Part shown: piece after piece, positions 1 through 64,000 of the stretch
How positions within the stretch are numbered: position 1 is the first letter of the stretch
How the letters are laid out: each line of letters opens with the position of its first letter
Source of the DNA: an uncultured Syntrophus sp.
Lineage (GTDB): Bacteria > Desulfobacterota > Syntrophia > Syntrophales > UBA8958
DNA length: 64,000 nt
Reading direction: 5' to 3'
Assembly (NCBI GenBank): GCA_964571695.1
Contig: CAZNDG010000012.1
Location: 2,296-66,295 of the forward strand
Notes under the pieces: generated by a model
What the model was told of the DNA's origin: nothing
The model's input: only the letters and a program-made list of their open reading frames with translations
Database searches by the model: none
Position numbers and translations under genes: made by a program

Positions 1-192
1 CTGATCCGTCTCCTGCCGGGGCGACGCGCCCGGGGCCTGTCCGGGTTTGCGCCGTTCCAGATCCGCCTGGATGTCCGCCGCCGTCAGCTCCAAACGCGGC
101 GGGCAGCCGTCTATGACGACACCGATGGCGGGGCCGTGGGACTCTCCCCAGGTGGTGACCCGAAAAAGGACGCCGGTAGTGTTACCTGACAT
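1..192 (-). CDS. aroC: chorismate synthase, N-terminal 64 codons (gene runs off the window start)
   Basis: Minus-strand translation from ATG at 192 reads [51 protein letters not shown]. This matches the conserved AroC N-terminus (FRVTTFGESHG motif). It overlaps the aroK stop by 11 nt. Confidence 0.85.
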
Positions 193-742
193 CGCTATTC
201 ATCTCCTTTGATTTGATTTTCTTCATTTTTGCCACTAAACCCATGATCTCCGCGGCGACCTCCGCGACGGTCAACCGGCTGGTGTCCACCACTCCGTCGG
301 CGACCCGGCGGTAGGCCGGTTCCCGTTCCCGGAGGAGCGATTTGATTTCCGCGCCCGCATCGCCGCCGGACAGGGGCGGTCGCTGGTCTCCGCTCTCCGG
401 GGCCTGCCCCAGGCGCTTCCTGATCGTGGCCACATCGGCGGTCAGCCAAAAAAACACCCCCCGGATCTTCAGATCCGCCACGTTGCGGCGATCGAGAACG
501 GCGCCGCCGCCCAGGGAGATGACCAGACCGTCCCGGTGGGCGATTTCCCGGATGCAGGCCCGCTCCGCGCTGCGAAAGGCGGGCCACCCGCCGTCGGCGA
601 CGAGCGCGCGGATCGATTTCCCCGTCCGCTCCTGGACCAGGGCGTCCGTGTCGAGAAACGGCCGCCGCATCTTTTCCGCCACCACCCGGCCCGCGGAGGT
701 CTTGCCGCAGGCCCGGTAGCCGATCAACACTATGTTCATCAT
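182..742 (-). CDS. aroK: shikimate kinase
   Basis: The ORF has the Walker A motif GYRACGKTS and a shikimate-kinase-like body ([16 protein letters not shown]). The start is ambiguous: TTG at 751, ATG at 742 or ATG at 739. Confidence 0.9.
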
Positions 743-751
743 ATTTTGCAA

Positions 752-2038
752 TTAGACCTGCCTTTGATCATATAATTTATCCAGCTCCCGCCAGAAGCCC
801 GGAAAGGACTTGTCCACGCAGCGGGGATTCCGGATCTTCACCCCCGGGACGACCAGACCCAACACGGCGAAACTCATGGCGATCCGGTGGTCGTTGTAGG
901 TTTCGATTTCTGAGCCGTGGGGATTGCCGCCGTCGATGACGAGGCCGTCCGGTTTCTCTTCCACCGGGACGCCCATCTTCCTCAGCTCCTCCGCCAGAGC
1001 CGCCAGCCGGTCGCTCTCCTTAATCCGGAGCTGGGCCACATTGGCGATCACCGTTCGCCCCGGCCGCACCGCGGCCAGGACTGCCAGGGTGGGGACCATG
1101 TCGGGCATGTCCTGGAGATCGAAGCGCCGCATCCCGGCCCGGAGCGGCCCGCCGGCAACCGCCGCTCCGTTTCCCCTGAGGGAGATGTCGCAGCCCAGTT
1201 CCTCCAGGAGCTTCAGGAAGCCGATGTCGCCCTGCCGGGTCCGGAGGGGGACGTTCTCGACCGCCACGCTGCCCCCGGTGAGGGCCGCGGCCAGGAAGAA
1301 GTAAGCGGCGCTGGAGGCGTCGCCCTCGATCCGGCAGTCCGTCCCCCGGTAGCTCTGGCCGCCCCGGATAATGTAACGGTCGGGAGTTTCCGTCCGGACC
1401 TCCACGCCGAATTCCCTCATGGCCTCGACGGTGACGGCGATGTAGGGCCGGGAGGGGATCAGTCCGGCCAAGTCTATCCGCATATCCCCCGCCGCGTAGG
1501 GGGCGGCGATGAGGAGGGCGGAGACGTACTGGCTGCTGTCGAGGTCCCGCAGGGTAACACTGCCGCCCGGCAATCCCGAAGTGCGAATCGAAACGGGGGG
1601 ATAGCCTTCGCGGCTAAGTCCCCGGGCCGTGATGCCGAGGCTGTTCAGGGCCGCCAGCAGCGGGGCGAGGGGTCGTTCCTGAAGCCGTTCGTCGCCGGTG
1701 AGGAGGAACTCCCCCCGGCCGATGGCGGTCACCCCGGTGAGGATCCGCATGGCTGTACCGTTGTTACCCAGGTAGATCTCCCGGCCCGGATTTTCCAGGC
1801 GGCCGCCGGTGCCGCCCACGACGAGGTCGTCCTGCCGGGGGGTGATGACGGCCCCCAGGGCCCGGAGGGCGGCGGTGAGGTGCGTGGTGTCCTCCGCCAC
1901 GAGGGGGCGACGCAGCAGAGACTCCCCCCGGGCGAGGGCGGCAAGGATCAACGCCCGCTGGGTGTAGCTCTTGGAACCGGGCACGGCCACGGCGGCGTTC
2001 AGTGGATGGAACAGCGGTCTGATGTCAACGGTTTCCAT
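752..2038 (-). CDS. aroA: 3-phosphoshikimate 1-carboxyvinyltransferase (EPSP synthase)
   Basis: The protein carries VPGSKSYTQRALILAALA and full-length EPSPS similarity. The start METVDIRPL at 2038 is preferred over the upstream ATG at 2077. Confidence 0.95.
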   Translation of the reverse strand: METVDIRPLFHPLNAAVAVPGSKSYTQRALILAALARGESLLRRPLVAEDTTHLTAALRALGAVITPRQDDLVVGGTGGRLENPGREIYLGNNGTAMRILTGVTAIGRGEFLLTGDERLQERPLAPLLAALNSLGITARGLSREGYPPVSIRTSGLPGGSVTLRDLDSSQYVSALLIAAPYAAGDMRIDLAGLIPSRPYIAVTVEAMREFGVEVRTETPDRYIIRGGQSYRGTDCRIEGDASSAAYFFLAAALTGGSVAVENVPLRTRQGDIGFLKLLEELGCDISLRGNGAAVAGGPLRAGMRRFDLQDMPDMVPTLAVLAAVRPGRTVIANVAQLRIKESDRLAALAEELRKMGVPVEEKPDGLVIDGGNPHGSEIETYNDHRIAMSFAVLGLVVPGVKIRNPRCVDKSFPGFWRELDKLYDQRQV

Positions 2039-2075
2039 AATATCATTCTCGATGGATCGGTATAAAGTCTCACCC

Positions 2076-2183
2076 AACCCTCCCCTTCAAGGGGAGGGTT
2101 GGGGTGGGGATGGGTTTAATCCCCTCCTGCCATTACCGGTAATAACCCCATCTCCCTCCTTGCCTCCCCCTTGCAGGGGTAGG
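2076..2183. repeat. pair of inverted REP-like units in the aroE-aroA spacer
   Basis: The unit at 2076-2116 has a perfect 10-bp stem (AACCCTCCCC/GGGGAGGGTT, loop TTCAA) followed by GGGGTGGGGATGGGTT. A related unit lies in inverse orientation at 2147-2183. A third copy is at 3273-3309. Confidence 0.6.
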
Positions 2184-2249
2184 AACAAACCACGAAGGGG
2201 ATGGGGAAAACACTTTTTGCGAAGTCATTGCAAAGGCAGCGCCGCCAGG

Positions 2250-3047
2250 TCATAACTCCGGCAGCGCCGCCAGGACAACCCGTTGCATGACCGCCGCCGG
2301 CGCCTCCCGGCCGGTCCAGATCCGGATCTGCTCCGCCCCCTGGCGGACGAAGAGGCCGATGCCGCTTATGGGGGTGCAACCGGCCGCCTCGGCTTCCCGG
2401 AGCAGCTTCGTCTTGCGGGGATTATAAACAGCGTCCATGACGAAGCGGAAATTGGGCAACGACTCCGGGGCCACCGGTGATTGTTCCGTATACGGATGCA
2501 TGCCCACGGGGGTTGTATTGATCAGCACATCGGCCCGGAAGTCCGCTACGGCGGCCAGGGGTCGGACCGGACAATGAAAGTCCCGGACCAGCGCCGCTCC
2601 CCGTTCGGGGGTCCGGTTGAAGATCACCGGCATGCCCCCTTGGCGGAGGATGCCGAAAATCGCCGCCCTGGCCATGCCGCCCGCCCCGAGGACGGCAAAG
2701 GTGTTTCCCCGGATCGGGACGTGCTCTTGCAGTTCCCGGACAAGACCGAGCCAGTCCGTGTTGTCCCCGACAAAACAATCCGCCTGCCTGACAACGGTAT
2801 TGACGGCACCGATCATCCGGGCGTTCGCCGTGACTTCATCAAGATGGGCGGCGATCCCCTCCTTGTGGGGAATGGTGACGCTGGCGCCGTCCAGACTAAG
2901 GGATCTCATCCGGGGGATGATTTCCCCCGCGTCAGCCAACCGGTATGCCTTGTAGGAGGCCTTAAGTCCCATGGAAGCATAGGCGGCCCGGTGCATAGCC
3001 GGGGAAAGGCTGTGCCCTATGGGGTCGCCGAAGAGGGCAAAGCGCAT
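2250..3047 (-). CDS. aroE: shikimate 5-dehydrogenase
   Basis: MRFALFGDPIGHSLSPAMHRAAY is a typical AroE N-terminus, and an NAD(P) glycine-rich site VLGAGGMARA is present. The start at 3047 was chosen inside the longer ORF 2250..3155. Confidence 0.9.
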   Translation of the reverse strand: MRFALFGDPIGHSLSPAMHRAAYASMGLKASYKAYRLADAGEIIPRMRSLSLDGASVTIPHKEGIAAHLDEVTANARMIGAVNTVVRQADCFVGDNTDWLGLVRELQEHVPIRGNTFAVLGAGGMARAAIFGILRQGGMPVIFNRTPERGAALVRDFHCPVRPLAAVADFRADVLINTTPVGMHPYTEQSPVAPESLPNFRFVMDAVYNPRKTKLLREAEAAGCTPISGIGLFVRQGAEQIRIWTGREAPAAVMQRVVLAALPEL

Positions 3048-3272
3048 ACCGCATCCTTCTAACGATTCCCGCTCGGGCCTGTTATCGCCATTGCTGTGCA
3101 AGCCGGCAGCCGAGTTTTTAGTATGAAAATACATCCGTTGGTCTCCCTTAAACATTTTTCATCGTTCGTGGGTGTTGGATAAAATTAAATTCTTTCGCGG
3201 ATGTGTTCCCATATATTCGATTTCATTCATGTCCGGCTTCATTAATTCCTGGATTTGGTCACCAATAATTTT

Positions 3273-3309
3273 CCTCTCCTTTAAGGGAAGGCTCAAGGTG
3301 GGGATGGGT
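3273..3309. repeat. third copy of the REP-like unit (aroD-aroE spacer)
   Basis: CCTCTCCTTTAAGGGAAGGCTCAAGGTGGGGATGGGT shares the hairpin plus GGTGGGGATGGGT tail with the units at 2076-2183. Confidence 0.55.
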
Positions 3310-3365
3310 ATTCCATTATATGAACATTAGGCTTCGCTTTCGTCCCTATTCACGACGGGATGCCG

Positions 3366-4079
3366 TTATGGGTGTTGCATGTTCTTCCCCGGAGGAATCA
3401 ATAAAGCCAGCGCCTTTTGCATCTCTTTGCAGGTGAACTGCCCCGGCGCCGTTTCCCGGCCCCTGGCAGCCGTGGCGTAGGTAAGGTGGGCGCCGAGCAG
3501 CAGCGACATGACCCGGCTGATCTTTCCCTGTTCGCCCATGGCGAAGGCGATGATCTCCTGCCCCCGCTGCTTGGAATAGGGGATCAAGGACAAGATACGG
3601 AGATTGTCCTCCGGAAGCCGGGCCAGGGTAACCACCTTGACGATGTCGCCCCCCTTTTCCCGACAGGCGCGCCAATGCCGCCGCAGGGAACCCACTCCCG
3701 GCGTGCCCCGCCAGTCGTGGCAGGAGATGATGATCCGGGGGCGCGGGCCGCTTTTTCCCGCCGCCGCTGCCGCGGTGAACAGTCTTTCCGCCAGCCGGTC
3801 ATCGGTCGCCGCTTCCAGGTCGAGATAATCGGCGCCGTTGACCGCGGCCCGGCAGAGTAAGTCGAGCCGCTGTTCCTCCGTACCGGCGAAGCTGCCTCCT
3901 TCCTTCCGGCGGCGGTTGGTAACGATAACGGGCCGGGTTTTCGCCCGGAGCAGCACCGCCAGATCGAGGTCGGCGATCAGGTCGAGACGCAGCTCGATGA
4001 GCGTGGCGGTGGGAGGGCAGGCGGCCATTTTTTTCAGGACCTCCGCCATGCTGTCCCCGCCCAGGGAGAGGCAGATCAC
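3366..4079 (-). CDS. aroD: 3-dehydroquinate dehydratase, type I
   Basis: The C-terminal 237 codons of the long ORF 3366..4814 read VICLSLGGDS...IELRLDL...VIVTNRR...IISCHDW...KVVT, which are type I DHQase features. The GTG start overlaps the pheA stop (GTGA). Confidence 0.8.
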   Translation of the reverse strand: MICLSLGGDSMAEVLKKMAACPPTATLIELRLDLIADLDLAVLLRAKTRPVIVTNRRRKEGGSFAGTEEQRLDLLCRAAVNGADYLDLEAATDDRLAERLFTAAAAAGKSGPRPRIIISCHDWRGTPGVGSLRRHWRACREKGGDIVKVVTLARLPEDNLRILSLIPYSKQRGQEIIAFAMGEQGKISRVMSLLLGAHLTYATAARGRETAPGQFTCKEMQKALALLIPPGKNMQHP

Positions 4080-5155
4080 TGTCCCTCCTCTCCCCGGGCG
4101 TAGGAACCGAGGACCTTGATGAAAGTCGTGGTGTTTGCCATCTCCTGAAGGCATCCGGCCACCGGTTCGTCTTCCCGGTGCCCGGCCAGATCGGCGAAGA
4201 AGAAATATTCCCACTTCCGGTCCCGGAGGGGGTGGGACTCGATGCGCAGGAGGTTGATCCTTTCCCGGGCAATGGGAGCCAGGGCCTGGTGCAGGGCCCC
4301 CGGAACATGGGGAGTTCCGAAGAGGATGGATGTCTTGTCCCTGCCGGTCAGCTCCCCTTCCCCGCGGCCGAGGACGAGGAAGCGGGTGGTGTTGCCCGGA
4401 TTGTCCTCTATGTCCGCCGCCAGGATCGCCAGGCCGTTGATCTCCCCGGTGAGCCGGCTTCCCACCGCCGCCCCGGCGGGATCGACCAGGGCCTGTCTGC
4501 CCGCGGCGGATGTGCTGGCCGTCTCGCACTGCTCGACCCGGGGAAGGTTCTCGGCGAGCCAGCGCCGGCACTGGGCCAGGGCCTGGGGGTGGGAGTAAAC
4601 ACGTTCGATTTCCTCCCGCCGGGCATGGTTTGTGAGGAGGCACAGGGAAACCGGCAGGAAGATTTCCGCCCTGATTGATAGGGGAGTCGCGATGAGTCGG
4701 CGCAGGGTATGGCCCACGGAGCCCTCGGTGGAGTTTTCCACGGGGACGATGCCCAGGAAGTTCCGATCCCGTTCCGCCCGGTCGAAGACATGGTCGATGG
4801 TGGCGGCGGGCCACAGTTCCGCGCCGTGGCCGAAATGGGCCCGGGCGGCCAGGTGGCTGAAGGAGCCTTTCGGACCGAGATAGGCGACGGTCAGCGGCGC
4901 CTGGAGCGCCCGGGAGGAGGAAAAAATCTCCCGGAAGATCTCCGCGACTGCCTGGTCTGGCAATGGCCCCGCATTGTGCCGTTTCAGGAAGGCCAGGATC
5001 CGGGCCTCCTGGTCGGGACGGTAAACGTCGGCGTCGGCTTCTTTCTTGACCTTGCCGATGGCGACGGACCGCGACGCCCGTTCGTTCAAAAGGCGCAGCA
5101 ATTCCGTGTCGATGTCCCGCACCTCCCGACGAAGTGTTTCCAGTGATTTTTTCAT
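4076..5155 (-). CDS. pheA: bifunctional chorismate mutase / prephenate dehydratase (P-protein)
   Basis: There is an N-terminal CM helix region (LRREVRDIDTELLRLLNERA), a PDT domain (VAYLGPKGSFSH) and a C-terminal ACT-like region (TSILFGTPHVPGALHQAL). Confidence 0.9.
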   Translation of the reverse strand: MKKSLETLRREVRDIDTELLRLLNERASRSVAIGKVKKEADADVYRPDQEARILAFLKRHNAGPLPDQAVAEIFREIFSSSRALQAPLTVAYLGPKGSFSHLAARAHFGHGAELWPAATIDHVFDRAERDRNFLGIVPVENSTEGSVGHTLRRLIATPLSIRAEIFLPVSLCLLTNHARREEIERVYSHPQALAQCRRWLAENLPRVEQCETASTSAAGRQALVDPAGAAVGSRLTGEINGLAILAADIEDNPGNTTRFLVLGRGEGELTGRDKTSILFGTPHVPGALHQALAPIARERINLLRIESHPLRDRKWEYFFFADLAGHREDEPVAGCLQEMANTTTFIKVLGSYARGEEGQ

Positions 5156-5171
5156 CTTTCCTCTTCCGGCG

Positions 5172-6308
5172 TCACTTGCCGCCTGTCTTAACCCGGCGCT
5201 GTACCTTCCGTTCCGGTGCCGCCGCCGGTAGGATCTCCCTGATCCTCTCGACCGGGATTCCCCCGTTGACGAATGGCATCCCCGGCCTCTTCAGGAGGAC
5301 GAAATGGATCATGCCGCCTGTCTTCTTCTTGTCATGTTCCATCCGGGCCATGATGGCCTCACGGTCCAGGGCGGCGGGCAGCCGGACAGGCAGCCCCAGC
5401 TTCTGGAGGAGCGCGACGATCCGCTCGCCGTCAGCTTCGGGGAGGTGGCCGAGGCGCTGGGAAAGGGCCAGTGCCCCCGCCATGCCGATCGAAACCGCCT
5501 CGCCGTGGGGAAGGGCGTAGGCGGACGCCGCTTCGACGGCGTGACCGAGGGTGTGGCCGAAATTGAGGATACGCCGCAGCCCATGCTCCTTTTCGTCTAT
5601 CTCGACGATCTTCTTCTTGATTTCTCCCGCCCTCGTCACTATGGGCAGGAGGGTGTCCAGGTCGTCGCCCCGCCGCAGGATTGCCGCCCGGTCCTCCAGG
5701 ATTTCCAACAGACCGGGATCGTCGATGACGGCGCATTTGACGATCTCCGCCAGACCGTTGCCCATTTCCCGCGCCGGCAGGGTCCGGAGGAATTCCAGGT
5801 CCGCGAAGACCGCCTTGGGCTGGTGAAAGGTCCCCAGGATGTTCTTGGCGGCAGGGAGATCAACGCCGGTCTTGCCGCCGATGCTGCTGTCCACCTGGGC
5901 CAGGAGGGTGGTGGGGAATTGGAGGCAGGGGATCCCCCGCATGTAGATGGAGGCGACGAACCCCGTCAAATCGCCCACCACGCCGCCGCCCAGGGCGATA
6001 AGTCCCGTGGCGCGGTCCGCCCCCCGGCGGAGTAGTTCCTCGGCAACGGCGACGGCGGTAGCCATGGTCTTGGCCTCCTCGCCGGCGGGAATGGTGATGG
6101 ACTCCAGCGACAACCCCGCCTTCCGCAGGGTTTCCGCCACCCGCTCTCCGTGGAGGGCGGCGACTTTGGCGTCGGTGATGAGGAAATACCGCTGCGCCCA
6201 GTTTCCCTTGGCGATGAGCAGGGCCGCCCGATCCAGGATATCCCGGCCGATGAAAACTTCATGGGACCGGGATGTCTTCTTCTCGAGACTGATCTTGAAG
6301 CGGTTCAT
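5172..6308 (-). CDS. aroB: 3-dehydroquinate synthase
   Basis: Translation from [10 protein letters not shown] shows LIALGGGVVGDLTGFVAS, GGKTGVD and HGEAVSIGM, which are DHQS motifs. The ATG overlaps the aroF stop (ATGA at 6305-6308). Confidence 0.9.
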   Translation of the reverse strand: MNRFKISLEKKTSRSHEVFIGRDILDRAALLIAKGNWAQRYFLITDAKVAALHGERVAETLRKAGLSLESITIPAGEEAKTMATAVAVAEELLRRGADRATGLIALGGGVVGDLTGFVASIYMRGIPCLQFPTTLLAQVDSSIGGKTGVDLPAAKNILGTFHQPKAVFADLEFLRTLPAREMGNGLAEIVKCAVIDDPGLLEILEDRAAILRRGDDLDTLLPIVTRAGEIKKKIVEIDEKEHGLRRILNFGHTLGHAVEAASAYALPHGEAVSIGMAGALALSQRLGHLPEADGERIVALLQKLGLPVRLPAALDREAIMARMEHDKKKTGGMIHFVLLKRPGMPFVNGGIPVERIREILPAAAPERKVQRRVKTGGK

Positions 6309-7333
6309 TGGCGCACCTCGATCCGGTTCTTCATGACCTCTGAAAGGATCCGCATCTCTTCCATAAGCTCGTAGAACTTTTCCGGTTTCAGGGACTGTGC
6401 CCCGTCGGAAATGGCCTTGGCGGGTTCGGGATGGACCTCGATGATCAGGCCGTCCGCCCCGGCTACGATGGCCGTCCGGGCCAGGGGCTTGACGTATTGC
6501 CAGTGACCGGCGGCGTGACTGGGATCGACGATGACGGGGAGATGGGTAAGCTCCTTGAGGACCGGCACGGCGCTGATGTCCAGGGTGTTGCGGGTGGCCG
6601 TCTCGAAGGTGCGGATCCCCCGTTCGCAGAGGATGACGTTGTCGTTGCCCGCGGCAAGGATGTATTCTGCCGCCATGAGGAGTTCCTCGATGGTGCACAT
6701 CATTCCCCGCTTCAGGAGGACGGGTTTTCTCGCCTGTCCCACCTTCTTCAGGAGGGCGAAGTTCTGGACGTTTCGCGCCCCGATCTGGAGGATGTCGGCA
6801 TACTGTTCCACCAGATCCACGTCGGTGGTGTTCATCACTTCCGTCACGACGGGGAGACCCGTCTTCTCCCGGGCCTTCTTGAGGATCTTGAGGCCCTCCT
6901 CTTCCATGCCCTGGAAGCTGTACGGCGACGTGCGGGGTTTGTAGGCCCCGCCCCGGAGTACCTGGGCGCCCCCTTTCCGGGCGATGTAGGCGCTTTCGAG
7001 AAGCTGCGCCTCACTTTCGATGGAGCAGGGTCCGGCCATAACAACGAAATCCGGACCGCCGATCTCCAGATCGCCCACCCGGACGATCGTGTCGCCGTCC
7101 CGGGACTCGCGGCTGGCCAGCTTGTAGGGCTTGAGGATGGGCATGACCTTTTCCACCCCCGGCAGGTGCTCCGTGGCCTTCAGTTGCGCCTTGCCCCGGT
7201 CGTCGCCCACGATGCCGATGATCGTCCTCTCCACCCCCTGGGAGGGGTGGGCCTGGTAGCCCACCGACTCGATCCAACCGATGACGTGGTCCACCTGCTT
7301 TTCCGTGGCGTTTTTCTTCATGATTATAACCAT
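6305..7333 (-). CDS. aroF: 3-deoxy-7-phosphoheptulonate (DAHP) synthase, type I-beta with N-terminal regulatory domain
   Basis: The protein is collinear with Thermotoga-type DAHPS ([38 protein letters not shown]). A GGAGG lies 8 nt upstream of the ATG at 7333. Confidence 0.9.
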
Positions 7334-7351
7334 TTTTTAGACCTCCAAAAG

Positions 7352-7389
7352 GAAAGGCCATGGGAACCGCCGCCGCCCCATGGCCTTTC
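7352..7389 (-). promoter_or_regulatory. 13-bp stem-loop just upstream of the aroF ribosome-binding site
   Basis: The minus strand reads GAAAGGCCATGGG-GCGGCGGCGGTT-CCCATGGCCTTTC followed by CTTTTGGAGG. Its arms are also complementary to the arms of the upstream terminator hairpin. Confidence 0.55.
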
Positions 7390-7390
7390 A

Positions 7391-7432
7391 GAAACAAAAA
7401 AGCCACGGGGGAACTGCCGCTCCGCCCATGGC
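7391..7432 (-). terminator. intrinsic-terminator-like hairpin in the aro leader (candidate attenuator)
   Basis: The minus strand reads GCCATGGG...CCCGTGGC (8-bp stem with one G.U pair) followed by TTTTTTGTTTCT. It lies between the leader ORF and aroF. Confidence 0.6.
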
Positions 7433-7455
7433 TCATTTTTTATTTTCTCGGGGGG

Positions 7456-7542
7456 TTACCCCTCCCTGAGCGACAGGCGGACCGGCGCGCCGTAAAAATA
7501 ATACCAGTAATAAAAGCTGGAAAGCGCGCTGTGGTTACCCAT
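7456..7542 (-). CDS. candidate aro-operon leader peptide (28 aa, FYYWYYFY)
   Basis: The minus-strand ORF reads MGNHSALSSFYYWYYFYGAPVRLSLREG*. It has eight consecutive aromatic codons in AT-rich codons within a GC-rich genome. An AAGGAG lies upstream at a rather long 16-nt spacing, and hairpins plus a U-tract lie downstream. Confidence 0.6.
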   Translation of the reverse strand: MGNHSALSSFYYWYYFYGAPVRLSLREG

Positions 7543-7584
7543 CGTGTCGGTTGATAGACTCCTTGCCTAAATTCGTGGCATGAG

Positions 7585-7613
7585 AATTACTCACAGTTTT
7601 TTCCCCATGTCAA
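7585..7613 (-). promoter_or_regulatory. possible sigma-70 promoter of the aro operon
   Basis: The minus strand has TTGACA (7613-7608) followed 15-18 nt later by AGTAAT/GTAATT/TAATTC. The -10 assignment is ambiguous. Confidence 0.3.
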
Positions 7614-7859
7614 CAAAAAAATCGTCAGACAAGGAAAAACCCGGCGCTATTGATAGCCATGCCCATAACGGGCATAACAAAAAATTATAAAATCCATTTG
7701 GTTGAGGGCTTTTCCATATAAATTTTCATATATGCCATGTCCGTCCGCCGTGGGTGGTTCCCGATATTGGGAGTTTTGCAGAACCGCGGGAAAATGGTTC
7801 GCAAGCGGCGAATCAAATGTTTTTCTCCGTTTTTCGTGATTGAACTTAACGCCTGGTTA

Positions 7860-7937
7860 TGAATAAGATTTATACGTTACCCATTTCAGAAGTGAATAAG
7901 ATTTCTGAGCCGCGGCGAAGCCATTTTTCAAAGTCTC
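7860..7937. repeat. ~75-bp interspersed repeat, copy A (inverted relative to copies B and C)
   Basis: TGAATAAGATTTATACGTTACCCAT..GATTTCTGAGCCGCGGCGAAGCCATTTTTCAAAG aligns at roughly 85-90% identity (by eye) with the reverse complements of 58065-58131 and 60896-60973. Confidence 0.75.
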
Positions 7938-7951
7938 GATATTATGGACGG

Positions 7952-9538
7952 TCACGCCGGAACCGCTCTCCCCTCTCCATATACCAGCATGCGATAGGTC
8001 TTCTCGATGCGGTCCCAGTTTTCCTCCCGGTCCATGGACCAGAAACGGCCGATGACGGAAACTATCTGTCCCAAACCCAGGGAGGCGCATTTTTTTTCCA
8101 CTTCCTGGATATAGCGGGCGCCGCTTTCCGGCTGCTCCCCGCGGCGGCCCAGCATGGCGTGGATGTAAACCTCCGGCACGGATTGCCGTCGTGCCATCTC
8201 CAGGAGGGCGAAGAGATGGGGGAGGGAGCCGTGGGAGCTGAAGAAGGAGACGATGCCCATGAGGTGCAGGGCGGTTTTCCTTTCTTTGGCGGCATTCATG
8301 ACCTTCAGGAAGGCCTTGTTCCGGAAGAAGGCGCCGTCGGCGATGGCCCGGTCGATGCGGACCCGGTCGGAATAGATCCGTCGGCCGGCGCCGATGTGGA
8401 GATGTCCGGCCTCGGAGTTGCCCACGGTGCCCGGGGGCAGGCCCACGGCTTCACCGGCGGCCGCCAGGACGGCAAAGGGGTGGTCGGACAGCAGCCGGTC
8501 CATGACGGGCGTCCGGGCGGAAGCGAGGAGGTTGCCGTAGGCGTCTTCCCGGTAGCCCCAACCGTCGAGGAGGAGATATAGGACCCGAGTTCTGACTTTT
8601 TCATCTCCATTGCCAGGATTCCTTTCGATCAGGGATCGGCCCGTCATCAGCGGGGAGGAGGAGAGCCCCAGGAGATCCAGGACCGTCGGCGCCGCGTCGG
8701 CAAGCTCCCCCTGCTTTCGAATAGTTATCCCTCCTTCCGGGGAGATGAGGACTAAGGGGACGGGACTGTCCGTGTGCCCGGTGTCCACGGCGCCGTCGGG
8801 GTAAAGCCATTTCTCCACCGTGCCGTGGTCGGCGGAGACGACGACCGTCATCCCCGCTTCGGCGGCGGCGGCGATGGCGGCGCCCGCCTGGCGGTCCACT
8901 GCTTCGATGGCCTGGATGATGGCCTCCCGGTTTTCAATGTGTCCCACCACATCCACATTGGGAAAGTTGGCAAAGATAAAGGAATAGCGCTGGTCCCGGA
9001 TCGCGTCCGCGACCGCCGCCCCGATCTTTCCGATGGACATCTCCGGGGCGGCATCGAAAAGGGCGACGTCCTTGCGGGTCGGCACCACGATCCGGTCTTC
9101 ACCGGGGAAGGGCTCCTGCCGCTTGCCGTTGAGGAAATAGCTCACATGGACCGCCTTTTCCGCCTCGGTGATCTTCACCTGCCTCAGACCGGCCCGGGCG
9201 ATCAGGGCGCTCAGGGTATCCTCCAGGGTTTCTTCGGGGGGAAAGGCCACCTCCACGGGAAGGTCCCGCCGGTACTCGATCATGGTGGCGTAGGCCAGCC
9301 CCAGGTCCGGCGTGGTGGGAAATTCGGCGAAACCCTTTTCTGTGAGGCTTCTGGTCAGTTCTATTTCCCGTTCTCCCCGGATGTTGTAAAAGATTACGGC
9401 GTCGCCCTTGCCGATCCTGCCGAACGGCGCGCCGTTCCTTCCTCTGGCGACCAATGGCTGCAGTGTCTCGTCTTCCTCGCCGGCCCGGTATGACTTGCGG
9501 ACCGCCTCGGACAGCGAATAATTCCCGGTTGGCTCCAT
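7952..9538 (-). CDS. gpmI: 2,3-bisphosphoglycerate-independent phosphoglycerate mutase, circularly permuted domain order
   Basis: All iPGM motifs are present (LDGWGY, GNSEAGH, FYNIRGER, GLRQVKITEAEK, PEMS, NVDVVGH, SADHG, MTGRSLI). The segment normally at residues ~232-511 comes first and the segment ~5-231 comes last. A GGAG lies 9 nt before the ATG at 9538. Confidence 0.85.
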   Translation of the reverse strand: MEPTGNYSLSEAVRKSYRAGEEDETLQPLVARGRNGAPFGRIGKGDAVIFYNIRGEREIELTRSLTEKGFAEFPTTPDLGLAYATMIEYRRDLPVEVAFPPEETLEDTLSALIARAGLRQVKITEAEKAVHVSYFLNGKRQEPFPGEDRIVVPTRKDVALFDAAPEMSIGKIGAAVADAIRDQRYSFIFANFPNVDVVGHIENREAIIQAIEAVDRQAGAAIAAAAEAGMTVVVSADHGTVEKWLYPDGAVDTGHTDSPVPLVLISPEGGITIRKQGELADAAPTVLDLLGLSSSPLMTGRSLIERNPGNGDEKVRTRVLYLLLDGWGYREDAYGNLLASARTPVMDRLLSDHPFAVLAAAGEAVGLPPGTVGNSEAGHLHIGAGRRIYSDRVRIDRAIADGAFFRNKAFLKVMNAAKERKTALHLMGIVSFFSSHGSLPHLFALLEMARRQSVPEVYIHAMLGRRGEQPESGARYIQEVEKKCASLGLGQIVSVIGRFWSMDREENWDRIEKTYRMLVYGEGRAVPA

Positions 9539-9738
9539 AATGTCGATCTCCCCGTTTGGATGTCGCGGCCGTCCGTACCTTCCTGCCGGGATGTCCGGCG
9601 GTCCGCTGTTTTTCGGCTTGTTGGCCGGGACGCGCTAAGGGTACCGCCCGCGCGTGACTTGTATAGAAAAGCACCGGGCCTGTAAAGAAAAAATCAGAAC
9701 AATGTCGGCTATTCCCCGGTTCGGGTCGTGCTTTTTAA

Positions 9739-9767
9739 TTGATCGTCAACAACTTAAGTGATAGAAT
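9739..9767 (+). promoter_or_regulatory. sigma-70-like promoter
   Basis: TTGATC (9739-9744), a 17-nt spacer and TAGAAT (9762-9767) lie 40 nt upstream of the ORF at 9808. Confidence 0.5.
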
Positions 9768-9807
9768 ACCTTACATGAATTAACATCGGGAAGGCATCGG
9801 CGGCAAG

Positions 9808-10197
9808 ATGAAGGAAAAAACGGTTGATGATGTCCTTCGGGAGGAATTCCTCAAAGAGCGGGCCGTGGTCCTGGGGCGGACCGGGGAGAGCGTGGCCCGG
9901 GCCATTGCCAAGCTCCAGCGTCTGGCGCAGATTATAGAAAATCGTCATCAGGAGCTCCGGCGCCTGGACCGGGAGCCAGACGGCGACGCGGAATGCCATG
10001 GACTCAGGACGGCGAAAGAAAGGGCCGTCAACGATATCAACAGCAAGATCGCCCAGTACAACCGACTCTGGGACCACGCCCAGTTGCGCTACTATTATCT
10101 CATCGTCACCAGGGAGGCCATGGGGTTGCGAAGCCATCATCGCGTGGAGGAGATATATCGCATTCCCCCGAAGAAAAAAAAGCTTTCAGGAGGATAA
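9808..10197 (+). CDS. hypothetical protein (129 aa), translationally coupled to pcm
   Basis: The ORF has plausible composition and helix-rich, charged sequence. Its stop overlaps the pcm start (TAATG). I do not recognise a family. Confidence 0.55.
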   Translation: MKEKTVDDVLREEFLKERAVVLGRTGESVARAIAKLQRLAQIIENRHQELRRLDREPDGDAECHGLRTAKERAVNDINSKIAQYNRLWDHAQLRYYYLIVTREAMGLRSHHRVEEIYRIPPKKKKLSGG

Positions 10198-10850
10198 TGG
10201 ACCGATTCCAGAAGCTGCGGATTAAGATGGTGGAGAACCAGATCAGGGCCCGGGGAGTGACCGACGAAAGGGTCCTGTCCGTGATGGCCAAAATACCCCG
10301 CCATCTTTTTGTCGACGAAGCCCTCATCGAACAGGCGTACAACGACAACCCCCTGCCTATTGGAAAGAGCCAGACGATCTCGCAGCCTTACATTGTTGCC
10401 CTGATGACGGCGGCACTGAAGCTGACGGGAAGGGAAAAGGTGCTGGAGATCGGTACGGGGTCAGGTTATCAGACCGCGATCCTGGCGGAACTGGCGGAAC
10501 AGGTCTTTTCCATCGAACGTATTGCCCAGTTGGCGGCGGGGGCGAGGAAGCAACTGGACGCCCTCAACTGCTTCAATGTGGCCATGCGGGTCGGGGACGG
10601 CACCTACGGCTGGCGGGAGGAGTCTCCTTTTGACGGCATCATGGTCACGGCGGGGGCGCCGAAGGTTCCGGCAATCCTTATGGAACAGCTTGCCGTCGGC
10701 GGCCGTCTCGTCATACCAACGGGAGGACGGATAAGCCAGGAGTTGCTCAGGGTTACCCGCATGTCCGCCGATCTGAATGAGGTCAAGACGGAGGTCCTGT
10801 GTGGATGCCGTTTTGTCGATCTCATTGGCGAGCATGGTTGGAATAATTGA
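10197..10850 (+). CDS. pcm: protein-L-isoaspartate O-methyltransferase
   Basis: MDRFQKLRIKMVENQIRARGV...IGKSQTISQPYIVALM...VLEIGTGSGYQTA are canonical PCM motifs. Confidence 0.92.
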   Translation: MDRFQKLRIKMVENQIRARGVTDERVLSVMAKIPRHLFVDEALIEQAYNDNPLPIGKSQTISQPYIVALMTAALKLTGREKVLEIGTGSGYQTAILAELAEQVFSIERIAQLAAGARKQLDALNCFNVAMRVGDGTYGWREESPFDGIMVTAGAPKVPAILMEQLAVGGRLVIPTGGRISQELLRVTRMSADLNEVKTEVLCGCRFVDLIGEHGWNN

Positions 10851-10852
10851 GC

Positions 10853-11776
10853 ATGCCTCCCGGTGCCGCCGTTTTGAAGAAACTCGCCATGAGATGTCTT
10901 GCCGTATTAATGGCTCTTCTGAGCCTCTTCCTTTTCGCCTGCGCCGGTCAAAAGAATGTCGTCCGTCCGGGAAAGGGGGTGTATCATCCGGTAAAAAAAG
11001 GGGAAACCCTCTCGCAGATAGCCCTGGCCTATGAGGTTAGTCAACGGAAGCTGGCGGACGTAAACAATATCCGGCGTCCCGATCACCTGGAAGCGGGAAG
11101 TGCGGTCTTTGTACCCGATGCTGTCCGGGTGCTCGATGTGGACAAGGTTTTGCAGGCGAAGGCGGCCGTTGATAAAGCGGAAAAGGGACCGGCAAAGAAG
11201 GGAAGAGAGAAAAAACCGTCCGCCGCAGCAGGGGTGAAGGAGCGTAAACAGGCGGAGCTTTCCCGGGAGGACACGCCAAAACCAGGGGTTGATCATCGGA
11301 AAGGGGGGGCTGTAAAACCGGATAAGGAAAAAAACCGGGACGCCAGTCCCACCGCCGCTCCGCCTCCTCCTCTGCCGGGGACTTCGGTGAGTATGACCCC
11401 GGGCAAGGGTTCGTTTGCCTGGCCCGTGCGGGGTCGCGTAACGTCCCGCTTCGGGAGGCAGCCCAACGGAATGGTCTTCAATCATATCCGGATTACAACC
11501 CGGGATCACGCCCAGATTGTTGCTGCCGCCTCGGGGACGGTGATCTTCTCCGCTCCCCTCCGGGATTTCGGAGAGACGGTCATCATCAAGCATGACGATG
11601 ATTTCGCCACGGTTTACACCCATTTGGGCAGCAGGTCCGTCCGGGCGGACAGCCGCATCAAGAAGGGGGAGATTGTCGGTCAGACGGGAAAATCGGACAA
11701 GAAGGGGGAGGGATACATGAATTTTGAAATCCGCCGACACAACAAGGCACTGGACCCGCTTTTATTTCTGCCTTGA
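10853..11776 (+). CDS. nlpD: LysM / degenerate M23 (LytM) lipoprotein, NlpD-like
   Basis: There is a signal peptide with a lipobox-like LFAC and a LysM domain (YHPVKKGETLSQIALAYEV). The C-terminal M23 fold has HxxxD reduced to HIRIT and HxH reduced to MNF. Gene order is pcm-nlpD. The start is TTG at 10847 or ATG at 10853. Confidence 0.8.
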   Translation: MPPGAAVLKKLAMRCLAVLMALLSLFLFACAGQKNVVRPGKGVYHPVKKGETLSQIALAYEVSQRKLADVNNIRRPDHLEAGSAVFVPDAVRVLDVDKVLQAKAAVDKAEKGPAKKGREKKPSAAAGVKERKQAELSREDTPKPGVDHRKGGAVKPDKEKNRDASPTAAPPPPLPGTSVSMTPGKGSFAWPVRGRVTSRFGRQPNGMVFNHIRITTRDHAQIVAAASGTVIFSAPLRDFGETVIIKHDDDFATVYTHLGSRSVRADSRIKKGEIVGQTGKSDKKGEGYMNFEIRRHNKALDPLLFLP

Positions 11777-11994
11777 ATATGAATGCCCCGATGCATATAT
11801 TTCTCACTGAGCGCCAGGAGATACTGCGGGATGAAGAAGGAGGAGGTGCCGATATTTCTTTTCCTCCCCGGCGCCCGGCACATGCTCATACAACGATGGA
11901 TACTAATGGTGGTTCGGGAAGGTTCCGGGACATGTTCATGCCTTACCTCCCCGGTCGCCGAGGACGAGAAGAATGAAGGAAAGACAGACATATT

Positions 11995-13143
11995 ATGGAA
12001 TTGTCGTTTGAACAGGGGCCCATCCGACCGCCCAGCGAGGCTAAAAGCCTGCTGATTCGGGCCACGAGAAATTGCCCGTGGAATAAGTGCGCATTTTGCC
12101 GCACCTATCAGCGGAAGAAATTCGAACTCCGGAGCATCGAGGAAGTCAAAGACGATATCCGGAATGCCCGGATGATCGCCGATGAGATCCGGGCCCTGTC
12201 CTGGAAACTCGGCGGCGGAGGTCGGGTGACCGATGCGGTGGTCCGGCTCGTTTACAAAGGCGGCAACGGTTACAACGACGCTTTTCGCTCCGTTTGTGCC
12301 TGGTTGTACTGGGGAGGGGAGTCGGTTTTTCTTCAGGATGCCAACTCCCTGATTCTGAAGACCGATGAGCTTGTGGAGATCCTCTCCTTTATCAAGGAGC
12401 AGTTTCCCGGCGTTAACAGGATTACCTCCTACTGCCGCTCCAAGACGGCGGCCAGAAAAAGCGTGGCGGAGCTGGAGAGGATTCGCGAGGCGGGCCTGTC
12501 GCGGATTCATGTGGGCATGGAGAGCGGCTGCGATCCGCTCCTTGAATTCATTCGGAAGGGCGCCACGGCCGCCGACCATGTCGAAGGGGGGAAAAGGATC
12601 GTCGCGGCGGGCATTTCCCTCTGCGAATACATAATTCCCGGCCTGGGCGGCGAGAGCTGGTCTCGGGAGCACGCCGTCGCCACCGCCGCGGCCGTCAACG
12701 CCATCAATCCCGACTTCGTGCGGTTGCGGTCCCTTCAGGTCGTCAAGGGAACGGGCCTTTATGAGCGGATGCAAAACGGTGAATTCACCCCTCAGGGGGA
12801 CGAGGAGACGGTGCGGGAGATCCGCCTGTTCATCGAAAACCTGACGGGGGTGCGGACAACCATCGTCAGCGATCATATCCTCAACCTCCTGGAAGAGGTG
12901 GAGGGAAAGCTTCCCGAAGACCGGGACAGGATTCTCGCCGTCATCGATATGTATCTGTCCCTGCCGGAACAGGACCGGATGATTTTCCGCCTGGGGCGGA
13001 GGCAGGGGATATACCGGCGTCTAACCGACCTGAACGATCCGCTCATGTATGGACGGCTGAAGGCCGTTACGGATGAATACGTCCCGGATGACGCCGGGCG
13101 GTTCGAGGCCGACCTGAAGGAGTTGATGCATCATTATATATGA
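11995..13143 (+). CDS. radical SAM domain protein of unknown function
   Basis: The N-terminus reads GPIRPPSEAKSLLIRATRNCPWNKCAFC, a Cys triad with CX4CX2C spacing. It is followed by a TIM-barrel-like radical SAM core (FLQDANSL, RIHVGMESG). Confidence 0.7.
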   Translation: MELSFEQGPIRPPSEAKSLLIRATRNCPWNKCAFCRTYQRKKFELRSIEEVKDDIRNARMIADEIRALSWKLGGGGRVTDAVVRLVYKGGNGYNDAFRSVCAWLYWGGESVFLQDANSLILKTDELVEILSFIKEQFPGVNRITSYCRSKTAARKSVAELERIREAGLSRIHVGMESGCDPLLEFIRKGATAADHVEGGKRIVAAGISLCEYIIPGLGGESWSREHAVATAAAVNAINPDFVRLRSLQVVKGTGLYERMQNGEFTPQGDEETVREIRLFIENLTGVRTTIVSDHILNLLEEVEGKLPEDRDRILAVIDMYLSLPEQDRMIFRLGRRQGIYRRLTDLNDPLMYGRLKAVTDEYVPDDAGRFEADLKELMHHYI

Positions 13144-13211
13144 TGACGTATTGACTATGGTTTAAAAATATGTTAACTTGCGAAATTCAAAATATATTTG
13201 GTGGTGGCAAG

Positions 13212-13697
13212 ATGTTTAAGATTGGTGACATGGCAGTATATCCCGCGCAGGGCGTCGGGGTCATTGAAAACATTGAAAACCGCGAAATCATGGGGACCAA
13301 GCAGACCTTTTACATCCTCAAGATCATGGGCAACGGCATGAAGATTATGATCCCCACTAAGAGTGCAAAATCCGTAGGACTCCGGGAGGTCATCTCCGAG
13401 AAGGAGATTTCCAAGGTGTACGATATCCTGAAAAATAAAGAAGTTACGATCGACAAGCAGACGTGGAACAAACGTTATCGGGAATACCTGGAGAAGATCA
13501 AGACCGGCTCCGTATATGAAATCGCCCGGGTCCTCCGGGACCTTCTCATCCTGAAAAATGACAAGAACCTCTCCTTCGGGGAGCGGAAGATGATGGATAC
13601 GGCCAAGAACCTGCTTGTCAAGGAGATATCCGTAGCGACGAAATCCGATGAAACCAAGATCGAGGAGGACCTGAAGACGATCTTCACGATCCAGTAA
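13212..13697 (+). CDS. carD: CarD/CdnL family transcriptional regulator
   Basis: [22 protein letters not shown]...FYILKI is a CarD N-terminal Tudor-like domain. The protein is ~161 aa. Confidence 0.88.
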
Positions 13698-13848
13698 GCC
13701 GGATCACCGCGGAAAAAGAAGAATGTTCGGAGGGGGGGCCGGTCCTGATGAAGGTGCCGGCCCCGCCCGACTCGCCCCGGAGACGAAAATAATCGTCCAT
13801 AAGGCGGGTATTTCATATAAATTTAAAAAGAAAGGAGGTGAAAAAGGA

Positions 13849-14877
13849 ATGATTGTCAGAATTTTACTTATCGCCGCCTGTTCCATTAGCGGTTTCTTCA
13901 TCGCCTATCTCACGTATCCCCCCAGCCAGTGGTGGACCTGGCCGATAGGGTTCATCATCGGGCTGGTCATTGCGTTCTTCGTCATCAAGGTGGAACAGGA
14001 CATTCGTAAGTTTTCCCTCCGGATCATCCTGGGGGGAGTGGTGGGCATGATCGTTGGTCTTATCATAGCGTTTCTTCTTGCCTATGGCCTAAATTTCGTA
14101 AGTAATATCAAACAGAATCAGGAGGTCGTACCGTGGATATACGCCCTCTTGACGGGAATCATGGGATACCTCGGATTGGTTCTCGGATCGAAAAAAACGG
14201 AGGAATTGAATATATTCGGTTTCGGACAAACCAAGGAGCCGGATGAAGCCAGAATCCTGGATACCAGCGTCATCATCGACGGCCGGATTGCCGACGTCTG
14301 TGAGACGGGCTTTATCGAAGGCACCCTCATGGTGCCGAGATTCGTTCTCGACGAGTTGCAGTACATCGCCGACTCTTCCGACACACTGAAGCGTTCCCGG
14401 GGCCGGCGCGGGCTCGATATCCTGAACCGGATGCAGAAGATGGCCGGGATCACCGTGGAAGTGGGCGACCAGGATTTTCCCAAAGTCAAGGGCGTGGACG
14501 CCAAACTGGTGGCGTTGGCGCGGAAGATCAATGCCAAGATAATCACCAACGATTTCAATCTCAATAAGGTGGCGGAACTGCAGGGCATCAAGATCCTCAA
14601 CGTCAATGAACTCGCCAACGCCCTGAAGCCGGTTGTGCTGCCGGGCGAAACCATGACGGTGAAGATCATCAAGGAAGGCAAGGAGCCCGGACAGGGGGTG
14701 GCCTATTTGGATGACGGCACCATGATCATTGTCGATAATGCCCAGAAATTTCAGGGCGCCGTTGTAGATGTGACGGTGACCAGCGTCCTCCAGACCACGG
14801 CGGGGCGTATGATCTTTTCGGAGATGAAGGCCCTGGCCGGGGACAAGAAACCCTTTTCCCTGTCGACGAAGTCATGA
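13849..14877 (+). CDS. membrane-anchored PIN and TRAM domain protein (YacL-like)
   Basis: A GGAGG lies upstream and the N-terminus has TM helices. A PIN domain ([12 protein letters not shown]...[11 protein letters not shown]) and a C-terminal TRAM domain ([12 protein letters not shown]...[18 protein letters not shown]) follow. It sits upstream of ispD-ispF, as in Firmicutes. Confidence 0.8.
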
Positions 14878-14888
14878 TCGTTTCCCAG

Positions 14889-14919
14889 GCCCGGAGGACC
14901 TTGACCTCCGGGCTTTTTT
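14889..14919 (+). terminator. rho-independent terminator
   Basis: GCCCGGAGG-ACCTTGA-CCTCCGGGC is followed by TTTTTT, 12 nt after the stop of the PIN-TRAM gene. Confidence 0.75.
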
Positions 14920-15019
14920 ATGTCTGATGCATGTGTACGCTCCCCGCGGCGGGGTCTCCGGGCGCACGACTATTTCGGACTTTCGTTTTACCTGATTCGG
15001 GCATGGGGGGCTTAGGAAG

Positions 15020-15709
15020 GTGCAGGCCACGGCCATCATCCCCGCCGGCGGGAGCGGCCGGCGCATGGGCGGCACGGAAGCGAAGCAGTACCTGCTGCTT
15101 CAGGGGATTCCCCTGCTGGTCCATACCCTCCAGATGTTTCAGGAGGCGGCGGCGATCGGGGAGATAATCCTCGCCGTACCCGCCGCCGATGTGGATAGAA
15201 TCCGGAGGGAAATACTGGAACCCTTCCGATTGACCAAAGTCCGGCGCGTGGTGGCGGGCGGGCGGCAAAGGCAGGATTCGGTCCATAACGGCATAGCGTC
15301 CTTGGCCGATGATTGCGAACTGGTCGTCATTCATGATGCCGCCCGGCCTTTTGTCACGCCGGACTTGATTGCCCGGGCCGTGGAAGGCGCGGCACGATTC
15401 GGCGCCGTCGCCGCGGGCATCCCGGCCAGGGATACCATCAAGTGTTGCGACGACGCGGGCCGGGTTGTCCGTACCCTGCCCCGGGAGCGGATCTGGATCG
15501 TGCAGACGCCCCAGGCCTTCCGCCGGGAGACTATTGTCGCCGCTCACCGGCAGGCCTGCCGGGACAATTTCACCGGGACCGACGACGCAGCCCTGGTGGA
15601 GCGTCTGGGCGTTGCGGTGCGGATGATCGTGGGCGCGTTCGAAAATATAAAGATTACCACCCCCGAAGATCTGGTCTGGGCGGAACATATCTTGTCGGCG
15701 CGGCGATGA
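15020..15709 (+). CDS. ispD: 2-C-methyl-D-erythritol 4-phosphate cytidylyltransferase
   Basis: AIIPAGGSGRRMG...KQYL and VVIHDAARPF are IspD motifs. The start is GTG. Confidence 0.9.
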   Translation: MQATAIIPAGGSGRRMGGTEAKQYLLLQGIPLLVHTLQMFQEAAAIGEIILAVPAADVDRIRREILEPFRLTKVRRVVAGGRQRQDSVHNGIASLADDCELVVIHDAARPFVTPDLIARAVEGAARFGAVAAGIPARDTIKCCDDAGRVVRTLPRERIWIVQTPQAFRRETIVAAHRQACRDNFTGTDDAALVERLGVAVRMIVGAFENIKITTPEDLVWAEHILSARR

Positions 15710-15848
15710 TTGGCTGTGGTAAGGATCTGGACGCCGCCGTGCCCCGGAGGTGGGGGGCGGCCAGCCGGCATAGAGTTTTGCCGGGGTTGGGATAACCTCC
15801 GCCCGTAAGCGATGGGACCGCCGTTGAAGAACCCGGAGGAAAGTGAAA

Positions 15849-16364
15849 ATGACAGGCAGCGGTGAACGGGGAATAAAAACGGCCCGCGTGGGCATCGGTT
15901 ATGACAGCCACCGCTGGTGCGACGGCCGTCCCCTTGTCCTGGGCGGGGTGGTGATTCCCCATTCCTGGGGACTCTCCGGCCACTCCGACGCCGACGCCTT
16001 GATCCATGCCATCTGCGATGCCGTCCTTGGGGCTGTGGGCGCCGGGGATATCGGCGCCCATTTTCCAGATACCGATCCTGCTTACCGGGGGATCTCCAGC
16101 CTCGTCCTCCTGACCCGGGTAAGGGAGATTGCGACCGCCCGGGGATGCCGGGTGGTGAATGTGGATGCCACGGTGATCATGGAGCGGCCGAAATTGCGCG
16201 CCCATATCGACGGAATGATCGCCAATATTGCCGCCGCCCTGGCCATGGATGACGCCGCGGTGAGCATCAAGGCCAAGACCAACGAGGGGATGGGCTTCGT
16301 AGGCCGGGGGGAAGGGGTCGCCGTTATGGCCGTGGCCCTGGTGGAGCCGGCCGTAGTGACCTGA
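15849..16364 (+). CDS. ispF: 2-C-methyl-D-erythritol 2,4-cyclodiphosphate synthase
   Basis: RVGIGYDSHR...GHSDADALIHAICDAVLGA...DIGAHFPDTDP are IspF motifs. ATG at 15849 (GGAGGA 8-9 nt upstream) is preferred over GTG at 15843. Confidence 0.9.
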   Translation: MTGSGERGIKTARVGIGYDSHRWCDGRPLVLGGVVIPHSWGLSGHSDADALIHAICDAVLGAVGAGDIGAHFPDTDPAYRGISSLVLLTRVREIATARGCRVVNVDATVIMERPKLRAHIDGMIANIAAALAMDDAAVSIKAKTNEGMGFVGRGEGVAVMAVALVEPAVVT

Positions 16365-16470
16365 GGAGGGCGGCGGTGGAGAATCTTCCCTTCATTATTG
16401 ACGAGTATGACTATATGATTACGTGGATGGAAAAGACAAATTCACCCGAATCAGCCGCGGGCGCCGCTTC

Positions 16471-18012
16471 ATGAAGGATCTCCCTCCCCGCGTCCGCTTT
16501 GCCCCTTCCCCCACCGGGGATCTCCATGTGGGCAACGCCCGCACCGCCCTGTTCAACTGGCTTTTCGCCCGCCGTTACGGGGGGGTCCTGGTCCTGCGCA
16601 TCGAGGATACGGATCAGGTCCGGACCACCCGGGCATTCGAGGAGCATCTCCTTGCCGACCTAACCTGGCTGGGCATCGACTGGGACGAGGGCCCGGGGCG
16701 CGGGGGGGACTGCGGACCCTACCATCAGAGTGAGCGGCTGCCCCTTTATCGGGAAAGCCTGGAAGGACTCATCGCCGCCGGTATGGTTTATCCCTGTTTC
16801 TGTACCGACGAGGAGCTGGAGGCAGAGCGCCTGAGTCTTCTTTCGCGGAAACTGGCCCCGCGCTATTCGGGAAAGTGCCGGAGGCTCGACGATGATCAAC
16901 GGCGGCGGTTGGCGGAGTCGGGACGGGCGGCGGCCTGGCGTTTCCATATCCCGCCGGGAAGCGTAGCCTTCCGCGACCTGATCCGGGGGGATATGCGCTT
17001 TGCCGGCGAGGCCCTGGGGGATTTCATCATCGTCCGCTCCAACGGCATCCCCGCCTATAATTTTGCCGTTGTGGTCGATGATCACCTCATGGGGATCACC
17101 CATGTGATCCGGGGGGAGGACCATCTTTCCAACACGGCCCTGCAGCTCCTTCTCTACCGGGCTCTGGGTTTCGAGCCGCCGCAATTCGCCCATCACGCCC
17201 TGATTCTCGGACGGGACCGGGCCAAGCTCGGGAAACGCCACGGCGCCACCGCCGTCCGGGAATTCCGGGAACATGGGGTGCTGCCGGAGGCCCTGGTCAA
17301 TTATCTGGCCCTCCTGGGGTCCTCCTTCGAGGCGGGGCGGGAGTTTTGCCGGGTGGAGGAGACCATTGCCTCCTTTTCCCTGGACCGGGCCGGCAAGAGC
17401 GGCGCCGTCTTCGATGAAGACAAGCTGCGGTGGCTCAACAGCCTGTATATCAGGCAGGAAGCGCCGGAGATTCTCGTCCGGCGCCTGCGACCCTTCGTCG
17501 CGGCGGCTGGTTACGGGGAGATCGGTGCCTCTCGCCTCCACGGGATCATCGAAGCGGTCCGGGACAACCTCCATGACCTGACGGAAATAGGAGATTATTT
17601 GCGAATCTTCGACGATGGGGCCTACGATCTATCCCCGGAGGCCCGGGCGATCATTGCCGGCCCGGAGGCCCGGGAGGTGATCGCGTCCCTCCTGGCCCTC
17701 CTTACTGAACCCATTGCCGGCGATCGGGTCGAACCGGTTGCAAATGCCCGGAACAGCGACGACCAGGCATTTGCAACCGGTTCCGGGGAAGGCGCCCGGA
17801 TCGCCGGAGCTAACGATGAGGTGACGTCAAGTCTTTATCGAACCCTTATGGTGCTCCTGGCCGAGCGCACGGGCCGGCGGGGGAAAAAACTGTTCCTGCC
17901 CCTACGCGCCGCCCTCACGGGCCGGACCAGGGGGCCGGAGTTGGATCGCTGTTTCGCCGTCCTGGGCCGTGCATCGATGCGCCGCCGCCTGGAAAGTGCC
18001 CTGGCCGTCTGA
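16471..18012 (+). CDS. gltX: glutamyl-tRNA synthetase
   Basis: RVRFAPSPTGDLHVGNARTALFNWLFA (HIGH region) and KLGKRHG (KMSKS-like) are present. A low-complexity insert lies near the C-terminus (~17710-17835). Confidence 0.92.
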   Translation: MKDLPPRVRFAPSPTGDLHVGNARTALFNWLFARRYGGVLVLRIEDTDQVRTTRAFEEHLLADLTWLGIDWDEGPGRGGDCGPYHQSERLPLYRESLEGLIAAGMVYPCFCTDEELEAERLSLLSRKLAPRYSGKCRRLDDDQRRRLAESGRAAAWRFHIPPGSVAFRDLIRGDMRFAGEALGDFIIVRSNGIPAYNFAVVVDDHLMGITHVIRGEDHLSNTALQLLLYRALGFEPPQFAHHALILGRDRAKLGKRHGATAVREFREHGVLPEALVNYLALLGSSFEAGREFCRVEETIASFSLDRAGKSGAVFDEDKLRWLNSLYIRQEAPEILVRRLRPFVAAAGYGEIGASRLHGIIEAVRDNLHDLTEIGDYLRIFDDGAYDLSPEARAIIAGPEAREVIASLLALLTEPIAGDRVEPVANARNSDDQAFATGSGEGARIAGANDEVTSSLYRTLMVLLAERTGRRGKKLFLPLRAALTGRTRGPELDRCFAVLGRASMRRRLESALAV

Positions 18013-18067
18013 TCCGGGCGGGGACCGGTATTGGCCCGTTTCGGGTGCCAGGCGGGGAAATCAGTAC

Positions 18068-18097
18068 GGCGCCGGAGCGGTTTACCGCTCCGGCGCC
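18068..18097 (+). terminator. perfect 13-bp GC-rich hairpin after gltX (possible terminator, weak U-tract)
   Basis: GGCGCCGGAGCGG-TTTA-CCGCTCCGGCGCC is followed only by GGCTTTG. Confidence 0.35.
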
Positions 18098-18158
18098 GGC
18101 TTTGCCCGCGCCGCGGAGAAAAGGAGGGGCCAATAAAGCCGGGCCGCTGCAAGATGGG

Positions 18159-19517
18159 ATGAAACTGAGGATTATTGAAGAATCGGTGCTGTTTGTCAGC
18201 ATCCTGAAATGGATTGTGCTTGCGGCCGGGATCGGATTCGTCGTCGGCGTCTCCACCACGGCGTTTCTCAAAATCCTGGCTGCCGCCATCGCCTTCGCCC
18301 AGGATTTCCCCCATTATTACCTTGCCCTGCCCCTGGGGCTCTTCGCCAGTGTCCTGATCGTCAAGTACATTGCCCGGGAAGCCCAGGGCTACGGCACGGA
18401 AAAGGTGATCGAGGCAGTCCATAAAAACGGCGGGGCCATGCGTGCCGTGGTCATTCCCGCGAAGCTCTGCGCCACGGTGGTGACCATCGCAGCCGGTGGT
18501 TCCGCCGGACAGGTGGGTCCCTGCGCCCAGATCGGTGGCGGGCTGGCCGCCGCCTTTGCCAACGCCTTTCGCCTGGATGCCAACGACCGGAAAAAACTCG
18601 TGATCTGCGGCATCAGCGCCGGTTTCGCCGCCGTCCTCGGGGCGCCGGTGGCCGGCGCCGTCTTCGGACTGGAGGTCCTCTTCGTCGGGTCGCTTCTCTA
18701 TGAAGTCCTCCTTCCCTCCTTCATCGCCGGGATCATCTCCTATCACACCGCCGCCGTCCTGGGGATCGATTATTTCCACTATCCCGTCCATTTGCAGCCG
18801 GTTTTCACCGAGGTCTTCTTTCTCGAGATCATCGGCGCCGGCATCTTTTTCGGCCTCTGCGCCATCCTGGCCATCGAGTCTCTGCGGCTGACGCGACGAC
18901 TCTTCGACAGGATTCCCGTCTGGCCGCCTCTCAAGGCAGTTATCGGCGGGGTTCTCCTCATCATGCTCGCCTTCCTGACGTCCTTCCGTTATCTCGGTCT
19001 GGGTATGGAAATCATCGCCGACTCCCTCCAGGGGGTAAAGGTGGCGGCCTCCGCCTTCGTCATGAAAACCCTGTTCACCGCCGTGACCTTCGCCTCCGGG
19101 GGCAGCGGCGGGATCATCGCCCCCCTGATGGTCATCGGAGCCGCCGCCGGGGCCTTCTTTGCCGCTCTGACGGGTCTGGATGCGGCCACCTTTGCCGCGG
19201 TGGGGCTGGTGAGCGTTTTGGCCGGGGCGGCCAACACGCCCATCGCCATGAGCATACTGGCCATAGAACTATTCGGCAAGGACATCGGCGCCTACGCGGC
19301 TATCGCCTGCGTCATCAGTTTTCTCATCACCGGGCATCGCAGCATCTTTCCCACCCAGGTCATGGCGATGAAGAAATCTTCGTCCGTGGAAGTGGAACTC
19401 GGTCAGGAACTGGACAAGGTGCAGGCGCGCTACAAGTTTCGTGAAAAGAGCGTTATCGGTACGGGAATAAAGATGACGAAAAGGATCAGGAAACCGGGAA
19501 ACGGCCGGAAGGATTGA
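18159..19517 (+). CDS. voltage-gated chloride channel (ClC) family protein
   Basis: The protein is multi-TM with ClC signature-like segments GSAGQVGP and GAPVAGAVFGLEVL. The start at MKLRIIEE was chosen inside the longer ORF. Confidence 0.8.
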   Translation: MKLRIIEESVLFVSILKWIVLAAGIGFVVGVSTTAFLKILAAAIAFAQDFPHYYLALPLGLFASVLIVKYIAREAQGYGTEKVIEAVHKNGGAMRAVVIPAKLCATVVTIAAGGSAGQVGPCAQIGGGLAAAFANAFRLDANDRKKLVICGISAGFAAVLGAPVAGAVFGLEVLFVGSLLYEVLLPSFIAGIISYHTAAVLGIDYFHYPVHLQPVFTEVFFLEIIGAGIFFGLCAILAIESLRLTRRLFDRIPVWPPLKAVIGGVLLIMLAFLTSFRYLGLGMEIIADSLQGVKVAASAFVMKTLFTAVTFASGGSGGIIAPLMVIGAAAGAFFAALTGLDAATFAAVGLVSVLAGAANTPIAMSILAIELFGKDIGAYAAIACVISFLITGHRSIFPTQVMAMKKSSSVEVELGQELDKVQARYKFREKSVIGTGIKMTKRIRKPGNGRKD

Positions 19518-19563
19518 TGCCCCGGTAATAAGACAATGGGGATGATCCATTCCCGTGTCCGGA

Positions 19564-20280
19564 TCAGGGAAGTTCCCAGGCGGATCGGAGCTGCCGATAG
19601 GCGGTTTCCGGAAGTTGGATCAGGACGGGGTTGGCGGCCGGATCGAGCCAGCGGAGGATCTTTTCCAGATTTTCCGGGGACATGGTCGTGCATCCCGCCG
19701 TGCCGCTTTCCGGATTCTTCCAGATATGGATGAAGATGCAGGAACCACGACCCGGTATCGCGGGGGCGGGATTGTGTTCCACGACGATGCCCCGGCGGTA
19801 TTGTTCATCCGCGCGGCGCATGTCCTCGCAGCTCGACCAGTCCGCGGCAACGCTTCCGGCATCCACCAGGCGGTTGTAGTGGCGGGAACGGGGGTCGTCT
19901 ATGCACTTCAGTGCCCCATAAGCTTCGTAATACGGCATTTTCAGCCACGGATACGCACCCGGCGGGGCGTAGCCGAAAACAGCGCTCAATTTGAAAATGC
20001 CCGCCGGAGCCCGTCCGTCTCCCTCTCGTTTTTCCGTCCCATACCCGTTTTGATTATGGAGACCCACGCCCCAACCCATTCCGTTGCGGCCTACAACCAC
20101 CGGGAAAGTCGGCCCTGCGGACCGCCAGGGGGCCGTCCCGGATGACCGCTCGTAACGCTGAAGTAATCCCTGAGACGACGTCCAGGAAGTGGTTTTGACC
20201 ACCAAGGCCTGGCGTGACATCCCGATGGGGGATGATACGGAGGCAAGGGCGATCGATAGGATCAATAATGGTAACATCAT
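19564..20280 (-). CDS. L,D-transpeptidase (YkuD-like) family protein, secreted
   Basis: There is a signal peptide MMLPLLILSIALASV. The catalytic-site-like sequence GSCIFIHIW...SGTAGCTTM provides His and Cys. Confidence 0.65.
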   Translation of the reverse strand: MMLPLLILSIALASVSSPIGMSRQALVVKTTSWTSSQGLLQRYERSSGTAPWRSAGPTFPVVVGRNGMGWGVGLHNQNGYGTEKREGDGRAPAGIFKLSAVFGYAPPGAYPWLKMPYYEAYGALKCIDDPRSRHYNRLVDAGSVAADWSSCEDMRRADEQYRRGIVVEHNPAPAIPGRGSCIFIHIWKNPESGTAGCTTMSPENLEKILRWLDPAANPVLIQLPETAYRQLRSAWELP

Positions 20281-20379
20281 TCTTTGTGTTCCTCTTCGGC
20301 CGTGACGATCGGGGTGCGGTGGTTGAATATCCCGGCCGTTGTTTCCCGTAAAGAAAGGAAGAAATTCTGATTTAACTAT

Positions 20380-21645
20380 TCAAGGCGACGCTTCCTCATT
20401 CCTCGCCCACTTGTGGTACCGGATCAGCAACAGCAGGCCGGGGGCCGCCAGGGCGGTGCAGATGACGAAGAACCAGACCCAGCCCACGGCAACGACGAGG
20501 AAACCCGTCGGCGCCCCGGTGACATAACGGCTGACGGCCATGAGACTGCTCAGGAGGGCGTACTGGGTGGCCGTGAAGCGGGTGTTGCAGAGCCCCATGA
20601 GCAGCGCCGTGTAAGCCGCCGTCCCCATGCCCCCGCAGATGTTCTCGATCCCGATGACCGTGCTCAGGGCCCAGATCTGGCGGCCCGTGAACTCGAGCAG
20701 CACGAAAGAGATGGTGGAGACGCCCTGGAGGACGCCGAAGACCAGCAGCGACCGCCGCAGATCCCATTTCGTCATCAGCGCCCCGCCCACGATGCCGCCC
20801 AGGATGGTGGCGGCCATGCCGAAGCCCTTGAAGATCGTTCCCAATTCCGTCCGGGAAAATCCGATATGTTGGAGGATGTAGGGAGTGGTCATCTGGGCGG
20901 CGGCAACGTCGCCGAGCTTGTAGAGGATGACGAACAGCAGGATCTCCACCGCCCCCGGCCGCTTGAAAAACTCCACGAAGGGCTGCAAGACCGCCTCCCG
21001 GAGACTCTGGGGCGGCGCCGCGTCGTGCCGGAGGGGCCTCCCCGCCTCGGGGTCGGGACAGAGGAAGGTGGCGGCAACGCCGACCAGCATGACCAAGCCC
21101 ATGATGACATAGACGCTCCGCCAGGAGATATGATCCGACATGATCAAAGCCAGGGCGCCGCTGACCAGAATGGCGAGCCGGTAGCCCATGATCCAGATCC
21201 CGGCGCCGGCGCCCCGTTCTTCCGGGGCGAGGTATTCCGTCCGGTAGGCGTCCAGGACGATGTCCTGGCTGGCGCTGAAGAAGGCCAGCGCGACGGCCCA
21301 GAAGGCGACGATCAAGGGCTGGGAGGCGGGACTGAAAAAACCCAGCGTGGCGATGGTGGCGATGAGGGCCCCCTGGGTGATGAGCATCCATCCCCGTCGC
21401 CGGCCCAGAAAGGGGGGAAGGAAGCGATCCAGCAGCGGCGACCAGAGAAATTTGAACGCGTAGGGGAGACCGACGAGAGAAAAGATCCCGATCGTCTTGA
21501 TGTCCACGCCCTCCGTAACCATCCAGGCGGCGAGGGTGGAGCTGGTCAGGGCCAGGGGCATCCCCGAGGCAAAGCCCAGAACCAGCATGAGAATCATCTT
21601 TTTGGTGAAATAGATCCGGAAAATATCGAAAATATTTGTCTTCAC
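20380..21645 (-). CDS. ampG: AmpG family muropeptide MFS transporter
   Basis: LVLGFASGMPLALTSSTLAAWM...LPYAFKFLWSPLLDRF matches the AmpG N-terminal signature, and the protein has ~12 TM segments. The GTG start overlaps the upstream stop (GTGA). Confidence 0.85.
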   Translation of the reverse strand: MKTNIFDIFRIYFTKKMILMLVLGFASGMPLALTSSTLAAWMVTEGVDIKTIGIFSLVGLPYAFKFLWSPLLDRFLPPFLGRRRGWMLITQGALIATIATLGFFSPASQPLIVAFWAVALAFFSASQDIVLDAYRTEYLAPEERGAGAGIWIMGYRLAILVSGALALIMSDHISWRSVYVIMGLVMLVGVAATFLCPDPEAGRPLRHDAAPPQSLREAVLQPFVEFFKRPGAVEILLFVILYKLGDVAAAQMTTPYILQHIGFSRTELGTIFKGFGMAATILGGIVGGALMTKWDLRRSLLVFGVLQGVSTISFVLLEFTGRQIWALSTVIGIENICGGMGTAAYTALLMGLCNTRFTATQYALLSSLMAVSRYVTGAPTGFLVVAVGWVWFFVICTALAAPGLLLLIRYHKWARNEEASP

Positions 21646-22592
21646 GCCGACCGCCGCCTTCCGGACCCGACCGCCGCCCGGACAAGGGACCGAAACAGTA
21701 GCCGGTGGGGCTCCTCGTCCGGCAACCGCTCGGGATGCCACTGGACGCCCAGGACAAAGCGTCCGGTGGCCGCCCAGGACGAACCGGGGGTTGCTTCAAT
21801 GGCCTCGATGACCCCGTCGGAGCTCCAGGCCGAGGCGGCGAGACCGTTTCCCACCCGCTCCGGATGGACGGCCTGGTGATGGAAGGAGTTGGCGGCAAAC
21901 TCTTCCCCCGGCGGCGTGCCGGTGGCGTGGGCGGCGAGGCTTTGCGGGGCGAGTCTCAGGAGGTGCCGGTATTCTTCCTCCAGTGCGGAACGGGCGTTCG
22001 CGTTTTTCTCCCCCGTCGCCGGGTCCGGTTTCCCACCCGATTGGATTGTCGGCTTCGCCGCCGTTCCTTCCCTCCGTCCCGTTTTCCCCTCCGGCGTCAC
22101 ACCGGACGCAACGGCGGTGGAACGGCTTTCGAGAGCGTGCTCCCGGCCCTTGGCGCTGTGGGGCAGGGGCGGACCGCCTCCCGGCGGCCGCCATTCCGTT
22201 CCGATGTCCTGAATCAACGCGCCGCCCCGGACGATGGACAGGAGCTGGCAGCCCCCGCAGATCCCCAGGACCGGGAGATCCGTTTCTTCCAGGATCGTTT
22301 TCGCCAATGTGATGTCGAAACGATCCCGCCGTGGATGGACCAGCTCCTCCGCCGGCTGGGGATGGCCCCCGTAATGTGCGGGGTGGTAATCGGCCCCGCC
22401 GATGAAGAGAAAGCCCTGAAGCCGGGCGATGATTTCCCGGATTGTCGCCAAATCACCGCCGGGGGGGATGCAGACGGGGGCGCCGCCGGCCCCGGCGACC
22501 GCGGCAACATAGTCCGGGGGGACGAACAGGCGCTCGACTCCGGAGGCGGCCGTGCTCTCTATGGACATGTTCAAACCGATCAGCGGCGGCAT
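21642..22592 (-). CDS. class I glutamine amidotransferase / peptidase C26 (PuuD-like gamma-glutamyl hydrolase) with internal low-complexity insert
   Basis: MPPLIGLNM..., PVLGICGGCQLL (nucleophile Cys) and NSFHHQAV...GVQWHPE are present. A ~60-aa G/P/A/T-rich insert lies between the Cys and HHQ motifs. The start is at 22592 or 22634. Confidence 0.75.
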   Translation of the reverse strand: MPPLIGLNMSIESTAASGVERLFVPPDYVAAVAGAGGAPVCIPPGGDLATIREIIARLQGFLFIGGADYHPAHYGGHPQPAEELVHPRRDRFDITLAKTILEETDLPVLGICGGCQLLSIVRGGALIQDIGTEWRPPGGGPPLPHSAKGREHALESRSTAVASGVTPEGKTGRREGTAAKPTIQSGGKPDPATGEKNANARSALEEEYRHLLRLAPQSLAAHATGTPPGEEFAANSFHHQAVHPERVGNGLAASAWSSDGVIEAIEATPGSSWAATGRFVLGVQWHPERLPDEEPHRLLFRSLVRAAVGSGRRRSA

Positions 22593-22599
22593 GGCCGTT

Positions 22600-24174
22600 T
22601 CAATTTCCGAAGCGGCGATTGTAGAGGTCGGCAAACCCGTCCTTGCCCGTGGCCATAAGCAGGGTCAAAGGCATGGCCTTCTCCGCCGCCGCCAGCATCG
22701 CCGCCGTGAGGTTCCGGATGTCCCACTGGGCGTGGCGGTCCGCCCGGAGGCGGGCGATATGGTAAAGCTCCCGGGCGTTGACCTTCAGGGCGACGCGCCT
22801 CCGGTGGGCGTTGGTCAGGATGTAGGAGGCGGCCTCGGCGCCCGCCGTATCCCGGAGCTGTTCGTACAGCTTGCCGGTGATGTCCATGAGTTTCCGGAAA
22901 GATTCATCCATTCCGATAGCGGCAATCGACGGTGGTATGGTGACGCCCAGACCGGGGTCGTATCCCTGGGCGGTGAGAGTGGCCATGCGGTGGCGTTTCA
23001 ACTGGGCGAAACAGCCGGCGCTGACGGTGAGTTCGAAGATAAGGTCCACGTATTCGAATTCTCTCAGGACGGAATCATAAGCACGGAGGTGACGCAGGGC
23101 GGTCTTGACGAGGTTAAGTCGCTGCCCGGCATCCAGTAACCGGGCCCGGGCAAGACAGGAAGACAGGGGCCGCCAGGACGAGGAATGGAGGAGGGCCGCC
23201 AGGAGCCGGAGATCGGCGTCAGGCGTGACATAGGACAAAAATACGTCATCCCGAGGCACTTCCGGCAATGCCGTCACCGGGGCGATGGCGTCGCCCCTTT
23301 GCCCTGGGGACGGCTGAGCCGCCTGGCCCGCCTCGGGCCCGCCGCCGGCGCATGTCGCCTGCCGATCCCGGTCATCCGTGGAGCCTTCCTTGAACAGTGC
23401 GGCCGCTGCCTCCCGGAGTTCCCGCCGCGTCAGCAGATCATAGTCCGTCGCCTCGGTATAGCGCACCAGGGAGGGGGCGATGGACTTGGTGGCCTTATAG
23501 AGTGCGGCGCTCAAATCCCGGGCCTCCTTCAAGGGGTGAGCGGCGAGGCGGCGGAGCATGAGTTCCAGATTCCTGGCGTTGAGGGTCATCCCCAGTTGGG
23601 TTTCCGTGGCCAGGGCTATGGCATAGCGGGCGTCTTCCTTGGCCCAGCCTTCGAGGAGGGAGCGGTTGGCGGTCTCCCCCGCCAGCTCCGGGTGCCGGGC
23701 GAAGACATGGGGGCGGAGCTGTTCGTAGCATTCCCGGTAAAAGGCGTTCTGACGTCCGACGACCTCGGTGAACGGCCCTGCCAACCCCGCATTTTTTATC
23801 TCCTCCGGGATCACGAAGTCGTCCTTGAACAGGACGTAGCGCTGAGACTTTTCCGTATAGGAACAGAGGCGAAACTTTTCAATGTCCTCCACCAAAAGCC
23901 GGGATACCCCCAGGATGTCAAGGTTGAAAACCGCATGTTCGGCGATGGAACTGTGGCCCATCTCGAAGACGATATTCCGGTTGGACTGGCGGGCCTTGTC
24001 CACCTCTCCCCGGGCGGCCGCCCGCAGTTCGTGCACCGGCCGGGGGGAACGGCTGATCCGGGCATAGGCGGCGGCGATGGTTTCTGGCGTCAGTTCTTCG
24101 AGGTCCTCGCAGCGGTCCTCGATGTCCATGATCGTTTCGTAATCGATGTTGTAACCGGCAAGAATGACTTTCAT
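22600..24174 (-). CDS. thyX: FAD-dependent thymidylate synthase, tandem double-domain form
   Basis: Two ThyX-like halves are present. Half 1 has SIAEHAVFN...KFRLCSYTEKSQRYV. Half 2 has KRHRMATLT and NARELYHIARLRADRHAQWDIR. Confidence 0.8.
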   Translation of the reverse strand: MKVILAGYNIDYETIMDIEDRCEDLEELTPETIAAAYARISRSPRPVHELRAAARGEVDKARQSNRNIVFEMGHSSIAEHAVFNLDILGVSRLLVEDIEKFRLCSYTEKSQRYVLFKDDFVIPEEIKNAGLAGPFTEVVGRQNAFYRECYEQLRPHVFARHPELAGETANRSLLEGWAKEDARYAIALATETQLGMTLNARNLELMLRRLAAHPLKEARDLSAALYKATKSIAPSLVRYTEATDYDLLTRRELREAAAALFKEGSTDDRDRQATCAGGGPEAGQAAQPSPGQRGDAIAPVTALPEVPRDDVFLSYVTPDADLRLLAALLHSSSWRPLSSCLARARLLDAGQRLNLVKTALRHLRAYDSVLREFEYVDLIFELTVSAGCFAQLKRHRMATLTAQGYDPGLGVTIPPSIAAIGMDESFRKLMDITGKLYEQLRDTAGAEAASYILTNAHRRRVALKVNARELYHIARLRADRHAQWDIRNLTAAMLAAAEKAMPLTLLMATGKDGFADLYNRRFGN

Positions 24175-24181
24175 ATCCCGA

Positions 24182-25993
24182 TCAACGAAATTGGAAGTTT
24201 TTTTCTTTCAGCAGCCTCAGACAGGCAGCCACGACGTCGGCGTCGTAGCGGACGCCCCGCTGGCCGCTTATTTCCTCGATGGCCTTGTGGATTCCCAGGG
24301 ACGGCCGGTACGGGCGGTGTGAAGCCATGGATTCCACCACGTCTGCCACGCTGATTATCCTCGATGCCAATAGTATATCCTGACCTTTCAGATGCCGGGG
24401 ATAGCCCGAGCCGTCCATCCGCTCATGATGTTCCATGATCATCCGGGCTATCGGCCAGGGAAAATCGATGCCCTGGAGGATGTCGTGGCCGATCTGGGCA
24501 TGGAACTTGATGAGGTTGTATTCGATATCCGTCAACCGCGTCGGTTTGCTCAGAATTTCCGCCGGGATGGACAATTTGCCCAAATCGTGGATCGCCCCGG
24601 CCACCCGGATGCCGTCCGCCTGCTCCGGCGACAGGCCCATTTCCAGGGCAATCGCCCGGGCGAGTTCGGCCACTCGCTTTTGGTGGCCCGCCGTATAAGG
24701 GTCCCGGGCTTCGATGGTGGCGGATATGACCTGGATGATCGCCTCAATGGATTTCTCCAGCCGGGCGATAGTCTGCCCGATGCGATCTTCCGCTTCCCTG
24801 CGGGCGGTGATGTCGGTAAGAAAATTCAGCGTCGCCCCCCGCCCCTCCCAGGTAAAGGAGACGGCGTTGATCTCCACCCAGATGACCTTCCCCGTTTTTG
24901 TCACGCAGCGGAAGGGATAGATCTCCGGATAAGCGGATCCGCCTGCCACCCTTTCTTGGAAACGTTCCTTTACCATCTCCCGGTCCGCAGGATGGATGAA
25001 GTCCGTGAACGGGCGGGAAAGGAGCTCTTCCGCGGAATATTCGGTCATTTCTATCGTCTTGGGGTTGGCGAACCTGAGGACCCCGAACTGGGCGACGACG
25101 ATCGCCTCGTTGGCATTGTTGATGAGGAGGCGGTATTGCGCTTCGTTTTTCCGGATGGCTTCTTCAGCCAGGACGCGGTCCGTTATATCGATGGCCGTTC
25201 CCAGCATGGCGGGACGCCCTTCGTATTCCAGATTGGTGGCGGCAAAATCTATCCACCGCTCCTCCCCGTTCTTGGTGACGATCTTAAACTCATAACGTGA
25301 CGGAACCGCTTCCCCCCGCTGCCGGGCCAGACCCTGGGCCTTGATGAGTTCCCGATAATCGCCATGCGCCAGTTCCCAATAATCAATTCGCTGCAATTCC
25401 GAGAGGTTGTAACCGGTGATTCGTTCAAAGGCGGGATTGACATAGCGGACTTTCGTGTCCTGGATGATGAAGATCGCCGAGGGGGTCGTCTCGGCAATGG
25501 CGCGGAATTTTTCTTCGCTCGCCTTCAGGGCGGAGGCGACCTGGCGCTTATCCGTCACGTCCCTTATGTAGCCACCGATGCCGTACTCGTCCTTGCCGAT
25601 TCTTACCCGGAATTTTCTGGTCTCGTAGATACGGTCGCCCACGGGCTCTTCGTCGGTGTGGATAATATCGGTCTCCAATGCCTCCGTATCGGACATCCGG
25701 CACCTTCTCGCCGCCTTTTCCGGCATGAGTTCGAAGTCGGTCCTGCCGATCACCTCGGATTCCCGTTTGCCGAAGAATCTCAGGAGCGGCTCGTTGGCGA
25801 TGATGTGGCGAAACGATTCATCCTTCAGGTAGGCCATATCGGACATGGAATCAAGGAAAGTGCGGTAGAATTCCGTTAGTTCGCCGGCTTCTCCGGTGAA
25901 AATATCGCTTCCGGCTTCTCTCGGAACGCGGTTGCTCCGGCGCTCTGACGACGGTGTGGCCGGGCTTGCGGGAGGTTCTCGGTGCTGCGGCAT
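24182..25993 (-). CDS. PAS-domain sensor with C-terminal HD-GYP phosphodiesterase domain
   Basis: Three PAS-like repeats are followed by HD..HDLGK and HHERMDGSGYPRHL. The start is uncertain (ATG at 25993 or TTG at 26053). Confidence 0.85.
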   Translation of the reverse strand: MPQHREPPASPATPSSERRSNRVPREAGSDIFTGEAGELTEFYRTFLDSMSDMAYLKDESFRHIIANEPLLRFFGKRESEVIGRTDFELMPEKAARRCRMSDTEALETDIIHTDEEPVGDRIYETRKFRVRIGKDEYGIGGYIRDVTDKRQVASALKASEEKFRAIAETTPSAIFIIQDTKVRYVNPAFERITGYNLSELQRIDYWELAHGDYRELIKAQGLARQRGEAVPSRYEFKIVTKNGEERWIDFAATNLEYEGRPAMLGTAIDITDRVLAEEAIRKNEAQYRLLINNANEAIVVAQFGVLRFANPKTIEMTEYSAEELLSRPFTDFIHPADREMVKERFQERVAGGSAYPEIYPFRCVTKTGKVIWVEINAVSFTWEGRGATLNFLTDITARREAEDRIGQTIARLEKSIEAIIQVISATIEARDPYTAGHQKRVAELARAIALEMGLSPEQADGIRVAGAIHDLGKLSIPAEILSKPTRLTDIEYNLIKFHAQIGHDILQGIDFPWPIARMIMEHHERMDGSGYPRHLKGQDILLASRIISVADVVESMASHRPYRPSLGIHKAIEEISGQRGVRYDADVVAACLRLLKEKNFQFR

Positions 25994-26442
25994 GTTTTCC
26001 CCGGAGTTGAAGTAGTCTGAGTGGTTTCTATATGAACCGGCGATGTATTTCAAGAAAATAAAGTTTTACCCGGCAATAAGTCCTCTCCGGCGTCACCGGA
26101 CGAATCGCTCCGCTTCCCGCCGCTGGCCCTTCAGCAAAGCCCGGCACGGTTATTTCTTGACATCGAGCGGCAAAAAAACGAAAAGAGGCAAAATGACCGG
26201 CGCACAAAAAATTCTCATGCCCCGCGGCGCGCCGGGAAGCGCTATACTCGGATTTGATTTTTAGCGGTGGCTCTGGGGACTCACTATTTAGCATTTAGAT
26301 CTGAAAGCGCCGTCCAAGTTCATGAGGACTCCATTTTGCCGGGTCGTCAAGTCCGGGTCGGCCGGGCAGGAGAAGGAACGTAAATGTACCGGATGAAAAT
26401 CACTATTGGCGGCGATTATCGCCGGACCCCGGCGGTGTGGTC

Positions 26443-27771
26443 ATGAGACCGGTAATTGCCGTCATCGGCCGGCCCAATGTGGGCAAATCCACCCTCTTCA
26501 ACCGCCTGGCCGGCCGGGGCAAGGCGATCGTCATCAATGAGCCGGGGGCGACGCGGGACCGGAATTATGCCGACGGCGACTGGCAGGGACGCCCGTTTGT
26601 CCTTATCGACACCGGCGGTTTCGAGCCGGCGGCTACCGACGGCATCCTGGCCCAGATGCGGGAACAGACCACCCTCGCCATGGAAGAGGCGGACATCATT
26701 GTGTTTCTCATGGACGGGCGCGACGGGCTGACGCCGGCGGACCGGGAAATAGCCGCCATGCTCCGGGAAATCGATAAACCGGTCTTCCATGTCGTCAACA
26801 AGATCGACGGCCCAAAACACGAGCAACTCGCCTATGATTTTTACGGTCTGGGAGTAGAAGAAATCTTTACCCTTTCCGCCCAGCACGGCCAGGGCGTTTT
26901 CGAGCTTATGGATGCGATGGTGCATCTCCTTCCCGAGAAGGTCGAGGCGCCGCGGGATGAGGAGCGGCTCCGCATCGCCGTCATCGGCAAGCCAAACGTG
27001 GGGAAATCATCCCTGATCAACCGGCTCCTGGGTTATGAGCGGACCATTGCCAACCCCATGCCGGGGACAACCCGGGACGCCATCGACACCCCCTTCGAGC
27101 GGCAGGGGAGAAAGTATCTCCTCGTCGATACGGCGGGGATCCGCCGCAAGAGCCGCGTCAGCCTTACCCTGGAGAAGTACAGTATCGTTCAGGCCCTCAA
27201 GACCATCGACCGGTGCGACATTGCACTGATCCTAATCGATGCCGCCGAGGGCATTACGGAGCAGGACGTCAAGATCGCCGGCCTGGCCCACGAACGGGGC
27301 ACCGCCTGCATCCTGGCGGTCAACAAGTGGGATCTGGTGGTCAAGGACAACGAAACGATCGGCGTTTACGTAAAGGATATCAAGGACAAAGCCAAGTTCC
27401 TCGATTTTGCGCCGATCATTTTCATCTCCGCCCTTTCGGGGCAGCGAGTGACGAAGATCTTCGACCTGATCGAAAAGGTTTACGAACAATACACCCGGCG
27501 GATTTCCACCGGCGACCTCAATCGGGCGGTACGGGAATTTACGGACCGGAATCCGCCGTCCCGGTCCGGCGGCCGCCCCAACGCCTTTGCCTATGTCACC
27601 CAAGTCGCCGTCAAACCACCGACTTTCATCTTCTTTGTGCGCGATCCCCGGGCGGTCCATTTCTCCTACGAGCGCTATCTGGCCAATCAGCTCCGGGAGG
27701 CCTTCGGTTTCGACACCGTGCCGTTGCGGATCTTCTTCAAGAAAAAGAGCAAATCCCCGCTTTCATCTTGA
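26443..27771 (+). CDS. der: ribosome-associated GTPase Der (EngA)
   Basis: Two G-domains are present (GRPNVGKSTLFNRL and GKPNVGKSSLINRL) plus a KH-like C-terminus. Confidence 0.93.
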   Translation: MRPVIAVIGRPNVGKSTLFNRLAGRGKAIVINEPGATRDRNYADGDWQGRPFVLIDTGGFEPAATDGILAQMREQTTLAMEEADIIVFLMDGRDGLTPADREIAAMLREIDKPVFHVVNKIDGPKHEQLAYDFYGLGVEEIFTLSAQHGQGVFELMDAMVHLLPEKVEAPRDEERLRIAVIGKPNVGKSSLINRLLGYERTIANPMPGTTRDAIDTPFERQGRKYLLVDTAGIRRKSRVSLTLEKYSIVQALKTIDRCDIALILIDAAEGITEQDVKIAGLAHERGTACILAVNKWDLVVKDNETIGVYVKDIKDKAKFLDFAPIIFISALSGQRVTKIFDLIEKVYEQYTRRISTGDLNRAVREFTDRNPPSRSGGRPNAFAYVTQVAVKPPTFIFFVRDPRAVHFSYERYLANQLREAFGFDTVPLRIFFKKKSKSPLSS

Positions 27772-27834
27772 CGAGGTAGGGATGTTTACAGTATGGACGG
27801 GCTTCTAACCCAGACAACAGGAAAAGGAGGTTAT

Positions 27835-29007
27835 ATGGTCGTGAAATCATCTGCGCGTATCTTTGTGTCCTGGTTTATTGGCATTGGCTTGGCGTTCCTG
27901 CTTACCGGTTCCGCCGCGGCGGCGGACACCATCAGGCTGGGTGTCGCCGGGGCCCACAGCGGCGATCTTGCTTCTTACGGACTGCCCACTAAACGGGCCG
28001 CCGAACTGGTGGTCAAAGAGTTCAATGCCAAGGGCGGCGTCCTGGGGAAGAAAGTCGAGATTTTGGCTGAGGACGACGTCTGCAAACCGGAAGTGGCGAC
28101 GAACACCGCCACCAAGCTTGTGTCCGGCGGCGTCCATGTGGTGTTGGGACATATCTGCAGCGGGGCTACGAAAACGGCCTTGGGCATTTATAAAGATGCG
28201 GGCATCGTCACCATGTCTTCCTCCGCCACCAATCCCGATCTGACCCAGAGCGGCAAGTACCCGAATTTCTTCCGCACCATCGCCTCCGATGACGCCCAGG
28301 CCCGCCTGGATGCCGAGTTTGCCATGGATGTCCTGAAGGTGAAAAAGATCGCCGTGCTCCACGACAAGGGAGATTACGGGAAAGGCCTGGCGGAATTTGC
28401 CCGGTCCTTCATCGATGCCTCCAAGAAGGCCAAGGTGGTCCTCTTCGAGGGGATCACCCCCGGCGCCGTCGATTATTCCGCGGTGGTGAACAAGATCAAA
28501 CAATCCGGGGCAGAGGCTGTTATTTATGGGGGGTATCATCCCGAGGCCTCCTCAATCGTCATCCAGATGCGCAAGAAAAGGATGAACACCTACTTCATCT
28601 CCGATGACGGGGTGAAGGACGACACCTTCATCAAGGTGGCCGGCAAGGCGGCGGAAGGTGTCTATGCCTCGGGCCCCAAGGACACCACCAAAAATCCCCT
28701 GGCCATCGCCGCCATCGCCGCGCACAAGACGACCTATAATGCCGATCCGGGCGCCTTCTTCCTGAATGGTTACGCCGCGGCCCAGGCCCTCCTGACGGCA
28801 ATCCAGAAGGCCAAATCCACCAAATACGCCGCCGTGGCCAAGGCGTTGCGTACCTACCCGGTGGATACCCCCCTGGGAAAGATCAAGTTCGACAAGAACG
28901 GCGACGCCATTGGCGTGGGCTTTTCCATGTATCAGGTGAAAAACGGGGTCTATGTCGAGGTGCCCACAGCGGCAGCAGCCGCACCGGCGCCGAAGAAGAA
29001 GAGATAA
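27835..29007 (+). CDS. branched-chain amino acid ABC transporter substrate-binding protein
   Basis: There is a signal peptide and a LivJ/LivK-type periplasmic binding fold (IRLGVAGAHSGDLASYG, DDVCKPEVA). An AAGGAGG lies upstream. Confidence 0.88.
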   Translation: MVVKSSARIFVSWFIGIGLAFLLTGSAAAADTIRLGVAGAHSGDLASYGLPTKRAAELVVKEFNAKGGVLGKKVEILAEDDVCKPEVATNTATKLVSGGVHVVLGHICSGATKTALGIYKDAGIVTMSSSATNPDLTQSGKYPNFFRTIASDDAQARLDAEFAMDVLKVKKIAVLHDKGDYGKGLAEFARSFIDASKKAKVVLFEGITPGAVDYSAVVNKIKQSGAEAVIYGGYHPEASSIVIQMRKKRMNTYFISDDGVKDDTFIKVAGKAAEGVYASGPKDTTKNPLAIAAIAAHKTTYNADPGAFFLNGYAAAQALLTAIQKAKSTKYAAVAKALRTYPVDTPLGKIKFDKNGDAIGVGFSMYQVKNGVYVEVPTAAAAAPAPKKKR

Positions 29008-29910
29008 GTGGATTATTTCCTTGAGCTTTTTTTTGGAGGACTGACGCGGGGCAGCATCTACGCCCTCATTGCCCTGGGATACACGATGGTGTACGGCATC
29101 ATCGAGCTGATCAATTTCGCCCACGGGGAGATTTACATGATCGGGGCCTTCACGGCCCTGATCGTGTCTTCCGTCCTGGCCTTCGCGGGGCTCTCGGGAC
29201 TTTCGGTCCTCTTTCTGGCGGCGGCGGTAGCGATCATCTACTCCGCCGCTTATGGCTTTACCGTGGAGAAAATAGCCTACAAGCCCCTGCGCCAGGCCTC
29301 CCGGCTTTCGCCCCTCATCAGCGCCATCGGCATGTCCATCTTCCTCCAGAATTACGTCATGCTGGCCCAGACATCGGATTTCCTTCCCTTTCCCAGCCTC
29401 CTTCCCGAATTGCCGTTCTTGGAGGGACTGGGGTTCAGTATCGGTTCCACGGAGTTGATCATCCTGATGACGACGGCGGTCTCCATGGTGCTGCTGACCC
29501 TCCTCATCAAGTTCACGAAGATGGGGAAGGCCATGCGGGCCACGGCCCAGGACCGCAAAATGGCCATGCTGGTGGGGGTCGACGTCAACCGGACGATTTC
29601 CTATACCTTTATCATCGGTTCGGTGCTGGCCGCCATCGGTGGGGTCCTCATCGCCTCCCACATCGGCCGGATCAATTTCTACATCGGCTTCATCGCCGGC
29701 ATCAAGGCCTTTACGGCGGCGGTCCTCGGCGGGATCGGCTCCATCCCCGGGGCGGTGCTGGGGGCCCTGGTCCTGGGCTGGACGGAGAGCTTCGCCACTG
29801 GATACGTTTCCAGTGATTACGAGGACGTATTTGCCTTCCTCCTCCTCGTGATCATTTTGATCATGCGTCCTTCCGGTCTGCTGGGCCGTTCGACGGTGCA
29901 GAAAGTATAA
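29008..29910 (+). CDS. livH: branched-chain amino acid ABC transporter permease
   Basis: The sequence is LivH-like (GLTRGSIYALIALGYTMVYG). The GTG start immediately follows the upstream stop. Confidence 0.9.
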   Translation: MDYFLELFFGGLTRGSIYALIALGYTMVYGIIELINFAHGEIYMIGAFTALIVSSVLAFAGLSGLSVLFLAAAVAIIYSAAYGFTVEKIAYKPLRQASRLSPLISAIGMSIFLQNYVMLAQTSDFLPFPSLLPELPFLEGLGFSIGSTELIILMTTAVSMVLLTLLIKFTKMGKAMRATAQDRKMAMLVGVDVNRTISYTFIIGSVLAAIGGVLIASHIGRINFYIGFIAGIKAFTAAVLGGIGSIPGAVLGALVLGWTESFATGYVSSDYEDVFAFLLLVIILIMRPSGLLGRSTVQKV

Positions 29911-29924
29911 GAGGAGCCGCTCCC

Positions 29925-31343
29925 TTGCCCGCCATTGTCCAGATCCGCCAATCCCTGATCATCGCCCTCTGGTTCATGTTCCTGACCTTTCCCGTTTTGG
30001 TGATCCGCGTCAATACCATCGAAAACATCATCGAATGGCGTTGGGTGAACATGTTGTATGTGGGAGCGGGAAGCTTTCTGGGGTCCTTCGCCTGGCGATA
30101 TTTCTTGGTACGCCAGGCACGGGGGGCAAGAAGAGATAAGCCTCCCGTCCGGACCGCGCGGCAAAGTGAGTTGACGGCGGGAACGGGAAAGGAAGGGATG
30201 ACGGCGCCGTCGGATCGGCCGGGAGAACTCCGCGCCACCGCGGCGACCGGCAGTGCCCAGCGGGGAGGGGTGGCGATTCCGGAAGGGGAAATCGGCTCTT
30301 TGGCACCGGATGATGTTCATAAAGCGACAGTCGCTTCCGCCCCGCCGGCCAAACCCTCGCTGCGCCGGTTAACGGACGACCCGAAACTCCGCCGCCCCCT
30401 GCTGCTGATCCTGGCCGCCGCCGGGACGATCTTCCCTTTTCTTCCCTTCGCCTCGACCTATCAGATCAATATCGTCACCAACGCCCTCCTCTACGTGATG
30501 CTGGGATTGGGGCTCAACATCGTCGTCGGCCTGGCGGGACTCCTCCATCTGGGTTACGTGGCGTTCTATGCCGTGGGCGCCTATAGTTACGCCCTCCTCT
30601 ATCACCATTTCGGCATCGGCTTCTGGACCGCCCTGCCCCTGGGCGCCCTCCTGGCGACCCTGTTCGGCATTGTACTGGGGTTTCCCGTCCTGCGTCTCCG
30701 GGGTGATTATCTGGCCATCGTCACCCTTGGCTTTGCCGAGATAACCCGCCTCGTCCTGGAAAACTGGAACGAGTTTTCCTTCGGTCCGAGCGGGATCGCC
30801 GGGATTCCCCGGCCGAGTCTCTTCGGTTGGGAAATGGATCTCCACGGGGCCACGATCTACATCTATTTCCTTATGATCTTTCTGTGCCTCCTGACGATCT
30901 TTGTGGTCAACCGCCTCCAGAACTCCCGGATCGGCCGGGCCTGGGTGGCCCTCCGGGAGGACGAAACGGCTTGTGAGGCCATGGGCGTCAATCCCACCGC
31001 GGCAAAACTCACGGCCTTCGCCCTGGGTTCCACCTGGGCGGGGCTCGCCGGCGTGGTCTTCGCCGCCAAGACGACCTTCGTCAATCCGGCGAGTTTCACC
31101 TTCCTCGAATCGGCCATGATTCTCTCCATCGTCGTCCTGGGCGGCATGGGTTCCATCCTGGGCGTGATCATCGGCGCCTTCGTTCTGATCCTAACACCGG
31201 AATATCTCCGGGCCTTCAGCGAATACCGGATGCTGCTGTTCGGCCTGATCATGGTGATGATGATGATCTTCCGGCCCCAGGGCATCGTCAGCGGCGTCCG
31301 CCGGATCTATGAATTCCATCGGGGATCGGAGAAGCAGAGATGA
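29925..31343 (+). CDS. livM: branched-chain amino acid ABC transporter permease with extended low-complexity loop
   Basis: A LivM-like core is present (NALLYVMLGLGLNIVVGLAGLLHLGYVAFYAVGAY). A ~90-aa R/A/G/P-rich insert lies after the first TM pair (~30111-30375). The start is TTG with a GAGGAG upstream. Confidence 0.85.
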   Translation: MPAIVQIRQSLIIALWFMFLTFPVLVIRVNTIENIIEWRWVNMLYVGAGSFLGSFAWRYFLVRQARGARRDKPPVRTARQSELTAGTGKEGMTAPSDRPGELRATAATGSAQRGGVAIPEGEIGSLAPDDVHKATVASAPPAKPSLRRLTDDPKLRRPLLLILAAAGTIFPFLPFASTYQINIVTNALLYVMLGLGLNIVVGLAGLLHLGYVAFYAVGAYSYALLYHHFGIGFWTALPLGALLATLFGIVLGFPVLRLRGDYLAIVTLGFAEITRLVLENWNEFSFGPSGIAGIPRPSLFGWEMDLHGATIYIYFLMIFLCLLTIFVVNRLQNSRIGRAWVALREDETACEAMGVNPTAAKLTAFALGSTWAGLAGVVFAAKTTFVNPASFTFLESAMILSIVVLGGMGSILGVIIGAFVLILTPEYLRAFSEYRMLLFGLIMVMMMIFRPQGIVSGVRRIYEFHRGSEKQR

Positions 31344-32140
31344 ACGCCGTGACGGAACCCCTCCTCAATGTCCAGGCACTGACCATGAATTTCGGCGGGC
31401 TCCGGGCCCTGGACCAGGTAAGCCTCCAGGTTCAGCCCGGGGAGGTAGTGGCCCTGATCGGCCCCAACGGCGCGGGGAAAACCACCTTCTTCAATTGTGT
31501 TACCGGCATCTACCGGCCCTCGGGCGGGGATGTCTTCGTGACGCCGCCGGGGAAGAAACGGCGGCGCCTCAACGGTCTGAAGACCCACCAGGTCACGGCC
31601 TCGGGGTTGGCCCGGACCTTCCAGAACATCCGCCTCTTCCAGGAGATGACCGTTCTGGAGAACGTCATGATCGGCCGCCACTGCCGGACCCGGGCGGGGG
31701 TCCTCGGGGCGGTACTCCGGGATCCCCAGACCCGCCGGGAGGAAAGGGATATCGTGGAGCGCAGTTACGCCATCCTGGAAAAGATAGGCCTTGCCGGCGA
31801 GGTAAACGAGCTGGCCAAGAACCTTCCCTACGGCGATCAGCGCCGCCTGGAGATCGCCCGGGCCATGGCAACGGAGCCCTTCCTTCTCCTCCTCGACGAG
31901 CCCGCGGCGGGGATGAACCCCCGGGAGACCGACGCCCTCGAGGTGTTGATCCGCCGGATCTGCGATGAGGAAAAAATAGCCGTCCTGATGATCGAGCACG
32001 ACATGCGGATCGTCATGAGCATCTCCAACCGCATCTATGTCCTCGACTACGGCAAGGGGATCGCCGCCGGGACCGCCGCGGAGATCTGGGAGAATCCCGT
32101 GGTGATCAAGGCCTACCTGGGCGAGGAAACGGAGGAATAA
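31340..32140 (+). CDS. livG: branched-chain amino acid ABC transporter ATP-binding protein
   Basis: Walker A GPNGAGKTT, an LSYG-type signature region and Walker B LLLLDEP are present. There is an ATGA overlap with livM. Confidence 0.92.
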   Translation: MNAVTEPLLNVQALTMNFGGLRALDQVSLQVQPGEVVALIGPNGAGKTTFFNCVTGIYRPSGGDVFVTPPGKKRRRLNGLKTHQVTASGLARTFQNIRLFQEMTVLENVMIGRHCRTRAGVLGAVLRDPQTRREERDIVERSYAILEKIGLAGEVNELAKNLPYGDQRRLEIARAMATEPFLLLLDEPAAGMNPRETDALEVLIRRICDEEKIAVLMIEHDMRIVMSISNRIYVLDYGKGIAAGTAAEIWENPVVIKAYLGEETEE

Positions 32141-32262
32141 AATGGGGACGGTTCTCTTTTTCGGCGACAGCCCTGATCCGGTGACAAAAAAAAGGAAAAA
32201 GTGGGGACGGTTCCCATTTTCAAGTAAGCATGTCGAACTAATCGAAATGGGGGCGGTTCTCG
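32139..32262 (+). repeat. three direct copies of a ~15-nt motif (AAAWTGGGGRCGGTTCYC) in the livG-livF spacer
   Basis: Copies lie at 32139-32156, 32197-32215 and 32245-32262. A related inverted copy lies at 54258-54275, just after the helicase stop. Confidence 0.6.
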
Positions 32263-32329
32263 CTTTCCGCGGAGATCTTCACCCGGTGGCGGAGAACCCC
32301 TCCGCCATACGGGACATACCGGAGGGGCG

Positions 32330-33046
32330 ATGAGCGACCTGCTCGAATTGATAGACGTCCAGACTTATTATGGCAACATCCAGGCCCTGAAGGATATTAC
32401 GCTCAGCGTAGGGGAGGGGGAGATCATCACCCTCATCGGGGCCAACGGGGCGGGCAAATCCACGACCCTGATGTCCATCTCGGGCATTGTCCCGCCGCGT
32501 GCCGGCGACATCCTGTTCATGGGTCGAAGTCTTGGTGGGGTCAGCCCCAACGAGATCGTTGCGTTGGGGATTTCCCAGGTGCCGGAAGGGCGCCGGATCT
32601 TCCCCTATCTCACGGTGACGGAAAATCTCGACATGGGGGCTTTTCTCCGCAAGGACAAGGCCGGTGTCAAAAAGGACATGGAGCATATCTTCGAACTCTT
32701 CCCCATCCTTGCGGAGCGGCGGAACCAGCCGGGGGGCACCCTCTCCGGCGGCGAGCAGCAGATGCTGGCCATTTCCCGGGCCCTTATGGCCCGCCCCCGC
32801 TTACTTCTCCTCGACGAGCCTTCTCTCGGCCTGGCCCCCATCTATGTCCGCCTCATTTTCGACATCATCCGCCGGATCAACCGGGAGAACGGGACGACGA
32901 TCTTTCTGGTGGAACAGAACGCCAATATGGCCCTGAAGGTGGCCCACCGGGGGTATGTCATGGAGACGGGCCGGATCGTCATGGCGGATACAGCGGAAAA
33001 CCTCCGCAACGACGAAGGGGTGAAGCGGGCCTACCTGGGGGCGTGA
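32330..33046 (+). CDS. livF: branched-chain amino acid ABC transporter ATP-binding protein
   Basis: Walker A GANGAGKST, the signature LSGGEQQML and Walker B LLLLDEPS are present. Confidence 0.92.
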   Translation: MSDLLELIDVQTYYGNIQALKDITLSVGEGEIITLIGANGAGKSTTLMSISGIVPPRAGDILFMGRSLGGVSPNEIVALGISQVPEGRRIFPYLTVTENLDMGAFLRKDKAGVKKDMEHIFELFPILAERRNQPGGTLSGGEQQMLAISRALMARPRLLLLDEPSLGLAPIYVRLIFDIIRRINRENGTTIFLVEQNANMALKVAHRGYVMETGRIVMADTAENLRNDEGVKRAYLGA

Positions 33047-33214
33047 GGCTGGATCAGGATCAGGAGACCGTTATGTCACGCAAACTGTCGCCAGATTGGA
33101 CGGAGTCGATAATTTCCGGCGGCGAGGCACATTTTTCGTTGCCGGGTACGGACAGGGGGGGTCCTGACCTCCCGGCGCCGAAGGGGCGCCGGCACATGGT
33201 TAACATCGCTATGG

Positions 33215-33676
33215 ATGCCGATATCAATGCCTGAAGCTGGAACTTTCGCTGACAAAATCTTGATCGAATCCCTGCCGGTCGGCGGTCCCGATGAGGTGGA
33301 GCGGCGGATCTTTTCCGAGAAGGGCGAGATGGCCCAGATCATCAACCGCCCGGATGCCACCATCCGTCAGATCGTTTACTGGGACATCGATTCCGCCCGG
33401 ACCGGCGTGGATCGGGGGCACCATTATCACCGGAAGAAGACGGACCGGATGTACGTGATCTCCGGCGAGGTGGAACTGCTTCTCGAAGATCCACGGACCG
33501 GCGTGCAGGGCAAAGTCATCCTCAAGGCGGGAGAGCGGGTGCGGATCCTGCCCGGCATCGCCCATGCCGTCCGCTCCCGGGTCAAATCCCAGGTCCTCGA
33601 GTACAGCCCCGACCCCTACGACCCCGCCGACACCTATCCCTATCGCCTTGCTGCCGCACCGCCGATGCATGATTGA
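33215..33676 (+). CDS. cupin-fold protein related to the dTDP-4-dehydrorhamnose 3,5-epimerase / WxcM-FdtA family
   Basis: RGHHYHRKKTDRMYVISGEVELLLED...RILPGIAHAV is a cupin beta-barrel signature. The specific function is not assignable. Confidence 0.5.
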   Translation: MPISMPEAGTFADKILIESLPVGGPDEVERRIFSEKGEMAQIINRPDATIRQIVYWDIDSARTGVDRGHHYHRKKTDRMYVISGEVELLLEDPRTGVQGKVILKAGERVRILPGIAHAVRSRVKSQVLEYSPDPYDPADTYPYRLAAAPPMHD

Positions 33677-33790
33677 GATAACATCCGCCTTCCACACGCA
33701 AATGCCAAGCAAGTTTCCTGTTGTCAAGAAATGGCAAATTTTTATGGAATGTCTTGACAGCACAGGTTCCTTCTTTTAGTCTCGTCTCCC

Positions 33791-34717
33791 ATGAATGCCC
33801 CTTCCCACCCCACCGCCGTCAAAGGAAGGCCTTATCTGGCCCTCGTTTTTCTGAGCCTGATCTGGGGATACAACTGGGTGGTGATGAAGGAGGGGCTCCG
33901 CTTCTGCGATCCCTTCGTCTTTGCCGCCCTCCGCGTGGCCCTGGCAGCCGCCTTCCTTTTACCGCTCCTGATGTGGTCAGGAAAACCGTTACGGCCCCGG
34001 CAGATCAAAGGGACGATGCTGCTGGGTCTGTTTTCCACCACCCTGGGCCTTGGCCTCCCCATGTATGCCCTGGTGAGCGGCGGGGCGGGGAAAACGGCCA
34101 TTCTTCTTTACACCATGCCGTTCTGGGTCATCCTCCTGGCCTGGCCGATCCTGGGGGAGCGGATCCGGGGGATGGAATGGCTGGCGGTGATCCTGGCCTT
34201 TGCCGGTTTGGGGCTCATGGTGGACTTCCAGGCGGTGGGGGCCAAGCTCTGGTCAAGCGTCATCGCCGTACTGGCGGGCATCTCCTGGGCGGGGAGCGCA
34301 ATCGTCACCCGGATCATGAGGAGGAGTCCGGAATTCGAGCTCCTCTCCGTCACGACCTGGCAGATGATCTACGGCGCCATCCCTCTCATCCTGCTGGCCC
34401 TTCTGCTGCCGGCGCCGCCCATCCGCTGGACAGCCGTGTTCATTGCCGCCCTGGCGTACAACGTCATCTTCACGAGCGTCATCGCCTATCTGCTCTGGTT
34501 TTACATCCTGGAGCGTCTCCCGGCAGGGATGGCCACCATCGGCACCCTGGCCACGCCGGTGATCGCCGTCACCGCCGCCGCCGTGCAACTCGGGGAGATC
34601 CCTTCGCTCCAGGAGGCCGCCGGCATTGTCCTGATCCTCTCCGGGATCGCCTTCCTCAGTGCTGTGGCCATCGTCAGGACCCGCCGCCTGACGAGGATGT
34701 CTTCTCCCGCCGAATAG
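33791..34717 (+). CDS. EamA/DMT family transporter
   Basis: There are ten predicted TM segments and two EamA-like repeats (LIWGYNWVVMK...). Confidence 0.8.
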   Translation: MNAPSHPTAVKGRPYLALVFLSLIWGYNWVVMKEGLRFCDPFVFAALRVALAAAFLLPLLMWSGKPLRPRQIKGTMLLGLFSTTLGLGLPMYALVSGGAGKTAILLYTMPFWVILLAWPILGERIRGMEWLAVILAFAGLGLMVDFQAVGAKLWSSVIAVLAGISWAGSAIVTRIMRRSPEFELLSVTTWQMIYGAIPLILLALLLPAPPIRWTAVFIAALAYNVIFTSVIAYLLWFYILERLPAGMATIGTLATPVIAVTAAAVQLGEIPSLQEAAGIVLILSGIAFLSAVAIVRTRRLTRMSSPAE

Positions 34718-34924
34718 TCGCCGTTCCGGGGTTATGTCCGTGTCTTGCAGGCAAGGTTGCCTAACGATAAGGATTTGCGAAGTGGCGCCGGGGACGGCGT
34801 AGTTATCCGGATGACGCCGCTGCGCCAAGCTGGCAAAAGTGGTTGACAAACGGATGCTTGTTTCTGCTTGCGGGTAGCCTCGTTGAGAGATTTCCGCCCT
34901 CTTCAACATAGGCAGGTGGCTGGC

Positions 34925-35368
34925 TTATCCTGACATCTGCGTCAGTAATTGGCGCAAAGTGATGATGAAATCGCCGGGCTTCAAGGCTTTGATTTCTTCA
35001 TGATCCGGATGATAATGACGGATATTGAAGGTTATCAGGAATGAACACCCTTCCTGAATGGCCGCGACCAGTAGCGGCATATCGCTTGCGTCCGCCATGT
35101 TCTCATAATTAGACAAAGTCGCCGGCTGTGGGTCGGAAATGACTCGCAGACAGCGACTTACCAACAGGCGGAACTCGGGCAATTTAAAAGGAAGCTTTTC
35201 CTGGAGATTCCGTTCAACTTCCGTTACCGCCTGCTCGGAGGTTACACAATCCAGAATCGTCAGTTCCCCCATTCGCAGGATGACATGGCTGGCGCTCTGT
35301 TCCGAGGGCGCCGCCGCGCCAGCAAAAATCACGTCGGCATCGAGGAAAATCTTCAGCTTATTTGCCAT
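34925..35368 (-). CDS. PIN-domain toxin (VapC-like)
   Basis: IFLDADVIFAG (first acidic residue), TSEQAVTEVERNL, ADASDMPLLVAA and ITFNIRHY are present. It overlaps the upstream antitoxin gene by 11 nt. Confidence 0.75.
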   Translation of the reverse strand: MANKLKIFLDADVIFAGAAAPSEQSASHVILRMGELTILDCVTSEQAVTEVERNLQEKLPFKLPEFRLLVSRCLRVISDPQPATLSNYENMADASDMPLLVAAIQEGCSFLITFNIRHYHPDHEEIKALKPGDFIITLRQLLTQMSG

Positions 35369-35633
35369 CGGCGCCGTATCTTTCGGCGGTGTAGCGTTCC
35401 CGCTGGCGACGCAGATCAGCCAGCATCTCCTCTACGGTGAGGCCGGCTTCCAGACGCGCCTTTTCTATCTCTCTGGCCAACTCCGGCGCCAGGGGGGCCA
35501 AGGGTGACAAGATCAGCACCCCGTCGAAATCCACCAGGTTGAAGGTGTCGCCGGATTTGATCTTATAACGCTCCCGCACCTTGGCGGGCAAGGTCAAAGC
35601 GCCTCGCTGTCTCACTTGTACGGTATCGCCCAT
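35358..35633 (-). CDS. AbrB/MazE/SpoVT-family antitoxin
   Basis: VRQRGALTLPAKVRERYKIKSGDTF is a swapped-hairpin AbrB-type DNA-binding motif. The 91-aa protein sits upstream of the PIN gene. Confidence 0.75.
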   Translation of the reverse strand: MGDTVQVRQRGALTLPAKVRERYKIKSGDTFNLVDFDGVLILSPLAPLAPELAREIEKARLEAGLTVEEMLADLRRQRERYTAERYGADGK

Positions 35634-36012
35634 AATCGACCTCTTCTGAAAATCTGTCTTTTCTGATATTCAGATATATCGCCTTGGCTCTTGTCTGTCA
35701 ATATGAATGCTTACAATGACACAGTAATGTCCGGTTAAGTAATTGCATATGAAGATTCTGAGCCAGGCGGCTGATATAACCATATGCCGGTATTGTTGAC
35801 AATATCAGCGAGGCTCATTTCGTTACGGATTTTGATGCATATTTTCCTGAGCCGCTTGACGGAGACATGTTCCTTATATTCATCATGGCAATAAATGGCC
35901 AAGAGGATATAGGTGATCAATCCGGCCAGCATCTACATCATCAGGCCATATTTGCTCCTTGAAATCAGGTGGTAAACCTTCAGATGACGTTTCCACCAAC
36001 CGAAGAAAATCT

Positions 36013-37993
36013 GTCGGGTAAAGGACTGGCGCGGTTCCTGGGCATATTCCCGGCCCGTTTCCAGCCCCTCCCCATAGGAACTGCTCGTGAGGTTTTCCCT
36101 CAAGCAGCTCGCCCAGCAGTCTTCTCCGAAAGGGTTATGAGTCCTGGTGATGTCAGCGGCCACTTTCACGAATAGGCCTCCACGTTTTGCAGGGGGTGGA
36201 TTTTCCAATCCCAAAACAGCCCCAACACGCCATAGAGATACTCGTTACTCCACCGCCGCCAACCCACGCTTCGTTTCTGCCTGCGCTTTCGCCGTGTCAG
36301 CAGTGTCCTGACCTTCATTTCCAGATAGTCCCGGACTTCGCTGAATGCCCGACTTGAATTGCCAACCCGGAAGTACTCAACCCATCCGGCCAAGCTGGCA
36401 TTGATCCTCTTGATCAAGTCTTCAGCAGGGGTGGCTCCCCCGAGTTGAATGATCTCTCGAATCTTTGCCTTGATGGCCTTGCGGGCTTTCTTCTTCGGTG
36501 TCAGCAAAATGTAGTGCCGGGTCTTTTCACGGTTCAATATACGCCGGAAATCAAACCCGAGGAATCCAAAGGTACCACCATCAAGCATGTTCACCACCTT
36601 CGTCTTCTCCATGTTCAGCTTCACACCTAACGGCTCTATCTGTTCACAGAGGCGTTGCAGGGCTCTTTCCGCCCAGCCTCGCTTGGTATGGTGCCCGCTT
36701 ACGGTTATCACAATATCATCAGCAAACCGATGATAGTTCACAGCCTCGTATTCCCCCTTCTGCTGTCTTGCGCCGTATCCCATCAAAGTACCAGTCCACG
36801 TCGTTCAGGTAGATATTGGCCGCCAATGGGCTCAATGGCCCTCCTTGCGGAACGCCTATTTTCCCTGTTGTCTTCAATATCACCTTCACGAGGTGCAGCA
36901 CTTGGGGGTCTTGGACCCGTCGCGCTATTTTCTCCAACAGGATGTCGTGCCTGATCGTGTCGAAGTATTTGGATAGATCGACGTCAATCACCAAGATCAT
37001 CCGTCGGAGGATACTTCTTCGGACTTCCGCAAGGGCGCGGTGCGGCGATCGCTTCGGTCGAAAACCGTATGAGTTCGGACAGAAATCCGCCTCGAAGATA
37101 GCTTCGAGAACCCACTTCAGCGCCCCTTGCACCACGCGATCACGGATACTCGGAATCTGAAGGGTGCGGGTCTTGCCGTCCCCTTTTGGTATTTCTACAA
37201 AACGATTCGCTTGTGGTTGGTAATTTCCTGCCATAAGGTCATCTCGAATGGACTGGAGGAATGTCTCCACTCCCATTGCATCGACGTCTTCGAAGCTCTG
37301 TCCGTCGATACCCGGGGCGCCGCCATTCCTCTTTGCCAAACGGTATGCCTCCGCAAGTACTTCGATCTTCGTCACATGCACGAAGATCCCCCAAAAACGA
37401 TCTCTTTCTCAGGCTTCGCCTTTCGGTAAATCCGTCGGCGCAACTCCTTCAAACTGATGGGTGCCTTTGTCATTTCACCCTTGCCTCGTTTTGCCAAAAC
37501 GGAATATCTGCCGGTCCGGGTCCATCCCTCCCCGTGCGTTTTACTGCGCACAGATCATAAGTACTACGACCCGATCCGCCACCCTGACGCCATTCCCGCC
37601 ACTTCCCACTCAAGGTTATAGGCCGGAACTCCTCATCGAGGTTTCTTCGACGGGTGTCGAGGGCTTCTCCAGTTTCCGCATAATCCTTCGTACCATGTCG
37701 CCGCTGATACCCCGCCGGTGAGAGATAGCGTACATGACTCATCACCGCCATCTCTTGCTGCCTTCGCGCGTTATCGACCGTCTCGGCCACCGGAATGCGT
37801 GTAACGAGGCTACATCTGCGTTTACTGTACGTTACAACCTGGTACGTTGCGCATCCTCCTTTCAAATAATGTTGTCGAAGGGCTTTACCGTCTTGCTTTC
37901 GCGCCACGGCACCTTCCAAGCTACAAGGCCCTGAGTCTTTTAGCCTCGGTCGGACTTTCACCGACTGGATTATGCGTCCTTGTCTGGACACAC
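36013..37993 (-). mobile_element. bacterial group II intron (1981 nt) inserted in the sense strand of the IS4 transposase
   Basis: The 5' end is GTGTG (GUGYG consensus). Domain V is GAGCTGCTTGAGGGAAAACCTCACGAGCAGTTC. A domain VI-like helix has an unpaired A 7 nt from the 3' end, and the 3' end is ...CCCGAC (AY). Removing the intron restores CRWQVEIFFGWWK. Confidence 0.85.
36166..37473 (-). pseudogene. group II intron-encoded reverse transcriptase/maturase with two frameshifts, no endonuclease domain seen
   Basis: MTKAPISLKELRRRIYRKAKPEKE is in frame 1. RFWGIFVHVTKIEVLAEAYRLAKRNGGAPGIDG...GVPQGGPLSPLAANIYLN is in frame 2. QKGEYEAVNYHRFADDIVI...GWVEYFRVGNS is in frame 3. Confidence 0.8.
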
Positions 37994-39295
37994 CCACCTG
38001 CCAGCGGCAGCGATAGAGATCGGCAATCGTTAGAGCGGGCAGGGTAAAATTGTTGGTCAGGAACACAAGAGTTTTCTTGTTCTTTGAATATAAGTACCGA
38101 ATGCGGCGGAGTTTTTACGGATAATCCTTTTTGGCGTAGTAGCCCTTGAGGATAACAATCTGATCGCATTGGACCCCGGTGGATTTGTCGACGGGTATGG
38201 AGTAGAGGCGTTTTCGGCTGAAGTTTTTCTTTGCCCTGGTGACAAAAAATGCCGAGGTTTGATGGATTTTGTGGAGGCGTGCAAAATCGAGATAGCCGCG
38301 ATCCATAACGTAGATGGCGCCGGTTTCGATGATCAGGTTGTCGAGGATATTGACGTCGTGAACCTTTCCTGTTGTGATGATGATCACAGAAGGAATGTTT
38401 CCGTGCAGATCCAGGAGGGTATGGAGTTTTACGGCACCTTTCCGTTTTCGAAATTCCGCACATGGGAAAAGGGCCAGACAGAGATCGATGGTAGTCGGGT
38501 CCAAGGCGTAAACTGCTTGATCCAGTTCGACCCCAAAGGAATCTTCGACATAAAGTTTTCTGGCCCTGGCAATGAGTATTTGAGCGAAATCGGCATAAAT
38601 TCGCCAATCTCTGGTCTGATTGGCATGGGCAAGGGTATTGCGAGACACCTTCCCCCGGATGCCCAAATGATAAAGCCGGGACGGGGTTACCCGCAGGCAG
38701 GCCTGAATATCTCTCAGGCTTTCCCAGTAGGTGAGCTGAGCAAACGCCATGCAAAGATATTGGTCCCAGCAGGAAAAGCTGATCACTTTGTGATTGCCGT
38801 TGTATCGATCGACGCATTTTCGGAACTCGTATGCGGGGACAAAGTCCATTAACTGGGCAAAGATCGTTTTCCCGGAATTCATTCGCCATCTCCTTTTTCA
38901 GTGATGGCGGAGATTGGCATATCCGAGAAAAATTTTTCAAATCGATAAATGAGATTTTACGCTATAAACGAAGAGATTTTATGATGTTACGGTGTCATCA
39001 AAAATCAACGTTGGGACACCAGTGATAACATGCAAGACAAATCTCCACTTAAAATCCTCTGGCGAAAAAAAAGGGCATGGAATTGCTAAGGCTTACAGAA
39101 AGCCTTCCGGCCCTTGCGGGTGACGGATTCCGTGACCAATTTTGATTTTTTGGCATAAAACAAGACATCTGTCGGGCGTCCTTCCGTATTCGAGTTTTAG
39201 CGCCATCAGAATACCAGCTTTGTTTTAATGTAAAGAAAATTTTGCAACTAAAAACAGGTTTGCAATCTGGCGCCACTTGTGCCATAAAGATTTAA

Positions 39296-39550
39296 ATGAA
39301 CGCGAAGAACAAGAAAACCCTGGCCCTGATCTTTGAAACGCCCACAAGGGCTGACATTTCCTGGACTGCGGCTGTATCCCTGATTGTGAGTATCGGAGCA
39401 TCCATGAAAGCGGGTCGCGGGTCGCGGGTGCGGTTTAAGTATCAAGGTCACAGTCTCCATATTCATGCTCCGCATCCGGGAAAGGTGGCTTCCAAAAGCA
39501 CCGTTGAAAGCATAAGGGATTTTTTGACGATCACAGGGGTTAGGCCATGA
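39296..39550 (+). CDS. hicA: HicA-like toxin
   Basis: The 84-aa protein reads KTLALIFETPTRADISW...GRGSRVRF...HAPHPGKV and resembles the HicA subfamily found upstream of HicB. There is an ATGA overlap with the next gene. Confidence 0.6.
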   Translation: MNAKNKKTLALIFETPTRADISWTAAVSLIVSIGASMKAGRGSRVRFKYQGHSLHIHAPHPGKVASKSTVESIRDFLTITGVRP

Positions 39551-39903
39551 AAAACTCTATGCAATATAAGGGGTTTACGGGTAACGTGCAGTTTGACGCC
39601 GATGAGATGCTTTTTTATGGCCGTGTCCTTGGCCTGAAAAAAGCGATTATCGCCTATGAGGGAAAGACCGTCGATGAACTGGTGAAGGATTTCCAGACTG
39701 GCGTTGACGATTACCTTGATATGTGCGCTGAGGAAGGCATCGAACCGGAAAAGCCTTTCAAGGGAACTTTCAACATCCGTATAGAACCGGCGCTTCATGA
39801 GAGGCTTGTCGTCAATGCGATGAATGAAGGCGTGACGCTTAACGCCTATATCAAATCGGCATTGGAAAAGGCCGTTGATTCCCATAGTCGTTCTTCTTCC
39901 TGA
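39547..39903 (+). CDS. hicB: HicB-family antitoxin
   Basis: MQYKGFTGNVQFDADEMLFYGRVLG...VDDYLDMCAEEGIEPEKPFKGTFNIRIEPALHERL has a HicB N-terminal fold plus an RHH-like C-terminus. Confidence 0.75.
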   Translation: MKNSMQYKGFTGNVQFDADEMLFYGRVLGLKKAIIAYEGKTVDELVKDFQTGVDDYLDMCAEEGIEPEKPFKGTFNIRIEPALHERLVVNAMNEGVTLNAYIKSALEKAVDSHSRSSS

Positions 39904-39997
39904 AAAATCATTCGTCTTTGATTGCCGATTCAGTTTTATTCGAAATGCGCCACATTTGTCGCACCCTGTCCAGGTCCGCGCTCTCAACCGGCCCGCC

Positions 39998-40288
39998 TTA
40001 GCAATCTTTGATTTCCGCCGTCACTCGCTGTTCGTAGGGTGCGGCATTGAAAAGATCGTTCTCCAAGACATCCCGTGCCTTAACGAGCAAGAGGGCAGCC
40101 CGACCAATTTTTTCCATCGCCTTAAGGTCTTTCAATCCCTGATGGTCGAAAATAAGACAGAAAAGGCAATTCATCATGCACAAACATTCCCGCATGGCAC
40201 CTGCTGCATCCTGATGCTCGCCAACTGTTAATCCCTTTTTCAATTTTTCCTTCAAAAGGTCGGGTGATCTTATGCTTTCAATGGGCAT
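39998..40288 (-). CDS. hypothetical protein (weak call)
   Basis: This AT-rich ORF starts right after the tRNA terminator. I do not recognise a family and the start is uncertain (40288 or 40360). Confidence 0.3.
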   Translation of the reverse strand: MPIESIRSPDLLKEKLKKGLTVGEHQDAAGAMRECLCMMNCLFCLIFDHQGLKDLKAMEKIGRAALLLVKARDVLENDLFNAAPYEQRVTAEIKDC

Positions 40289-40363
40289 CGCTGCTACCCC
40301 GGGGAAGATGTTTTGCTCTAAGGAGGATGTTGCAAGACGAGAAAGTACAGCATGAGACAAACG

Positions 40364-40396
40364 GCAATAAAAAACCCGATGATTTTCATCGGGTTT
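40364..40396 (-). terminator. rho-independent terminator downstream of tRNA-Ala
   Basis: The minus strand reads AAACCCGATG-AAAAT-CATCGGGTTT followed by TTTTATTG. Confidence 0.7.
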
Positions 40397-40428
40397 AATA
40401 CGTCCTCGGACATCCTCGGACTATGTCT

Positions 40429-40504
40429 TGGTGGAGATGAGGGGGCTCGAACCCCTGACCTCGGCATTGCGAACGCCGCGCTCTCCCAGTTGAGCTACAT
40501 CCCC
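40429..40504 (-). tRNA. tRNA-Ala (anticodon CGC), CCA encoded
   Basis: The minus strand reads GGGGATGTAGCTCAACTGGGAGAGCGCGGCGTTCGCAATGCCGAGGTCAGGGGTTCGAGCCCCCTCATCTCCACCA. It folds as a cloverleaf with a G3:U70 identity pair and anticodon loop TTCGCAA. Confidence 0.93.
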
Positions 40505-40759
40505 TTGTTGTCACGGTAGGCGGGGCGCCGTTGCCGCCGCCGCTTTTCTGAACTGCCTCCATATATGATTTCCCGTGTCGCTGTCAAGGGGGCAAATCCA
40601 CGGTAAAGTTGTTCTGGACTAAACAGGCTGAAAACAGCGGATTTTTTGTCGCCCAAGTAATATCAACTACTTGTGCGGAGAACAAATTTAACCTGGGGAC
40701 AAATCATTGGGGACGTAATCGGGCTTCCCCCTCGCCGAGAGGTCAATTTTATTTGAATC

Positions 40760-40788
40760 TTGACAAGCCCTGTCCATTTTCCTATACT
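40760..40788 (+). promoter_or_regulatory. sigma-70 promoter upstream of pilT
   Basis: TTGACA (40760-40765), a 17-nt spacer and TATACT (40783-40788) lie 26 nt before the pilT ATG. Confidence 0.6.
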
Positions 40789-40814
40789 CCCTCGAAACTA
40801 ACGGGAGGGTTACC

Positions 40815-41897
40815 ATGGCAAAAATCGACGCCTTTTTCCAGTTGATGAACGAACAGGGGGCCTCGGACCTCCATCTCGTCACGGGGCAGCAGCCGGCGAT
40901 CCGCATCCGGGGGGAAATCGAGCGGATCAAATACGACCTGCTGGACAACGACGGTCTCAAGGCCATGCTTTACGAAATAGCCCCGGAGCACAAAATCAAG
41001 CAGTTCGAAGAGACGGGAGACGTCGATTTCGCCTATGAAATTCCAGGCCTGGCCCGCTACCGCGCCAATTTCTTCATGCAGAAGTGGGGCTGCGCCGCCG
41101 TCTTCAGAGAGATCCCCAGCAACATCCTCACCTCCGAGCAGTTAGGGCTCCCCGCGGTGGTCTCCAAACTGGCCTCCCTGCCCCGGGGGCTGGTTCTCGT
41201 CACCGGCCCCACCGGCAGCGGCAAATCCACCACCCTGGCGGCCATCATCGATCAGGCCAACCGGACCCGGAAGGACCACATCATCACCGTGGAAGACCCC
41301 ATCGAATTCGTCCACAAGAGCCAGCAGTGCATCGTGAATCACCGGGAGGTCGGGGTCCACACCAAGAGCTTCTCCTCCGCCCTCCGCGGCGCCCTCCGCG
41401 AGGACCCGGACATCATCCTCGTCGGCGAAATGCGGGACCTGGAAACCATCCGCCTGGCCGTGGAAGCGGCCTCCACGGGTCACCTCGTCTTCGGCACTCT
41501 CCATACCACCTCCGCCGCCAAGACGGTGGACCGGGTCATCGAGGTCTTCCCCGCCAGCGAACAGGCCCAGATCCGCTCCACCCTCGCCGACGGTCTCCGC
41601 GCCGTGGTCGCCCAAGTCCTCTTCAAACGCATTGATAAGAAGGGCCGTTGCGCCGCCCTCGAAATCCTCATCGCCACCTCCGCCGTCCGGAACCTGATCC
41701 GGGAGGCCAAAACCTTCCAGATCGCCTCCATGATCCAGACGGGAAAGAAGTATGGGATGCAGCTTCTTGACGACGCCATTTACGAGTTGGTCAACAAGGG
41801 CTGGATCGACCCCGATGAGGCTTACGCCAAGGCCAATGACAAGACTAAATTCCGTCCGCTGCTGAAAAAGCCCCCGGCGGATTTCACCGACGCGTAA
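40815..41897 (+). CDS. pilT: type IV pilus retraction ATPase PilT
   Basis: ASDLHL, Walker A GPTGSGKSTT, ITVEDPIEF, Walker B ILVGEMRD, GHLVFGTLHT and the AIRNLIRE box are present. Confidence 0.9.
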   Translation: MAKIDAFFQLMNEQGASDLHLVTGQQPAIRIRGEIERIKYDLLDNDGLKAMLYEIAPEHKIKQFEETGDVDFAYEIPGLARYRANFFMQKWGCAAVFREIPSNILTSEQLGLPAVVSKLASLPRGLVLVTGPTGSGKSTTLAAIIDQANRTRKDHIITVEDPIEFVHKSQQCIVNHREVGVHTKSFSSALRGALREDPDIILVGEMRDLETIRLAVEAASTGHLVFGTLHTTSAAKTVDRVIEVFPASEQAQIRSTLADGLRAVVAQVLFKRIDKKGRCAALEILIATSAVRNLIREAKTFQIASMIQTGKKYGMQLLDDAIYELVNKGWIDPDEAYAKANDKTKFRPLLKKPPADFTDA

Positions 41898-42046
41898 AGA
41901 CGGGCAGCGCCGGAAGCATTTACCGGCAGCGCTCACGGGAAGGATTTGATTCCCGATGCCGAGGCAACCCCGATAAGGCAAGCCGAGGTAACTATAGAAC
42001 TTTATAGCCATCCACCAATAATAGCGATCAGGGAGGAAAGCTTGAG

Positions 42047-43225
42047 ATGAGAAAACAGGAAATCGACTTCATTTTAGGAAAAATGCTCGACTCCCACGGC
42101 AATGTATCGGATCTGAACATCACTGTGGGCAAGCCTTTTCAGGTCGAGGCTTCCGGACAGTTGACCGGGGTGGAACTCGATCCGCCCCTTAATAAACTGA
42201 CGCCCTTCCAATCGGAAATATTCGCCATGAACCTGATCAATCAGGACCGCCGCCTCACGGAAACCCTCATTGCCGAAGGCTCCTGCGACTCGTCCTACGA
42301 ACTGCCCGGCAAGGCCCGTTTCCGCGTCAACATCTTCTCCCAGCGAGGAAATTACTCCATCGTCCTTCGTAAGCTGGAGACCCGGATTCCCACCTGTGAG
42401 GATCTGAATCTCCCCGGGGCCTTCTACAAGATGGCGGAGGAAAAGAACGGGATCATCCTGGTAACCGGGGCCACGGGAAGCGGGAAATCCACCTCCCTGG
42501 CCGCCGTCCTGGACAAGATCAACGACACCAAGTCCGTTCACATCGTCACCCTGGAGGACCCCGTGGAATTTTCCCATCCCCACAAGAAGGCGACCTTCAA
42601 CCAGCGGGAAATGGGAAATGATTTCGACACCTTCGCCAGTGGTCTCCGGGCGGCGCTCCGCCAGGCCCCGAAGGTCATTCTCGTCGGGGAAATGCGGGAC
42701 CGGGAGACGGTGGAAATCGGCCTGTCCGCCGCCGAAACGGGCCATCTGGTCGTCAGCACCCTCCATACCGTGGACGCCGGTCAGACCATCAACCGCATCC
42801 TCGGCATGTTTTCCACGGAGGAGGAAACCCAGATTCGCATCCGCCTCGCCGATACGGTCCGCTGGATCGTCTGCCAACGCCTCCTGCCCAAGGTCGGCGG
42901 CGGCCGGGTGGCGGCCTTCGAGATCATGGGCTCCAATCTCCGGATCAAGGATACCATCCTTCACGGCGAATCGGAGGGAAAAACCTTCTATGAAATCATC
43001 CAGGCCAGCAAGGCCTTCGGGATGATCACCTTCGACGACTACATAGTGGAGCTTTACGAGAAAGGCCTGATCACCGAAGAAACCGCCCGGGCCTATGCCT
43101 CCAACAAGGGCATCGTCGGCCGGGGCATCGATTCCGTGAAGAGCACCAAAGGCGAGGCGACCACGGAACTTGGCAAGCTTGCCATCGACAAGGACTACGG
43201 AAAGCAGAAACCTAAATGGCCGTAA
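42047..43225 (+). CDS. PilT-family ATPase paralogue (PilU-like)
   Basis: GATGSGKSTS, TLEDPVEF, ILVGEMRD and GHLVVSTLHT are present. The C-terminal tail is longer than in PilT. Confidence 0.85.
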   Translation: MRKQEIDFILGKMLDSHGNVSDLNITVGKPFQVEASGQLTGVELDPPLNKLTPFQSEIFAMNLINQDRRLTETLIAEGSCDSSYELPGKARFRVNIFSQRGNYSIVLRKLETRIPTCEDLNLPGAFYKMAEEKNGIILVTGATGSGKSTSLAAVLDKINDTKSVHIVTLEDPVEFSHPHKKATFNQREMGNDFDTFASGLRAALRQAPKVILVGEMRDRETVEIGLSAAETGHLVVSTLHTVDAGQTINRILGMFSTEEETQIRIRLADTVRWIVCQRLLPKVGGGRVAAFEIMGSNLRIKDTILHGESEGKTFYEIIQASKAFGMITFDDYIVELYEKGLITEETARAYASNKGIVGRGIDSVKSTKGEATTELGKLAIDKDYGKQKPKWP

Positions 43226-43331
43226 TCACGACGCAGCGCATATCGCCGGCGAACAACCAGGACAAGATCCTGGCAGGCGGGGGCATTTATCTAAACTCTC
43301 GATATTTTCTTAAGGGGGACGGACGAAACCA

Positions 43332-43847
43332 ATGGAAGAGCAGAAGACTTTGGCCAAAGACGTAGCAGCGGCGGATTACAACGCCTCGGATATGCCCTTC
43401 GACTTCGTCGAGGAGGGGGCGCAAACCGCTCTGATCTGTGAAGCCGACGGGTCGGTGCGGGAAAAGATCGTTGCCGACATGAAGGCGGCGGGATACCAGA
43501 CCAGCGAGGCGGCAAACGCCCGGGACGCCTTGAAAAAGACCCGGTTTCACGTTTACGACGTCGTGGTCGTAAATGAACGCTTCGACGCGGACAACCCCGA
43601 CGCCAACGACATTCTCGTGTATTACGAGGCCCTGCCCATGACTACGAGGCGCCGGTCCTTCCTGGTCCTGCTCACGGATAGATACCGCTCCTCGGACAAC
43701 ATGGCGGCCTTCAACAAAAGCGTCAATCTCGTGGTCAATTTAAAGAACATCGACGATTTCACGGCGATTTTCAAACGGGCTTTCGCCGACAACACCGCCT
43801 TTTACCACGTCTTCCGGGAAACCCTGAAAAAGATGGGTAAAGCTTGA
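43332..43847 (+). CDS. receiver-like (pseudo-receiver) domain protein
   Basis: The pattern is a CheY-like alpha/beta fold (ALICEAD, YDVVVVNERF, FLVLLTD, LVVNLKN). The phospho-acceptor position is Asn (VVVVN) instead of Asp. Confidence 0.55.
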   Translation: MEEQKTLAKDVAAADYNASDMPFDFVEEGAQTALICEADGSVREKIVADMKAAGYQTSEAANARDALKKTRFHVYDVVVVNERFDADNPDANDILVYYEALPMTTRRRSFLVLLTDRYRSSDNMAAFNKSVNLVVNLKNIDDFTAIFKRAFADNTAFYHVFRETLKKMGKA

Positions 43848-43859
43848 GGATTTTTTTGC

Positions 43860-44822
43860 TCAGGTGGAGGAATCCTTCCGGGCGTTATCTTTCTCCTCCA
43901 GGGCCCGCTGGGCATCGGCAAGGTAGAGGAGATAAAAAGGATTTTGCGGTTCCGCCGTGACGGCCCTCTGAAAGGCCGCCACGGCTTTTTCGTGGTGTCC
44001 GGCCCCGGCCAGGGCATTGCCGAGGCGGTTGCAATACGCGGCGGTGAATTCCGGCCGGAGCGACATGGCCGTTTCATAGGCAGCCACCGCCGCCTCGATG
44101 TCGCCCCGGGCAAGGAGCAAATCGCCGGCAAGCAGGTGGTGGGCCGGTTCGGCGGCGTCTTCCCGGATGCACAGCGCCGCCATCCGGATCGCCGGCTCGA
44201 TATGACCCGCATCGCGGTAAACCACCGCCAAACGACCATAATAGGCGGCAGATGAAAGCGGTTCGATCTCTCCGGCCCGCCGATAGGCCGCTTCTGCGGC
44301 GTCGAATTCCTCTCCCGCCGCCAGGGCGTTTCCCAGCCGGCAGCAGGCCATGGCGTCGTCGGGCTCCAGCTCCGTCATCCGGCGAAAGACCGCCACGGCC
44401 TTGGCAACTTCCCCGGTCTTCAGATAGGCATCTCCCAGGTCCCCCATCAGGGCGTAGTCTTCCGGCTGGGCAGCCATGGCGTGTTCGCAGATTGCCACGA
44501 GACGATCATAGCGTCCTTCCCGCTTGAAGATCCGCACCAGTTCGTCGAAGGCGAATCCCGTAAAAATCTTGCGCTGGAGTTCCTTTTTTAGAAGCGCTTC
44601 AAAGCAGGCCACCGCCTCATCGAGAAAACCGCCGTCGTGATAGGCCCAAGCCAACTTCAGGACGAAGGAGTCCTCGCCGGGATGGCGGGCCACCAGCCGC
44701 CGTAAGATTTCGATCGCGTCGCCGCAGCGACCCGCCTCCAGACAATCTTCAACAAGGATCTGAAGTTCCTCGGAATTCAGATCCTCCCACCGAGGGTTGC
44801 CGTCCCTATCATCTATCTTCAT
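43860..44822 (-). CDS. tetratricopeptide repeat protein
   Basis: Multiple 34-residue A/Y/L-rich repeats are present (AAYRRAGEIEP, AAYETAMSLRP, AAFQRAVTAEP). Confidence 0.8.
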   Translation of the reverse strand: MKIDDRDGNPRWEDLNSEELQILVEDCLEAGRCGDAIEILRRLVARHPGEDSFVLKLAWAYHDGGFLDEAVACFEALLKKELQRKIFTGFAFDELVRIFKREGRYDRLVAICEHAMAAQPEDYALMGDLGDAYLKTGEVAKAVAVFRRMTELEPDDAMACCRLGNALAAGEEFDAAEAAYRRAGEIEPLSSAAYYGRLAVVYRDAGHIEPAIRMAALCIREDAAEPAHHLLAGDLLLARGDIEAAVAAYETAMSLRPEFTAAYCNRLGNALAGAGHHEKAVAAFQRAVTAEPQNPFYLLYLADAQRALEEKDNARKDSST

Positions 44823-44925
44823 CGGTTCGCAACCCGTAAATATGCGGATTTCAGGCCGGGAATTATCACTCTTCTTTCTCGTCGCACCGGAGGCGATGGT
44901 GAAAAGAACCCTGCCATCCTTCCTA

Positions 44926-44955
44926 CGGAAAAAGGCCCCGGCTTGTAGCCGAGGC
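44926..44955 (-). terminator. rho-independent terminator after the HesB-like gene
   Basis: The minus strand reads GGCCTCGGCT-ACA-AGCCGGGGCC followed by TTTTTCC. Confidence 0.7.
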
Positions 44956-44992
44956 CTGTGTTTATAACTGTTTCAGCAATCACCACCCCGGC

Positions 44993-45307
44993 TTAGCAGG
45001 CGGAGCAGGAACCACAGCCACCGCCGCTGCCCGCCGCCAGATTGGAGGTCAGTTTGAACCCCGACCCCATGGCACCGGTAATGAAATCTACGGTGATCGG
45101 CCGGACCTCTTCGTAAAGGGACTTGTCGATCAGGAAGGTCAGGCCGTTATCCTGGACCACTTCGTCGGTTTCTTTTGGCTCATCCAGAGCCATCCCCAGA
45201 TTGGGGCCGCCTCAACCGGCCGTCATAATGATCCGGATCGTCTGGATAGCCTTGTTCTGCAGGAATTCCTTGATGACTTCCGTTGCTTTTTCGGTTACTT
45301 GAAACAT
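44993..45307 (-). CDS. HesB/IscA-like protein with in-frame UGA (probable selenocysteine at codon 32)
   Basis: An AAGGAGG lies 7 nt upstream of the ATG at 45307. The translation is MFQVTEKATEVIKEFLQNKAIQTIRIIMTAG-U-GGPNLGMALDEPKETDEVVQDNGLTFLIDKSLYEEVRPITVDFI...GGGCGSCSAC. The TGA at 45212-45214 sits where IscA/HesB proteins have the first cluster-ligand Cys (GGGCSG). Confidence 0.7.
45176..45192 (-). promoter_or_regulatory. candidate bacterial SECIS apical hairpin
   Basis: UGGCUC-UGGAU-GAGCCA starts 19 nt after the UGA and its loop contains GG and U. A second small hairpin, CCCCA-AUC-UGGGG, lies closer to the UGA. Confidence 0.35.
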
Positions 45308-45454
45308 TTTGATCCTCCTTGTCAAATCTTATCGGACCGCTAACCTATATACGGGACCAGCGTTTGTCAATCATAAACTCCGGAAAATATTTTCTGCCGG
45401 TCCGGTTATCCGTAGCCTAACCTCCGGCAGGCGAGATATTGCGCCCTCGAACGC

Positions 45455-47704
45455 TCAGGACGCCAACTGGAAGCCCTTTTCCCTGAACAGCCGCAGGCAG
45501 GCATCCACGACCTCGGGATCGTAAAGGAGGTCCCGGTTCTCTTCGATCTCCGCCAGCCCCTCCTCCAGGGCCCGCGCCGGGCGGTAGGGACGGTAAGAGA
45601 TCATGGACTCCACCACGTCGGCCACCATCAGGATCTTCGCCTCGATAAGCAGTTCGTCGTCCCTGAGCCCCCGGGGGTAGCCCGAACCGTCCAGTCGCTC
45701 ATGATGCTGCCGGATGATCTCGGCAATAGGCCAGGGGAAATCGATGTCCTTGAGGATCTCGAAGCCGGACTCCGCGTGGTTCTTCACGAGGCTGAACTCG
45801 ATGTCCGACAGCTTCCGCGGCATGCTGAGGATCTCCGCCGGCACGGATATCTTGCCGAGATCGTGAATGACGCTGGCCAGCCGGACGGAGTTTTTCTGTT
45901 CGCAGCTCAGCTCCATTTCCTCGGCGATGGCGCCGGCCAATTCGGCAACGCGGCGCTGATGGCCGGCAGTATATGGGTCCCGCGTTTCCACCGTCACAGC
46001 CATCGCCCGCACCGTCGCTTCAAGGGATTTGATGATACGCTCCATGCTCAGTTTGCGATCGGTGATATCCTGGCTCATGCCTTCGTAATAGCGGATGTTG
46101 CCCTGCTCGTCCCGAACCGCCTGGAAGGTCAGGGAGACCCAGATGGGGGTGCCGTCCTTGCAACGTTGCTGGACCTCAAAATCCTTTACGTAACCCTGCC
46201 TGTCGATGAGGTGGAGGATCTTCTCCCGGTCCTTGGGATCAACATAGAGTTGGTAGGCAACGTCCGTCATCGTGGCGATGAGTTCCTCGGAAGAGGCATA
46301 ACCCAGCATCCGGGCCATGGCCGGATTGGCCATCAAGAAGGCGCCTTCCGGCGTGGAACGGAAGATCCCCTCCTGAACGCCCTCGAAGATTGTCCGGTAC
46401 TGCGCTTCGGCCCGGCGCAGGTCCTCCTCCGCCTGCATGCGTTGGGTAATGTCTTCATTGGTCCCTTCATAATAAATGATTCTGCCCTCTTCATCTTTTA
46501 CCGCATGGGCATTGATGGAAATCCAGAATTTGCTCCCGTCCCGTCGATAGAGTTGCGCGACGAAATCATTGACCAGGCCCTTTTCCGTCAGGATTCGCTT
46601 CAGCCGCTCCCGGTCCTCGGGATAGACGTAAAGCTGTTGCCCGATATTGGTGACGGCGTTGATCATCTCCTCCTGGGAATCGTAGCCGAACATCCGGTAA
46701 AAGGCCGGGTTCATGCTCAGATAGCGTCCTTCGGGCGTGGTCTGGTATATCCCCTCGACGGCGTTTTCATAAATCTGACGATACTTCTCTTCACTGGCGA
46801 TCCATCTCTTTTCGGCCGCCTTAAGCTCGGTGACGTCTTCCGATATCCCCAGAAGATAAAGGGCTTCCCCCTCTTCATTCAGGATGGGGATCTTCTTCGT
46901 ATGGAGGATCCGCGTTCCCAGATCCCGGGTTTCGATGGACTCTTCGCGAATGTCCACCAGTGTCTTCCCGGCGAGGGTCTCCCGGTCCTTGGCGGTAAAG
47001 AAATCCGCCTGCCCTTTGGGGAAAAAATCGTAATCGTTTTTGCCGATCAAATCCTCCCGGCGCATACCGAGCAGTTTTTCCCCGGCCCGGTTGAACCGGA
47101 CAAAGTTCAGGGCTTTTGCGTCCTTGACAAAGATCATGTCGGGAATGTTCTCGATGACGCTGGCCAGGAACTCCTGCTCCTTCCGCAGCGTCTCCTCCTT
47201 GGTCCGCAGTTGCTCATACACGGCTTCGAGATCCAGAATCTTCTTCTCCAGTTTGCGGCACAGGGCTTCGTTGTGCCGGCGGAGGAATTCCATCTCCTCC
47301 TCCAGGGATGCCAGCGCCGGTGATTCCGCCCGGCGCTTTTTGTTCAACAATTCCTGGAAGATGCCCATCAGCACATCCGGATCCTGGGGCTTGAGGAGGA
47401 AGCGATCGGCACCAAGGTCCAAGCCGAGCGACTGATCCTCCTGTTGGGTATAGGTAGCCGTGTAAAATACAAAGGGAACGCGATGCAGGCGATCATCCGT
47501 CTTGCAGCGGCGGCAGAGGGCATAACCGTCCATAACGGGCATGAGGATGTCGCTGACGATGAGATCCGGCGGCGATTGGCGGGCGATCTCCAGGGCGTCG
47601 GCGCCGTTTTCCGCTTTCATGACCTCAAAGCCGTGTGTTTTCAGCAATATTTCGAGCAAATAGAGATTTTCCGCATTGTCGTCGACGATCAGCACCCGGT
47701 CCAT
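45455..47704 (-). CDS. response regulator with REC, three PAS domains and HD-GYP phosphodiesterase output
   Basis: The N-terminal REC reads VLIVDDNAENL...DLIVSDILMPVMDG. PAS repeats follow, and the C-terminus has HDLGK...HHERLDGSGYPRGL. Confidence 0.9.
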   Translation of the reverse strand: MDRVLIVDDNAENLYLLEILLKTHGFEVMKAENGADALEIARQSPPDLIVSDILMPVMDGYALCRRCKTDDRLHRVPFVFYTATYTQQEDQSLGLDLGADRFLLKPQDPDVLMGIFQELLNKKRRAESPALASLEEEMEFLRRHNEALCRKLEKKILDLEAVYEQLRTKEETLRKEQEFLASVIENIPDMIFVKDAKALNFVRFNRAGEKLLGMRREDLIGKNDYDFFPKGQADFFTAKDRETLAGKTLVDIREESIETRDLGTRILHTKKIPILNEEGEALYLLGISEDVTELKAAEKRWIASEEKYRQIYENAVEGIYQTTPEGRYLSMNPAFYRMFGYDSQEEMINAVTNIGQQLYVYPEDRERLKRILTEKGLVNDFVAQLYRRDGSKFWISINAHAVKDEEGRIIYYEGTNEDITQRMQAEEDLRRAEAQYRTIFEGVQEGIFRSTPEGAFLMANPAMARMLGYASSEELIATMTDVAYQLYVDPKDREKILHLIDRQGYVKDFEVQQRCKDGTPIWVSLTFQAVRDEQGNIRYYEGMSQDITDRKLSMERIIKSLEATVRAMAVTVETRDPYTAGHQRRVAELAGAIAEEMELSCEQKNSVRLASVIHDLGKISVPAEILSMPRKLSDIEFSLVKNHAESGFEILKDIDFPWPIAEIIRQHHERLDGSGYPRGLRDDELLIEAKILMVADVVESMISYRPYRPARALEEGLAEIEENRDLLYDPEVVDACLRLFREKGFQLAS

Positions 47705-47711
47705 AAGTTGG

Positions 47712-48104
47712 TCACTTCCCTTCCCCGCCGTCCGCCCTTAGGCATAGCTGTTGTTCGACCTGTTGCATAAAGGTGTCGGGATTGATCGGTTTCTCGATAT
47801 AGCCGTTGCATCCCGCCGCGATAGTCTTCTCCCGATCCCCGGCCATCGCATACGAGGTGACCGCCACAATCGGGACCGTTGCCAGGTCCGGCTTGGTCCT
47901 GAGCGTCCGGGCCACGGCATAGCCGTCCATGACGGGAAGCTGGATGTCCAGAAGGATCAGATCCGGCTTTATCTTTTCGGCCATTTCAATCCCTTCCCGG
48001 CCGTCCCGGGCCTCGCACACCTCGTAGCCATTCTTTTCCAGAATAAACTTGACGAGATAGAGGTTCTGTTCGTTGTCCTCGATTACCAGGATTCTGCTTT
48101 TCAT
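47712..48104 (-). CDS. single-domain response regulator (CheY-like)
   Basis: MKSRILVIEDNEQNL...DLILLDIQLPVMDG...VTSYAMAGD...YIEKP is a receiver domain. There is an ATGA overlap with the upstream kinase gene. Confidence 0.9.
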   Translation of the reverse strand: MKSRILVIEDNEQNLYLVKFILEKNGYEVCEARDGREGIEMAEKIKPDLILLDIQLPVMDGYAVARTLRTKPDLATVPIVAVTSYAMAGDREKTIAAGCNGYIEKPINPDTFMQQVEQQLCLRADGGEGK

Positions 48105-50085
48105 GTCTGACTCCCTTTCGCCGGTATGGATACCGTAAACGTAGTCCCCCGCTGCCATTCGCTTTCCACCCGGATGTCGCCGCCCATCAGTTCCAGGAGC
48201 TTCTTGCAGATGGACAGCCCCAGTCCCGTCCCTTCATACATGCGGTTGATTCCGGTGTCTATCTGACGAAACGGTTTGAACATCTCGTCGATATTCTCTT
48301 TTTTCACGCCGATGCCGGTATCGGCCACGCGGATGATATAATTTCCATCCGCCGCCACGCAAGAAATATTGATGCTTCCCGCATCCGTAAATTTTACGGC
48401 ATTGCTCAACAGGTTTAAAATTATCTGTTCCACCCGGCGGGCATCGCTGTACAGCTCCCCCACCTCCGGGGCGATGGCGACCTCGAGGCGCAGGCCCTTC
48501 TTTTCCGTCAGGGGCCGGCATGTCTGCACGATCTTGTCGATGGCCGCCCGCAGATCGAAGTTCTCCCGGGAGATCTGGAGTTTGCCCGCCTCGATCTCCG
48601 AGATGTCCAGGATATCGCTGATGAGCGCCAGGAGGTGGTTGGCGCTGGTGCGCACCATTTGGAGCTGCTTGCGCTGTTCATCGTTGAGCGGTCCCACCAG
48701 GCCCTGGAGAAGGATGCCGGTAAAGCCGATGATGGAATTCAGGGGCGTCCGCAACTCATGGGACATGGTGGCCAGAAACGCTGATTTCATCTGGTCCGCC
48801 GCTTCGGCGTGTTCCTTGGCCTGCATCATCTCCATATTGCTCATCCGCAACTGCTGCGTCCGTTCCTCCACGAGGGCCTCCAGGTGGTCGCGATGCTTCT
48901 GGAGCTCCTGTTCCTTGACCATGAGGACCCGCTCGGTGCGGCGCCGCCGGACGAGATTGAAGAACAATGCCGCGATGAGGGCCGCCTGGGCGGCAAAGAT
49001 CAGCAGCGCCATGAGCACGATCCCACGGTTTTCCTCCCAAAATGATTTCTCCCGGTTGATCAGGATGCTTGCGGCGGGGACCAGGTCGGGGGAAACCCCC
49101 AGCGCTCGAGCTGCCGCCAGTCGTACATATTCCGTATCTCCGCCTCGATTTTGAGGGGGTATTTAACCTCCCGGTCGGAGATCATTTTGACGGCGGCGGC
49201 GGCGGCGGCATTACCGTAGGCTTCCGCGCTGGTGAGATGGCCGCCGAGGATGCCTAGGCCGAGGACGGTGTCGTAGAAGCCGAAGATCGGGGCATTCGCC
49301 CGGGGAGCGAGTTCCTTCATCACCTGGACGGTAGTGCAGGGATTGCCGTCCCGATCCCGGACATAGGTGAGGATCAGGATGGCGGAGTTTACCGGGGTGA
49401 GGGAAAGACGGTCGGCCAATTCCCGGGGGGGCACGCCGTCGAGGTAGGAGACATCCCGGGGCCAGCGGATTCGTTCCACGGCCCGGCGGGTCCTCTCCCG
49501 GTAGGTTAGGTCGTCCTCGCCCTGGCCGGACACCACGAAGAGACGTTCCGTCCGGGGGAAAAAGAGCCTGATCCGCTCGATGGTGCCGGCAATGTCGGAA
49601 GTGCTTTCAACCAGACCCGTTTTTTCCCCGGCCAGGATCCCCGGAATCTGGTCCTTGCCGGGAAGGAGGTATAATTTCGGGACGCCGGGAAAGAGCTCTT
49701 CGCCATGAGACAACAGAAAACCGCTGCCGGCCGGCATGACACCGATGACAAGATCGATGCCCAAATAACGGTACTTCGCCCGGAGCAAATCCCGAAAGAT
49801 GATGAGAAACTCCGGATCGGCCAGTTTCCTGCCGTCCATATACTCGTAGCTCATCTTGGCCGGCGGGGAAAGAACCTTATGGATGCTGTCGCTGAAGGCA
49901 TGATCGAGGGAGTTGAACCACTGGGTGACGTAGGGCTGGGAGGTAATGATCAGGATATGCGCGCCGTCCTCCTTTTTGCCGGCCGGCGGTTTCCCTTCGG
50001 AAGCCGGCGCCGGACTCCCCAAACCGAGGAGAATCAGGAGAGGCATGAGGAACAAAACAGCTCGTATTTGTTGCTTATATTGCAT
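48101..50085 (-). pseudogene. sensor histidine kinase with periplasmic ABC-substrate-binding-like domain; reading frame interrupted near 49096-49100
   Basis: ORF 49060..50085 has a signal peptide and a periplasmic domain ending ...DWRQLERWGFPPTWSPPQAS*. In the adjacent frame the sequence continues GVSPDLVPAASILINREKSFWEENRGIVLMALLIF (TM), then HisKA (FLATMSHELRTPLNSI) and HATPase (GTGLGLSI). One extra G in the G5 run would fuse the two ORFs. This could be an assembly error or a real frameshift. Confidence 0.7.
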
Positions 50086-50463
50086 GCTGGGTAATCAATT
50101 TATGAAAAAGGTAATCTCGACCTGTTTTAAAATTCCCAGTTCAAATTTACCAATACATCTATCATCTCCCTAAATCTACTTATTATTTCTAATTGAACCT
50201 TGGCATCTGGCGATTATTCTCGCCAAAATAACGGCTCAGCGAATCCAAGAGATAATGTAACATTCCGGTTGGCATGACACACAGCAGGAGATTTATAAAG
50301 TAATTATGATGACTTTTTACGAGTTCATCAATTATATCAGATGGGAAACGCTTCGGGAACGACTAATTCCTTCCCCGGCGGCGGGGAAGATCGAAACAGT
50401 TGAAAAATCCGCGTATTCATTCTATAGGCATCTGCCCGGCAGGAAAAAGGAAAGGAAACCGAC

Positions 50464-51357
50464 ATGGAACCCGATCGCAAAGACAACTATCTGCTGCGCG
50501 TTATCAGCGATGACGGCGGCATTCTGGGGCTGGCCTGCGACACGACGGCCCTGGTGGAGGAGGCCCGGCGGTTGCACGGCACCTCGGAAACGGCGGCGGC
50601 AGCCCTGGGCAGGACCCTGACGGGAGGGGCGCTCATGGCCGCCCTCCTGAAGCGGGACCAGCGGCTGGCCATCAAGATCGAAGGCAACGGACCGCTGCGG
50701 AAGATCATCGTCGAAGCGGACAGCGACGGCACGCTCAGGGGATTTGTAGGCGACCCCACCGTCGCCCTGCCGCCCCGGGGGGAAAAGATCGACGTCGCTG
50801 GGGCCGTGGGGAAGGAAGGGCTTCTCACCGTCATGAAGGACCTGGGGGCCAAGGAACCATACAGTGGCATCGTCCGGCTCCGGACCGGGGAGATCGCCAC
50901 GGATCTGGCCCATTATTTTGCCGAGTCGGAGCAGATTCCCACGGCCATGGCCTTGGGCGTCCATGTCGATCCATCCGGAGCCGTCAGCGCCGCCGGGGGA
51001 TTTCTGATCCAGACCCTCCCCCCGCCCGACGCGGCGCGGGTGGATCGCCTTGCCGACCGGATCGGCGGGCTGGACCCCGTCACCCGGATGCTCCGAAACG
51101 GCTGTACGCCTGAGACGATCCTGGCAACCATCTACGGTGATATCCCCTATCGACTCCTGGAGAAAAAGGCCCTCATCCTCCGATGCACATGCAGCCGAGA
51201 CCGGATCGAGCGGGTCCTCATCTCTCTGGGGCCGCAGGAGATTTCCGCCCTCATCGCCGATCCCGGAGAAGCCTCCGTAACCTGCGAATTCTGCCGGGCC
51301 GCCTATCATTTCCGGCGTCAGGATCTGGAACAGCTCCGGGCGGAGATGCAAGCCTGA
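50464..51357 (+). CDS. hslO: redox-regulated chaperone Hsp33
   Basis: An Hsp33 fold is present, with the C-terminal zinc centre CTCS...CEFC. Confidence 0.9.
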   Translation: MEPDRKDNYLLRVISDDGGILGLACDTTALVEEARRLHGTSETAAAALGRTLTGGALMAALLKRDQRLAIKIEGNGPLRKIIVEADSDGTLRGFVGDPTVALPPRGEKIDVAGAVGKEGLLTVMKDLGAKEPYSGIVRLRTGEIATDLAHYFAESEQIPTAMALGVHVDPSGAVSAAGGFLIQTLPPPDAARVDRLADRIGGLDPVTRMLRNGCTPETILATIYGDIPYRLLEKKALILRCTCSRDRIERVLISLGPQEISALIADPGEASVTCEFCRAAYHFRRQDLEQLRAEMQA

Positions 51358-51709
51358 AATAAGCCCCTTTATCAGCAATCTATTCCTGCGTTGCCCGCCG
51401 CAAATCAAACGAAGTCACTCCCGGCACATTTTTTCCACCCCCGGAGAGGCAATTCGATCGGCACGGTCCGGAACAGTGCCTTCCTGCTTATGGCCGCGAA
51501 AAGGATGCGGTATCCTTTGGAAGGCTATGCGATTCGGGAAGGAGGCGCCGTTCGGAGACAACGAGTTTTTGACTTTGGCTTTACTCCCGTGATAGGTAGA
51601 TTTCTAAAGTGCCGGTGGATGCGGCGCGGGCGGCGGAAAATAAAATGATAACAAAAACGATACGTAAGACAAGTTAACTGCATCTGCCGATATTGCGGGA
51701 GAAGGGACG

Positions 51710-54256
51710 ATGGCGAAGCTGACTCTGGCGGAATGGCTGGCGCGGCTGGAGAAGAACAAACGGTTTTTGGACAACGTCCGGGCGCTCAAGAAGATCCCGC
51801 CCCGGGAGGGCCAGTACGCGGATTTCCCCGCCTGGCTCCACCCCCGCCTCCGGGAGGTCTTAGCCGCCCGGGGAATCGGGCGGCTTTACAGCCACCAGGG
51901 CGAGGCCGTGGAACTGGTAAGATCCGGCCGGGACGTCGTCCTGGTTACACCCACGGCAAGCGGCAAGACGCTCTGCTACAACCTCCCGGTATTGCAGCGT
52001 ATTATCGAAGAGCCGGAAACCCGGGCCCTCTATATTTTTCCCACCAAGGCCCTGGCCCAGGATCAGATGCACGAGGTCCACGGCCTCATCGGCGATCTCA
52101 AAGCAGACATCAAGACTTACACCTACGACGGCGACACCCCGGACGACGCCCGGCAGGCCATCCGCCGCCAGGGCCACGTGGTGGTCACCAACCCCGACAT
52201 GCTCCACGCCGGAATCCTCCCCCACCATACCAAGTGGCAGAAATTATTCGCTAATCTGAAATACATCGTCATCGACGAACTCCACGTCTATCGAGGGGTC
52301 TTCGGCTCCCACCTGGCCAACGTGATCCGGCGGCTGGTGCGGATCTGCCGGTTCTACGGCCGGGACCCCGTTTTCATCTGCTGCTCCGCCACCGTGGCCA
52401 ATCCCCGGGAGCATGCCGAGGCGATCCTGGAGCGACCGGTGGCCCTGATCGCGGACAGCGGCGCCCCAACGGCAGGCAAGACATTCATCCTCTACAATCC
52501 GCCCATCGTCAACCGGGAGCTGGGGATCCGCCAGTCGGCCCTGACGCCGACCCGGATCTTGGCGGCAGAACTGATTGAAAACGCGATCCAGACCATCGTC
52601 TTTGCCACGAGCCGCCTGAACGTCGAGGTCCTGACGAAATATCTCAAGGATCTCTTCGCCAAGGGGAAACCCGTGGATCCCCGGTCCGTCGCCGGCTACC
52701 GGGGCGGCTATCTCCCCAACCTCCGCCGGGAGATCGAGGCGGGACTCCGCAAAGGGGACATCCTCGGAGTGGTGACCACCAACGCCCTGGAGCTGGGCAT
52801 CGACATCGGCGACCTGGAAGCCTGTGTGATGTGCGGCTATCCCGGCTCCATCGCCAGCGCCTGGCAGCAGGCCGGACGGGCGGGGCGGCGGCAGGGCCAG
52901 AGCCTGGCGCTGCTCATCGCCCGGAGCAGCCCCATGGACCAGTTTCTCGTCGAACATCCCGAATACTTCTTTTCCCGCTCCCCGGAGCACTGCCGGATCA
53001 ATCCGGACAACCTCCTCATCCTCCTCCATCACCTGAAAAGCGCCGCCTTCGAGCTGCCCTTCGAGCGGGGGGAACGCTTCGGGAAGGAGAATCTGGAGGA
53101 GCTGCTGGGCTATCTGGAGGAAAAGGGCGTCCTCCACCAGGTCGAGGGGCGGTGGCACTGGATGGCGGAGAGTTATCCCGCCGACGAGGTGAGCCTCCGG
53201 AGCATCAATCCGGAAAACGTCGTGGTCGTCGATGCCACCGACGCCGGCAAGCCCCGGGTCATCGCCGAGGTGGACTGGGACAGCGCCTTCACCACCGTCC
53301 ACGACGACGCGATCTATATGGTGGAATCCCAGCAATATCATGTGGATAAGCTCGATCTGGAACGGAAGACCGCCTATGTCCGCAAGGTCGATGTGGACTA
53401 CTACACCGACGCCATGACCTACACCAATGTCCGGGTCATCGACTCATTCGCCGGGCGCCGTCCCGGACCGGCGATCGTGGAGCACGGGGAGGTCCAGGTG
53501 GTCCGCAAGGTCGTGGGCTTCAAGAAGATCAAGTTCTACACGGCGGAGAATCTCGGCTACGGCGACGTCGCCCTGCCGGAGAAGGACATGCACACGACGA
53601 GTTACTGGTTCACCATCCCCAAGGATGTCCTCCTGGCCCTGCCCTACAACCAGGCGGAGATCATCGACGGCCTGGGGGGCCTAACTTACGGCCTCCATCA
53701 CCTGGCCGCCATGCGCCTTATGGCGGATCTCCACGACCTCGACCGGGCCATCGGCGACAAGAGCGGGGAGTGGTTCGTGAAAAAAGGCAAGGAGTTGCGG
53801 GCGATTACGAATTTCGCGGGTGCGGCCCCGGCAGGAAAAGGCGCGGGGGGGGTGATAGCCGCCAATAGCGCCGCGGCGGCCGGGATAGATGCTACCTCCG
53901 TAGGTGTCGCCGGGAGAGGCGCTACGGAAGACGGGACGCGGGATAACCGGACCGCTTCAGGAGGCGGGTTCGGAGCGGTCTCCGGAAACGACAAAACGGG
54001 GATTTCCGGGGGCGCCGGCGGCGAAGCGGCGCGCCTCGACGCCTACGACCCGACGATCTTCATCTTCGACGCCTACCCAGGAGGCATCGGCTTCTCCGAG
54101 CTACTCTATGCCCAGCACGAAGACCTGCTCGCCGCCGTCCACCGCCTCCTCCGGAGTTGCCCCTGCTCCCACGGCTGTCCCTCCTGCGTCGGCCCGACCC
54201 TGGAGGTGGGACCTACCGCCAAGGAGGTGGCCCTGGCCATCCTGGAGCGTTTGTAG
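51710..54256 (+). CDS. DEAD/DEAH-box helicase with C-terminal DUF1998 zinc-binding domain (YprA/MrfA-like)
   Basis: Motif I TPTASGKT, motif II DELH and motif VI QQAGRAGRR are present, and the C-terminus reads CPCSHGCPSCV. A G/A-rich insert of ~80 aa lies at ~53810-54050. Confidence 0.85.
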   Translation: MAKLTLAEWLARLEKNKRFLDNVRALKKIPPREGQYADFPAWLHPRLREVLAARGIGRLYSHQGEAVELVRSGRDVVLVTPTASGKTLCYNLPVLQRIIEEPETRALYIFPTKALAQDQMHEVHGLIGDLKADIKTYTYDGDTPDDARQAIRRQGHVVVTNPDMLHAGILPHHTKWQKLFANLKYIVIDELHVYRGVFGSHLANVIRRLVRICRFYGRDPVFICCSATVANPREHAEAILERPVALIADSGAPTAGKTFILYNPPIVNRELGIRQSALTPTRILAAELIENAIQTIVFATSRLNVEVLTKYLKDLFAKGKPVDPRSVAGYRGGYLPNLRREIEAGLRKGDILGVVTTNALELGIDIGDLEACVMCGYPGSIASAWQQAGRAGRRQGQSLALLIARSSPMDQFLVEHPEYFFSRSPEHCRINPDNLLILLHHLKSAAFELPFERGERFGKENLEELLGYLEEKGVLHQVEGRWHWMAESYPADEVSLRSINPENVVVVDATDAGKPRVIAEVDWDSAFTTVHDDAIYMVESQQYHVDKLDLERKTAYVRKVDVDYYTDAMTYTNVRVIDSFAGRRPGPAIVEHGEVQVVRKVVGFKKIKFYTAENLGYGDVALPEKDMHTTSYWFTIPKDVLLALPYNQAEIIDGLGGLTYGLHHLAAMRLMADLHDLDRAIGDKSGEWFVKKGKELRAITNFAGAAPAGKGAGGVIAANSAAAAGIDATSVGVAGRGATEDGTRDNRTASGGGFGAVSGNDKTGISGGAGGEAARLDAYDPTIFIFDAYPGGIGFSELLYAQHEDLLAAVHRLLRSCPCSHGCPSCVGPTLEVGPTAKEVALAILERL

Positions 54257-54438
54257 AGAGCCGTCCCCATTTTTTATCCTTTTTTAAGCGAGGATGAAGT
54301 CCAGATAGTTATCCCGGCGGGGAAATATCTTGACGAATTATTTATGACACGGCAATCTCCACAAAAAGAAGTGGCAAGTTGTTGATTAACCTTATGATAA
54401 TGCGTCTTTCCCATGTTTATTAAAGAAGACAGGAAATC

Positions 54439-55521
54439 ATGTCCGAATATTCTCCCCGGAAAAAAGGTGCGGTAGCCATCGCCATCAGTGGCGGGGTTGA
54501 TTCCTCCACGGCCGCCCTGCTGCTTAAGGAAGCCGGACATGACGTAGTCGGCGTCACCATGTCTCTGGGCATCACCGCGGCGGATGAAGTACCAGCCCAG
54601 CGCCGCGATTCCAGGGAGAGCGAAGATGCCCGCCGGGTCTGCCGGAAACTGGGCATTCCCCATGATGTTCTTGATTTTGACGGCGAGCTTGATGCCATGG
54701 TAATCTGGCCTTTCGTCTCCGAATATCTCCGGGGGCGAACCCCGAACCCCTGCGTGAAGTGCAACCGGGCCATCAAATTCGGAAGTCTCCTCCGCAAAGT
54801 GCGCGCCATGGGTTGCGAGTACCTGGCCACGGGGCATTATGCGCGGGTGGATCATGACCGTGCTCTGTCCCGCTTGTCCATTCCCCGCGATGCCGGAAAG
54901 GATCAGACCTATTTCCTGTACGCCATAAACAAAGGAGATCTGCACCATGTCCTGTTTCCCCTGGCCGATTATCGTAAGGAGGAAGTGAGAAGGCTGGCGG
55001 CGGCCGCCCGACTTCCCACTTCGGAGAAACCGGACAGCCAGGACATCTGCTTTGTCTCCAAGGAAAGAATGGATTCTTTTATCAGGCAGCATGCCGGGAA
55101 AAAGATCCTTCCGGGAGAGATTGTAAACCGGGCGGGGAAGGTTCTCGGTCGCCACCGCGGGCTGCCCTTTTACACCATCGGACAGCGGAGCGGCCTCGGT
55201 GTCAGCAACACGGTTCCCCTTTACGTCCTGGCCCTGGATGTGGCCGGCAACCGCCTGGTCGGCGGCGAGAAGTGCGAGGTGCGGGCGACGGGGCTTATTG
55301 CCGACCGGATCAACCTGCTGGTGAATGATCCTCCGGAACGGGCAACGGCCAAGATACGCTACGCGCACCGGGCGGCGCCATGTTCCGTAACCTGGGCGGG
55401 GGAAAATGCCACGATCGTCTTTGACAAGCCACAGGAGGCGATTTCCCCGGGCCAATCGGTCGTGGTCTATGACAGCAGTCTCGTCGTCGGCGGGGGCATC
55501 ATCCGGGAGGCAATCAGATGA
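54439..55521 (+). CDS. mnmA: tRNA-specific 2-thiouridylase
   Basis: The PP-loop AISGGVDSS is present, with conserved NPCVKCN and ATGHYAR. Confidence 0.92.
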   Translation: MSEYSPRKKGAVAIAISGGVDSSTAALLLKEAGHDVVGVTMSLGITAADEVPAQRRDSRESEDARRVCRKLGIPHDVLDFDGELDAMVIWPFVSEYLRGRTPNPCVKCNRAIKFGSLLRKVRAMGCEYLATGHYARVDHDRALSRLSIPRDAGKDQTYFLYAINKGDLHHVLFPLADYRKEEVRRLAAAARLPTSEKPDSQDICFVSKERMDSFIRQHAGKKILPGEIVNRAGKVLGRHRGLPFYTIGQRSGLGVSNTVPLYVLALDVAGNRLVGGEKCEVRATGLIADRINLLVNDPPERATAKIRYAHRAAPCSVTWAGENATIVFDKPQEAISPGQSVVVYDSSLVVGGGIIREAIR

Positions 55522-57901
55522 ATTGATAATTTCTTTCATGGAAGAGACTTAAACAGGCATCGACGACAGCGGCGTCATAAAGACGGCTCCTGTTCCTGCT
55601 TATTTCCTCCAAAGCGGCCTTAAGTCCCAAACCCGGTCGATAAGGGCGATGGGAAGCCATGGCTTCCACCACGTCGGCCACGGCCATGATGCGTGCCTCA
55701 AGAATAATTTCATCACCTTTGCGCCCCTCAGGATACCCGGAGCCGTCGAGGCGCTCATGGTGCTGCAGCACTATCTGGGCCAGCGGCCACGGAGATTCCA
55801 CGTCCCGCAACAACTCATATCCTCTCCGGGGATGTTCTTTGATCAGCGCATATTCGATGTCCGTCAATTTTGTCGGTTTGGACAATATTTCCGCGGGTAC
55901 CGATAATTTTCCGATGTCATGAATCGACCCCGCCATGCGGATGCCTTCTACTTGCTCACCGGAGAGTTTCAGCTCCATGGCAATGCTCCGGGCAAGATCT
56001 GCCGTCCGGACCTGATGCCCGGCCGTATAAGGATCTCTGGTCTCAACGGCGGATACGAGAACCTGAATGATTGTCCCCAGAGCTTTCCTGAGATTTTTGA
56101 GGGTCTTTTTGAGCTCGACTTCTGCCTTTTTGCGATCGTTGATGTCCTGGAAAGCCCCTTCCACGGCGATGATCGCACCGGCGGCATCACGAACCGCTTC
56201 TCCCAAAGTTCTAATCCAGATGCAATTGCCTCTGGCGGTGACGATCTCCAGCTCTTCGTCATACGGCACGCCGTTCTGGGCGCAATCGCCGAAAACCTTA
56301 ATGATTATTTCCCGTGATCCCTGGGCATAAAAGTTGATGCAGTCTTCCAGCGTGGGAGAAAAACCCGGCGGCACCTCATGGATGTCAGCTACCTGATCCG
56401 ACCACACCACCTTGTTGTCAATGGTTCTCATGCTCCATCCCCCGAAGCGGACCATGCGCCCGGCCCTGTCGAGCAATGCCTTGTATTGCAACAGGGCCAA
56501 TGCTTCCCGTTTCCGGTGCAGCGCCTCCACAAAGGCTACGGATAGCGCTTCAATCGCCTCCTGATCGTGGGACGTATAGCCGCCGGTCTTGTTGCCCAGG
56601 GCAACCATGCCGATGCTTCGCCCACCCACAAGAAGCGGTACCCCCAAAAATGCGGTAAGCGGCGGGTGCCCCTGTGGAAGCCCGACCCTTTCCGGATGAT
56701 TACCGGGATCATTTGTGAGCAAAGACTCGGCATTCTTGAGGGCATGCCCGAAGATCCCCCTGAGTTCCATGTCTTTGATTGCCTGGCCGGACTCATGAAT
56801 CCCGCAGGACTTCCAGCCCGGGTCGCTCAGGGCCAGGGTGTCCATCTTCCCGGCGGGATTGATTTCCCCGACCCAGCCGAAAGGACTGCCCGTCAGTGCT
56901 TCGGCCTCGCGGAGACAGATGAGCGCCACGTCTACATCGGTCCCGGCCTTCAGCGCGCTTTGGAGAATGCGATTGATGGCGGCGGTAACGGCGGCCCGTC
57001 GCTCGCTTTCTTCCTGAACGGTCTTCAGATCGGTGATGTCCGTTATGAATCCATGCCAGATGATGCTGCCGTCGGCCATTTTTTCCGGCGTCGATTGACC
57101 GATCATCCATCTAACCGTCCTGCCGGGAACCTGAACGCGATACTCACACTGCCACGGCGTCATATGCGCGGCGGAATATTCGATCGAGGCTATTATGTTT
57201 TCGACATCCTCAGGCCATAATGCCCTGGCGATGGGAGTAAAATCTTCACGAACATCCTCAGGTGAACAGCCATAGACATCCTCGATGGCCGCGGTGGTAA
57301 AAGGCACGCAATAACTTCCATCGGGCCGCTTCATGAACTGATAGATCATGCCGGAGACATGGGAAGACAGCTTGTTGAAGCGGACGTCGCTCGCCCGCAG
57401 CGCGTCCTCCGCCTGTTTTCGCTCCGCGATGTCGCGAACGGACGCGATTATTTCCAACTCGCCGGTTTGATTGCTCAAAAATGTCTTGCCGCTCATCTCG
57501 ACCCATTTACATGATCCGTCACGGCAGATCGCCCGGTATTCCACTTTAGAAACGGCGCCGGGCTCAATCGCGGCGATTTTTTTCAGCGCTTCCCGGACAT
57601 GCGGCCCATCGTCGGGGTGTATGCGGTCAAATCCCGAGGTGCCGATTACCTCGGCAGGGTCGTAACCGAGCATGGAGCGCATTGCCTCGGAGGCAAAGAG
57701 CAATTCGCCTCTCATGTTGTAATGCGCCACATAATCCGTCGTATTGCTGAGCAATAATTGATTTCTTTCCTCGTTATCCCGGCGTCCCTTTTCCGCCCGT
57801 TCAAGTGCGGCGGCAAGGGATTCCAGTTCCTGGATTCGCCGCTTTAACGACGAATTCTCCTGGATCAACTCTTGATGTGTTTTGCTGGCATCATCATGCA
57901 T
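55514..57901 (-). CDS. PAS/GAF sensor protein with HD-GYP phosphodiesterase domain
   Basis: PAS repeats and a GAF-like middle region are followed by HDIGK...HHERLDGSGYPEGR. It converges on and overlaps mnmA by 8 nt. Confidence 0.88.
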   Translation of the reverse strand: MHDDASKTHQELIQENSSLKRRIQELESLAAALERAEKGRRDNEERNQLLLSNTTDYVAHYNMRGELLFASEAMRSMLGYDPAEVIGTSGFDRIHPDDGPHVREALKKIAAIEPGAVSKVEYRAICRDGSCKWVEMSGKTFLSNQTGELEIIASVRDIAERKQAEDALRASDVRFNKLSSHVSGMIYQFMKRPDGSYCVPFTTAAIEDVYGCSPEDVREDFTPIARALWPEDVENIIASIEYSAAHMTPWQCEYRVQVPGRTVRWMIGQSTPEKMADGSIIWHGFITDITDLKTVQEESERRAAVTAAINRILQSALKAGTDVDVALICLREAEALTGSPFGWVGEINPAGKMDTLALSDPGWKSCGIHESGQAIKDMELRGIFGHALKNAESLLTNDPGNHPERVGLPQGHPPLTAFLGVPLLVGGRSIGMVALGNKTGGYTSHDQEAIEALSVAFVEALHRKREALALLQYKALLDRAGRMVRFGGWSMRTIDNKVVWSDQVADIHEVPPGFSPTLEDCINFYAQGSREIIIKVFGDCAQNGVPYDEELEIVTARGNCIWIRTLGEAVRDAAGAIIAVEGAFQDINDRKKAEVELKKTLKNLRKALGTIIQVLVSAVETRDPYTAGHQVRTADLARSIAMELKLSGEQVEGIRMAGSIHDIGKLSVPAEILSKPTKLTDIEYALIKEHPRRGYELLRDVESPWPLAQIVLQHHERLDGSGYPEGRKGDEIILEARIMAVADVVEAMASHRPYRPGLGLKAALEEISRNRSRLYDAAVVDACLSLFHERNYQFI

Positions 57902-58064
57902 CAGTCGGCCCCCGCTGAATCAGCGACGCTCGTTGGAAATAAAGCATACGTATGGACAATATCCGAATTGTTTATAAAGTATCGGATAATCACCAAGATG
58001 TCAAAAAGAAAGTATATATTCAGATAACATGCCGATTGTCCACCGTCATGGTAATGCCGGTTTA

Positions 58065-58131
58065 AGACCTTTGAAAAATGGCTTCGCCGCGGCTCAGAAA
58101 TCTTTTTCGCTTCTGGATTGGTAACGTATAT
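58065..58131. repeat. ~75-bp interspersed repeat, copy B
   Basis: AGACCTTTGAAAAATGGCTTCGCCGCGGCTCAGAAATCTTTTTCGCTTCTGGATTGGTAACGTATAT is in the same orientation as copy C. Confidence 0.75.
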
Positions 58132-58138
58132 TTCTTTT

Positions 58139-59860
58139 TTACCTTTTGGAGCGGGATTCTTCCTTGTGAGGCGCCGGCGTATCGTATAGCACGCGTCGGA
58201 TGGTTTCGCGATGGTCCGCCGCCAGGTTGCAGGCCATTTCATCGCCTGCCGTCACCACTTCCGCCAGGGCGACGCCGACTTCAGCTTCTCCGGCGGCGAC
58301 TACCGTTGCGCCCGCTTTGCGAAGCGCGTCTGCGTCCCGCAGGTGGGCGCAACGCACCAGAATCTGCAAATCCGGATTCATCTGGCGGGCGTGTTTGACC
58401 ACTTCCGGGGCATCATCGATATCGGTGCTCAAAATCAGACTGGCGGCTGAGGCGATGCCTGCGTCTTCGAGCGTTCCCGAACGCAGAACGTCACCATACA
58501 GGGCATCATGGCCTTCGGCGCGCAAGCGGCGAATGGTGTCCAGATTTAGATCGATGACCGTGATTTCCGCGCCACGTTCCAGAAGAAGCCTGTGCACGAT
58601 CTTTCCGACCGGGCCGTAACCGACGAGGATGCATAAGTTGGGATTGAGGGGCTGACGGGGGCTATCTCCAATCGGCGCCGTTTTGGCCTTTTTGGGTGAC
58701 GAAAAGCGGCGCGCCCAATCATAAACATAAGGATTAAAACCGATGGAAATTATGGAAGCGGCCACCAGGGCGTTCCATCCGGCTTCATTAATGAGCCCCA
58801 GACCAAGGGCGACGGTCCCCAGAATGAAACTGAATTCGCCGACCTGGGAAAAAGCCGCGCCAATGGGAACCGCCGTGGCCGTGGGCTGGCCTAACATTCT
58901 GACTGTGAGCGCCGCGGCCACGGGTTTGACGATGACGACCACAAAGAGGACGGCGGCGATAATCTGAGGAATCTGGATCAGGCTTTTCGGATCAAACAGC
59001 ATGCCGACGGAAATAAAGAAGAGCACGGCAAAAGCGTCCCGCATCGGCAAAGCGTCGTTAGCCGCCCTGGCGGCGAATTCGGAACGACTGACGGCCAGGC
59101 CGGCGAGAAATGCGCCCAGCTCCATGGAAACCCCGAATATCTTGGCGGAGCCCACGGCGATGCCCACCGCCAGAACCAGCACCGCCAGCGTGAAAAGCTC
59201 CCGTGACCGGGTTTTCGCAATGCCTTCCAGCGCCCAGGGGATCACCCATTTTCCCAGCACGACCACCAGGCCGACGAGCCCCAGAATTTTTAATCCCGCC
59301 AGCCCCAGAATCCAGCCGATGTTCAATTCAACATTTGGGCTTTGCGAAAAAAGGAGGGGCAAAAGGAGCAGCAGGGCCACCGTGAGAATATCTTCCACAA
59401 CCGTCCAGCCGATGGCAACGTGTCCGATTGTGGCGTGCAGATCATGCCATTTGGCCAGCACCAACGCCATGACAACGGTGCTCGCCACAGAAATGGCCAT
59501 GCCCAGAATCAAACCGGACGTCCAGTTCCAGCCCATCAGATGCAATATGGATGCGAGGGCAAGCGTGGAGAGGGTGCTCTGAATCAGCGCTCCCGGAACG
59601 GCCAGACGCCAGACCGCAAAGAGCTCCTTCAAATTAAACCGCAACCCTATTCCAAAGAGGAGCAAAATCACGCCGATTTCAGCAAACTGCTCGGCAATTG
59701 ACCGGTTGACCACTACGCCGGGAGTGAAAGGTCCGACCATAACGCCTGCGATCAGGTACCCGATGATGGGAGATAATTTAAGACGCGTGGCGATATAGCC
59801 GAAAAAAAGCGCTCCGGCCAGTCCGACGGCGAAGGTCATGAGAATGCTCAACTCATCCAT
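58139..59860 (-). CDS. CPA2-family monovalent cation:proton antiporter with C-terminal RCK/TrkA-N domain (KefB/KefC-like)
   Basis: There are ~12 TM segments and a Rossmann motif ILVGYGPVGKIV in the C-terminal domain. Confidence 0.85.
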   Translation of the reverse strand: MDELSILMTFAVGLAGALFFGYIATRLKLSPIIGYLIAGVMVGPFTPGVVVNRSIAEQFAEIGVILLLFGIGLRFNLKELFAVWRLAVPGALIQSTLSTLALASILHLMGWNWTSGLILGMAISVASTVVMALVLAKWHDLHATIGHVAIGWTVVEDILTVALLLLLPLLFSQSPNVELNIGWILGLAGLKILGLVGLVVVLGKWVIPWALEGIAKTRSRELFTLAVLVLAVGIAVGSAKIFGVSMELGAFLAGLAVSRSEFAARAANDALPMRDAFAVLFFISVGMLFDPKSLIQIPQIIAAVLFVVVIVKPVAAALTVRMLGQPTATAVPIGAAFSQVGEFSFILGTVALGLGLINEAGWNALVAASIISIGFNPYVYDWARRFSSPKKAKTAPIGDSPRQPLNPNLCILVGYGPVGKIVHRLLLERGAEITVIDLNLDTIRRLRAEGHDALYGDVLRSGTLEDAGIASAASLILSTDIDDAPEVVKHARQMNPDLQILVRCAHLRDADALRKAGATVVAAGEAEVGVALAEVVTAGDEMACNLAADHRETIRRVLYDTPAPHKEESRSKR

Positions 59861-60038
59861 ATTGTGTGAACCCTTTTCAATTCCGAAAATCTATCTTGGA
59901 CAGATGTGGCTTGACTTCTACATTGATGAACCGGTAATATATTTAAAAAGCATATAGAGATCAACTCTTTTTAAAAGAGTTCCTGCCTGGAAGCCTCTTT
60001 TGACCGAAGCGAAAAATTTTTTTACGGAGGAAAAGGCC

Positions 60039-60857
60039 ATGAAAAACAGGTTCATTGTACTGATTGATTTCTCGCCTCATTCCGAACAACTGCTGCGGTT
60101 TGCCTATGACTGGAGCAAGAGGGCGGATGCCGTGTTGCTCACGTTCCATAATACCATGGCCCTGTCGCCGTTGATGACGCCATATGAGACAAAAACGATA
60201 TTGACCGAACGGGCCAATTACCAGGCATGGGAACAACTTAGGGCCTTTACGGAAACTGTTCTGCCGGGAGCGACTTCGATTCAGCACCTCGTATCCGAGA
60301 AAAACCTGGTGGTCGCCTTGCGTGAATTGCTCAAAAAGCCTTTCCATCATCTGGTATTCCTCGGCATCAAGGGGACGGGCCTGTTGAAGAAAATCTTCAT
60401 CGGCAGCCAGGCCGTGAACGTTATCGACGGGATCGACAGCCTCATCGTAGCCATGCCTCAGCATGCCCCCTGTTGCGCTCCCGACGCGATCCATGTCGCC
60501 GTGCAGAAAACCTATCCCCTTAATCTCATCGAATTGAATAAGATTATCCGCCTCAATGGCGCTGTGGGCTCGAAAATCATCTTTTTTTCCGTCGTAACAC
60601 CCGAGGACGACCGGGAGGCCACGGAAAGGTATCTAAAAGAGCTGTCGGCATTGTATTCCGACAAGAAGGAGGCCGCTTATGAGCTGTATTCTGGGGACGA
60701 GAGCTGGCGGGACCTCAAGAAGATCATCAAGGGGAAGCAAAACGAATTCATCGTGGTTCAAAGAGGATCGAGGATGTTCCTGGACCAGATAGCCAGGAAA
60801 TTCCTCATCAACGATCTTGTCTATGAAGGCCATACGCCGTTGATCATCATGCCCTGA
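60039..60857 (+). CDS. universal stress protein family protein (tandem Usp-like domains)
   Basis: Two alpha/beta Usp-like halves are present, and a GGAGGA lies upstream of the ATG at 60039. Confidence 0.6.
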   Translation: MKNRFIVLIDFSPHSEQLLRFAYDWSKRADAVLLTFHNTMALSPLMTPYETKTILTERANYQAWEQLRAFTETVLPGATSIQHLVSEKNLVVALRELLKKPFHHLVFLGIKGTGLLKKIFIGSQAVNVIDGIDSLIVAMPQHAPCCAPDAIHVAVQKTYPLNLIELNKIIRLNGAVGSKIIFFSVVTPEDDREATERYLKELSALYSDKKEAAYELYSGDESWRDLKKIIKGKQNEFIVVQRGSRMFLDQIARKFLINDLVYEGHTPLIIMP

Positions 60858-60895
60858 CGAGCTGCCGGGCGTAGGTTGCGGACCAGCGACGATAG

Positions 60896-60973
60896 GAGAC
60901 CTTTGAAAAATGGCTTCGCCGCGGCTCAGAAATCTTTTTCGCTTCTCAATGGGTAACGTATAAATCTTATTCA
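60896..60973. repeat. ~75-bp interspersed repeat, copy C
   Basis: GAGACCTTTGAAAAATGGCTTCGCCGCGGCTCAGAAATCTTTTTCGCTTCTCAATGGGTAACGTATAAATCTTATTCA is a direct repeat of copy B, 2.83 kb away. Confidence 0.75.
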
Positions 60974-61072
60974 ATACCGGGTGTTAAGCTCAACTCCGCA
61001 ATGGCAAAAACTTTTGATTCGCCGCTTGCGGACCATTTTCTCGCAGTTATGCAAAGGTATCTTTCTTCTTCC

Positions 61073-61101
61073 TTGACTTCCCCCGGCAATCGCCCTAACA
61101 T
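61073..61101 (+). promoter_or_regulatory. sigma-70-like promoter
   Basis: TTGACT, a 17-nt spacer and TAACAT lie ~125 nt upstream of the ORF at 61226. Confidence 0.4.
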
Positions 61102-61225
61102 ACATATTATCAATCCCCGGTGATGAAAAAGTAAGAATACGTGGCGATGAACGCCATCGCGACAGCAGCAGGCGGCACCGAACTCCATCCGGAGCGGCGG
61201 GGACCGCAAGCTGGTTAAAAGGCAG

Positions 61226-62608
61226 GTGCAGGGCATGACGGTCAGGACATCATTTCCGGCGCCCGGCGGGAATCGTTTGCCGGGAGATTCCACCCCGGAC
61301 GGCGGCGCCGGGCCGCCCGGGCGCCGGGAAAAGATCCCTTTCCCCGTCAGTCCGGTCATCCACTCCGCCCTGCGGGCCATTTACGCCGGCGGCCCGAAGC
61401 TGAAATGGCAGGCGGACCGCAATGGCCGCCCCTTCTATTCCTATGTCACCAAAGCGGGGGACATCACCTTCTTCTGTGAGCCGCCGCCCGATTATTCCCG
61501 CCGTTTTCATCCGACCATCGCCCTGTACTATACCCCGCGCCTCGGCTTCATCTATGCCGGCAGCCTGCGGGACAAGGTGCGGAACCTCTCCGTGGAGACC
61601 GCCGACGTGTTTCTCATCCTCATGTCTTACGTCGCCCGGCTCGCGGATCCCCAAACCGGGATCGCCCGGATCACCCTGGAGGAAATGGCGGCAATGCGGG
61701 ATGTTCGCCTCCGCCGGGGCCGGTCGCAGAACCTCTACGACGATCTCAAGGCAGAAGTGCTGCGCATCGCCGATCTGCGGTTGTCCATGACCTGGAAGGA
61801 TTACAAAACCGGGGGAGTCGTCGCCTTCGGCAAGGAAAGACCGGACCGGCTGCTGGACATCCTCGATGTGGAATACCGGCAGGGCGGAACCCCCGGCACG
61901 GCTTTCCGGTTCCGCTGCGGCCAGGCGCTGTCGCATTTCCTCAACGCGGAGGGATTGTTCTGGATCGGCTATTACAGCAAATCCCTTCTACATCTAAGTC
62001 CTTACCATGAAGCATTCACCAAGAAAGCGGGCACTTACTGGACCCTCATCGGGACTATCGCCGGGAAAAAAGGAGGTCTGCCTCGGGCCGCTCCCCGGAC
62101 CATCCTCGATTTCTGCGGCGACAATGTGCACTGGCGCAATCCCGGATATACCGTCGATGCCTTTTTCAAGGCCCACGAACGCCTTCGGGAATTAGGGATT
62201 TTCGCCGACGATGACCTGCGGGAACCCGTCAGTCGTACCCGGGGATATTTTAAGGAGTGGCTGGAACAACCCATTACTGTTCGACTTTCCGAGCGACTTT
62301 GGAAAACGGTGGCAAGATCCGGCCGGCAGTTGCCTGAAACCCGCGGGGAAATCCCGCCCCGGCAAAGAGCAGGCGCGGGCGGCGAGGCTCCTCCCCGGGA
62401 CGTTGCCACCCTGATGGCCAATCCGGCAATCTTGAAAAAACTCCGTTCCCGTTTCTATCTGCGCCAGGAAGATCTCGCCGGGTTCATCGGCATCACCCGA
62501 CAAACCCTGTCGCGTTATGAACGGGGAATAATCGGGATTCCCCCCGCGTGCGCAGAAAAGATATTGATTTTGCTTCATAAAAAAGCAAGAGGCGACGAAG
62601 GGCGTTAA
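61226..62608 (+). CDS. hypothetical protein with C-terminal XRE-type helix-turn-helix
   Basis: The 460-aa ORF has coding-like composition. The last ~60 aa read LRQEDLAGFIGITRQTLSRYERG, an HTH_XRE-like motif. I do not recognise the N-terminal ~380 aa. The start is GTG at 61226 or ATG at 61235. Confidence 0.6.
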   Translation: MQGMTVRTSFPAPGGNRLPGDSTPDGGAGPPGRREKIPFPVSPVIHSALRAIYAGGPKLKWQADRNGRPFYSYVTKAGDITFFCEPPPDYSRRFHPTIALYYTPRLGFIYAGSLRDKVRNLSVETADVFLILMSYVARLADPQTGIARITLEEMAAMRDVRLRRGRSQNLYDDLKAEVLRIADLRLSMTWKDYKTGGVVAFGKERPDRLLDILDVEYRQGGTPGTAFRFRCGQALSHFLNAEGLFWIGYYSKSLLHLSPYHEAFTKKAGTYWTLIGTIAGKKGGLPRAAPRTILDFCGDNVHWRNPGYTVDAFFKAHERLRELGIFADDDLREPVSRTRGYFKEWLEQPITVRLSERLWKTVARSGRQLPETRGEIPPRQRAGAGGEAPPRDVATLMANPAILKKLRSRFYLRQEDLAGFIGITRQTLSRYERGIIGIPPACAEKILILLHKKARGDEGR

Positions 62609-62814
62609 CCTGTCATGCTACCCATCCCCTGTTTAGGGGACACCCATTCCCTAAGAATGCACAGACGAAAATGCCTTTCCGCAACCACCTGTAGGCGTTT
62701 CTTACCCTTTAACTTCACTAATAAAAGTTAACCGTCGGCGGTGATATAGCGGCGCTATGCTATCATGGCCCCAAAAATCACTAGCCTCTTCTCAAAAGAA
62801 GGGAGGAGATCATT

Positions 62815-63990
62815 ATGGAAGAAAGGACCAGAATAAAGGACCTGCAAAAGCAGCTCGCCGCCCAGGGATGGGGAGGCGCCCTGATTGCCTATTCCCGCAA
62901 TATCCTTTACTATACCGGCACCGCCCAGCCCGCCTGGCTCGTCGTCCTGCCGGACGATTACATGCTTTATGTCCGGAGCGGCATGGATTTCGCCTGCCGG
63001 GAGGTGTTCATCCCGCCGGAAAAGGTGCAGGAGGAGAGACGTCTCGAGAAGATCGCGGCCTCCCTGCAAGCGAAACTGCCGCCCGGCGGCGGAAGGATCG
63101 GCATCGAGACGGACATTCTCAACGCGGCGCAATACCTGGCCATCGGCGAGCTTTTCCGCGGCTATACCTTCGCCAACGTCTCGCCGTTGCTCCTCGCCCA
63201 GCGCCAGATCAAAGACGTCGAGGAAGTGGCGCTGCTCCGGGAGGCCTGCCGGACCATCCACGCCGGCCATGAGGCGGTCCTGGCGACCCTGCGGGCCGGC
63301 GTCACGGAACTGGAACTTGCTGCCGCCGTGGAAAACGCCCACCGCCTGGCAGGACACGAAGGCGTTTTCTTCATCCGCCAGCCGGATTTCTTCATGAGCC
63401 GCGGCCCCATCGGCTCCGGACCCAACCTGCTCCGCAACAGCGGCGTCGTTTACACCATCACCGGCGTGGGCTTGAGTCCTGCCGTCCCGGCGGGTCCTTC
63501 ACAACGGAAAATCAACGCCGGCGACATCGTCATGGTGGACATCCCCGTCCTGGTCAACGGTTATCACGCCGACCAGACCCGGACCTATTGCGTGGGAAAG
63601 GCGAAGGAAGAGATTCATTCCCTTTACGACGATTTGCAGGCCATCGCCGATCATCTCATCGCCCGCATCCGGCCCGGCATCTCCTGCCGGGACATCTATC
63701 GCCTCGCGGTGGAAAAAGCCGTCTCCCTGGGAAGGCAGAAAGAATTTCAGCACTTCGGCGGCGGCCGTCACTCCCGGCTGATCGGCCATGGGATCGGCCT
63801 GGAGCTGAACGAACCCCCCATCCCCTCCGAATACGACCCCTCCCCGGTGGGGGAAGGCTATGTCATCGCCCTGGACCTGCATATGCTGGATGAAAAGCTG
63901 GGGGTGGTCAAGCTGGAGGACATGATCCTGGTCGGGGAGGGGGGCAACGAAATCCTGACGATCAGCCCCCGAAAACTCTTTGAGGTGTGA
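62815..63990 (+). CDS. M24 family metallopeptidase (Xaa-Pro aminopeptidase / creatinase-like)
   Basis: There is a creatinase-like N-domain plus a pita-bread fold with metal ligands (VMVDIP...YHADQTR, HGIGLELNEPP, KLEDMILV). Confidence 0.85.
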   Translation: MEERTRIKDLQKQLAAQGWGGALIAYSRNILYYTGTAQPAWLVVLPDDYMLYVRSGMDFACREVFIPPEKVQEERRLEKIAASLQAKLPPGGGRIGIETDILNAAQYLAIGELFRGYTFANVSPLLLAQRQIKDVEEVALLREACRTIHAGHEAVLATLRAGVTELELAAAVENAHRLAGHEGVFFIRQPDFFMSRGPIGSGPNLLRNSGVVYTITGVGLSPAVPAGPSQRKINAGDIVMVDIPVLVNGYHADQTRTYCVGKAKEEIHSLYDDLQAIADHLIARIRPGISCRDIYRLAVEKAVSLGRQKEFQHFGGGRHSRLIGHGIGLELNEPPIPSEYDPSPVGEGYVIALDLHMLDEKLGVVKLEDMILVGEGGNEILTISPRKLFEV

Positions 63991-64000
63991 AAAAGGAGGT

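Follow-up and report, generated by a model that had tools for sequence, protein, structure and literature searches.

A candidate aromatic leader-peptide attenuator with tandem terminators upstream of the aroF operon of an uncultured Syntrophus sp.

The aroF operon and its leader ORF

How entry into the shikimate pathway might be adjusted to the supply of phenylalanine, tyrosine and tryptophan is the question raised by a short ORF, rich in codons for these three residues, which precedes the aroF operon of an uncultured Syntrophus sp. In the window, by which we mean the whole 64,000-nt stretch of DNA analysed, aroF is found on the minus strand at 6305-7346, including a Shine-Dalgarno (SD) sequence GGAGG at 7346-7342 and an ATG at 7333, and its product is recognized by Pfam (PF00793, 8e-82; PF18152, 9e-25) as a type I-beta DAHP synthase with an N-terminal ferredoxin-like (FXD) domain. 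On the same strand, at 182-6304, are aroB, pheA (CM-PDT-ACT), aroD, aroE, aroA and aroK, assigned by Pfam matches and ORF layout, and the operon as a whole comprises the shikimate pathway plus pheA, producing the amino acids encoded by the leader. The original prediction had envisaged attenuation as a layer of control on top of an allosteric DAHP synthase; the regulatory FXD domain is indeed present according to Pfam, and the layered control itself is plausible.

The leader ORF (minus strand, 7542-7456) begins with an ATG at 7542, ends with a TAA at 7458-7456 and comprises 28 codons plus the stop, the deduced peptide being MGNHSALSSFYYWYYFYGAPVRLSLREG. As had been claimed, eight consecutive codons for Phe, Tyr or Trp can be read directly within it (F Y Y W Y Y F Y; UUU UAU UAC UGG UAU UAU UUU UAC, 7515-7492). 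The ORF is flanked by a TTGACA box on its 5' side and, on its 3' side, by two U-tailed hairpins that lie just before aroF. A run of eight aromatic codons occurs only once in the window, the runner-up in all six frames having five, and with aromatic codons at a six-frame frequency of 0.069, about 7e-5 runs of at least eight would be expected. Since the run length is far above expectation, and since an aromatic mini-ORF is found at the same place in 75 of the 76 relatives having enough upstream DNA (aroF 71-96% identical), the leader ORF is not attributable to chance. A second aromatic run, FWYFY (37184-37198, plus strand), is part of a longer plus-strand frame with no leader-like context and was taken as a chance occurrence; it overlaps a minus-strand ORF (36719-37381), and a match to group II intron RNA is found 0.6 kb away.

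Of the 76 leaders in the detailed set, which consists of the relatives and the window, 74 contain each of Phe, Tyr and Trp; the average leader has 7.9 aromatic residues, and individual codons differ. Beyond these, similar leaders are found 5' of aroF or aroH-aroF in about 20 of 80 genome loci, in lineages that include Geobacterales, Desulfobacterales, Methylomirabilis, Acidobacteriota, Chloroflexota, a Clostridia MAG and Desulfurellales. Only one terminator is found in the leaders of Acidobacteriota, Chloroflexota, Clostridia and Desulfurellales. The stem sequences differ among lineages (CCGG cores in Geobacterales, GCCCACUCG in Acidobacteriota), yet the aromatic ORF is retained.

A candidate -35 box, TTGACA, can be read at 7613-7608 (minus strand), and TTGACA or TTGAC is found at the equivalent relative position in 66 of the 76 listed loci; the -10 element is uncertain, either TAATTC or GTAATT around 7590-7584 on the same strand. 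A consensus promoter scan flagged no promoter at the leader, where the -10 is poor. The Shine-Dalgarno-like AAGGAG of the leader ORF (7564-7559, minus strand) is 16 nt 5' of the ATG, the same long spacing that had been raised as a caveat beforehand; a spacing of this type is also found in the closest relatives (L081, L082 and L084), and relatives such as L002, L003 and L004 display one of about 6-10 nt. With its ATG, the AAGGAG 16 nt away and a reading frame and aromatic identity that are maintained while codons vary, the mini-ORF may be translated.

Hairpins and alternative helices of the leader RNA

Two putative terminators separate the leader ORF from aroF, both on the minus strand. Terminator 1 (T1, 7434-7392) consists of a hairpin at 7434-7400 (-26.2 kcal/mol) followed by the U-run UUUUUUGUUU, and terminator 2 (T2, 7389-7347) of a hairpin at 7389-7352 (-26.2 kcal/mol) followed by the U-rich tail UUUCCUUUU; they correspond to the U-tailed, terminator-like hairpin and the 13-bp hairpin beside the aroF SD that had been pointed out before. 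The entire 271-nt leader displays a folding z of -4.7 against shuffled sequences. Across the relatives, 90.6% of the cells of T1 and 96.7% of those of T2 are paired (93.5% combined), with compensatory changes in six and seven pairs, respectively. Compensatory double changes are found in 110 cells of the two hairpins together; shuffling gave 32.8 +/- 4.8, none of 500 shuffles reaching 110, and the RNAalifold consensus consists of T1 and T2. Judging from this covariation, T1 and T2 are real RNA hairpins. U-runs are present 3' of both, that of T1 having at least seven U among the nine nucleotides past the stem in 67 of 74 loci, and for T1 and T2 alike the predicted form is that of an intrinsic terminator, located 3' of the leader ORF and 5' of aroF, the first structural gene. 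A consensus terminator scan flagged neither of them, and we attribute this to the bulges in their stems and regard the scan as uninformative.

A small hairpin over the UAA stop codon (7468-7447, minus strand) is predicted in the window at -11 to -14 kcal/mol, as anticipated, but it is not conserved (median z -0.27 across 76 loci); it was rejected as a conserved element and, from this comparison, appears to be lineage-specific and outside the conserved mechanism. The possibility that the GCCATGG hairpins belong to a dispersed REP-like repeat was likewise discarded, the window containing 21 scattered matches where about 10 were expected and no further paired copies; the motif GCCATGGS is no dispersed repeat within the window. 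The four arms of T1 and T2 are mutually complementary, in agreement with the original prediction, but mainly through a palindromic core, CCAUGG, common to each arm, in place of which the relatives carry the full palindrome GCCAUGGC.

The alternative to T1 is a putative antiterminator between segment 2 (7486-7467, minus strand), toward the 3' end of the leader ORF (consensus CGGUCUGCCCAUCGCU, peptide VCPSLRR), and the complementary segment 3 (7435-7416, minus strand), which comprises the 5' arm and loop of T1. One strand is accordingly shared with T1 and its predicted partner is within the ORF. The register in which UCCGCCUGU pairs with AUGGGCGGA, together with flanking pairs, is both the minimum-energy and the evolutionarily conserved one. 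The register proposed originally, CUGUCGCUC with GAGCGGCAG, had to be abandoned: it is possible in the window, but it is absent from the minimum-energy folds and, on reading the alignment, the T1 loops of the relatives differ there. In 75 sequences, 86.4% of the cells of the 2:3 helix are paired, and 86.5% when the antiterminator is taken together with the helix 4:5 described below, against 31-44% for the whole structure with the register slid. With segment 2 free, 58 of 75 loci have the antiterminator as their minimum-energy fold. Double-change cells in 2:3 and 4:5 amount to 29, compared with 15.9 +/- 3.5 in shuffles, and the number of pairs with double changes in these two helices is not above that of the shuffles; covariation being weak, the alignment supports 2:3 and 4:5 mostly through conserved complementarity.

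In order to represent a bound ribosome, only the RNA 3' of it was folded; this took the place of folding with pairing allowed across the ribosome, in which 1:2 helices enclosed it in a physically implausible way. With a stalled ribosome in the window, the fold is the antiterminator (-47.3 kcal/mol, against -47.1 kcal/mol for T1), and once the 5' arm of T2 has emerged the fold is antiterminator plus 4:5 (-61.3 kcal/mol); with the ribosome at the stop codon, the fold is T1 plus T2. The gap between the last aromatic codon and segment 2 is 5-8 nt across loci, and that between the end of segment 2 and the stop codon is 10-16 nt in 65 of 74 loci. With this geometry a stalled ribosome would leave segment 2 free, and masking from the stop codon would be partial: taking standard sizes of the ribosome footprint, we estimate that only about 2-8 nt of segment 2 would be covered.

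Segment 1 (CGAUGGGU; 7544-7537, minus strand) overlaps the start codon of the leader and can pair with 7478-7471 of segment 2. This pairing is part of the minimum-energy fold of the window, and in the window alone it is not significant (z = -0.5). When the 5' leaders of 64 relatives are considered, the stretch that best complements segment 2 begins between -5 and +1 nt from an in-frame ATG in 45 of them, with the motif AUGGRCAGA; six loci have this motif 15-26 nt 5' of the ATG, where it is non-coding. In this model, segment 1 at the start codon, the 2:3 helix and T1 can provide the classical 1:2 / 2:3 / 3:4 logic.

Proposed attenuation and its competing explanations

We consider it very probable that the region is a leader-peptide (ribosome-mediated) transcription attenuator of aroF-aroB-pheA-aroD-aroE-aroA-aroK, which upholds the core of the original prediction, an aromatic leader plus a terminator. 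Direct support comes from the ORF, its conservation and aromatic content, the covarying hairpins, the register-specific complementarity of 2:3 and 4:5, and the conserved spacing from the codons to the antiterminator strand and the stop. The suggested search of upstream regions of aroF relatives thus came out in its favor, for the mini-ORF as well as for the terminator hairpins. Beyond this, we infer that the ORF is translated, that ribosomes stall in it, that the helices fold in a given kinetic order, that the effect is relayed to T2 and that amino acid supply sets the outcome.

Transcription would begin at the TTGACA-box promoter, and a ribosome would start on the 28-codon leader. When tRNAs charged with Phe, Tyr or Trp are in short supply, it would stall within 7515-7492, leaving segment 2 exposed to pair with segment 3 as this emerges, and T1 would be blocked; the freed 3' arm of T1 (7410-7397) could then pair with the 5' arm of T2 (7389-7376), hindering T2 and allowing read-through into aroF. 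When aromatic amino acids are plentiful, the ribosome would reach the UAA and mask segment 2 at its 3' side, the portion that complements the T1 base, T1 and T2 would fold, and transcription would stop. If the leader is not translated, the start-codon segment would pair with segment 2 and the terminators would form.

The proposed relay helix 4:5 (7410-7376, minus strand) would be made of the 3' arm and U-run of T1 and the 5' arm of T2, and through it one stalled ribosome might disable both terminators. The original prediction had described a 2:3 alternative between the two hairpins; the pairing is possible, but it is probably better regarded as a second step along a series of helices. In its fullest form, our proposal is a six-segment domino in which one leader governs tandem terminators, with 1:2, 3:4 and 5:6 formed in the off state, 2:3 and 4:5 in the on state and segment 1 at the start site, operating across Syntrophales-like bacteria, Desulfobacterales and Geobacterales, and with a T1 that in some of them has no U-run and acts purely as an anti-antiterminator. 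We put this forward tentatively, as nearly an even proposition.

It competes with a simpler arrangement, possible though on the whole doubtful, in which attenuation occurs at T1 only and T2 is independent and unregulated, serving either to lower basal expression as a leaky back-up terminator or to stabilize the operon mRNA as a 5' hairpin, the likeness of the stems being due to duplication. In fact, the palindrome common to T1 and T2 could stem from duplication and not from function, and with GCCAUGGC in all arms their complementarity is automatic. This arrangement would also fit the almost complete lack of independent covariation in 4:5, the single-terminator leaders mentioned above, and the whole-RNA folds, which contain T2 in 67 of 75 loci, even when the antiterminator is retained. 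With T2 thermodynamically stable in so many loci, a relay could therefore only be kinetic. On the other hand, a strong unregulated terminator 20 nt 5' of aroF would stop the operon during starvation too. The 4:5 helix of the window is a 14-bp hairpin of -22.5 kcal/mol, with a findpath barrier of 13.9 kcal/mol between antiterminator plus 4:5 and antiterminator plus T2, and in 50 of 75 loci the minimum-energy fold contains 4:5, 86.5% of whose cells are paired. Cognate 4:5 pairing furthermore exceeds non-cognate pairing across seven lineages with differing stems, the duplexes, whose segments were picked by hand, summing to -122.5 kcal/mol against -103.3 +/- 6.4 kcal/mol when permuted, a value reached by 0.14% of permutations. 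Finally, T1 has lost its U-run in three loci (L107, L118, L129) and, as we read the sequence, also in the isolate Geomonas propionica Red259 (L005). All four still have the leader and the T1 hairpin, as well as a T2 followed by a good U-run; retention of a T1 hairpin deprived of its U-run beside a full T2 is only sensible if T1 controls T2.

The involvement of a trans-acting factor appears very unlikely. Such a factor, a TRAP- or PyrR-like RNA-binding protein or a small RNA, would read six CAUGG/CCAUG-like repeats, and the aromatic ORF would be incidental or otherwise used; in line with this idea, one short motif is repeated in segments 1, 3 and 5 with its complement in 2, 4 and 6, and the SD of the leader is badly spaced in the window. 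Nevertheless, aromatic identity is kept though codons change, the frame and the spacings to segment 2 and to the stop are conserved over 75 loci, and the aromatic ORF persists in lineages with other stems, whether of CCGG cores or of GCCCACUCG. A chance ORF next to ordinary terminators or a structured spacer, with no regulatory role, would agree with the failure of simple consensus scans to flag a promoter or terminators, but it is hardly credible given how few runs of eight are expected, the presence of the ORF in nearly all relatives and in several phyla, the covariation of the hairpins and the status of GCCATGGS as no dispersed repeat in the window.

Relation to known attenuators and significance

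A ribosome-mediated attenuator at this position has no counterpart among the Rfam families searched. Trp_leader, Phe_leader, His_leader, Thr_leader, Leu_leader and T-box gave no match at E <= 10 on 6800-8400; at gathering score, no leader, T-box or riboswitch family was found in the whole window and 13 related loci, and a permissive search returned only chance-level miRNA and sRNA matches. In the open literature we found no description of an aromatic leader in delta-proteobacteria, Geobacter or Syntrophus; an earlier one may exist outside it. The element is very probably a known mechanism in a conserved form not yet catalogued, possibly with a tandem-terminator variant.

A parallel to the chain of helices is the his attenuator of Salmonella and E. 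coli, which has six segments, with A:B, C:D and E:F opposed to B:C and D:E, and relays the position of the ribosome to a distant terminator, the terminator being the last helix only. The aroF leader is likewise a chain of alternately complementary segments, but its 3:4 and 5:6 helices both resemble intrinsic terminators with U-runs, and a his-like arrangement is found in the few relatives whose 3:4 has lost the U-run. Conditional termination 5' of aromatic amino acid genes is also shared with the T-box and TRAP control of Bacillota, in contrast to which the aroF leader has no T-box match, no (G/U)AG repeats were noticed in it, and a conserved ORF of translated appearance is present instead.

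In the trp (trpL) and pheA (pheL) attenuators a short ORF with codons for the end product is followed by 1:2, 2:3 and 3:4 helices and a terminator before the first gene, a ribosome at the stop codon leading to the terminator and a stalled one to the antiterminator (PMC11802643). The aroF leader resembles them in its product-amino-acid codons, alternative helices and intrinsic terminator 5' of the first gene, and has no sequence or structure match to their Rfam leader families. It differs in mixing Phe, Tyr and Trp codons, in its predicted control of the common shikimate pathway instead of a terminal branch, in a segment 1 that overlaps the start codon and not the regulatory codons, in an antiterminator strand that is wholly within the ORF and in its two tandem terminators.

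A mixed aromatic leader over the common pathway had been considered unusual, a view that has to be revised in light of two precedents (PMC4046766, PMC11802643; PMC8632094). In Corynebacterium glutamicum, aroR encodes a Phe-Tyr-Phe leader peptide 5' of aroF, with attenuation relieved on Phe limitation and no reported effect of Tyr supply (Mentz 2013, PMC4046766; Neshat 2014 as cited in PMC11802643). Like aroR, the leader described here is a mixed aromatic peptide before a DAHP synthase operon; aroR, however, belongs to Actinobacteria, has three aromatic codons only, none of them for Trp, and may precede a different class of DAHP synthase. Compared by its published description, aroR is probably an analogue, and homology is unlikely. 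The second precedent is uORFC-13-1 of Acholeplasma, a predicted uORF with Phe codons beside an intrinsic terminator, exclusively 5' of aroF, described as a U-run encoding at least one Phe and confined to Acholeplasma and environmental sequences (PMC8632094). By that description, it shares with our leader a uORF with Phe codons and a terminator 5' of aroF.

The attenuator proposed here would extend a textbook mechanism whose study has centered on enterics and actinobacteria to the shikimate entry point of anaerobic syntrophs, metal reducers and poorly studied phyla, and its conserved RNA element, missing from Rfam, is a candidate addition to annotation pipelines. It predicts that a single peptide senses all three aromatic amino acids, atop the allostery of DAHP synthase. 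The paired terminators offer a testable relay of one ribosome-sensing event through two terminators, which bears on the tightness or cooperativity of attenuator switching and on the design of synthetic regulators. If the six-segment domino is true, then together with the single-terminator versions of Acidobacteriota, Chloroflexota and Clostridia it would mean that mixed Phe/Tyr/Trp attenuation of DAHP synthase is widespread and uncatalogued, a class outside the Proteobacteria and Actinobacteria in which attenuation has mainly been studied.

Aromatic leader upstream of the shikimate operon

On the minus strand, a TTGACA box (7613-7608) and an AAGGAG motif (7564-7559) precede a leader ORF (ATG at 7542, TAA at 7458-7456) that encodes MGNHSALSSFYYWYYFYGAPVRLSLREG and contains eight consecutive aromatic codons (7515-7492), followed on the same strand by the GGAGG (7346-7342) and the ATG (7333) of aroF. 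The original prediction, in which a 28-codon ORF with eight aromatic codons in a row, a TTGACA box and hairpins were noticed upstream of aroF, is borne out. Such a run of aromatic codons occurs only once in the window, about 7e-5 being expected over the six frames, and the 271-nt leader folds far more strongly than its shuffled versions (z = -4.7). Downstream of the leader the operon is ordered aroF, aroB, pheA, aroD, aroE, aroA and aroK, in which aroF encodes a DAHP synthase with an N-terminal ferredoxin-like FXD domain, and the product of pheA comprises chorismate mutase, prephenate dehydratase and ACT domains.

Close relatives of the AroF protein number in the thousands, those named belonging to Syntrophobacterales, Thermodesulfobacteriota or "Deltaproteobacteria" MAGs, and the top genome matches are found in Syntrophaceae, Smithella and Syntrophobacterales MAGs (72-77% identity). 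A metagenome scan with aroF recovered 80 loci (71-96% identity), and an aromatic ORF, defined by at least five aromatic residues within an eight-residue window, is present at the equivalent position in 75 of the 76 with sufficient upstream DNA. Leaders in a detailed set of 76, relatives and window together, average 7.9 aromatic residues, and 74 of them contain each of Phe, Tyr and Trp. Individual codons vary among loci while aromatic identity and reading frame are kept, a pattern that codons with a regulatory role should show. U-ending codons account for 5 of the 7 leader Phe and Tyr codons in the window, versus 59 TTC/TAC codons out of 80 in its aro genes (182-7333), and they dominate leaders overall (TAT 227 versus TAC 76, TTT 170 versus TTC 37); this bias may increase the sensitivity to tRNA charging, or may keep the run unstructured.

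Other features of the window include, upstream of the leader, a minus-strand ORF (7952-9538) with phosphoglycerate mutase (iPGM) domain matches whose best stretches are in an odd order (Metalloenzyme at residues 99-293, iPGM_N at residues 395-524), and which could be a permuted gene or one with wrongly set boundaries. A match to group II intron D1-D4 RNA (37827-37967, minus strand, 101 bits), together with the adjoining minus-strand ORFs (36719-38940), probably represents a mobile group II intron, and a tRNA gene lies at 40432-40504 on the minus strand (Rfam tRNA, 63 bits).

Two terminators and a proposed antiterminator

Two terminator hairpins lie between the leader ORF and aroF on the minus strand, T1 (7434-7400, followed by UUUUUUGUUU) and T2 (7389-7352, followed by UUUCCUUUU), each with a predicted energy of -26.2 kcal/mol. 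The expectation that the mini-ORF and the hairpins would be conserved in relatives holds for the mini-ORF and for both terminators: T1 and T2 are seen in nearly all of 75 aligned leaders, with 93.5% of cells paired, a value that falls to 24-50% when the register is slid. Thirteen pairs of T1 and T2 show compensatory changes, and the 110 double-change cells in this alignment compare with 32.8 +/- 4.8 in shuffles, none of 500 attaining that number. A consensus obtained independently with RNAalifold consists of T1 plus T2. At least seven U are found within the nine bases following T1 in 67 of 74 loci, and at least six U follow T2 in 71 of 74. Ten loci (L095, L098, L104, L109, L116, L120, L121, L122, L145 and L160) carry an extra 100-200 nt between T2 and aroF, with apparent hairpins of its own, similar in sequence within subsets of these loci and yielding no family match in Rfam; it may represent a further regulatory element absent from the window.

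Conservation in the leader is highest not in the aromatic run but directly downstream of it, in CGGUCUGCCCAUCGCU (peptide VCPSLRR), which is complementary at 15 of 16 positions to AGCCAUGGGUAGACCG, comprising the 5' arm of T1 and half of its loop. This putative antiterminator, pairing segment 2 (7486-7467) with segment 3 (7435-7416) on the minus strand, is paired in 86.4% of alignment cells. When only the RNA downstream of a ribosome placed at each aromatic codon was folded, the antiterminator was iso-energetic with T1 (-47.3 versus -47.1 kcal/mol), and it would form before T1 because its strands are transcribed earlier; once the ribosome was moved to the stop codon, T1 and T2 were the sole structures that could form. 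The register proposed in the original prediction, CUGUCGCUC with GAGCGGCAG, is neither used in the stall folds nor conserved, and the hairpin that the prediction placed over the stop codon is indeed predicted in the window (-11 kcal/mol) but is not conserved (median z -0.27). Most relatives have a purine-rich, Shine-Dalgarno-like AGGAGG a few nucleotides upstream of the leader stop codon (7459-7468 in the window; equivalent places in L002, L099, L129, L132 and others), kept in nucleotides even where the frame over it differs (...PAEEDLLR in L129, ...PSRTED in L132), and it may hold the terminating ribosome or pair with something.

Ribosome position and possible coupling of the terminators

Beyond sequence, structure and conservation, we infer all mechanistic steps. 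The last aromatic codon is separated from segment 2 by 5-8 nt, and in 65 of 74 loci the stop codon follows the end of segment 2 after 10-16 nt. Given standard ribosome footprints, a ribosome stalled at any aromatic codon except the last would leave segment 2 free, and one at the stop codon would cover its 3' end, to which the base of T1 is complementary; this masking is partial, about 2-8 nt, which is a weakness of the model. In the unconstrained window fold, CGAUGGGU (7544-7537, including the leader ATG) pairs with GCCUGUCG in segment 2, and among 64 relatives 45 have their best 5'-leader complement of segment 2 starting within -5 to +1 nt of an in-frame ATG. This segment 1 has a motif, AUGGRCAGA, that mimics the 5' arm of T1 and in six loci is placed 15-26 nt ahead of the ATG, where it is non-coding and therefore looks like an RNA-level element. 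Segment 1 would be the partner for the 1:2 helix of the classical model, so that without a translating ribosome segment 2 would be sequestered and the terminators would form; in the window taken alone, the 1:2 pairing is not significant (z = -0.5).

Since the T1 and T2 stems have the palindrome GCCAUGGC in common, the 3' arm of T1 (segment 4, 7410-7397) can pair with the 5' arm of T2 (segment 5, 7389-7376) in a 14-bp minus-strand helix (predicted -22.5 kcal/mol), and formation of the antiterminator would free segment 4 to pair with segment 5 and hinder T2. When segment 2 is available and the RNA stops at the T2 5' arm, the minimum-energy fold in the window is the antiterminator plus 4:5, and 50 of 75 loci form the 4:5 helix; the estimated barrier from the combined structure to T2 is 13.9 kcal/mol. 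The T1 U-run is lost in L107, L118, L129 and, by sequence reading, Geomonas L005, each of which still has its leader and T1 hairpin together with a complete T2, an arrangement only sensible if T1 governs T2. Among seven lineages with differing stems, cognate 4:5 duplexes total -122.5 kcal/mol versus -103.3 +/- 6.4 when permuted, a total attained by 0.14% of permutations of these hand-chosen segments. The likeness of the two stems could instead derive from duplication. Against the relay, thermodynamics favours T2, once fully transcribed, in 67 of 75 loci, and the 4:5 helix shows little covariation. Antiterminator and relay combined are 86.5% paired (31-44% on sliding), and their covariation is weak (29 double-change cells versus 15.9 +/- 3.5 in shuffles), for the antiterminator because both strands are conserved. 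We consider a relay through tandem terminators plausible but unproven, its chances being roughly even.

Precedents and distribution

The element is predicted to work in like manner to the trpL, pheL and hisL attenuators. Leader-peptide control of aroF is known in C. glutamicum, where the aroR leader, with the residues Phe-Tyr-Phe, reacts to a shortage of Phe (PMC4046766, PMC11802643), and has been predicted in Acholeplasma (uORFC-13-1 motif, PMC8632094); the idea itself thus has precedents. No Rfam family matched the leader element in the window or its relatives, and no description of this leader form was found in the openly searchable literature.

About 20 of 80 genome loci likewise have an aromatic leader with a downstream terminator ahead of aroF, among them Geobacterales, a Desulfobacterales MAG, Methylomirabilis, several Acidobacteriota, a Clostridia MAG and a Desulfurellales MAG. 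In Chloroflexota the aromatic leader precedes a type I chorismate mutase gene, itself in front of aroF (in L021 at 1587-1973, PF07736, 6e-40, directly upstream), and in L015, L021 and L023 a distance of 465-612 nt separates the upstream leader and its single terminator from aroF. Judged by these leaders, the distribution over phyla is unexpectedly broad, and the window element is very probably a genuine, strongly conserved leader-peptide attenuator of known type.

Follow-up and report, generated by a model that had tools for sequence, protein, structure and literature searches.

The 528-aa protein encoded at positions 7952–9538 (minus strand) of the window, by which we mean the whole 64,000-nt stretch of DNA analyzed here, is a true circularly permuted version of the cofactor-independent phosphoglycerate mutase (iPGM). 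Its chain runs from the C-terminal half of the transferase domain through the C-terminal part of the phosphatase domain, a linker and the N-terminal part of the phosphatase domain to the N-terminal half of the transferase domain. The canonical order (phosphatase N-terminal part, transferase, phosphatase C-terminal part) is absent. In a phmmer comparison with PDB chain 1EJJ_A, residues 11–304 of the query aligned with chain positions 218–509 (202 bits) and residues 319–524 with positions 6–211 (207 bits), i.e., as two segments in swapped order. The top matches among the PDB sequences were iPGMs, each of them aligned as two swapped pieces. Comparison with a single canonical iPGM (P0123) yielded two HSPs of 221 and 218 bits, and comparison with the same sequence concatenated twice yielded one HSP (query 12–523, positions 222–727 of the doubled sequence) with 426 bits and 43.6% identity over 516 columns. 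Both Pfam domains were readily identified, Metalloenzyme (PF01676) with 189.3 bits (cutoff 24.3) and iPGM_N (PF06415) with 187.5 bits (cutoff 27), and each is split in two stretches. Identity to canonical iPGM, taken segment by segment, is 38–48%. The swap of the two halves had been proposed in a preliminary description of this DNA, together with a doubled-sequence alignment (run here with P0123 as the doubled sequence) and a Pfam domain-order scan as ways to check it, and both bear the proposal out.

The complete CDS of this iPGM-family protein starts with an ATG and ends with a stop codon at 7952–7954. These limits had been given correctly before, with the strand left out, as had the presence of a ribosome binding site of its own: a Shine-Dalgarno-like GGAG is found at 9548–9551 (minus strand), 9 nt 5′ of the ATG. 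For the boundaries of the parts described below, all on the minus strand, we used canonical domain limits that we take to be those of the 1EJJ papers (Jedrzejas et al., 2000). Residues 1–101 (9236–9538) comprise the new N-terminus and the second half of the transferase domain, mapped by phmmer to residues 218–310 of the Geobacillus stearothermophilus iPGM, and include Arg54 and Arg57, which align with canonical Arg261 and Arg264. Residues 102–304 (8627–9235) form the C-terminal part of the phosphatase (Metalloenzyme) domain, as placed by phmmer (canonical 311–509) and Pfam, and hold Lys128 and the metal ligands Asp196, His200, Asp237, His238, and His255. The ancestral C-terminus is joined to the ancestral N-terminus by a 14-residue linker, ERNPGNGDEKVRTR (residues 305–318; 8585–8626), that is left unaligned by phmmer. 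The N-terminal part of the phosphatase domain follows (residues 319–389; 8372–8584; canonical 6–76 by phmmer), with Asp325 and the nucleophile Ser375 (codon 8414–8416) in the GNSEAGH motif. The chain closes with the first half of the transferase domain (canonical 77–211 by phmmer) and the new C-terminus (residues 390–528; 7955–8371), which hold His436, Arg466, Arg498, and Arg504 as well as two remodelled motifs, SFFSSHG (8228–8248) and LGRRG (8138–8152).

The permutation results from a cut at approximately canonical position 212–217 in the transferase (iPGM_N) domain, where a loop follows the helix WDRIEKTYRMLVYGEG. The new termini are thus inside the transferase domain and the old phosphatase termini are fused through the linker, as the preliminary description had it. 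The canonical transferase domain is an insertion in the phosphatase domain, connected via two hinge peptides (PMC5382265). In the query, the phosphatase domain forms an uninterrupted block (approximately residues 102–389, including the linker) that is flanked by the transferase halves (residues 1–101 and 390–528), and the two inter-domain hinges are kept. Judged from the alignment, the nesting of the domains is inverted relative to the canonical enzyme, with the phosphatase domain sitting inside the transferase domain.

Structural modeling with AlphaFold2, based on a 70-sequence alignment, gave a model with a pLDDT of 86 and a pTM of 0.76, in which the linker has low confidence (pLDDT < 50 at residues 311–314). 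A Foldseek search against the PDB returned 22 matches at E ≤ 0.001, all of them iPGM structures with a probability of 1.0. The TM scores of 0.37–0.54 apply to approximately 300 sequential columns; Foldseek depends on sequence order, and this number of columns is what would be expected of a sequential aligner applied to a permutant. The predicted fold of both domains is that of iPGM, so that the comparison of a structure prediction with iPGM structures, suggested earlier as a check, also agrees with the permutation.

An unusual domain order can arise from an assembly artefact, a chimera or the remnant of a tandem duplication in the contig, a danger to which the preliminary description had itself pointed. 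The domain order is the sole point in favor of this explanation, to which we attach next to no probability. When the protein was searched with tblastn against the whole window, no second iPGM fragment was found (next match E = 1.1), as had been stated before. All 81 related loci (L001–L081) show the permuted order as a single collinear HSP that spans 500 residues or more and contains no stops, which also answers the earlier call for orthologues with the same order. A scan that covered one genome per GTDB species returned 80 loci, all permuted. Several of the permuted loci are on closed MAG chromosomes, and the cultured Syntrophus buswellii DM-2, whose genome is closed, also has the permuted gene. 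Synteny on the upstream side is conserved in 74–77 of the 81 loci. The same order was also found in independent assemblies from NCBI, ENA, JGI, and Logan. With 81 intact loci, closed genomes and no leftover fragment, both misassembly and tandem duplication are in practice ruled out. A 934-aa protein (P0238) considered as a possible duplication intermediate proved to be a fusion in which a canonical iPGM carries an unrelated membrane and extracellular tail.

Among 5.8 billion proteins searched, more than 120 clusters were identified at 64–93% identity to the query, mostly from Syntrophales, Smithella, and Syntrophus MAGs, with alignments that are collinear over 98–100% of the query in nearly all cases. 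More than 240 additional clusters at 90% identity also have the permuted order. Comparison of the query with four orthologues gave a dN/dS of 0.22–0.25; by this measure, the gene is under purifying selection. The linker is the most variable part among the relatives, in length as well as in sequence, which is expected for the junction of former termini. Four of these proteins (P0003, P0005, P0006, and P0007) carry low-complexity inserts of approximately 35–90 aa exactly at the linker, and a fifth (P0002) has a shorter insert of approximately 20 aa.

The permuted form is common rather than a singleton, is found in at least two phyla, and is the usual form across an entire bacterial order and in lineages outside it. 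When 1.84 billion cluster representatives were searched exhaustively with phmmer, the best 150 matches listed contained 13 full-length permuted representatives, 36–53% identical to and collinear with the query, and approximately 127 in canonical order. The cut is in the same loop in all permuted proteins, which fall into two sets, referred to here as group A and group B. Group A consists of P0125, P0126, a small clade (P0132 and P0304–P0306), and a module inside the 5027-aa protein P0244. It retains all canonical motifs (GVHS, LDGRD, and Asp263) and is 51–55% identical to canonical iPGMs, vs. 41–43% to the clade of the query. The gene for P0304 overlaps an upstream phosphoglucose isomerase (PGI) gene by 8 nt in an apparent operon with PGI, which places the permuted topology in a plainly glycolytic setting. 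As P0304 also keeps the canonical motifs, this topology is compatible with a glycolytic role. Group B comprises the query, Syntrophales, Ca. Desulfofervidus (Ca. Desulfofervidus auxilii), Pseudomonadota MAGs, and many Anaerolineae. More than 110 additional group-B clusters came from a profile search; the few with an organism name are all from Anaerolineae, Anaerolineales, or Chloroflexota MAGs. The preliminary description had noticed neither how common the permuted form is nor the remodelling of the pocket in the clade of the query, discussed below.

We constructed neighbour-joining trees from computationally un-permuted sequences together with 119–139 canonical representatives. Group B forms a clan with 97–99% bootstrap support. 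A single origin of all permuted forms is unsupported in these neighbour-joining trees, with a joint bootstrap of only 1–2%, and circular permutation may have made use of the same iPGM loop on more than one occasion in evolution.

iPGM, a textbook example of a hinge enzyme built from two domains, is also a drug target in nematodes, trypanosomatids, and bacteria. Evolution is known to produce circular permutations, and natural enzyme permutants typically show swapped halves, a retained fold, a variable linker between the old termini, and a cut in a surface loop. The present case differs from other natural permutants in that the roles of inserted and host domain are exchanged in a hinge-closing two-domain enzyme, and in that one clade also shows remodelling of the pocket. 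Although the sequences are already public, a permuted iPGM seems never to have been described: full-text searches of open-access papers found no description, in agreement with the preliminary description, which knew of none, though an earlier mention elsewhere is possible. The enzyme is not mentioned in a proteomics paper on S. aciditrophicus (PMC8942843). A natural permutant with an inverted insert domain is an experiment already set up by nature on how the enzyme folds, how its hinges work, and how much the fold tolerates. It concerns a central and well-studied enzyme, is widespread, can be tested directly, and is coupled to an unexplained change of the pocket.

The residues required for catalysis are conserved in the permuted chain. 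In the numbering of the G. stearothermophilus enzyme, Asp12, Ser62, Asp444, and His445 correspond to Asp325, Ser375, Asp237, and His238 of the query, and Asp403, His407, and His462 to Asp196, His200, and His255. These sets of metal ligands match those given for the Caenorhabditis elegans iPGM (PMC5382265). The Ser nucleophile and the seven metal ligands are invariant in every permuted protein examined (121 near relatives, 12 distant permuted representatives, and 127 further group-B proteins), as are the equivalents of His123, Arg185, Arg191, Arg261, Arg264, and Lys336. The query keeps the equivalent of Arg153 as well.

The statement in the preliminary description that the protein contains every hallmark of iPGM thus holds for the catalytic Ser and the metal ligands, but is overstated with respect to the pocket, where residues are replaced. 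Two of the blocks it had listed as matching, HLMGIVS (continued by FFSSHG) and VYIHAMLGRRG, are exactly where the near-invariant Gly121/Val122/Ser124, Asp151/Gly152, and Asp154 have been lost. Group B replaces Gly121, Val122, and Ser124 by Ser, Ser, and Gly, which turns GVHS into SSHG, in 21/21 group-B representatives and in 127/127 further proteins; the canonical residues are present in 92, 107, and 85 of 119 canonical representatives, respectively. Essentially all group-B proteins have Gly or Ser at the position of Asp154 (Gly467 in the query) and Glu at that of Asp263, both of which are Asp in 117 of 119 canonical proteins. The query's own clade, in addition, has Gly for Asp151 and Arg for Gly152, each conserved in 118 of 119 canonical proteins. 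The group-B signature is carried by none of the canonical-order representatives. We take Asp154 to be a substrate-contacting residue in the B. stearothermophilus structures. The full list of pocket contacts presumably consists, as in the 1EJJ and 1O98 papers, of His123, Arg153, Asp154, Arg185, Arg191, Arg261, and Arg264 together with Lys336. All of these are kept in the query except Asp154, and the changes at Asp151, Gly152, Gly121, Val122, and Asp263 are in its neighbourhood. Permutation does not require such changes, as group A lacks them. The replacements in group B point to a substrate pocket that appears to have been remodelled under selection, and the identification of the protein as an iPGM is therefore less certain for its function than for its fold.

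Set against the bacterial and eukaryotic iPGMs (GpmI/GpmM; PDB 1EJJ, 1O98, 2IFY, 4MY4, and 5KGN), the query has both domains and the catalytic residues in common. It differs in that it is permuted, so that 14 residues bridge the old termini, the phosphatase domain is uninterrupted and the transferase domain falls into two pieces, and in the changes of DGGVHSH to FFSSHGS, LDGRD to LGRRG, and Asp263 to Glu. With the group A permutants it shares the cut loop, a similar short linker and the domain order, whereas GVHS, LDGRD, and Asp263 are found in group A and not in the query. The archaeal-type iPGMs (apgM; Metalloenzyme plus PhosphMutase) have the superfamily core and the metal/Ser chemistry in common with the query, but their cap domain is different and the query is not an apgM member. 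Accordingly, the query misses the cutoffs of TIGR00306 (41.3 bits vs. 320) and NF003160 (19 bits vs. 468), and the apgM models cover only approximately 90 of its residues, at the metal site.

On balance, we favor the interpretation that the protein, which belongs with iPGM to the alkaline-phosphatase superfamily, is an active permuted phospho-Ser metallo-mutase of the iPGM type that still handles phosphoglycerate. Two metal ions would be bound, one by Asp325, Ser375, Asp237, and His238 and the other by Asp196, His200, and His255. The phosphoryl group would move to Ser375, with the acid moiety held by His436, Arg466, Arg498, Arg504, Arg54, Arg57, and Lys128, and would then be returned to the neighbouring hydroxyl. 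The substrate pair would most likely still be 3-phosphoglycerate and 2-phosphoglycerate, in the gluconeogenesis or glycolysis of the Syntrophales bacterium. In support of this, the query scores above the equivalog cutoff of TIGR01307 (466.1 bits vs. 330.65), and in L001 a phosphoglycerate kinase gene is located at a distance of approximately 10 kb. Foster et al. (2010) scored S. aciditrophicus as lacking dPGM and as having one bacterial-type iPGM locus (PMC2964296, Table S1), on whose chain order they do not remark, as well as three archaeal-type iPGM homologues. Arguing against it are the replacement of near-invariant positions, a score below the cutoff of the GpmI equivalog NF003897 (389.7 bits vs. 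862), the presence of other PGM candidates such as the three archaeal-type homologues in S. aciditrophicus, and a gene context that is uninformative in the clade of the query. The only conserved neighbours there, in 74–77 of 81 loci, are a divergently transcribed small unannotated ORF, pcm, and an NlpD-like gene, a setting that says nothing on function. A functional link to the downstream shikimate operon (182–7333) was considered and rejected, as this operon is present only in the window and in the closest relative, L003. Rfam and promoter/terminator scans of the flanks (7334–7951 and 9539–9807) revealed nothing significant.

The gene context is richer in the Anaerolineae. At all four loci the group-B gene is part of a conserved row that runs, in this order, from 1–3 HAD-family hydrolases through the group-B gene, an archaeal-type apgM, 1–2 PRK/uridine-kinase-like kinases of approximately 395 aa, MFS, and RpiR to an ABC transporter, and the row adjoins sugar-acid genes (UxaE, LarA-like, and SDR). 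The apgM of this row scores above its equivalog cutoff (NF003160, 555 bits vs. 468). It directly adjoins the group-B gene in 3/4 loci; in the remaining one (L084), the two are separated by a small ORF and one kinase, and apgM is split into two calls. Its proximity in 4/4 loci argues that the two enzymes are not redundant. In L086, an ABC transporter whose binding protein is PhnS2-like immediately precedes the group-B gene. apgM also co-occurs with group B in the same genomes.

These observations raise the question of neofunctionalisation in central carbon metabolism. Group B could have kept the fold and the phospho-Ser/two-metal chemistry and act, as a mutase, phosphotransferase or phosphatase, on another phosphorylated acid or sugar acid, with the apgM paralogues serving as the housekeeping PGM. 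We regard this as a serious alternative, though the less probable one. It would account for SSHG and for the changes of Asp154 to Gly/Ser and of Asp263 to Glu, which occur clade-wide and only in this permuted clade, itself supported at 97–99%. The conserved Anaerolineae row with apgM, kinases, HAD, and transporter beside sugar-acid genes (4/4 loci), the PhnS2-like transporter in L086, and the three apgM homologues in Syntrophus fit as well, and a dN/dS of approximately 0.23 is unremarkable for a non-core enzyme. However, the residues that bind carboxylate and phosphate (four Arg, Lys, and His) are invariant, which fits a phosphoglycerate-like substrate, and the nearby kinases, HAD phosphatases, and organophosphate transporters would also suit glycerate or phosphoglycerate metabolism. 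The clade of the query lacks the Anaerolineae operon, and in S. aciditrophicus only one bacterial-type iPGM locus was scored and dPGM was absent (PMC2964296). Moreover, the apgM paralogues may have other roles, some apgM-like families being proposed homoserine kinases. A more far-reaching possibility, which we consider rather unlikely, is that group B represents a large overlooked subfamily that catalyzes a reaction other than 3PG/2PG interconversion in an uncharacterised organophosphate or sugar-acid pathway, which the remodelled pocket would serve and which the Anaerolineae would encode beside apgM, PRK-like kinases, HAD phosphatases, and an ABC transporter, and that, in addition, the same loop was permuted repeatedly.

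With Asp154 and the LDGRD motif lost, the protein might also be seen as a degenerate or hydrolytic relic that acts as a phosphatase only or is on its way to being lost, and some annotation pipelines indeed name the protein "alkaline phosphatase family protein" or "sulfatase-like hydrolase". We consider this quite improbable, because the whole transferase domain and its Arg and His residues are conserved across proteins of 36–53% identity, and because 81/81 loci are intact and selection is purifying. The names reflect the failure of an HMM cutoff that results from the permutation, and not function. The public names of the permuted proteins as a whole are inconsistent, ranging from iPGM through "alkaline phosphatase family protein" and "sulfatase-like hydrolase/transferase" to "hypothetical". 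This inconsistency is consistent with a failure to reach the NF003897 cutoff that is caused by the permutation, which would explain it. As a result of the naming, the PGM step may be overlooked or wrongly assigned when the metabolism of syntrophic Desulfobacterota and Anaerolineae is reconstructed.

Low-complexity inserts rich in Ala, Pro, Gly, and Ser were found in four close relatives of the permuted iPGM-family protein (P0003, P0005, P0006, and P0007). These inserts, of approximately 35–90 aa, are positioned exactly at the linker between the fused termini, the equivalent of window positions 8585–8626; in a further relative, P0002, the linker insert is shorter (approximately 20 aa). A permuted iPGM module is also present at residues ~3850–4371 of P0244, a giant predicted protein of 5027 aa, and carries the canonical FLDGRD motif. 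P0244 may reflect either a run-through of the gene call or a true fusion.

Directly downstream of the permuted iPGM gene of the window lies a compact aromatic amino-acid operon on the reverse strand (182–7333), that contains the gene for a DAHP synthase whose N-domain is ferredoxin-like, together with aroB, pheA (CM-PDT-ACT), aroD, aroE, aroA, and aroK. No feature was detected in the 618-bp gap between this operon and the iPGM stop codon. The operon adjoins the permuted gene only in the window and in its closest relative, locus L003. On the other side, a 129-aa ORF on the forward strand (9808–10197) is located directly upstream of pcm and is divergent from the permuted iPGM gene. Searches of Pfam and NCBIfam returned no match for this ORF, yet tblastn showed it to be retained in 75 of the 81 Syntrophales loci, in the same position and orientation relative to pcm and the permuted gene. 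It is likely to encode a real, uncharacterized small protein.

The four Anaerolineae-type contigs with a permuted iPGM-like gene (L084, L085, L088, and L089) share a conserved gene row at approximately 5000–13000 of each locus. It starts with one to three HAD hydrolases, the permuted iPGM-like gene and an archaeal-type apgM, which scores above its equivalog cutoff. The row further includes one or two PRK/uridine-kinase-like proteins (~395 aa, with an N-terminal extension of 180 aa), followed by MFS, RpiR, and ABC transporter genes, and lies next to a divergent set of LacI, UxaE, SDR, and LarA-like genes.

Elsewhere in the window, three PAS/GAF-HD_5 (HD-GYP-type) signaling proteins are encoded within 64 kb, all on the reverse strand (24182–26053, 45455–47704, and 55514–57901), one of which has a receiver domain. 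Four long ORFs (14918–15895, 20396–21898, 49060–51408, and 54274–55539) had no Pfam match at E ≤ 1e-5; at 20.4–21.9 kb both strands are open, with ORFs of ~490–500 aa. A 524-aa ORF on the reverse strand (22600–24174) contains two Thy1 (ThyX) stretches and is about twice the usual length of ThyX; this may reflect an internal duplication of ThyX or an ORF that has been called too long. Finally, a group II intron was identified on the reverse strand (36166–37967) by its domain D1–D4 (Rfam RF02003, 37827–37967) and a reverse transcriptase/maturase. The latter is split over two overlapping ORFs, 36719–37381 (RVT_1) and 36166–36786 (end of RVT_1 and GIIM), which suggests a frameshift.
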